Assembly (NCBI GenBank): GCA_003990765.1
Contig: RBNJ01000075.1
Location: forward strand, 1 to 43,496
Reading direction: 5' to 3'
DNA: 43,496 bases
DNA from: Jimgerdemannia flammicorona
Taxonomy: Eukaryota
The stretch's first letter is position 1; the number at the start of each line of letters is the position of its first letter. The notes beneath the pieces were generated by a model. The model was given only the letters and a program-made list of their open reading frames with translations. It ran no database searches and was not told the origin of the DNA. Below, in pieces: positions 1 to 43,496 of this stretch. Both the position numbers and the translations under genes were made by a program.

Positions 1-96
1 GGTGAGGAGGGGGACCCAAGGGGCATCGGTTAAGGTGGATAGAGGCATTTATGTATTATCTATAGAGGTATTAATAAAGAATGGGAGTCCAAGTGA

Positions 97-129
<33 letters not shown>
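1..129 (+). mobile_element. 3' end and poly(A) tail of an L1-clade LINE, abutting a Gypsy integrase
   Basis: ATTAATAAAG..GGAGTCCAAGTGACT followed by an A-run at 99-129. This matches the 3' ends of the LINE copies at ~35709-35789 and (reverse complement) 10016-10070. Confidence 0.85.
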
Positions 130-131
<2 letters not shown>

Positions 132-959
132 AGTACCATTTATCCATATTGCAATGGATGTGATTAGTCCTCTACCCCAGATTTTGACTGATAACTGATA
201 CATCATTGTTATCATAGACCTTTTTATGAAATAGATAGAGGCAGAACCTCTCAAGAAAGTCAATACACAGTCAATTGCTGATTTTTTTCACAAAGAAATC
301 ATCTGCTGGTTCAAGACTCCAACACAAGTAACCACAGATAGAGGAATAGAATTTGTAAATCATTTCTTTGAGATTCTCTACAAGAAGTATAAGATCCAGC
401 ACATTCATGCTACAGCATACCATCCTCAAGGAAATAGACAGGCAGAAAGGACTAACAAGACCCTCAAAAATATTATCACCAAGATCTGTGATAACTATGA
501 AAACTGAGATCACTATCTACCAATAGCATTATCTACTCTCCAGGATATTCAATCACAAAACACCCATTTCACCCCTTGGGAAATGCTGTTCAGAAAAGAA
601 GGTTCTCAAGAAACTCTATTATCTAATAGAGATACTATATGAAAATATATAGATAGAGAAATATGGAGACTATACCAAATCAGAAAAAGGCTGAGAATTA
701 TATAATCAAGGTGCAGATACTATAATGGAATAATGTGGAAAAGATTTACAAGCCTCTAGAGATTATCAAGATAGAAGACAAAGTTCTAGTATATCAGAAT
801 ATAGTAAAAGCTTTATAGTTATGAAAACTAGAACCTAAGTAAGAAGGACCTTACTTTGTGCAAAATATAAAAGAGACTACCTTTTGGCTATGAAAACTCT
901 CAGGCACAATTATCTCTACTATTATTCACTGAAACTGACTCAAGAAGTATCATAGCTAG
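130..959 (+). pseudogene. Ty3/Gypsy integrase core and GPY/F region (element A, no chromodomain), with nonsense mutations
   Basis: Manual translation: PFIHIAMDVISPLP..YIIVIIDLFMK*IEAEPL..VTTDRGIEF..TAYHPQGNRQAERTNKTLK (DDE motifs), and EGPYFV near 842. Confidence 0.9.
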
Positions 960-969
960 TTAATGAAGT

Positions 970-1506
970 ATGACCATAGCTCTCAAAATCACTAGTACTG
1001 CACAATGAGCTATAGAAAGACAATGGTATACTACTGAGCTACCCACAATAGAGGAATCCTTTGACAGCATTCAAAGTATAGTATAGATATATCTATTATG
1101 AATTTTATACTTCAAGATCTACCAGAATCAGACAGAGCTTCAAGAATACTTCAAGTTAGAACAGCTACTGAATTTGTGACCAAAAATGGGAAAAGAAGAC
1201 TGGATTAGAGAGTGCCAGCTCTCTCACTCTCAGATCATGATCACCAAACAAGTAAATAAGCTGTTCAAAGATGATAAGACAGCTCTAGCCTATTTCTAAG
1301 GAGTAGTTTCAGGAGATTTTGGATATATCAAAAGACACTATTGAGAGAATATAATGATACAAATAGCATAGTACAAGGAGATACAAATTATAGAAGCTTG
1401 GGAGTTTGAGTAAATAAGATATTTTAGGGATAAATCACCTATTCAGGAGGAAGTTGTGATGGTTGATCTGAATTAGGAATAAGAATCAGGAGAATTAGAC
1501 ATTTGA
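970..1506 (+). pseudogene. Extra post-integrase ORF of Gypsy element A, unknown function
   Basis: One frame from ATG 970: MTIALKITSTAQ*AIERQWY..ELQEYFKLEQLLNL..LSHSQIMITKQVNKLFKDD... Stops are single transitions from CGA/CAA/CAG/TGG. The frame runs through the PPT into the LTR. Confidence 0.55.
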
Positions 1507-1940
1507 TTATAGTACCTGAACTCAATTCTCAATATAGTATAGCTTTACAAATAGTAGTCATTTTACAAATGTTAAAGTTTTTATGAATGTTAAACTCTTT
1601 ACAAATATCAAGAATTCACAGATGTTAAAGTCTTGATAATCATCAAAAGATTTAACAGATATCAAAGTTTAATATTTGTAAAAAGTGACTCATAACATAG
1701 TCATAACTTAGCCACCTTATAACTAGTAAACTTGTATAAATATCTCCAGTATCTAGAGTGAATAAACCTCAGATCAAAATAGTTCAAAGCAAAGAGAAAG
1801 TAAAGGAACTAGTAAGCCTGCAGGCAGATACACTTTAAACTCACCTACTCCTGTATCCTGAGAACTCTGTAGAGTCAAAGAAGATCAAGTTTTCAAGATA
1901 CAGAAATCTGACATACTTTCAAGGTTAAGAGTCCACTATA
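1455..1940 (+). repeat. Probable 3' LTR of Gypsy element A
   Basis: Purine tract AGGAGGAAG, then TGTGATGG..CCACTATA (consistent with a decayed TGTGGTGG..CCACCACA). TATAAATA ~1735 and AATAAA ~1761. RT of element B starts right after it. Confidence 0.6.
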
Positions 1941-4268
1941 TTATACTAGACAAATTTGTTATTATCTATATTGACAACATCCTAGTCTTCAGCAAAACCC
2001 TGAAGGAATATCTTGAATATCTTGAACTAGTACTACTGAAGCTTTGAGAAAATCAACTTTATGCAAAACTCAGCAAATGTGAATTTCTTCTGAAGGAAAT
2101 TCAATTCCTGAGATATATTATCACTCTTAATGGAATCAAAGTAGACTCTAGCAAAATCTTCACAATCAAGAATTGGCCCAGACCCAAGAAGCTGAAAGAT
2201 CTCCAGTCATTTCTAGGACTAGTAAACTATTACTAGTGATTTATTGCCAACTTCATCAAGATCACTACTATTCTTACTCAAATGATCAAGTATAGTAAAA
2301 AAAAAAAAAAACAGCCTTGGACCACAAAGCAAGAAAAGGACTTCAACAATCTTGTAAATTAGAAATCTAAATAAGATACAGCCTTTCAAGCTCTAAAGGA
2401 TACCTTGATAACTACTCTAGTACTTTAAGCAGTAAATCCTGCCCTCTCATATGAAGTCACCACTAATGTCTCTAACTTAGCTCTTGGAGCAGTACTCATA
2501 CAAGAAGGACACCCTGTAGCCTACTATTCTTGAAAGTTCAATGATATCAAAATCAACTATATAATCTATGAGAAGGAAATATTAGCCATTATAGACACTC
2601 TGATCAAATAGTGACCATACCTAAAAGGAGTATACTTTATTGTTTTAACAGACCATAAATTATTGGTCAACATCAAGACTCAGGCTACTCTTTCACCAAA
2701 GTAAGCCAGATAGATAAAAGTCCTTATCAATTTTGACTACAAAATCCAGTATTGCCCTAATAAGAAAAATATTATTACTGATGTAATCTCCAGATCACTA
2801 ATTGAAAAAGTTATCCAAACTCTCATCTTAGTTACCAACTCTATTATAGAATAAATTATTGTAGCATATACTGATAATAAAGAAGTCCAAGCACTCTGAG
2901 AAATTCTGAGTAGTGACAATATTAACAAGTATATAAAATATCAGCAATACCAACTGAAGGACAATATCATCTACTATAAGAACAAATTATATATTTCTAA
3001 CAATTGAGATCTCTACAGCTGGACATTTAGAATTTGATAAATACTATAAAGTTATTTTCTGAAACTTCTATTGGTCCTATATAATAGATCAGCTAAAGAC
3101 CTATATTACTTTCTGTGATGCCTGCCAATACAACAAGTCCTCAACACTAGCAAAACCTGGTCTACTCTACACTATCTCAGTACTATCTGCCAATTGGAAA
3201 CAAATCTCTATAGACTTCATTATATAACTACTCTAAACCAAGAATGGGAAAGATACAATTATTATCTTCATAGACTATCTCAGCAAACAAGCCCACTTTG
3301 TATCTACTACTACAACTATAATAGTACCTGAAATCACTATACTCCTATTTAACAATATCTTCTGCTATCATGGTCTTCCTAAGATCATTATTAGTGACCA
3401 AGATCTGAAGTTCACCAGCTACTTTTGGAAAGCTCTCCATAACTATCTTAGAACAAAACTTGTACTATCCATAGCCTTTTACTCTAAAACTGGCAGTCAA
3501 ACTAAAAAGATGAACCAAACTTTAGAACAAATACTAAGGAACTATATTTTTTATAGATAAGATGATTAGCATGAACACCTTACTATAGTCAAGTTTACCT
3601 ATAATAATAACAAGCAAACCTCTCTTAGAATGATCTCATTTCTTGCCAATATAGGACAAAACCCAAACACCCCTCTGATACTTATCAAAACTACTGATGA
3701 ATTAGTTAAAGCTGTTGAAGAATTCCTACTCTGAATATATAATTTAAGTCAGATTACAATTGAGAATTTATCCCAAGCTCAAGAACAACAGTTACAGTAT
3801 GTTAACCAGTACTACTAAGAAACTTTTGACATCAGAGAAAAAGTTCTACTAGATATCCAAGAATACTGAGTTGATAATCTCAAGTACAGACTATCTATGA
3901 AGCTAAATAGCAAATTTATTAGACCATTTGAAGTCATTACACAAGTCTCTCCAACTTCTTACAAACCAGTACTACCAGATACCATTAAGATTCACTCAGT
4001 CTTCAATATTCAATATCTTAAATAATATAATAAAAATAATAACAAGCTATTTCTAAACTGAACTATAGAACCACCTGCACCTGTCATTATTAATGATTAA
4101 GAAAAATATAAGGTTAATCAAATTCTCAACAAATACAGCCATAAGAACCATTCAGAATATCTTGTCAAATAGAAAGATTATCTGATCCATAATGTAATAT
4201 AGAAACCCAAGACCAATTTCTAGAATGCTACTGACATAGTTCAAGAATATGATTTCTTGAATAACTAA
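1941..4268 (+). pseudogene. Chromoviral Ty3/Gypsy pol (RT C-half, RNase H, integrase, chromodomain), element B, 5'-truncated
   Basis: LDKFVIIYIDNILVFSKT (YxDD), KLSKCEF, LQSFLGLVNYY. RNase H: TTNVSNLALGAVL..YEKEILAI..TDHK. Integrase: SIDFI..ISDQDLKFTS. Chromodomain: YKVNQIL..EYLVK*KDY at ~4105-4260. Confidence 0.92.
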
Positions 4269-4972
4269 AAAACTGAACACTCTAGTATCTGTCAGTCTAT
4301 ACTATATATTACCCCTCTTGAATATCAAGTACTCTTATAATTATCATGAATGAAACCAAGAACTTAATAAGATAAGACAAAGGAATACTGATCTTCTAGA
4401 AAAATAACAAAACTGAAAGTCAGTCTATTCTCTCTATATCACTGATGGAAAACAAGACATAGATATTTAAGAAGATTCCTTAGAGAAAATTCTCTAGCAG
4501 TGAATGATGTCAGAATTACTTCTGGCATATAGTATCAAATATATGACTCTTTAATATGTGAATTCAATGCATTAGGCAACTATATTATGAGTATACCACT
4601 TTCTGAGAAAAATAGATGTTATTGAACTTTTGATTATCCAAATAGTGTAACAATACTAGATCAAATTTAGAAGACCTTGATGAGGATATCAAAAGCTAAG
4701 AAGGAGAGAGTTATAAGTACACAATCTCTAAGGCACCAAAATCACATGTCACCCTCAGAACAAATCTAGAAATTATATATAAGATCATGAAGCTGAGTCA
4801 AACCAAAGTCACAGAATACAAAGCTGAGTCAACTTGAGTTACAGAATACAAGATTTATACAAATAGAACTTTACCAATCAGGACTGAATATATACTAAGC
4901 ACTCAGATATATTGAAATGAAGAACTTCAATAAACCAAATAACAATCACAACTCTTGAATATATATATAAAT

Positions 4973-6036
4973 ATGACCACTGAGATTTACAACTATATTC
5001 ATACTGATATTTGGAATATCATTATCAACTGAGTCACACCTCTCCTACCCCTTATGAATATCTATAGTCTGGCATCTCTTTACTTTGTAGAAGCCTGATG
5101 GAATGCTCTGAACATGCTCAGCAAAGCCTACCAAATCAGACAAATCTCAAGCTATTACCAGATTGGCTGACTCCTAGAAGATATGATTGATACAGATATT
5201 ATCCAGATATCTCAACACCAGAAACTCATCACCTACAAATACTAAGAACTTTTATAAGTACAGCATTTTTATTCTCTATCTCTAAGTTACTACTACTGAA
5301 ATGATTGTCACTCTGTTCTATAGCCAAATTGATGATATAGTATAAGAACTCAATTACAAGTATATTGAGTATATTCAAACTACAGATAGAATCTTTCTAT
5401 ACTCTAATGACTATATTCTACAAATGTCCCAAGTTGGATATATCATGAAGGATATCTACAATATAATCTAGTTTAATAATAATAAAGCAGAAAATAATGA
5501 TTCCTCTGATGCTGACATAACCTCCAGCCAAGGATCCCTACCAGCCCTGATCACCTTACCAATCTTGTCAATGAACTTATAATAGTTCATAATTACCTAT
5601 GAGACCTATTGAGATAATGACCACTGGTATGAGTACTAACTTACATTTATACTTAATTACTTTAACTATAATAAAGAGACTGGAGAACACAACCTGTACC
5701 TCCAGACAACCCTTGAGATTAAATCAACAACTCTACTATCTGAGTATATATGATATAAAGAATAACCACCAGCTTATTATAACCTAGCAATACATAGTAC
5801 CATATAGAAAATATACAGACAGTGAATCTGATGAAAGTAAAGATGATACACCCCTCTTTCACCCACCAACTCCATATTCTGTATATGAGACTGATGATGC
5901 TATCCTGTAGAATGATGATATAATCTCAATATATTATTATCTGAGTGAACAGGGAGAAGTAATCCAAGAACCACTTTTTCTAGATAACTACTTCATCAAT
6001 GGTGATATTATTGAAGACTATCCAGATAGCATCTAA
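4973..6036 (+). pseudogene. More decayed copy of the LTR-internal (U3) ORF
   Basis: Colinear with 6779-7876, from MTTEIYNYIHTDIWN.. to ..DIIEDYPDSI*, with more transitions and small indels. Confidence 0.7.
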
Positions 6037-6778
6037 ATCTATAGATAGCTTAGCAGTTACTAATATACATAGTTAGATTAGTCTTATATAACATAACTAT
6101 ATACTGATTTAACAGTCAGACAATCTCTTAATATATTAGTTCATACTTATACTATATGACTGCATTCTGACTCAGCAAGGTACTAAGTACTACATCCATA
6201 TTTAGTATAGTCCAGATAGTCTCCCATTAGTATAAATATCCCCTCTACCAGACCTTAGAATCTCAGACTCAAATAGACTTAAATAATCTAAACATATAAT
6301 AACTTTTGAATACTTGTACATAATATTTCTTTACATACTACTCCTAGTATAGCAATATGTATTATAAATAGCAAATAAATCTATTTAATAACCTATAAAC
6401 CACTCTTAAACCCTATTAGGTCCTACTCCTAACCACATTATGAAATTTTCTAATTAGGTATTATCTGCAGTAATATACTAGTTCAACTATAAGTGCACAA
6501 TCTCCAAACTACTGAAATTACACATCACCCTCTGAACAAGCCACTGAAATCATATGCAACCTCTGAACAAATCTGGAAATCACCTATCTGATCATGAAGC
6601 TGAGTCAAACCGAAGTCACAGTACACAAAGCTGAGTCAATATGAAGTCATGGAACACAAGACTTACACAAACAGGATCTTACCAATCAGGACCAAATGCA
6701 TATATACTGAGCACCAAGACATGTCGAAAATGAAGAACCAAAACAAATAACAACCATAACTTCTGAATATACACAAAC

Positions 6779-7876
6779 ATGATCACCAAGATCTATAACC
6801 GCATCTGCGCTGATATTTGGAATGCCATTGTCAACCGAGCCACACCCCCTCTGCTCCTCATGAATATCCATAGCCTAGCACCCCTCTACTTTGTAGAAGC
6901 CTGATAGAATGCTCTGAACATACTTAACAAGGCCCACCGGATCAGACAAATCTCAAGCTACTACCAGATCGGCTGCCTCCTGGAAGATATGGTCGAACAC
7001 TACCATGATACAGATATTACTCAGATGTCTCAACACCAGAAGCTCATTGCCTGCAAACACCAAGAACTCTTTTATGAGTACAGCACCTTTATTCCCTGTC
7101 TTCAAGTTACTACCAGTGAAATGATTGCTACCCTGTCCTATGGCCAAATCAATGACATAATACAAGAACTCAACCACAAGTACCTCGAGTATGTTGAAAC
7201 CACAGACAGAATCTTCCCATACCCTGATGACTATATTCTACAAATGCCTCAAGTTGGATATACCATAAAGGATGTCTACAATATAATCCACTTCAATGAA
7301 GATGAAGTAGAAGATAATGACCCCTCTGATGCTGACATGACCTCAAGTCAAGGATCTCTACCAACCCTGATCACTCTACTAACCTTGCCAATGAACTTAT
7401 AACAGTTTATAACCATATATGAGACCTATTGGGACAATGACCACTGGTACAAATATCAACCCATGTTCACCTCTGATTACTTCAACTACAATGAAGAGAC
7501 TGGAGAATACAACCTGTACCTTCAGACAACCCTCGAAATTGAACCAACAACTCCACCACCTGAGTATGAGTGACATGAACCACAGCCACCAGCTTACTAC
7601 AATCCCGTGACTCATAGTGCTGTAATCTACAGAAGGTATATAGACAGTGAATCCAATGAAAGCAAAGATAATGTACACCTCCTTTGCCCACCAACACCTT
7701 ATCCAGTATACAAGACAGATGATGCTATTCTGTGGGACAGAGATGAAGTTTCAATATATTATTACCTCAGCGAATAAGGAGAAGTAATCCGCAAACCACT
7801 CTTTCTAGATGACTACTTCATCAGAGATGATACAATCAATGGTGATGTCATCGAAGACTACCCAGACAGCGTCTAA
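6779..7876 (+). pseudogene. ~365-codon ORF inside the LTR U3 region, unknown protein with two PPxY motifs
   Basis: One frame with no frameshift from ATG 6779 to TAA 7874-7876, containing listed ORF 6989-7402. Five internal stops (6902, 6905, 7400, 7571, 7775), each one transition from a sense codon. Two of them are sense (TGG, CAG) in the other LTR copy. Confidence 0.8.
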
Positions 7877-8065
7877 ACCTATAAATAGCTTAGCAGTCAT
7901 GGTATAGTTAGATTAGCCTTGTACAATGTGACTATGAACTGACTCAGCAGTCAGATGATCTCTTGACATGTCAGATCACTATTGTACTATATGACTGCAT
8001 TCCAACTCAGCAAGGCACTTAGTGCTATATCCATATTTAGCATAGTCCAGATAGCCCCTCACTAG

Positions 8066-8196
8066 TATAAATACCCCCTCTCCCAGACCTCAGAATCTCA
8101 GATCTGAACAATCCAAACACAACTTCTGAGCACTTCTTCACAATATTCCTTCACACAACTACTCCTAGTATAGCAATATCATGAATAGCGAATAAA
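8066..8196 (+). promoter_or_regulatory. Canonical LTR TATA box and poly(A) signal
   Basis: TATAAATA at 8066-8073 and AATAAA at 8191-8196, both also present in the outer copy (~6231 and ~6374). Confidence 0.65.
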
Positions 8197-8809
8197 CCTA
8201 TTTAATAACCCACAAACCACTCTTAAGTAAATCTGCTCCCCATTAGGTCCCACTCCTAACCCCATCACGAAATTTCCTAATCAGGTATTATCTGCAGCAA
8301 TACATCAATTCAACTAAGCTGGTGTTAGTTTCTTGAACTTCCTGAAATATGAAAAATCCTAAACATCCAGAACTAGTCCAAAAAAGGACTTTGGTTGAGA
8401 TGTCAACCCGATCTTGAAATCAATAAGTGTAGAGGACGTACTCTATATGAAATTGATCTTGACCATAAGAAAACAGTCTTTCAGAATATCCAGAACTTCC
8501 AGAAAATCCTTCCAGAACTATGTAATGGTTACCCTAAAAAGCAACCCTCTGACATCAACTAAGCTGATCTTAGTTTTTTAAACTTCCTAAAATATGAAAT
8601 ATCCTGAACATCTAGAACTAGTCTGAAAAAAAACTTTAGTTGAGATATCAATCTGATCTTGAAATAAATAAGTATAGAGGATATACTCCATATGAAATTA
8701 ATCTTAACCTTAAGAAAACAATCTTCCAGAATATCCAGAACTTCTAGAAAACTCTTCTAGAACTATATAATGGTACTTTTATAAGTAACTCTCTTACAAT
8801 CACCCTCTT

Positions 8810-9310
8810 TGAGATGCTTACTCTCCTATATCTCTCTTAATACTACTATTCTTAGACTACTTCTCTTACTAATTATTACTATTTATCTACTAACTTCCCA
8901 ACTCTATTTATTGTTTTTCTTTAAATATCTATCTCTAATATACTGCTATTAGGATCCAGATACCAAGAATTCTTTCTACACTATCTCATATATATATTTC
9001 CTTTCTTTCCTATCAGCCTTCTTTTGATTATCACTTCCACTATCTCTCCAACTCTATTACCCCTATCTCTTCAGTATATCTCTAAGTACTGTCAGTAATC
9101 TTTTTACTCTTGATAACTAGTCAAGATATGCTCTAGTATCTATACCTCTTTATTACTAGTTTTATTATACTATTTATACTCTTAATAGTCTTAGACATAT
9201 ATATATCTATTCTTTTCTATATTTCAACATTACATTCTTTTTCAAAAACTATCACCATACTATCTAAAACCTAGATAATATTATTTTTTACAAAGTATTA
9301 CTTTAGCTTA
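8810..9310 (-). repeat. Heavily decayed repeat, probably a non-LTR RT fragment of another family; second copy at ~27070-27575
   Basis: Direct similarity to 27070-27575. The minus strand gives RILGIWI / ILGV*I and *LVIKSKK, resembling RT domains 6-7. Confidence 0.4.
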
Positions 9311-9374
9311 ATATTTTGTCTTACTCTCAAAATTCATAAATTATTACTTAGTTAATATATATAAATATTTTAGT

Positions 9375-9704
9375 TAGTACTCAGAACAAATTGAATTAAA
9401 TCAAATTTATCTCTAATTCAATTTAATTTGAAATATTTACATTAAATTATGGGTTAATTTAATTTAATTCAAAGTCCAATTTAAACCTAATTTTTCAAAA
9501 TTCAATAACTCAATTAAAATATATCTAAATTTAATAGAATTCAGTATAATAAATAATATTAAATTTGGATATATTTCTATTGAGTTATTATATTTTGAAT
9601 TTGGACTAAATATTTCAAATTAAATCAGACTCTAATTTGATTCAATCAAATTGAATCAGACCTCAATTCAATTCAAATTTAATTTGATTTATTTAGAAAT
9701 ACTA
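9375..9704. mobile_element. hAT-type MITE with an 8-bp TSD
   Basis: Imperfect TIRs TAGTAC..AAATTGAATTAAAT / ATTTAATTTGATTT..ATACTA. TSD ATTTTAGT (9367-9374) and ATTTTAGC (9705-9712). The empty site is visible in the paralog near 26477-26485. Confidence 0.75.
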
Positions 9705-10015
9705 ATTTTAGCAATTGTATTTAAAATAAACCAGCTCTTAGTTCAGTATAAAATATATGAAGTCACTCTCTATACATATTTCTCTTGAGTTCTTAGTAAT
9801 GATATCTAAGTTACTCTAGTGTTTCTAACTAAACTCCAAAGTCTAACTAACTTCTATCAAACTGAGAATCAGTATATAAATCTAAAAAAGAAATCTCTTT
9901 AAATCTGAATCACAAGAGATTTAGTTTGTATATAGAAGAAATAAGTCTCTTATAACTATAGTTACCAAAGAAGAGTAATATATATTTTTTTGCTACAAAG
10001 AAACTATAATTTCTC

Positions 10016-13000
10016 TTTATTTTGTTTTTTTATAGTTACTTGAACTCTTTTCTTTATTAATACATCTGTCTATCCTCCAAAAATACATTGGGCCCACCCC
10101 TATCTGATCCTCCTAAGGGGTCTTCACCCCTCTCTCACCTTCTCTTAATGAAAGACTACTATATCATTTACTATCACTATCTGCCTACCACTCTGTTTAC
10201 AGATTCCTTCCACCAGATGGTGATGTCACCCACCCTAGAGACCCCAACCAACCCACTACTCTGTCAGCAAATCTCCCATCAACTCCTCCCATCTTAGTAA
10301 CTTCTCCTATATATCCATCTATCACCTCTCCTCAAAAACAAAGAGCCAATAACCAGCCAGCCCTATCTATATAGCTAAAACCCACTTTACAGTAAGCTAT
10401 CTATTGTCCACACCATCACTAACCTAGATTTAAAATCCTCCCAGTGATCTCTCTCCCCATCTGGCCTCCTCTTCACACCCAGCCAGTCCCCTACTACTAT
10501 CCAAAAGTCCCCCAGAATCTCACACTCTCCCAGCCAATATTCTGGTATCTATACAAATCCCCCAACTTACCCTATATTGTAATACTCCTCACAATCTAAT
10601 CATCTACCATCTACCAGATGTCTAGCATAGAAATTCAATATAATATTCCTCCACAGTATCTACTACCATACTACCCAGAACTTGAGAGAAAGCCACCTCC
10701 ACATCTCAGTACTCTATGACCAGACTCCTACCCAGTCCCACTTCTCATCAATCCTTACTACCTGCCAACTACTTGGCCAAATATCCTGACCAAGTTCCCA
10801 CTGATACTCCACTCCATCACCAATATCAAACTCAGTAAGTAGAACACCCCTCAGAAGCAGTCTGTCCCATCTCTACATAGCTGGTCCCTACAGCATCTCT
10901 CCCTTATTGCTCTACCAGTACAGGCCTATATAGTGAACTCTATTCACCACCTCCACCAGAAGCCCTTATACCATAGCCATCAGCTTCTATTCAGGTTTAC
11001 CAGAGATAGCAAGTCTCCTGATAACCCTCATGAGAAGAATCTCATCTCCCACACCTTCTGCATCAGTGGCATCCAACCCTCTCCCTACAGTTCAATAGCT
11101 CTTTTTAACTACCAAGCTCACAGGCAGTACAGCCTCTTAGGAAAATCCACTAGGCCTAGCCCTCCTCTAACCACTAGTGTTGCAAGAGTATTTCAACTGA
11201 TCTGAGGCCACCTTCCTGCCCAAATCCAATCTCTAGCTAGTTTCATCAGTCTCTTTACTATCTAAGCTAGAAAGTCCAAGTGATAAGCAATATACCATAG
11301 CTTGGGGAATCAGTAGACATTCAGAATCAACACTTGTCCTACTAGAGAGATATGGTGATCTCCCCAACCTCTAAGAGCCTCCCTCCAAATGGCCACCCTC
11401 CTCTCCTACTACACCTGTGGCAAGACAGATCCATATACAGAAAGGAAGATGCCTAAATACCACACCACCTCTCCTGTAGAGACAATTGTTCCAATGATGT
11501 CCCCTCCTACTAGCTCATTTCCCAGCACCATTGTCTCACACTTATATCAGTTGAGTCTTGCCCCAGAGTGCACCTCATACTATTCCACCATCTTCTTAAG
11601 TATCTCAACATCTACTACTGAGCCAAGTCTAACTACTATATCATTGGCAAAGGCCCCCACCTTCCATACTACACTATATATAGAGAGCCCTGCTACCTTC
11701 TGTTGAATTCTATCCATCAAAGGTTCTAATGAAAGGGTATAAAGAATAGAAGATAGTGGATCTCCCTGAGGAACCTCTCTTCCCAAGGGAAATATCAGAC
11801 CTCAGTAACCATTACACATCAGTGCTGCCCTACTGCCCTCCAATAGATTCAATATAGAAGCTCAAAATTGTGGGGGAACACCAATTATATCTAGCACCTT
11901 GCCCAGCCACATCTGCTGAATGTAGTCATAGGCCTTCTCCTGGTTCAGAAAAACCAGTCTTCCATCCAATCTACAAACCTGTGCCCCTTCAATAATGCCA
12001 TGAACTCTGGCTGTTCTATCTTTGATAAGCCTGTCTCTAATAAAGCCCTGCTGCTCCTCACCCAGCACCTGTTGGGCAATCTTCTGTAGTCTAGCAACAA
12101 TTACCTTAGTTACCATCTTCCTGTCCATATCCAGAAGCATTATTGGTCTCCAGTTCTTCCAGTTCTCTCTCCTCCCCTTTTCTTTATACAACAAGGCCAC
12201 CAGTCTCAAGTTCTGCTCTCCAACCCACTCACCATTCAGAAGAACATAGTCATAGAGAGATGGCATCTCTCCTAACACTCCAGGGATCTTTGCCATCTTC
12301 TTCCAAAAGTCCCAAGGTAACTCATCCTCTCCTAGTGCTATCCCAAGCTTAGTTGCCATGAGGACTCCCTGGATCTCCTCTTCTTGAACAGGTAGGATCA
12401 AGTCTCCAAGGCCCTCTACCTGTGGCAGTTCCCAATCCTCCAGTATGTCTCCAATCACTTCTTCATCTACACCCCCTTCCTCCTCACTCTACAGATCTCT
12501 CCACCTCTCCTTCAGTACTCCTAAGATCTGTTGCATGCTATGTATCATTTCCCCCTCTGCATCAAGGATCCCATCTCATCAATATCACACCCTCCTAATC
12601 TGGAGGAGTCTTGACAAATATCTAGTAGGCCTCTCCCCCTCCTCCAGCTCCTGCCACCTCAGTATGACTGCTATTCCTTTCATACATGTCTCTTCCTCCT
12701 CTCTCAGTATCTGTTGTAGCTCCATCACTTCCAATTTCACTCACTCTAATCTCCAATCATCTACCTCTTCAGAAGATATCAAATCTGCTCATTCCATCTG
12801 TAATCTAATCAACCAATTTGAAGCACACCTTATTCTTTTCCTTCTCTGCCTCCCAGCATCTCTACTAGCCCCTCTCTAGTAAACCCTCACAGCCTCTTTC
12901 AACTTCATCCAATGGACACCCACAGATGAACTCTCATGTATCCAGCTAGCACTTGGATGTCCTTTACCCATGGGTCCCACAATACCTTCTTAGCCAGCAG

Positions 13001-15906
13001 AGAGAAGTTAAGGTGCCAATGTCCAGGTCTATCTCCACTCCTCTCAAACTGCACCTACCCTAATAGCCCCCAGTGATCAGACCACAGACACCACTCTACC
13101 TCCAGAGTCTTCCAAACATCTATGCCCCAGCATTTGGCTGTCAGAATCTAGTCAATTCTTATACCCAGTCTATTCACCTGGTATATGTATACCCTCTTCT
13201 CTCCCTATTGTGTTCTGCCCATATCTCCTAAGGAGCTAAGGTTCTCCACCTCCTCTCATGTGTCCAGACCACCACTCCTCCCATCTACACTCCTCCCTCC
13301 ATCAGTTCTATCTAACCAAAGATCCCATATCATATTAAAGTCACCTCTCAGAACATCAACTCCTTCCTCCAAGAGAATGTCCTCCTTCAAAAGATCTCTA
13401 ATCCACACAATCTGCTCACCCCTAGCTACAGGGCAGTAGTAAGAGCCAACTCTCACTGACTCCCACTCAGGTCAATGCCATTCTCCCCAGACCAAACAGT
13501 TACCCCAGCTCCTGATTCTACTTAAATCTCCTCTACTCCTCCTCACCAGAATCACCACTTTGTCAATCCAAGCAATAGCTCCTCCCCATTCTCTAGTCTA
13601 TTCCATCTGATCCTCCTCATCCTCACACTATATATTCTGCAGTAGAAAGAGATCAGCCTTCAATCTCTTAAGCCAAGTAAAAATGTTCTTATACCACCCA
13701 GATCTCCTTAACCTATTTACATTCAGAGAGAAAATATTAGTTATACTATTCATAAGAAATAATATTAATTATTAATCTCATTCTCTATAAATCTACATTC
13801 AACTCCTCCTATACCAAGTCCAAGTTATGTTCAGCAGCCAGTCTCTCTTCTTCAGCTATCTTTGCCTCCAGCCCAACCAGAAGCTCAGCCATCTCTTCAT
13901 TCTCTTTTTCCTTGAAGTCCTTATGATACTCTGGGCATGCCTTCTGCCAGAGTTGTAAACCATGATGCTCTGCCCAACAGTAGGCAGCCCTTTCACTAGC
14001 AATGATTGCCAGCTCAGCCTCCCTCACCTTATCAACCTTAAATCTCTTCTCCTCTAAGAAAATTGCAAGTATCTCTGCCTTCAGTGCCTCCACCACTCTA
14101 TCTCTATACAGAATCTGTACCCAATGCTTCTCACTTATCACTCTCAGGTCCACTTCCCCCAACTCCTCCACTACAAAGTTATTCATCATCCAGCTCATCT
14201 ACAGCAGGTTTCCCACCTCCTTCCCTCTTGGCATCCCTGGTCTTCCTGTATCCAGTATTGTGGTATCTGCCTCTATACTTACTATCTCATTCTACCCCTC
14301 CTCTGGGATATCCACCAGCTCATCCTCACCAACTGCCACCACCTGTCCTCCTTTTGCCATATCAGGAACTCCAAAGTGAACTTGCTGAGTGCCCTGCATC
14401 AGCTCATCCTCTACCATCTGATCCCTTGCAGCAGAACTTCACCTGACTAGAGAAAGAGTGTCTTTTAAGACCAGTTCTCAGACTTCAAATGTTCCATCAG
14501 CAAATGAGTCCTTGTATGGTGCCTTCCTGGCCCCATCCAAGCCCTCTTCTATATCTCCTTCTCTCTTACTAGCCCAGACACTTGCCTCTGCACCCCCAGA
14601 CATCTCAGTACCCCCAGCAATCTTCTTCACCCCTTCTTTTATGCTTACCAATAGCTCTCTCTACTTCCTGTACCCTTGAGCTCTCTCCTACTGCCTCTTG
14701 TCAGTGCAAATATATTTCTCATCTATAATCTCCAAATGTGTTAACTCTATATACAACTTTCAGACCTTCACCCTCTGTTCTACTGCTCCACTCATCTCTT
14801 CCAGAACCTCCAACAAGTTCTTCTCCTTCTCTTCACTCCCTTTTACCCTTGACACCTTATAGACAAAAGCCCCATATATCATTACTAAAGGCTAGTCACT
14901 CATCTTCTCCATGGTCTCTCTTCCAGCCAGTCAAATTCTGACATCTATATCTTCTATCCTAAAAGTGGTCCCCTCTCACATCTGGAAACTGATATGTATC
15001 AACCATATTACCATACTCCACCATCATCTCCTCCACCCTCCTCCTAGTCTCTTCCTTCATCACCATAAGTACCCCCTTCACCAGTAACTAAACCACTCTG
15101 GGGTCTCACCTCAAACACCATACTATAGAGACCACCACCTCTCCTACTGTCACTCCAGTCCTCAAAGCCTCCTCCAGTAGACCTGTCTCCTCAAAACCCA
15201 CCTCCACTCTCTCCAATCTCTTTAGAAACTTTACTAAGGCTGCTTCAGCTACTTGCTCTGAGATAAGCCTCAGAATCATTCTCACTGTCACTACCAAGCC
15301 CTGAAAATACAAGATCATAGTGAACTCCAAGATCAACTTCTTGAATAATGGTGCCACCATCAGCCCCATCACACTATTAGGTCCTCCTTCTGCTTTGGGC
15401 CCCTCTGCCTAACCCCCCTATCAATAGGTACATCCAGATTTTTTTTTCAGATTCCCAGTTACACTACCATCAGCAGTCCTGCCTCTACTCCCAGCAGCTA
15501 ATCCATTAGTCCTTCCTCCCACCAGCTGCAGTCCAGTACTTCCAACTTCTCCTTCTTTCTGCTTTCTTTTCTCTCTAGCCTACCTGCTATGAGTTTCCAC
15601 TGGCCAACCTCCAGCCTTCAGCATATCTGCAAAGCTCCTCTCTTTCTGCCCTCTAACCCCTCCACCAGTACCACTTCCACTGCCCAAGCTGTCCTGCCCA
15701 CTTGGGCCACTGAAAGACCCTATCCCAAGTCCATACCCTTATCTAACATATTGCCAGTTAAAGACCCCAGATCTACCCAATCTAGTATATATATCTTATT
15801 ACTCATTGGTTGCCATGACCTTAGTATCTTTCTTCAATAAATGGGTCAAAAGTATATTTCAAAGTTTGTGTTACATGAGTGATAGTGGAGAAAGATCTAA
15901 ATATAT
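10016..15906 (-). mobile_element. Full-length L1-clade LINE (ORF1 ~15816-13786; ORF2 APE-RT-Cys-rich C-terminus from ATG 13753), inactivated
   Basis: APE: NIFSLNVNRL. RT: NWRPIMLLDMDRK..QQGFIRDR..NQEKAYD, PQGDPLS, FAND. Poly(A) at ~10016-10031. TSD AAGAAACTA(T/C)AATTTCTC at 9998-10015 and 15907-15924. Confidence 0.93.
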
Positions 15907-16795
15907 AAGAAACTACAATTTCTCAATCTTAGTACAACTAAGCATAAGAATAATTAAAAGGTTTTTTGATATATATATATGTGTCAAGTCTTTAAGTAAT
16001 ATCTTATTATCTAAGTTATCTAAGGATAAGCTTGGAGTAGTAATAAGTGTTATTACAAAAAGACAAAAATAAAATCTTCAAGTTCAATACCTGAGTGATA
16101 TCAAATGTTCACTTTGTTTGGTTTTATTACAGTATGCCCTATATATTAATTATTCTGTAATTTAACTTATATAATAGTTAAGAAGAAAAAAGATTAAATT
16201 AGCATGTAGAATAATATGAAGTTATAGATATTTTCTCAAGTTGCTCAGTAAGACAAAAGAGTTGAGAAAGAGATAATTATCATATCTGAAACATTCATAT
16301 CAAAAACTTGCAATATATACAGATAGATCAATTAGTGTCTACTTAAGCGATCAAAAGTTTTATTACTGAGATAATAAATGGGTAGTAGATAGAGATATCA
16401 ATGATATCCGAGAAATCCTCTTGAGAGGTCTTCTCTTCCTCACAGGGTTTTGCTTGATAGGGCTGCGCACAAATGTATATACCGAGTGAAAATCACTCCT
16501 CTGACTAGCGTTGACTAGGCATAGTTAGTAATGATTGCTCGATGCAGCACATTGACATAAGGTCAAACTTGGTCGCAAATGTCAACGCGAATCGCATTTC
16601 TGTAAAATGTCATGGCCGGCATATCCTGCCGGCTGACGTATTTGTGATGGTGGGCGATCATGTAACCTTCCGGAATATCGATTTTATTAATTCACAGGAT
16701 AGCAGACAGCAGTCATGAAAAAGAAAAAGAGACGTTCGAATCATTTTGGAAGTCAGGCTCCATCTTACTAAAAAAATGTTGTAAACGTTTCTCCG

Positions 16796-19700
16796 TCACA
16801 CATTTTGATCCACCTCGCTTAGAACCGGAGGTGAAGATGTAATAGGCTGTGCTTCATTTTCGGTCGCGTTCCTTGGTACGGATGTCGGTACTGCCTCCGA
16901 TATAGCCTGGACTTCGATCAATTCGGCACCCTCGGCTGGAGGCGGCGGTGGAGGGAACAGCTCCGCTTTTAGGTTAGGCAGGAACAGGCCGATACGCTGC
17001 CATGTTACGTCCCACAACCCATTGTATTCTGGGTCACTGGCTTGATACGGTGATGACTTGGTGAATGCACCCGATGTATACATCACGAGAATCATGTTTT
17101 TCAATGACTCTGGAACGGCCTCCTTCTGTGCAAGAGTAGAAACGATTAAATTGATTATGGCACGCAAAAAACAGGGTTTACAGAGAATGGTCTAAGAATG
17201 GCATACCAGATGGTCATTTTCCGATGCGTTCATATACTTGTCCAGTAAGTCCAAGATATGCAACCAAAGGTCAATAAGCCCGTTCCATTCGAGAAGCCGG
17301 CTGAAGTAGTGAAGGAAGATCTTGCAAAGCAACGCAGACGCACGCATGCGGGCCTCATCGATGCCGTGAGGGTCGAGCTGGAAAACTTCCGGGCGAAGCA
17401 ACTCGTTTAATAGAGGGAAGAGGACCAGCTCGAATATGGATACCCAATCATTGGAGCCATTCCCGCTTTCTAGTTCAGGCAGCAAGAGCGCGCGCTGAAG
17501 GTGAGTTAGAGCGTGCTGGCGCACTTCGCGGGTAGGGTTAAAACATTGCTGGCTCAACCCAGTAAGGATGGGCAGCCAGTACTTGGACCAAGCTAAAGGA
17601 CAGTGTGTGACTCGTAAGAGATATGAGGGAGGTAAGTAAAGCACTAGCATCCCGAAAACACAACGACATACCTTTATCCATGGAGATTGTCGATTCTTTT
17701 ATCAGTCTGGGTACTTGTGTATGCAATTTGTATAAAAATTCAATAGCCTTGCGTGCCCGGTCAATGGATGCACCTTGACTATAGCCGCATCAACGTCTGA
17801 GTGTTAGACCGATAAAGCTTTCTGTCCACTCCAGAGAACGAGCGGTCTGATTCGCTATCTTTTACTTACAGTTTGGTCAATCTGGCTCTATTTCCTCGCT
17901 GTGCCTGACTCGTTTCTTTCTCTGAATCGGCGCCGATCCCAGCCACATTTGCAAACTTGCCCAGCAATTCCACAACGCCGGAAAAGTTATCCTCGTGAAT
18001 ACTGGTATTGCTCGACTCGGAAAGGAGACAAGTGGTGGCCTCGAACGCATATTTGGATGCCTCGGGGTGCGTGGCTGAAGCAGATAATAACGTGAAGATG
18101 GTCTCCCAGTGTGTTCGGCTCCTGGTGAATTGGTTTGGGATTAATCGACAATTTTGTATTCGGTCGATAGAAATGTATTGCGAGTACTCACGTGATGCAT
18201 GACTGCTCCGCTTTGATCAAGTTGAGAACTCCTGCCATCATCTGCTCCGAAACAGAATTCATCGCTTGGGGAGGCAAGGCCAACAACAACTCCAAGCACT
18301 GAAACACTTCCGAGACCATTTCCTCCTACGTTTCGATGAGACCCGAAGCCAAGTCAACCAAAACCCATAAAATGAATGTGGGTAAATCACTCAATGGTGA
18401 TATTGATCAGCAGAAAAGACTCCACACAAAACACATGGTCCTCTTTACCTTGTGAGCCAACCGTATGCACAACCGTAACAATCCAACAACGGCCCTCTCG
18501 ATTAGTAGCACGCTCTGATTGTTAGCTTGTTTGAGAACATGTTCCACATATTCGAACACAATTGGGCTGGTTGTATTACCATACAATGAATTTTGTAAGT
18601 ATCCTAGCAATTTACTTCATACATGCAAGAGGCAGGTTGGCATAACGAATTCGATGGCATACCATAAAATTTGTATCCGATCTCGGTTCTGGATGGTAAT
18701 GCTAATCATCAATTCCAAGAAAAAGACCGCCGCTGGGTCATAAGGGATCGGTCCTGTGGTCTTTGGAGATATGGAGGATTGTGTTTCAGAGCTTTCCGCG
18801 GCAGGGGGAGCTGGATTACCTATATGTCTGATTGCCTTCATCAAGTGCAGCAACGGCTCTTCCTCAAGGAACCTGATGAGATTGGACAAGAGATCGATAA
18901 GGTGTCCAACGTAGGGTCAAGATCAACCGGAAAACATTCACCGGTAGATTTTTATGAACACCAACCTAATATCACCGAATAGTTCTTCAAGCCTGCATGC
19001 TACCACGCAATCCACAGCGCACATGGTGCTCTCAACCTCTTCCTCTGTCGGGTCTGCTCGGTACGTGTCGTCGTTGGAATAAGGCGATAAGAGATATGAT
19101 GACAGAGCGGAAAGAAGGGATCCGTCCCGGCGGTTTTGCGGTTTAGGCTGAGGAGCGGTCTTTGGTTTCAAAGGGATGCTTGTTGTCCCAGCCAAGAAAT
19201 CTTCCACTTGCAACATAGAGCTCGGCAGTAGAGAATTGATGAAGAGGTTCTTGATCATCGTCAATATCTACAAGCGAAAAGAAACTCAATTCCTTAACTC
19301 TTTTGAAGGTGTAAATGCTCAAAGAAACCGGAGAAAACAGATTGTCGATACGGAAACTCTTACATTTTTCCAACCTTCACGCAAAACGTTTCCGTGCTCG
19401 CTCGCCACCGCAAATACAACGACCGCAGCAAGCTGACCCTTATAGTTTCGTCCAAACTGTACCGCCAATTCACTGACCATAAACTTCTGACCAGCCACAT
19501 CCACAATCGGATCCAGCGCTGTTTCGTTTGAACCCCGTACGTCTAACAGGCCCGTCATGCGTGAAAGCGTGATTACAATGCTGTCGAAGACATCGTAGAG
19601 GCTGTAATGGGCTGATAACAAGGCGCATTGGTGGAAGCCGGTGATGGCCTTCTGCAGGGTCGCGTCGTCCTGGGCAGTATTGAAGGCTAGTTTGTGGGGA

Positions 19701-22700
19701 TGCATGTGTTGATAAATCGACAACTGGATCATATCAACAGTATCTCTATTGACACACGGCCATGCGTCACTTACCATAGGAAATCGCGGCGATGGTTGGT
19801 TTCCAAGCCAATAAGAAAATATCTCGATCATAGATGGTGGTATTACACACCACAAATTGACCAGCCATATCAGCGCGGCTAAGCAGTTCTTTCCACGCGT
19901 AATTGAACCCGAGTTGACCCTCGTGCTCTTCGGGCATCACAATCTCCCGCTTACGAATGGCGTCGTAAATCGCTTGCTATTGAAATAATGGAGAGATGAG
20001 ACACTAGTGTTTCTTTTTCAACACAAAGCATGTGTCAGACATTTGTACCCACCAAATAATCCGCATTGAAGTTTTGCCCTTCGTTCACACCTCTTAAATT
20101 CTTCATGTAATCCTGCGGAGACATCCGCCTCTGTATATTTATAAGAAGACAATATCGCGGTGTTAATCCAATCTCACGCCTATTATATGTCCAAAGATGA
20201 CGCAGAAGTAATGGACAATAAGAACTGGCACAGACTCACCCGAACCTGAGGATTGTGAAGATCTGTGTTCAGCATGATAACAGAATACGACAGCATGAAA
20301 GTGGCGTCTTGGGACGCAATGTCGGCGGGCTGAGTTGCGAAATAGGTTTCCGCGAAAGTCTCTACGACTCGGCCGATCTGCTGCGCCTCACCGGGCAGAC
20401 GAAATGTCTCCAGTAGATCACGCAGGGCCTCGTCAATACGTTTCTGATTTTTTTAGAGAAAAATTCGTGTTTGGCATGGTTGGGTCATGAAATATAATTT
20501 TTTTTTTTCATGAGCATAAGTTATTTTTCCGTAAAAATCATAAGACTGGTGAAGCCTCCTTGGACAAACTTACGCCAGAGAAATCAAACAACCGAATGAA
20601 CGCCTTCAATATGTCAATGTTCTGCGGCTTCGACAAGTAATCGCCCATCAACTTCTTATTCAAGCGAGGCGTTGACATGAGGAATCTAGCAAGGCTCGTA
20701 TTAGGATCTTCCTCCGGGTCATTGTAGATGATGCCGTTTTCTTGATTCGGAGTGCATTGGAAATAATAGTATTAGATATATCTAAGCGAAGCTTGTTACT
20801 AGGTATAATTTTTCATACGATTACCCAACCTTTCAAGAATTTAATCCCGTCTTTGGAATTCTCATTGAACCTGACTGCACCCTCTAACAAGATCCGTTTG
20901 TGGGCTTTAAGCTCTAGCAGTTTGGTCGGCGAGGTGAACAACTAAATGATTGTAGGATGTTATGGAGTATAAAATATACGGTTGCATACCTTCCGTCAAC
21001 GGAGGATATGTAAGACTGCATGAAGATAAGCAAGTACCTGTTCATCATTCAGCAATGGTTGGCCCCCTTCGACAAGGTTCTTCAATTTCTACCACCCCCC
21101 CCCCCAAAAAAAAAAAACGGACGCGTTGTCAAATCATGCGTATGCCAATGCCGCAAGATGAGAAGCACGACGCCTACCTCGTCACCAATACGATCTACCA
21201 TGTGATTGACGAACATCAACAGCGAATCTAAGCAGAGCATGTGCGAATTACTGGCCGAGTAGCTATTCGGCTCCGGAAAGGAGTTCTGTGAAGTTATGTT
21301 AACAGTCAGATCGAGAAAATCATCTTTGAGCAATTTGTTACTCACGATATGAAAATCACATGGCCATCGATACACCTACTCACCTTGCTCAAGAACTTAA
21401 CCGTCTCTTCGAATAAATCCCCGCAATCCAAATTACAATCATAATTGACCCACAGATCCACCATAAACGTTGGATTCCTCGCGCTCTGCCCTAAACACTC
21501 GAGTAACAACTCGCGCACCTCCCCTGATGCAGCGGGAGCATCAGCACGACCGACAGAGGCGCGACTTTCAGATCGCGGACCGCCAGGTTGCGGCGAGACG
21601 GGACGCTCGCGCTCGTGAATATGATCAGGTGTCGGGATGACAAGGGTGATTGAGCCATCGAGATCAATATCGAAAGGGAGGGATTTCGGAAAGTTGGGGG
21701 GGGTGAGGCGTTCGATGAGGAAAAAGAGGAAGAGCTCTTGTTGGAGCATTAAATAGGGACGCATGGTATCGAAAACGGTGGAAGTGACGCGGAGTGTGAG
21801 CGTTAACAGGGGAATAATGTCTGTTCTCGCGAGCTTGTAGCATTATAATGAAAGGAGATGATGAAACGTCCGAGGGGAAGGTTAGGAAGTATAATTAAAT
21901 TAAACCAACCATGTCACACTCCAATCACGCGTCCCATTCGCCAGATACCCCTACAATCTAACGCACCTGGAACAAATACTTGCAGAAATCGTCCACAACT
22001 AATGATCTTAAAGACTCGAACTGTGCAATGCTCTTGCCGCCGACATCAAGGGCTACGTTCAAGATGCTCAAAGCCATTAGGCGCATCGAATCGGTGTGCT
22101 GATGGTCATGCGGATTTAGAAGCGAGATAAGGACGCGAAGCAGTTCGCGTATCGCCGGAAGCCCGTATGGTTTGGGCGTTTCTGAAGTTTAAATTTGAAA
22201 TCCATTGAGTGTAGGAAAGTTCTTATCACACACGAAGAAGTATGTAAAATTTTAAAGAATTGAATTACCGGAACTTTTCTCATCATACAATCTTACCGCC
22301 GTCTCACCCTTCTCCCCATCCTTCATCTCCAAGACCACACTCTTACTCAATCCGTCACCACTTTTCTCCACAGCACCAAACTCGGTCGGCCTTGGATCAG
22401 AAGCCGACCCTTCCCAAGAATCTTCGGGGCTGACTTCCGTCGAGGGGGCAGTCTGCGCGGGCCCTGATGACGAGGTGGGCGCGTTCATGCGCAGTTCAAT
22501 ATCCACGGGATCAGTAGTGGCGGCGGGGATGGCCAAGGGTTGTTCATCCTCGAGGATTTTTAGCCTGGATATGCGGAGATGAAAAAGGGAAGGTTAATGG
22601 AGAAATGGCGTCGAGACGAAAAGGATGGCATGTGTCGTAGATGTCTGTGTTACCTCTCAAACATGACCTGAACCATGTTAATCATAACGTGTTCCGCGGA

Positions 22701-23829
22701 CCGTCTTAATAGTTCTGCATGTCATGACAAATGTTTTCAGCATACGCAGGTAGCTCACCACCTGTAAAAACACGCTCATCCTACTAAAGCATGGCCCCCC
22801 CCGCGCAAAGCTTGATAAAACACGCCATACCCACCGCTTAACCTCATCTGACAGCACATGCTCAACCCTGTCTCCATCATCTCGCACACGGCCTCATCAC
22901 TGAGTACCTGCCCACAGTCGCTCGTCAATGCCATCTCAAGCACCTGAAGAATCTTGAGGAGTACAACCTCATCGGAGACGGAGTCGGAGGCCTCAAACTT
23001 GCAATGCGTTGCTGCCGACGAGAGCGTCGCCATAGCAACGGCCAGATTTGGCGAACGGAGATTTACGATACCGTACTGTAAGAATTTCTCGACGCTCGTT
23101 AGGGCCGCACCGGTGATAGGTCCAGTGGTATCACCGGAGCGAATGACTTCCAGGAAAGGCAACAGTAGGACGGAGGCGTCTAGTTCGGATAGATCTGGAT
23201 GGGTTTCGCGACGGTGCATGATGGATGGGTGAGCCTTGGAGAATTGGAGGGGAGTTGGGTGTTTAATCGAAAAGGAATAGAGGGCTGAGACGGAGAAGTG
23301 TACGATAAGTGCCTACCATTCACGGTGGACAAATACGATCTCAGATTCGTAAAACCTTGCATCAGAGGACTTTCCTATGCGCCAGGTCAAAAAGGCAGCG
23401 AAAATAGGTAGAAGCTGTCAGTGAATGCCAGTCACGTGACCGGGAGAGGTTCCAGCCGAATCAAAAGCGCACCTGATTCCTGTAATGTCCGTCTTTACCA
23501 CCAACGCGGCCTTGCCTAAGCCCCATGTTCATACCAAGCGAGCTCATGCCCAAGCCGCTCACGCTCATGCCAGACCACCTCGAGTTCCTGCGCATGGCGC
23601 TCGTCACGTTGACAATTTCGGCGTGTACAAGATGGGACCAGGTTAACTCGCATTTTGGGATGACGGGAGAAGGGAGGACAGGGACGGTTGGTGATGGGTC
23701 ATTAGAGTCGAGCCTTGTGGCTGGTAGACGCCCATGAGAAGCGGGGGAGCGGTGACGGGGACGCTGTCCGGCTGACATTGTTGGGAGGGGTTTTTCAGTC
23801 AAGGCTACCACTGGGGTAGGGGCTGACAT
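16796..23829 (-). CDS. GEA2: Large Sec7-domain ARF guanine-nucleotide exchange factor of the GBF1/Gea1-Gea2 family, multi-exon
   Basis: DCB: PFLEVIRSGDTTGPITGAALTSVEKFL..CKFEASDSVSDEVVLLKIL. HUS box: LWVNYDCNLDCGDLFE. Sec7: FRLPGEAQQIGRVVETF and SYSVIMLNTDLHNPQVR (~20240-20440). HDS: FGRNYKGQLAAV, REVRQHALTHLQRALL, EAVPESLKNMILVM. Many GT-AG introns; exon 1 is 23829-23473. Confidence 0.95.
23431..23440. promoter_or_regulatory. Palindromic E-box GTCACGTGAC (bHLH, Cbf1/CLEAR-type) in intron 1 of the GEF gene
   Basis: Exact 10-bp palindrome; function inferred only. Confidence 0.35.
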
Positions 23830-23929
23830 CTTAAATAGGCATTTTGGGGGACGTCATATGCCACGACACACACCCGAGTCACGACACGACACGACACACG
23901 AGCCACGCGACACGACTTTTGTTTGCACT
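23830..23929. promoter_or_regulatory. Compact bidirectional promoter region with CACGA/ACGAC repeats
   Basis: 100 bp between the divergent ATGs, containing GACGTCA and tandem CACGA repeats. Confidence 0.55.
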
Positions 23930-25532
23930 ATGGACCCTCTCCCCTCTCCCCTCCCCCCTTCCACCCACCCTGACCCCTCTCACCCTTCCAACCCCACCTT
24001 CATCGCATCCGTTACTGCAAACCCCTTCTTCTCCGCAGGTGCAGGCCTCATCGGCGTCGGCGCCGGTCTCGCTCTCCTCCGCCAGGCCCTGAACATTGGT
24101 ACCACTGCTTTAAGGCGGCGTGTCCTGGTATCCCTCGAGATCCCCAGCAAGGACAAATCCTACCTCTGGTTCTTGCAATGGATGTCGCAACAGCCAGCCC
24201 GGAAAACCCACCAGCTCGCCGTCGAAACCACCTTCAAACAACACGACAATGGCAGCGTGAGCACCACCTTCTCTCTGGTACCAGGACCGGGAAAACATCT
24301 GTTTAGGTGGCGCGGTGCGTGGATACAGGTACCCCTTTTTCTCTGCTGGCCATCTGGCACGTCACACCGCCAGCTCACCTAGGTCTGACAACTACCCAAC
24401 AGGTCCAACGCCAACGTGATGGCAAAATGATGGACCTCACCACAGGAAGCCCTTGGGAAACCATCACGCTCACAACCCTCTCGCGCGACCGCGGCGTCTT
24501 CTCCCAACTCCTGAAAGAGGCGCGCGAGCTCGCACTGGCCAAGCAAGAAGGCAAGACCGTCATGTACACATCGTGGGGTCCTGAATGGCGGCCGTTTGGA
24601 TTGCCCAGGAGACGAAGGATGCTCTCGTCGGTGATTCTGGACAATGGCATCAAAGAACGGATCGTAAAAGATGTGAAGGATTTTATTAATAACGGGAGCT
24701 GGTACAATGAGCGCGGTACGTCGTCATCATCCGAGTCAGAAAAGCCGATTGCCTCCTGTATCCTAAGCTTTTCGTAACCTTTGCAGGAATTCCGTACCGC
24801 CGAGGTTATCTCCTGTATGGCCCGCCTGGCTCTGGAAAGAGCAGCTTCATTCAAGCCTTGGCTGGCGAGTTGGAATACAACATATGCATTCTCAACCTAT
24901 CGGAGCGCGGACTGACCGACGATCGGCTTAATCACTTACTAAGCAATATCCCTGAACGGAGCGTCATGCTTCTCGAGGATATTGATGCCGCGTTTACCAA
25001 GAGGAAGCAAGCAGATCAAACAGGGTAAGTTCCGATGGTTTCCTACTCGATTGAACTGATATAATATTCCCCTGTATTTGATCTGATTGGATTTACCAAT
25101 TCCCTGTGTGCATTTTCCACGGCCCTTCTCAACAAAACCTATGTGGCCGAAAAAAATATAATTCCCAGTTCCCAATCCATGATCACCTTCAGCGGCCTTC
25201 TCAATGCTCTAGATGGCGTGGCCTCCGCTGAAGAGCGCATCGTCTTCATGACGACAAACCACATCGAGCTTCTTGATCCGGCGCTAGTCCGGCCCGGCCG
25301 TGTCGACCTCAAGGAGTACCTTGGCAATGCCACCGAGTCGCAGATTCGACGTATGTTCTTGCGATTCTATGAGGGCCAGGAGGACCTGGCGGAGAGATTC
25401 GTGAATGCTCTGAGAGGTAGAGAGGTTAGCACAGCAGGTTTGCAGGGACATTTTGTATATTATAAGGATAATCCCGAGGAGGCGGTGAGTAAAGTAGAGA
25501 GTGTGGATGAGAGTTGTCAGTTACTACAATAG
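23930..25532 (+). CDS. BCS1: Mitochondrial AAA-ATPase Bcs1 (complex III Rieske protein translocase); exons 23930-24328, 24403-24715, 24787-25024, 25169-25532, ~437 aa
   Basis: [14 protein letters not shown] transmembrane segment, [26 protein letters not shown]. Walker [21 protein letters not shown], Walker [36 protein letters not shown]. The GT-AG introns restore one frame. Confidence 0.97.
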
Positions 25533-25729
25533 AATATTTTATGTTGCTCAGACATTTTCTGCTTTACTGGTTAGGAATTGAAAATCGCATCACAGCTAAT
25601 ATGGCTTAGCAATTATATCTGTAGTTAAGAAAATATAATAAAGTATTACTTAAAGTGGATTAATTATCTAATCTAATTTATATATATTGAAATATTTTTA
25701 TATTAGCAATTAATAGCTTAGAAGAAATC

Positions 25730-25882
25730 TGTAATAATACTTATATCTATTTCAAGTTTATCCTTAAATAACTCAGAATAAGATATTTCTTAGAGATTTG
25801 ACATATCAAGAAGTCTTTCAATTATTTTTTTTCTTTCAGTTGAGAAAGTACAGTTTCTTTATAATAGAATAAATATATTACA
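25730..25882 (+). repeat. Short, more decayed copy of the 5' part of the hairpin-rich repeat, bounded by TGTAATA..TATTACA
   Basis: Similar to 25989-26170. Confidence 0.6.
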
Positions 25883-25988
25883 TCGCGAACGTGCTTTGAC
25901 GACATACCATGAAACGGTGATCATGTGACCTAGCGATGATGTCACGAATGAACGACATACGAATGCAAAGTACGGAAAACAATATGCC

Positions 25989-26530
25989 TGTAATAACACT
26001 TATTTCAACCCCTCTTGTATCCTTGGATAACTTGGGTAATATGTAAGGTATTACTTAGGGACTTGACACATATATGTATCAAGAAGCCTTTCGATTGTTC
26101 ATTCACTTAGTGGTGTTTACTAAGATTGAGAAAGCATAGTTTCTTTGTAGCAGAAAGAACAGTGTTGCCCTTCTTCAGTAACTGCAATTACAAGAGACTT
26201 GCTCTTGCTGTGCATAGACTGAATCTCTTGTGATTCAGGTTCAAAGGGGGGGGATTTTTTTTTATTTTTTTTTTTATCTAGACTCTATGTCTTATAATAA
26301 AGGGGTTTTTTTTTAGATTTATATATCAGTTCTCAGTTCTGGTAAAAGTTAGCTAGACTTCTGAAGTTTAGTCAGAAATACTAGAGTAACTTAGGTGTCA
26401 TTACTAAGGAACTCAGGAGAGTGTATATGGAGGGGAATTTATACTTAACTAAGAGCTAGTTTATTGTAAATATAATTACTAGGATATTTATATATATTAG
26501 CTAAGTAATATTTTATAGTTTTCAGACTAA
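25989..26530 (+). repeat. Least decayed copy of the unclassified hairpin-rich repeat
   Basis: Reverse-complement match to the rejoined 9320-10015 and 15907-16057 pieces, with several stem-loops. Confidence 0.8.
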
Positions 26531-27069
26531 ATATATATAACTAATTTGATATATGACTGCTTTAGTTGTTTATTTACAAAATAAATGACCTTTATATTTA
26601 GAATAATTACTTTGGATTTATAATCAATATAAATACTTTAAATAATATATATATATATTAGTTAAGTAATATAGATACTATATATAGCTCTAACTATAGC
26701 TCTAGTGTTTAGAAGTTTCTGTATATTATTTTCAATACTTTACTCATCTTATTCATATATATATTATATATTTATATATTACTTATTTGTAATATTATTG
26801 CTAGATCATATAATTACTATTTATAGTATATTATTATAATATAATTTTTATTTTATTTTTTTTTATTTTTATTTTTACAAATATTATTATACTTTATTAT
26901 TTATAGTTTCATATATAGTAGAAAGTCTTTACACTATATTGATAGTAAACTAAATTATATAAAGAAAATACAGACTAAGAGCTTAAGACTAGATCTTTAG
27001 TCAATACTTTCTTTCTATCTTACTCTCTAATTACTCAATACTACCTGGTCCTAACTTCTCAGTATAATT

Positions 27070-27575
27070 TCCTACACCTTCTTCAGAGCACTCAATTGAT
27101 TTCATTTCCTTAGATACTACTACTCTTATATTACTTCTCTGAACAACTACTACTATTTATTTATTAATTTCTCAATTCTCATCTATTGTCTTCTATTAAA
27201 GATCCAATATTAATAAGTAGCTATCAGAATCTAAACTCCAAGAATTTGTCTTACTCAACTTCATAAATTACTAATCTCTCTACTAACCTCCTTCTGATCA
27301 CTATCTCTATAACATTATTCAATCTTCTATCTTCAGAGCTCAAATATCTCTCTAGACTCTTCCAATAATCTTTTATATCTGAGCAGATCACTAAAATATA
27401 CTCTGATATCTATATTACTAACTCTTAAAGTTCTATATACTATTCATAATTATAATAGTCATTAGCTACTTTTTAGTTTATTCTATAACTCAGTATCATA
27501 TTTCTTCTTAGAAACTACTACTATACTATCTAGTACTTAAAAGATACTATTTTATATAAAATATCAGCTTAGTTT
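27070..27575 (-). repeat. Second copy of the decayed RT-like repeat
   Basis: Similar to 8810-9310. Confidence 0.4.
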
Positions 27576-27578
27576 TAT

Positions 27579-27990
27579 TGTAAGCACATATACTAAAATC
27601 ATACATCACCCTTAGAACAAATTTGGAAATCATCACAGATCACTAAATCTAAATCGAGAAGTCACCTAATGCTTAGTCAGAAACAAGTCACAAGAACTGT
27701 AGTAATAACTACAGTAATAACTATAGCAATAACTATAGTAATAGCTATAACAGCTACAGTAGCCATACTTATAAATAGAATATTATGTAGTATGACTGTA
27801 TTCTAACTCAGTATAACTAATATATCAATAACTATTTAGTTTAGTATTAAATAGTATCAAAATATATAAATACTTTCTTTTTTTTGAACTGTAAGATAGC
27901 ACTTCTTTTACTGAGATCAAAATCCTAGAATAAAGTTAGTTATTGGATTCCTTAATCTACTTCCAGGATTCCATCATGTTGGTATAGAGC
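27579..27990 (+). repeat. LTR related to the element-B LTR but lacking the U3 ORF; 3' boundary uncertain
   Basis: TGTAAGCACA..CATCACCCTTAGAACAAATTTGGAAATCA matches the start of the B LTR. TATGACTGTATTCTAACTCAG at ~27791 matches ~7990. TATATAAATA at ~27864. Confidence 0.6.
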
Positions 27991-30050
27991 TGTAATAGTT
28001 CTAGTTTCTTTAAGAGGGAGTGGCTAAATCTGGAAGTTCCAGTTGGCCTAAAGTAGCTTAAAGAGATACTTAAAGGTTCAAGTATTCTTAAAGGATTTCT
28101 GAGAGAAAATATTCTGAGCTTTATTCAGATAGAGAACAAGGATATTTATATATGATCTAAAAGAAAGATCTGGAAGAATTTTGGAAAGAAAGAGAAATGC
28201 CAAGAAATAGATTCTTGGTAAAGCTAACTAATACTATTCTATAATGTTTCAAAAGGTTCTATGACTAGCTAAAATAAGATGCTTAGTGCCAAGAAAAGAT
28301 AAGAATGTTCTAGTAGTGTCTGGATACTGAGAGAAGGTTTCTAAGTAAGTAGAAGGTGATGGAACATAGTAGAATGTTTAAGAAAAGATAAGAAAAGACT
28401 AACTAAAAGATGCAAAAATATACTAAGACTAAATATGATTGTGAAATTGTTACATCTCTCCCTCCTTAAGAATCAACATCCTCATTGAGTTCTTAGATAA
28501 TACAAGACTAGATATACTTAACCAAAATTTCTCAAACTTGAATCAGTACATTGGTGGAGATTGGCCATCCTTATATAGAGCAGAGGGCTTATTACTAAAC
28601 TAACCAACTGGAAGGAGTTTAAATCTAGCTAGTAGCTTCATTTTGGTGAACTTCTTGTTCATTAAATATTTTGCTAGTTCTGGGGTCCTAAAGTAAACTT
28701 CTGATGTATAAAGTACTGGTCATTACCATAGATGGTTGATAATCCAAGAAAGTCACTATAGGGATTGGACAATATATTTTGCCTTAAAGTCTTGAACTAG
28801 ATCTTGAGAGTTCTTAAGGTTGACCAGTGGTTCCCAGATAGCATCATATTTAGGATAACCCATTCACTTGAGTAGGTATTCAGGACAGTGGTAGTATATT
28901 TATTTGTCAAGGATTTTCTCAGCTTTGTACTCAATATGATCTTCAATAATTACAGGGGTGGAAGGCTTAGGAATTCGACCAGGGTAGAGTGGTGACTGGT
29001 TCCAGATCTTAAGGTATGATATATAAAAGACTGGGTGCACTCTCATGGTTTCAGGTAGCTTGAGGTGATAGGAGGATGTAGAGATCTGTTCAGTGATCTC
29101 AAAAGATTCAATATACTTGGGTTGAAACTTGTTTAAAAGACAGTTGACTTGAGATTATATCTTGAGGTTCTTAGTAGACAGTAGGACTTGATCTCCGACA
29201 GTATAGGTGATATCACAGTATTTCTTGTCAGCATACTTGACTTGATGCTGTTGAGCTTTCTGAAGATTCATAGTAGCAATCTTGAGTAGTTCATCCATTT
29301 TGTCTGTAAGGTTCTTGGTAGTTGAGACTTATATTTGACTGGTTTTCTTAAAAGAGAATAGACTTGTAGGGGTCTTGGGATCTTGACCATAGAGTAACCA
29401 GAAAGAGAAAAGACCAATAGATGATTAGATGGCATTATTGTATATAAACTCCATATAAGTCAAGTAGATATTCTAATTATCTTACTTATAAGAAATATAG
29501 TTTCTAAGCATTTGTTCTAGAGTTCTGTTCATGTACTCAGTTTGTCCATTGGTTTGTGGGTGAAAGGTAGTAGATATAGCCAATTGGGTTCCCAGAGTCT
29601 TGAAGAGAGTTTGCCAGAAGTGACTGGTGAACTTAGGGTCATGATTACTAACAATTACTCATAGTAGACCATAGTGATGGAAGATAGACTTAAAGAAGAT
29701 TCTTGCAATCTTGGGTGCAGTAGCATTAGTAGTGATTAGTTCGGCAACCATAGTCTTAGTCAGGCAGTTAATGAATACAATGATAGTATCAGCACCAGAT
29801 TGAGTTTGTGGTAGTTGAGTTACAAAGTCCATGGTGACTTGCTTGAATTTTTTGGTAAGAATTGGCAGTAGTTGTAGCAAACTGGCAGGCACTTGGTTGG
29901 TAGACTTATTATACTGATATAGATTATAGCTGGCAATATAGTTCTTGATTTTCTTGACCATGTTTGGCCAATAGTAGTGATATTGGATGTTCTTGACAGT
30001 CTTCTCAATTCCCAGGTGACCGATAAGAGGGGAGTTATGGTGTTTTTGCA
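27991..30050 (-). mobile_element. Chromoviral Ty3/Gypsy 3' remnant (element C): integrase, chromodomain, PPT and 3' LTR (28454-27991)
   Basis: HHNSPLIGHLGIEKT..YYWPNM..VTMDFVTQLP (ORF 29659-30051). Chromodomain EYKAEKILDK..EYLLK*MGYPKYDAIWEP. PPT AAGGAGGGAGAGA, then LTR TGTAAC..ATTACA. Confidence 0.9.
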
Positions 30051-33000
30051 AAACTGGCTTAGGATGAGTCTGAGTGAGCAGGGCAGCTCAGATAGTGGAA
30101 GTGGCACTGGTGGAGGGGTCAGAGGGCAGAAGTAGAGGAGCTTCACAGATGTGCTGTATGCTGGAGGTTGGCTGGTGGGAACTTGGGGTGGGCAGACAGG
30201 AGAGAAGGGGAAGTAGAAGATTAGAGAAGCTGGAGGCACTGGACCTCAGCTGGTGAGAGGCAGGGCTAGTGGAGTAGCTATTGAGAGTAGTGGCAGAACT
30301 GCTGATGGTGATGTGACTGGAAATCTGGAAAAAAATCCAGATGTGAATGTTGATGGTGGAGCTGGACAGATGGGCCCAAAGCAGAAGGGGGACCTGGCTG
30401 ATGGTATAATAGGACTGGCAGTAGCACTATTACTCAAGAAGTTGATTTCAGAGTTTGCAGTAACCTTGTGTTTCAGGGACTTAGTAGTGATGGCAAGAAT
30501 GGTTCTGGGGCTTACATTGGAGCAGGTAGCTAGAGCAGCCTCAGTGAAGTTTTTGAAGGAGTTAGAGGGGGTGGAGGTGGGCTTTAAGGAGGTGGGCCCA
30601 TTGGATGCAACTCTGGAGGCTGGAGTAGTCATAGAGGAAGTGGTGGTTCCTATGGTACAGTACTTAAGGAGGGACCCCAGGGTGGTGCAGTTACTGGTGA
30701 AGGAGATACCTACAGTGATGAAGGATGAGACCAGGAGGAGGGTGGAGGAGGTGATAGCAGAGTATGGTGATGTGATTGATATTGGTTTCCAGATGTAGAA
30801 GGGGACCATCTTCAGGATGGGTAATGTAGATGTCAGGATTAGACTGGCTGAGAGAGAGGCCATAGGGAAGATGAGTGACTGGCCTTCAGTATTGATGTGG
30901 GGGGTTATTGTCTGCAAGATGTTGAGGGTGAAAGAGAGTGAAGAGGGGGAGGAGGACTTATTAGAGACTCTAGAGGAGCTGAGTGGTACTGTTAAGTGGA
31001 AGGCAAAGGCCTGGAAGTTGTTTGTAGAGTCAACACATCTGGAGATTGTTGAGAGAAAGTATATTCATACTGACAAGAGGTAGTGGGAGAGGGCTCAAGG
31101 GTGCCAGAGGCAGCAAGAGCTGCTGGCAAGTATAGAAGAGGAGGCAAAGATGAAGGCTGGGGGCACTGAGAAGACTGAGGATATAGAGATGAGTGTCTGG
31201 GCTAATAAGGAAGGAGGAGATATAGCAGAGAGTCTGGAGGGGGCTGGGAAGACGCCATGTATAGACTCATTTGCTAATGGCATATTGGAAGTCTGGGATC
31301 TAATCTTAGACAATACTCCCCCTCTGATCAGGTAGAGTCTGGCTACAAGGAGTAGGGTGGCAGAGGATGTGTTGATGAAGGGCACTCAGTAGGTATACTT
31401 TGGGGTTCCTGATGTGATGAAAGGCAGACAGGTGGTAGCAGTTGGTGAGGATGAACTGGTGGATGTCCCTGAGGAGAGATGGGATGAGACAGTCAGTATA
31501 GGGGCAGACACCACAATGCTAGATACAGGAAGGCCAGGGATGCCAAGAGGGAAGGAGGTGGGAAATCTGCTGTAGATGAGCAAGATGATGGATAACTTTA
31601 CAGCTGAGGAGTTGGGGGAAGTGGACTTGTGTATGATGCCTGAGGAGTATTGAGCACAGATTCTGTGTGGAAATGGGGTGGTGGGGGTGCTGAAGGCAGA
31701 GATACTTACAATTCTCCTAGAGAAGGAGGAATATGAGGTAGATAAGGAGAGGGAGGCTGAGCTGGCAGTTGTTGCTGGTGAGCATGCAACTTACTGTTGA
31801 ACAGAGTGTCATAGTTTGTAACTCTGGCAGGAGGCATGCCTGGAGTATCATGAGGACTTCGAGGAAAAAGAGAATGGGGCAATGGCTGAACTTCTGGTTG
31901 GGTTGGAGGTATAGGTAGTAGAAGGAAGGAACTGGCTGTGGAACATAACTTGGATTTGACACAGAAGGAGTTGAATGTAGATTTATAGAGGATGAGACTG
32001 ATATTCAACATTATTCCTTATGAACAGTACAACTAACATTTTCTCTCTAAATATGAATGGGTTAAGGGGTTCTGAGTGGCATAAGAATATTTTTACTTAG
32101 CTTAAGGGATTGGAGGCTGATCTCTTTTTACAGTAGGATATACAGTGTGAGAATGAGAAAGATCAGGTGAAATAGACTAGAGAATGGGGAGGAGCTACTG
32201 CTTGGATTAGCAAAGTGGCAATTCTGGTGAGGAAGGGTAGAGGAGACTTGGGCAGAATTAAGAGCTGGGGTGACCATTTGGTCTGAAGAGAATAGCATCA
32301 ACCTGGGTGGGAATCAGTGAGGGTTGGCTCTTGCTACTACCCTATATTAGGGGTGAGTGGATTGAGTAGATTAGGGATCTGTTAGAGGAGAGTGTTCTCT
32401 TATAAGAAGGTGTCAATGTTCTGGGAGATGACTTTAATATGGTGTGATATCCATGGCTAGATAGAACTAATGGAGAGAGGAGTACAGGTAGGAGGAGTAG
32501 TGGTCTGGATAAGTGAGAGGAGGTGGAGAATCTTAGCTCTTTAAGGAATATGGGTAGAATGTGGTGGGGTGACAGGAGGGTCTATACACACTGAGTGAAT
32601 GGAGGATTGACTGGATTCTGATGGCCAAATATTGGGGTGCTGATGTTTGGAGGACTCTGGAGGTGGAGTGGTACTCTTGGTCTGATCACTGGGGGCTATT
32701 GGAGCAGGGGCAGTTTGGGGAGAGTGGAGATAGACCTGGACATTGGTGTCTTAACTCCTCTCTGCTGACTGAGAAGGGGTTGTGGGACTCATAGGTAGAG
32801 GACATTCAAGTGAAGATCACTAACTGGATACATGAGGGTTCCTCTGTAGGTGTCTATTGAATGAGATTGAAGAAGGCTATAAGGGTTTATTGAAGAGAAG
32901 CTGGTAGGGAGGATGGAAGGCAGAGAAGGAAGTGAGTACAGTGTGCTTCTAATAGGCTAATTAGATTGCAGATAGAATGGGCTGATTTGCTTTCTTCTGA

Positions 33001-35789
33001 AGAGGTAGAGGATTGGAGGTTGGAGTGGGTGAAATTGGAGGTGGTGGAGCTGCAACAAATCTTGAGAGAGGAGGAGGAGATTCATATGAAAGGAATGGCT
33101 GCCAAACTATGGTGGCAGGGGCTTGAGGAGGGAGAGAGGCCCACTAGGTACTTGTCTAGGCTCCTCCAAGCTAAGAGGGTGAGATATTGATGAGATAGGG
33201 TCTTTGGTACCAAGGGAGATATGGTGCATGGCATGTAACAGATCTTGGGGGTTCTGAAGGAGAGATGGAGGGATCTGTGGAGTGAGGAGGAAGGGGGTAC
33301 AGATGAAGAGGCAATTGAAGACACACTGGAGGAGTGGGAACTACCGCAAGTAAAGGGTCTTAGTGACTTGATCATACCAGTCCAAGAGGAGGAGATCCAG
33401 AGAGTCCTTGTAGCAACTAAGCTTGGAATAGTGCCAGGAGAGGATGAGTTACCTTGGGACTTCTGGAAGAAGATGGCAAAGGTCCCTGGAGTGTTGGGAG
33501 AGATGGCTGCCCTCTGTGACCATGTTCTTCTGAATGGCGAGTGGGTTGGAGAGCAGGACTTAGAGCTGGTGGCCTTATTGTATAAAGACAAGGGGAGGCA
33601 GAAGGACTGGAAGAACTGGAGGCCAATCATACTTCTGGATATGGATAGGAAGATGGTGACTAAGGTGATTGTTGCGAGGCTACAGAAGGTTGTTCAACAG
33701 ATACTGGGTGAGAAGCAGTGGGGCTTTGTAGGAGGTAGGCTTATCAGAAATGGGACTGTCTGGGTACACAGCATCATTAAAGGGGCCTGGGCATGTGGAC
33801 TGGATGGTAGACTGATTTTTTTGGACCAGGAGAAGACCTATAACTATGTTCAGTAGATATGGCTGGGTAAGGTGCTGGATAGAATTGGTGTTCTCCCACA
33901 ATTTTGGGCTTTTATATTGAATCTGTTGGAGGGCAGTAGGGCAGTGCTGATATGTAATGATCACCAGAGTTTGGCATTTCCCTTAAGAAGAGAAGTTCCT
34001 CAGGGGGACCCACTGTCTCTTATCCTTTATACTCTTTCATTGGAACCTTTGATGGATAGGATATGACAGAAGGTGACAGAGCTCTCTATATATAGTATAG
34101 TGTGAAAGGTGGGGGTCTTTGCAGATGATATAGTAGTTGGACTTAGATCAGTGGCAGATGTTGAGGTACTTCAGGAGATAGTGGAATGGTATGAGGCACA
34201 CTCTGGGGTGAAACTCAACTGATATAAGTGTGAGACAATGGTGTTGGGGAATGGACTAGTGGGAGGGGATGTCATTGAAACAATTATCTCTACAGGAGAA
34301 GTAGTGCAGTATCTGGGCACCTTCCTTTCTGTATATAGATCTGTTTTGCTACAAGTGTGGTGAGAGAGGAGGGTAGCTATTTGGGAAGAGGCTCTTAGAG
34401 GTTGGGGGGGTCACCATATCTCTCTGATAGAGCGGATGTTGATTCTGAATGTTTACTGGTTTCCCAAGCTATGGTACATAGCCTATCACTTAGACTTCCC
34501 AGCTTGAGTGGTGAAGAGGCTGACAAAATTGGCTAGAGATTGGATTTGGGTAGAGAGGAGGTCCCAGATCAGTTGGGATACTCTTGTAATGCCAGTGGTT
34601 AGGAGAGAATTAGGTCTTGTGGATTTCCCTAAGTGGCTGTACTGCCTGCAAGCTTGGTGGTTGAAAAGAGCTGTTGAACTGCAGAGAGGAGATTGGGTGC
34701 CACTGATGCAGAAGGTGTAGGAGATGAGATTCTCTCCTTGGGGGTCCTTAGGAGATTTGCTCTCTCTGGTGGGTCTGAATGAAAGCTAACAGCTACAGTA
34801 TAAGAGCTTCTGGTAGGGAGTGGTAGATGGAGTGTACTGGATAGGCCTGTGCTGGCAAGGCAATAAAGGGGAGATGCTGTGGGGTCTAGCTAGCTATGTG
34901 GTGATGGAACAGACTACTTCTGGGGAATATTCTGCTTGCTGAGTTCGATATTGGTGATAGAGTGGAGTGTCAGCAGGGACTTGGCCAGAATCTTTAGACA
35001 AGAAGTTGGCAGACAGTGGGGATTGGTGAGGAGTGGGACTGAGCAGGAGTCTGGTCATAGGGTGCTGAGGTGTGGAGGTAGCTTCCTCTCAAGTTCTGAG
35101 TGGTATGGTGGCAGTTACTACAGAGGAATATCATGTTGAATTTCTATGCTGAGCATCTGGTGGATAGTGACCAATTAGATTGTGAGGAGTGTTATAATAT
35201 AGGGCAAGTTGGGGGATTTGTGCAAACACCAGAACATTGGCTGGGAGAGTGTAAGATTCTGGGGGATTTTTGGATAGCAGTAGGAGACCAGCTGAGTGTG
35301 GAGAGGAGGCTGGATGGAGAGAGAGGTCACTGGGAGGATTTGAAATCTCAACTAGTAGGAGGTGTTAGCAATAGTTAACTTACTGTAGAGTGGGTTTTAG
35401 CAGTATGGATAGGGTTGGCTGGACATTGGCTCTTTGTTTTCGAGGAAAAGCGACAAATGGATATATAGGAGAAGTTGTTAAGATGGGAGGAGTTGTTGGG
35501 GAATCCGCTGACTGGGTGGTGGATTGGTTGGGGTCCCCAGAGTGGGTGACATCACTATCTGGTAAAAGAGATCTGTGAACAAAGTGGTGGGAGGGTGGAG
35601 ATGGTGTTTGACAAAGTGGTCTTTTATTAGGAGAGAGTAGGGGGAGAGGCCCCTAGGGGGATCAGATAGGGGTGGGCACAATGTATTATATAGAGGATAG
35701 ACAGATATATTAATAAAGGAAGGAGTCTAAGTGACTATAAAAAATAAAAAAATAAAAAAAAAAAAAAAAAAAAAATAAAAAAAAAAAAG
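30051..35789 (+). mobile_element. Slightly 5'-truncated L1-clade LINE (ORF1 to ~31990; ORF2 from ATG 32020) with poly(A) tail, inactivated
   Basis: MNSTTNIFSLNMNGL (APE), NWRPIILLDMDRK, DQEKTYNYV, PQGDPLS, FADD, CEEC..TPEHWLGEC. A-rich tail at ~35739-35789. Confidence 0.92.
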
Positions 35790-36390
35790 AGTGTCCTAAC
35801 TAATCTGGGACTGCCTTCCTGCCCAAATCCAATCTCTAGCCAGTTTCATCAGTCTCTTCACCACTCTAGCCAGAAAATCCAAGTGATAAGCAATATACTA
35901 TAGCTTGAGGAACTAGTAGACATTCAGAATTGAGACCCAGCCTACCAAGGAGATGTGGCAATCTCTCCAGCCTCTCTGAGCTTCCCTCCAGATGGCCACT
36001 CTCCTCTCCCACCACACTTATGATAAGACAGAACCATATATGGAAAGGAAGATGTCCAAATACCATACTGCCTCTCCAGTAGAGATAATTGTTCCAATGA
36101 CATCTTCTCTCACTAATCTATTCCCCAGCACTATTGTCTCACACTTATACCAGTTGAGCTTTGCTTCAGAGTGTACCTCATACCATTCCACCATCTCCTT
36201 AAGTACCTCAACATCTGCTACTGATCCCAGTCCAACCACCATGTCATCTGTAAAGGCCCCCACCTTCCACACTATACTGTAGATAAAGAGTCCTGCCACC
36301 TTTCATCAAATCCTATCCATTAAAAGTTCTAATGAAAGGGCATAAAGAATAAGAGACAGTAGATCCCCCTGAGGAATGGCTCTCCCCAGG
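35790..36390 (-). mobile_element. Internal RT fragment of the same LINE family in the opposite orientation
   Basis: PQGDLLS..WKVGAFTDDMVVGLGSV (ORF 36018-36299), colinear with ~11190-11790. Confidence 0.85.
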
Positions 36391-36409
36391 AAGACTTTTA
36401 ACTTCCTCA

Positions 36410-36740
36410 TTAACTTTTACTCATCAAGACATTGTATATTGATGCATGTAAATATAAAGAACAAAACTTTTTTCTAAACCCTTTATCTCCTAAGTACTGT
36501 AATTCATGAGAGTGAAATTCAAAATAATCTTTAATTACTTTTATGTGTCCTTTGTCTGAATTTGAGTTTAAACTACCAACAATCTCTCTTATTTTCTGTT
36601 TAGTTAAATTGTTCATTTTCATAATATCAAAAAAAATTTTAATGCTTTGTTTTCTTCTAAAAGTTGTTTGTTCCTCTCTTGAAGTTCATTTAGTATATTG
36701 TTTACCATGGGTTTTTATTTTTAGTATTCTTGCACTTTAA
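36410..36740 (-). pseudogene. Possible second ORF downstream of the Sola-like transposase
   Basis: ORF 36410-36622 can be extended upstream in frame to ~36720; no recognisable motif. Confidence 0.3.
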
Positions 36741-36853
36741 AGGCAGAAAAGCTAAAAGTATTTGTTAAAAGATTAAACTTACTAAACTTAATGACAGAAA
36801 GGATAGACAAAGAGTAATAGAGGTGATCAATTTTATTCAAAACATTTTATTTA

Positions 36854-37720
36854 TTATTCACTATTAGAGTAGATTGGCTTTGGATAAGTAATATCTTTAA
36901 ATTCATCCTGGACAAAGGGGTAAATATAACTATAAAGGTATTCCTGATGTTTCAACTCCATAGAAGGAGGCATTAGTACTGGAAATGATACTGCTTTGAT
37001 TTTTTCTGTAACTGGAGAAGTTGTAGATTTACTAGCCTTCAGTAAATTGAATTTCTAGAAGGGGCCATTCACAACTTCTTGGGCTTTAATTATCCCAGGA
37101 CTAGCACTAGTGAAAAGAAAGTACTGAAACTTTTGCAGACCAGGCAATCTTTTAAAATAAGTTTCTAGGCCACTTATGATGTCATAATATTGAAAACCTT
37201 CATCATTATTATAACATTGAGTTTTATTTAGTCCAGTGATGCTAGATCTTTTCACCATATCAACAATATGATCTATACAATCTATTATAGTTTTATGATA
37301 AAGTCTCTTAATTAATCCAAAACTACCATCATATTTGAATTTAGTATGACCAGGAACTATGAAATTTAACTTGATACTTTCATAATAACCAGTAATTACT
37401 AGATATAGGTAAAACCAAAGTGCAGTATTATTTTTGTTTTATCCACCTATATTGTCACAGATAATCTTCAAATTCTTTTCACCTTTATTCAATTGCTTAA
37501 TTCTATCGAAAACTAAGCTAAGCATACCATTCAGACCCTTTCTAAGCAGTTCATTCTCATCAAGAATATAATTAATTTGCTTGTGGACTACTTCATCTTG
37601 GATACCAAATAAATGTACCTTGCAAGTACTAAGATAATACACTTTATCAATTTGTTGATCTGAATGGGGCACATGAACATTTTGTACTCAATCATAACTA
37701 TAATGAGTGGTAACATCATC
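36854..37720 (-). pseudogene. C-terminal part of a Sola1-like (DUF7869-type) DDD transposase
   Basis: One frame: HYSYD*VQNVHVPHSDQQ..YYLS..VHLFGI..IICDNIGG*NKNN..FIVPGHTKFKYDGSFGLIK, joining ORFs 37439-37672 and 37055-37258. The 5' part is cut by a LINE. Confidence 0.75.
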
Positions 37721-37721
37721 A

Positions 37722-40700
37722 AAGCACCTTTCTCTGGTACAATTCACATTATACCAACTTCAAGCAATGCTTTTCAATATAATTTGGAGAAAAGATATTA
37801 TAAAAATATTATCAAGTAAGAGTTTTGATGAGCATGCTGGGTTGGGTGGACCTGGGGTATTCAGCTGGTAGAATGTAGAGAGAGGTTATGGCCTAGAGAT
37901 GGAGACCTTTGGTGGGTCAAAGAGTGGAGAGAGCTCTGGAGGAGGACTGGTGGCTGGTGGAAATGGTGGAAGGTCTGGTCTCTGGAGCTTCATGAACAAG
38001 GTGAAGGAGAGTAGATAACTGGCTGGAGCTAGAGCTAGTGCTACTGAGGAGAAGGGTAAAGCTAGTATAGGGAGAGAGACTGGTACTCAGGCTGGGGTTG
38101 CAAGCATAGATGCTGGAGATACTGGGGCTAGGGAAGTAACTGCTGATAGGAGTGTGATAGAGAATTAGAAAAAAAAAAAAGATATGATGGCTGATGGTGA
38201 GGTGGGGCAAGGGTTCCCAAAGTGGAAGGGAGACCTGGCTGATGGTGTGATAGGGCTGATAGTGGTACTATTACTCAAGAAGTCAATCTTGGAATTTGCT
38301 GTGATCTTGTGCTTCTGGGGCTTGGCAGTGATGGTGAGGATGGTCTTGGGAATTATCTCTAAGCAGGTGGCTAGAGTGGCCTTGGTGAAGTTCCTGAAGG
38401 GACTGGAGGAGATTGAGGTGGGCTTTGAGAAGGCAGGCTCACTGGAAGAGACTTTGAAAACTGGAGTGGCTGTAGGGGAAGTGGTGGTCCCTATGATGCA
38501 CTGTCTGAGATGGGACCCCAGAGTAGTTCAGCTACTAGTGAAGGGAGTGCCTATAGTGATGACCATTGAGACTAAGAGAAGGGTCAAGGAGGTGATGGCA
38601 GAGTGCAGTGAGGTAGTTGATATTGATTTCCAGATGTGGGAGGGGACTGCCTTCAGGACTAGAGATATTGATGTCCAGATTAGACTAGTGGGAAAAGAGG
38701 CCACTGGAAAGACAAGTGACTGGCCATCAGTAATACTATGGGCTTTTATCTGTTGGGTGTTGAGGATGAAGAGGAGTGAGGAGGAGGAGGAGGAGGAGAA
38801 GGAGGAGGAGAATCTGTTGGAGACTCTGGAGGAGATGGGTGAAGCTGTCAAGCAGAGGGCAAAGACATAGAAGTTGTATGTTGAGTTGACACATTTGGAG
38901 ATTGTAGATAGGAAGTATATCTGGACTGACAAGAGGTAGTGGGAGAGAGCTCAGGGGTATAAGCTGCAGAGGGAGTTGTTGCCAAATCCAGATGGAGGGG
39001 CAAAGATGAATACTGGAGGTGCTCTGAAGTCTAGGGGTATAGAGGTAAGTATTTGGACCAATAAGGAAGGAGGGGATATGGAGGAGGGTTTAGATGGGAC
39101 TGGGAAGCCACCACATGGTGACCCTTATGCAGATGGTATGCTGGAAGTTTGGTATGTTGAATTGGATGATACTCCCCCTCTTGTTAGGAGGGGTCTGGCT
39201 GGGAAGAGCAGGGTGACAGAGGATGTACCAATGCATGGTGCCCAGCAAGTATACTTTGGAGTGCCTGATGTGGTGAAAGGAGGACAGATGGTGGCAGTTG
39301 GTAAGGATGAACTGGTGGATGTCTCAGAGGAGGGGTGGAATGAGACTGTGAGTGTGGGGGCAGATACCATGATGCTGGATGCAGGAAGGCCAGTGATACC
39401 AGAGAGGAAAGAGGTGGGGAATCTATTGTGGATGAGCTGGATGATGAGTGACTTTGTAGCTAAAGAATTAGGAGAAGTAGACCTGAGAGTGATGCCCAAG
39501 GAGCACTAGGCATAGATCCTATATAGTGATAAGGTGGTGGAGGCACTGAAGGCAGAGATACTCACAATTTTCCTGAAAGAGGAGAGGTATGAGATGGATG
39601 AGGAGAGGGAGGCTGAGCTGGCAGTTGTTGCCAGTGAGTGGACTGCTTACTGCTGAACAGAGCATCATGGTTTGCAACTCTGGCAGGAGGCTTGTATGGA
39701 GTATCATGAGGACTTTGAGGAAAAGGAGAATGGGGAGATGGCAGAACTTCTGGTAAAATTGGAGGTGAAGGAGACTGAAGAGGAGGAACTGGTAGCAGAA
39801 CATAACTTAGACTTGGTACAGGAGAGGAGGGATTTGAACTTGTAGAGGATGAGTGAGATCTGACTTTTAAATAATATTCTAAATGAATAGTATAACTAAT
39901 ATTTTTTCTCTGAATGTGAATGGATTAAAGAGATCTGGGCCATATAAGAACATTTTCACTTGGCTTAAGGGATTGGAGGCTGATCTCTTTCTACTGTAGG
40001 ATATATGTTGTAAGGATGATGAGAATTGAGTAGAATGGACTAGAGAATGGGGAGAGGCTACAGTTTGGATGGGCAAGGTGGTGATCTTGGTGCAGGGTAG
40101 CAAAGGAGATTTGGGGAGAATCAGGAGCTGGGGTGACCATTTGGTATGGGGAGAATAGCACCAACTGGGGTGGGAGCCTGTTTGCTACTGCCCTATAGCT
40201 AGGGGTGAGAGAATTGTGTAGATTAGAGATCTTTTGGAGGAGAGTGTTCTCTTGGAGAATGGCATCGATGTTCTGGGAGGTGACTTCAATATGGTACAGA
40301 ATCTTAAGTTGAATAGAACTGATGGAGGAAGGAGTGTAGGTGGGAGAAGTGGTGGCCTAGATGTATGAGAGGAGGTGGAGAACCTTAGCTCCTTAGGAGA
40401 TATGGACCATACATGGTAGAGAGAAAGAAGAGTCTATACATACTAAGTAAATGGCTTTGGGTTGAGAATTGACTGGATCCTGATGGCTGAATACTGGGGT
40501 ATAGATGTCTGGAGAACTCTAGAGATAGAGTGGTGCCTATGGTCAGATCACTAGAGACTGTTAGGATGGGGGCAGTTTGGGGGAAGTGGAGATGGACCTG
40601 GACATTGGTACCTTAACTCCTCCCTGCTAGCTGAGAAGGTTTTGTGGGATACTTGGGTAGAGGATATTCAGAGGAAGATCATTAGATAGTTACATAAGGG

Positions 40701-43496
40701 CTCACCAGTGGATGTCTGGTGATTGAAATTGAAAGAGGCTGTGAGAATCTACTGGGGTAAAGCTGGTAGAGATACTGGGAGAAGGAGAAGGCAAAGGGTG
40801 TGGTATGCCTTCAATAGGTTGGTTAGGTTACAGATGGAATAGGCAAGTTTGATTAATTCTGGAGAGGTCAATGATTGGCAGCTTGGATGAGCTCAGCTGG
40901 AAGTAGTGGAGCTACAGCAGGTGCTGAGAGAGGAGGAAGAGATGCAAATGAAAGGAATGGCAGCTAGGCTGAGGTGGCAGAGGCTTGAGGAGAGTGAGCA
41001 GCCTACTAAGTACTTGTTGAGGCTCCTCTAGGCAAGAAGGGTACAATATTGATGGGATGGTGTCCTTGATGAAGAGGGGGAAATGATACATAGTATACAA
41101 TAGATCTTGGGGTTGCTGAAGAAGTAGTGGAGGAGTCTGTGAAGTGAGAAGGAAGAGGGTGTAGATGAAGTAGCAATTGGAGATACTCTGGAGGACTGAG
41201 AGTTACTATAAGTTAAAGGCTTGGGAGATTTGATTCTACCAGTCCAGGAGAAGGAGATCCTGAGAGTCCTTGCAGCAACTAAGCTTTAAATGGCACCAGG
41301 AGAGGATGGTTTGCCTTGGGACTTCTGGAAGAAGATAGCAAGAGTCCCTGGAATATTAGGAGAGATGACAGCCCCCTGTGATCTTGTTCTTCTGAATGGT
41401 TGGTGGGTTGGAGAACAGGACCTAAGCTGGTAGCCCTGTTATATAAGGACAAAGAGAGGAGAGAGGACTGAAAGAACTAGAGACTGATTATGCTTCTGAA
41501 TATGGACAGGAAGATGGATACTAAGGTGATTGTAGTGAGACTACAGAAGGTTGCCCAATAGGTGCTGGGTGAGGAGCAGTGGGGCTTTATTGGAGGCAGA
41601 CTTATCAGAGATGGCATGGCTTGGGTATATGGCATCATTAAAGGGGTACAAGCTTGTAGATTGGATGGGAGACTGGTCTTTTTAGACCAGAAGAAGGCCC
41701 ATAACTATATTCAGCAAGTGTGGCTGGAAAAGGTACTGGACAGGATTAGAGTTCCCATACTATTTCGGGCTTCTATATTGAGTCTGTTGGAGGGCAGTAG
41801 GGCAGTGCTATTGTGTAATGGGCACCAGGGTCTGGCATTTCCCCTGGGGAGAGGAGTTCCTCAAGGGGATCTACTGTCTCCTATTCTTTATACCCTTTCA
41901 TTGGAATCTTTAATGGATAGAATTTAATGGAAGGTGGCAGGACTCTCTATCTATGATATAGTGTGGAAGGTGGGGGCCTTTGCAGATGACTGGTGGTTGG
42001 ACTTGGATCAGTGGCAGATGTTGGGGCTCTTAAGGAGACAGTAGAATGTTATGAAGCACATTCTAGTATGAAACTCAACATAAGTGTGAGACAATAGTAT
42101 TGGGAAATAGACTGGTAGGAGGAGAGGTCATTGGAACAATTGTCTCAGCAGGAGAGGTGGTGAGGTATTTGGATATCTTTCTTTTGATATATGGATCTAT
42201 CTTGCTATGGGTATGATGGGAGAGGAGGGTGGCTGTCTGGGAGGAGGTTCTTAGAGATTGGGAAGGTTGCCACATCTCACTTGTGGGCTGAGTATCGATT
42301 CTGAATGTCTACTGGTTTCCTAAGCTGTGGTATATTGCCTATCACTTGGACTTTCTGACTTAGGTGGTAAAGAGACTGATGAAATTGACTAGAGATTGGA
42401 TTTGGGCTGAAAGAAGGTCTCAGATCTGTTGGGATACTCTTTTATTGCTGGTCACTCAAGGGAGACTAGGACTGGTAGATCTTCCTAAAAGGCTGCACTG
42501 TCTGAAAGCTTGGTGGTTGAAGCAAGCAGTTGATTATAGGGTGGGAGTTGAGTGCTGCTAATGCAGAAGATGTGGGAGATGAGATTCTCTCTACAAGGGT
42601 TCTTGGGGAATTTGCTTTCTCTGGTGGACCTGAATGGAAGCTGTTGGCTATGGTATAAAGGCTTCTGGTGAGGGGTGGCAGATAGAATACATCACATAGA
42701 CTTATACTGGCATAGTAATAAAGAGGAGATGCTGTGGGGTCCAGCTATGTAGAGATGGGACAGACTGCTTTTGGAGGGCACTCTACTTCTTAATTTTGAT
42801 ATTAGTGAGAGAGTGGAATGTCAGTGGGGACTCAGTCAGGATCTTTGGCCTAGTAGTTGGTAAGCAGTAGAGATATATAAGAAGTGAGACTAGGCAGAAG
42901 TCTGGTCATAGAGTGCTGAGGTACAGAAATGGCTTCCTCCCAAGTTCTGGATAGTATGGTGGTAGATGCTATAGAGGAATATTATGTTGAACTTTCAGGC
43001 TGGACATCTGGTAGATGGTGGCCTACTGGAGTATGTGAGGAGTACTATAATGTGGGATAAGTTGGGGGATTTGTACAGATGCCTGAATATTGGCTGGAGG
43101 AATATGAGGTTTTGGGAAACTTTTAAATAGCAGTAGGAGACCAGCTAGATGTAAGAAGGAGACCAGATGGAAAGAGAGATCATTGGGAGGACTTGAGAAC
43201 TAGATTGGTGGGAGGTATAGGTAATGAATAGCTTACTATAGGGTGGACTTTGGCTGTATGGGTAGAACTGGCTGGATATTGACTATTTGTTTTTAAGAAG
43301 AGATAGCAGTTGAGATTACCAGAGAAGATGTTGAGGTGAGAGGAGTTGATGGGAGATTTATTATCAGAGTGGTAGATTGGATAGGGTCTCCAGAGTGGGC
43401 ATAGATGCCATCTGGTGGAAGGAATCTGTAAACAGAGCAGTAATCAGATAGAGATGAGGAATGATTTAGTGATCTTTAATCAAGAAGGTATAGGGG
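37722..43496 (+). mobile_element. Near full-length L1-clade LINE (ORF2 from ATG 39883), running off the window end, inactivated
   Basis: 5' UTR similar to the reverse complement of 15800-15900. ORF1 pieces 38184-39509. APE NIFSLNVNGL, RT QWGFIGGR..DQKKAH, GVPQGDLLSPILY, FADD. Confidence 0.92.

Follow-up and report, generated by a model that had tools for sequence, protein, structure and literature searches.

The window analysed here, a stretch of 43,496 nucleotides from Jimgerdemannia flammicorona (contig RBNJ01000075.1), contains a solo LTR of a Ty3/Gypsy retrotransposon which encloses, from start codon to terminal stop, a decayed ORF of 365 codons. Comparisons with two uninterrupted homologues indicate that this ORF descends from a real gene. 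Taken together, our observations make it moderately probable that the window records a chromovirus-like Ty3/Gypsy family with an LTR of about 2.07 kb and a family-specific gene of 365 codons in U3, which would have its own mRNA and encode a putative accessory regulator.

The left 9 kb of the window hold a decayed Ty3/Gypsy element and, after it, two copies, A and B, of one long repeat (Table 1). The three plus-strand frames of positions 1-4700 were read through their stops and searched against Pfam, which gave matches to RVT_1 (E 5.1e-6; 26.8 bits, slightly below the curated cut-off of 29.6 bits), RT_RNaseH (E 7.4e-21), Integrase_H2C2 (E 2.4e-6) and, clearly, SH3_Tf2-1 (E 1.8e-12), the RNase H and integrase domains scoring above their own cut-offs. 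Along positions 1860-4000 the domains follow the order RT - RNase H - integrase, as in Ty3/Gypsy elements (Metaviridae). A further match to Chromo at 4068-4268 (E 0.026; 14.9 bits versus a cut-off of 25.1) aligns profile positions 1-50 of 53 and falls on a decayed copy. The element is truncated at about position 1860, and a spacer of 430 bp separates the pol region from the polypurine tract (PPT).

Table 1. Features of the retroelement region and the basis on which each was assigned (positions refer to the window; PPT, polypurine tract; TSD, target-site duplication)
Feature	Positions	Strand	Basis
Decayed Ty3/Gypsy pol (RT C-terminal part, RNase H, integrase Zn-binding domain, SH3_Tf2-1, weak chromodomain)	1860..4270	+	Pfam, read through many stops
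PPT, directly 5' of the first base of LTR A	4691..4711	+	Read from sequence; a contig of run X2 joins the same PPT end to the LTR start TGTAAG (loose end before 6496)
3' LTR copy A, part 1, broken by the insertion of copy B	4712..6487	+	BLAST
Heavily decayed ORF copy in LTR A	4973..6035	+	Projected on the frame of copy B
TSD, left copy, TCAAC (5 bp)	6483..6487		Read from sequence
Solo LTR copy B, 2067 bp, nested in LTR A	6488..8554	+	Decayed TG...CA termini, TSD, without internal region
Two 31-bp units, each with TGAGTCA (6601-6607, 6632-6638), enhancer-like	6597..6659	+	Repeat and motif; conserved in copy A (4794, 4825)
CCAAT (6682-6686) and TATA-like ATATATAC (6700-6707), 72 bp before the ORF ATG	6682..6707	+	Motifs only; both conserved in copy A
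ORF of 365 codons, ATG 6779, TAA 7874-7876, five internal stops, no frameshift	6779..7876	+	Translation, shuffles, homologues
TATAAATA, presumed promoter of the genomic RNA, end of U3	8066..8073	+	Motif; depth rise in X4/X9 from bin 8144 (RNA by guess)
AATAAA poly(A) signal, the sole one in LTR B	8191..8196	+	Motif
TSD, right copy, TCAAC	8555..8559		Read from sequence
3' LTR copy A, part 2 (tail), ending ..CTCTTACA	8560..8798	+	BLAST

A BLAST search with positions 6488-8554 against the window returned exactly three pieces: the query itself, positions 4730-6489, which align with positions 51-1829 of copy B at 77%, and positions 8555-8798, the tail of copy A together with the TSD, which match positions 1823-2067 of copy B at 84%. 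Copy B begins with TATAAGTG and ends with ..CTCTGACA. The end is CA, and the start, TA in the window copy, is decayed from the TG of other copies, whose contigs begin TGTAAG; in one contig this start follows the same PPT end, and in another it follows an unrelated flank (loose ends before 6496 and 6537). The limits 6488-8554 and the 5-bp TSD given in a preliminary description of this DNA are therefore right, as judged by sequence, BLAST and contig starts. That description had also called the LTR defined by its PPT. The tract does fix the same first base, the first base of LTR B being the one that directly follows the PPT in copy A, but it precedes copy A at 4712 and not position 6488.

In the uninterrupted LTR B, TCAAC occurs a single time, at 8310-8314, the homologous site. 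The duplication of this sequence is therefore real, and a filled and an empty site can be compared within a single window. Copy B belongs to the same family as the older element into whose 3' LTR it was inserted, by an integrase-type event, and it was later reduced to a solo LTR. An origin by tandem duplication is excluded, because one such event cannot yield three LTR segments with a TSD. A candidate '245-bp tandem repeat' was likewise rejected, as it consists of the TSD and the end of LTR A beyond the insertion.

Copies A and B are 80% identical and differ by 301 transitions, mostly at CpA, and 45 transversions. The CpG observed/expected ratio is 0.0-0.25 in the repeats (0.0 in pol) versus 0.98 in the genes at 17-25 kb. 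As far as base composition and substitutions tell, this pattern fits methylation-linked or RIP-like inactivation of repeats. Together with the Tf2-type SH3 domain and the soil origin of related sequences, it makes a fungal host likely. The raw skew of A/B differences over codon positions (70/45/99) was considered as a sign of constraint and rejected, as it was gone under a context-matched control; the raw excess at third positions arises because fewer C/G sites are found at codon position 2. Under the same control, copy A carries 83 nonsynonymous changes versus 90.3 +/- 4.5 expected (P 0.064) and copy B carries 28 versus 31.2 expected (P 0.20), with stops arising at the neutral rate. For the contigs of other copies in the sequencing runs, a hand tally of the 22 ORF rows listed, out of 501 difference rows, gave 7/2/13 over the codon positions, which is not significant given the fewer C/G sites at position 2 (about P 0.09). 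The mutual divergence of the two copies is neutral, context-dependent deamination. A dN/dS comparison, which had been proposed as a check, thus finds only neutral decay when made on the two window copies, and the signal of constraint comes from the comparison with a distant homologue described below.

In copy B the start codon of the ORF sits 291 bp inside the LTR, and the frame is broken by internal stops at 6902 (TGA), 6905 (TAG), 7400 (TAA), 7571 (TGA) and 7775 (TAA). Dinucleotide-preserving shuffles of the region have 24.8 +/- 4.5 stops in this frame versus the five real ones, and among 2000 shuffles none had as few as five, whichever of the six frames, the ORF frame included, was counted. 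The remaining real frames of the region have 10 to 34 stops, the antisense frame -0 having 10 in 365 codons. The ORF copy in LTR A is decayed further, with 14 internal stops, frameshifting deletions of 2 and 5 bp, and in-frame deletions of 12 and 15 bp. Two of the five stops of copy B are sense codons in the second copy (6905 TGG, 7775 CAG), as had been stated, and the other three (6902, 7400, 7571) are common to both. The remark that all five stops are single transitions is also true, but it carries no weight as evidence, because any stop codon is one transition away from a sense codon. C-to-T and G-to-A decay has inactivated the two window copies, which are now dead relics.

To look for relatives, the ORF was compared using HMMER with 1.84 billion representative proteins. 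This search yielded two matches only, both of them uninterrupted, unnamed ORFs from metagenomes. The first, P0003 (128 aa, on a contig of 1180 bp), is 84% identical (E 7.9e-62), shares its start methionine with the window ORF, and reads R-W where copy B has its first two stops. The second, P0002 (247 aa, on a contig of 998 bp), is 59% identical (E 4.8e-91), covers residues 115-365 with the same C-terminus and stop, and has sense codons at the other three stops of copy B. Against neither homologue is a frameshift needed, in agreement with the earlier description of the ORF as frameshift-free. In the other length classes of the homologous-protein search, near lengths gave no match and shorter lengths gave only P0003, and P0002 used as query returned only itself. 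Metagenome scans gave no confirmed locus among 34 pattern matches for P0001, the window ORF, and 382 for an alignment of P0003 with the window ORF, and P0002 had no match among viral contigs.

P0001 and P0002 share 146 identical residues and differ at 98, and both of the indels between them are in frame. The differences from P0002 have a mean BLOSUM62 score of +0.33, versus -0.47 to -0.57 (sd about 0.17) in a neutral simulation started from the window's own codons. Neutral runs stayed free of new stops with P 0.0025-0.0325 at 59-72% identity and in 5-8% of cases at 80%. The conservative substitutions of P0002, its open frame and the in-frame indels are therefore evidence of constraint at the protein level. 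The differences between copy B and P0003 have a neutral-like mean BLOSUM62 score of -0.32 and, by eye, nearly all fit C-to-T or G-to-A decay of copy B. On these sequence comparisons, the ORF was a real, constrained gene, with the signal of constraint coming from P0002, a distant homologue that need not sit in an LTR. The suggestion that the ancestor had been intact is thus borne out by the two open homologues together with the conservative substitutions and in-frame indels.

Up to 17% of the sequence words of the LTR recur in soil-metagenome runs and in two small runs from one organism. Contigs that fit the LTR at a likeness of at least 80% numbered 3311 in run X1, 527 in X2, 314 in X4 and 478 in X9, and together they span the ORF. 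The ORF region belongs to a high-copy repeat family, since hundreds to thousands of contigs cover it in all four runs. At position 7400, nearly all other copies in each of the four runs read C, giving CAA where copy B has TAA. In X4 and X9, which are RNA by guess, depth is 100-1000 times higher from bin 8144 on than over the ORF, the step lying about 75 bp behind the TATA box at 8066. This step hints at the assumed boundary between U3 and R.

In reverse transcription, the stretch from the PPT to R constitutes U3 and is copied to both ends of the element. Over its whole length, the ORF falls between the LTR start at 6488, as defined by the PPT, and the TATA box at 8066 and poly(A) signal at 8191, with a presumed start of R. 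The preliminary description was accurate in placing the ORF entirely upstream of these two signals, a further TATA box being present at 7880. From the positions of TATA and AATAAA and the depth step in the guessed-RNA runs X4 and X9, we infer that the ORF is in U3 rather than in R. Reverse transcription would therefore copy it into both LTRs. Its duplication with every LTR, claimed earlier, agrees with its location wholly inside the LTR and downstream of the PPT-defined U3 start, the content of the 5' LTR following from the mechanism and the solo LTR. Its survival in a solo LTR, claimed likewise, is seen directly in copy B. Upstream of the ORF, the first 290 bp of the LTR contain the repeated TGAGTCA, a putative bZIP (AP-1/Gcn4-type) site, followed by the CCAAT and TATA-like motifs. 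An Rfam search over positions 4000-10000 at E<=0.1 found no RNA family.

The encoded protein is acidic (pI about 4.05-4.4) and rich in tyrosine and proline, with 9% tyrosine. Cysteine is absent from the two intact relatives, and neither a zinc knuckle (CCHC) nor a basic run is present. AlphaFold2 predicted, at low confidence, that the first 140 residues or so are helical and that the remainder, acidic and aromatic, is mostly coil (pLDDT 30.4 for the whole protein with 4 rows, 46.1 for the N-terminal 128 residues with 2 rows). An annotated homologue, family or fold was found neither among the 1.84 billion proteins nor in Pfam, the PDB profile search or the Protein Atlas. Pfam gave no family at E<=1 for the window ORF save RAMP (E 0.12), rejected as a chance-level match, and none at E<=5 for P0002 or P0003. 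The only match of the PDB sequence profile, to SKA1 (E 0.084-0.086 over 27-28 residues), was also rejected as chance level. For P0002, the model stored in the Protein Atlas has a pLDDT of 0.39, with all TM scores <=0.30 and no feature match; for P0003, the recognition score was below the bar and the shared features (131-154, <170), for example with a closterovirus coat cluster, were taken as chance.

Two candidate identities were rejected by the same searches. The MMTV_SAg family gave no Pfam match at E<=1 for the window ORF or at E<=5 for P0002 and P0003. A retroelement Gag was discarded with no capsid-like family (Retrotrans_gag and relatives) at E<=5, no CCHC, no basic run and a pI of 4.05-4.35. 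Acidity and the lack of a zinc knuckle, basic tract and cysteines therefore indicate neither a nucleocapsid-type Gag nor an Env. By its composition, the acidic-aromatic tail resembles an activation domain, and our guess is that the protein may be regulatory.

The reading that we favour can be set out as follows. The gene would lie between the polypurine tract and R in a long U3. Plus-strand priming and strand transfer would copy it into both LTRs in each cycle, and LTR-LTR recombination would leave it behind in solo LTRs; these steps follow from the anatomy seen here and the established mechanism of reverse transcription. A separate mRNA of about 1.45 kb would run from behind the module of two TGAGTCA sites, CCAAT and TATA-like box, which lies within the first 290 bp of the LTR, to the LTR's own poly(A) signal. 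The protein would act for the element as a regulatory accessory factor; we would guess first at a transactivator of the LTR and second at an antagonist of the host's silencing. Against this reading, copies A and B differ as neutral deamination predicts, and the three of five stops common to both could come from a master copy already without the gene and not from parallel CpG/CpA hits.

A bolder form of this proposal, which we regard as doubtful, is that the LTR is a self-contained gene cassette, as the preliminary description had it: every 5', 3' and solo LTR of the high-copy family would make an orphan acidic protein on its own, and this protein would raise LTR transcription or weaken a methylation/RIP-like or RNAi defence of the host. 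If true, hundreds to thousands of promoter-gene-terminator units would be dispersed and would outlive the elements themselves, a mode of amplifying a trans-acting factor that is not described for LTR retrotransposons.

The same gene might instead lack its own promoter and be expressed in retroviral style, from a spliced subgenomic mRNA that starts in R of the 5' LTR, as for sag, nef and bet. Such an arrangement would place the ORF in the 3' untranslated part of a genomic RNA starting after the TATA box at 8066, a start that the step at about 8144 in X4 and X9, if these runs are RNA, marks as dominant. We consider it unlikely: no splice junction onto the ORF was found among the joints listed for the contigs of the sequencing runs, the CCAAT/TATA-like/TGAGTCA module stands directly before the ATG, and a gene expressed in this manner would be silent in a solo LTR.

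It is improbable, in our estimate, that the ORF is a passenger, that is, a host or foreign gene caught in the LTR of one lineage and then left to drift, with the constraint belonging to the donor gene represented by P0002. The ORF part belongs to a high-copy repeat in all four runs, and P0003, with the same start codon, differs from the window copy almost solely by the window's own transitions. The lack of constraint in A and B and their three common stops out of five would suit such a history, as would the fact that P0002 is known only from a contig of 998 bp; yet no annotated host gene family emerged, only two short metagenome ORFs among 1.84e9 representatives.

Still less probable is a location of the ORF in R. 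The genomic RNA would then start at the TATA-like box (about 6700), R would measure about 1.5 kb, and the gene would be a first cistron, either a leader or a Gag-like ORF0. The conserved promoter-like module before the ORF would be accounted for, and the N-terminal third of the protein is predicted to be all-helical. These points are set against the two further TATA boxes (7880 and 8066), the position of the only AATAAA downstream of the ORF, and the depth in X4 and X9 (RNA by guess), which from 8144 onwards is 100-1000 times that over the ORF. Further points against it are the strong acidity of the protein, the missing zinc knuckle and the lack of any match to a gag family at E<=5, and an R of 1.5 kb would, to our knowledge, be unprecedented.

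That no gene existed at all, the open frame coming from skewed base composition and the 'LTR' being a tandem duplication, is hardly credible: the plus strand is T- and G-poor and the antisense frame -0 also has few stops, but none of the 2000 shuffles comes down to five stops, two homologues with E values of 1e-62 and 1e-91 are open, and three LTR segments with a TSD are incompatible with one tandem duplication.

Genes in or near U3 are known from other retroelements. The sag gene of mouse mammary tumour virus (MMTV) is a complete superantigen ORF of about 320 codons in U3, hence present in both LTRs; it lengthens the LTR and encodes a membrane glycoprotein of a mammalian retrovirus. The preferred reading, a U3 gene of a Ty3/Gypsy family, resembles it in that a whole ORF, here of 365 codons, lies inside U3 of an unusually long LTR. 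It differs in that the element is a Ty3/Gypsy retrotransposon and that the protein is acidic, probably soluble and, by Pfam, not related in sequence. The nef gene of HIV/SIV and bel2/bet of foamy viruses are 3' accessory ORFs that lie partly in U3 and start in unique internal sequence. Like them, the window ORF, a putative accessory gene, lies beyond pol and the PPT and shares sequence with U3; unlike them, it has its ATG 291 bp inside the LTR, and a solo LTR could not keep the nef or bet ORF. Cassandra TRIM elements carry a 5S rRNA gene, a Pol III RNA gene, in each LTR of a non-autonomous plant element. There, as putatively here, the LTR bears a transcription unit that is duplicated with it, although in our case the gene encodes a protein and no Rfam match was found in 4000-10000.

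Plant aORFs and the brtn gene lie in the internal region or in antisense, are not known to lie wholly in the LTR in sense, and are single-copy per element and lost when a solo LTR forms. In this they are generally unlike the window ORF, which lies wholly within the LTR on the sense strand. The antisense gene brtn belongs to Boty/BcGypsy1 of Botrytis cinerea. The window ORF is similar to the plant aORFs and brtn in being an additional ORF that is specific to its family, lacks known domains and belongs to a Ty3/Gypsy element, a fungal one included (PMC8365987). Searches of freely accessible full-text papers returned no fungal retrotransposon with a gene inside its LTR. With a constrained gene wholly in U3, the window shows that the sag-type arrangement has arisen outside animals too, in a Ty3/Gypsy retrotransposon.

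Retrotransposon LTRs are normally treated as non-coding and masked before gene calling, which may explain why only two unnamed relatives are present among 1.84 billion representatives. A location in U3 doubles the gene dose per element, and the survival of the gene is uncoupled from gag-pol because solo LTRs keep it. If expressed, the gene would be a candidate for a regulator, or a factor of counter-defence, supplied by the element itself in a genome where repeats are inactivated through cytosine deamination, and it offers a concrete case for asking whether solo LTRs can exceed the role of promoters.

The family may also vary in this part of the LTR. In crapaud of Podospora, a fungal chromodomain Gypsy element, the available part of the description reports LTR subfamilies that differ in their 5' half and share their 3' half; it describes gag and pol ORFs and, within that part, no LTR ORF, unlike the element studied here. 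The likeness to crapaud lies in the DNA run X1, where the 3' part of the LTR is about three times as deep as the ORF part, and some subfamilies may therefore carry a different U3.

Besides the decayed Ty3/Gypsy element whose 3' LTR is split by a nested solo LTR, the window carries further mobile-element remnants and a block of host genes (table). A non-LTR-type element is present as two direct copies and a relative in inverted orientation; in all three, G/C asymmetry between the strands is extreme (|skew| 0.37-0.57), and the CpG observed/expected ratio is 0-0.04. The two direct copies share 71-81% identity at an offset of about 7.86 kb. The depletion of C is one-sided, falling on the coding strand of these elements, and is unusual.

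Features located in the window
Feature	Position	Strand	Remark
A run, 29 bases	101-129		immediately 5' of the integrase-core fragment
Integrase-core fragment (rve)	130-900		E 2.6e-10
LTR-like stretch (TATA-like, AATAAA-like motifs)	about 1500-1860		by eye
Inverted relative of the non-LTR-type element, with RT-like ORFs	about 10000-16000	inverted	
GC-rich block	16800-25600		GC 45-55%; CpG normal
Integrase-like ORF	29659-30087	-	
Non-LTR-type element, two direct copies with RT-like ORFs	30276-35440 and 38117-43293	+	

The rve fragment is part of another, truncated Gypsy copy, separate from the Gypsy element truncated at about 1860. In the latter, the truncation point of the reverse transcriptase adjoins the LTR-like stretch, which is probably the LTR of another nested element. 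On the minus strand, positions 29368-29672 show 68% identity to the integrase region of the Gypsy element (3370-3674), and together with the integrase-like ORF they form a third Gypsy remnant in the window.

Within the solo LTR, a 61-bp segment in 8098-8217 was seen to be absent or doubled in other LTR copies, at joints in two sequencing runs aligned to the LTR (X4 and X9); this copy-number variation coincides with the presumed transcription start/R region. An extra 31-bp unit at 6529-6559 (ACTGAAAT...CCTCTGAACAA, occurring twice), present in the solo LTR and missing from the split 3' LTR, is a second short duplication, located at the 5' end of U3.

Long ORF pieces place spliced host genes on both strands of the GC-rich block, and the translation of one of them, read by eye, contains a candidate Walker-A motif of an AAA-ATPase.
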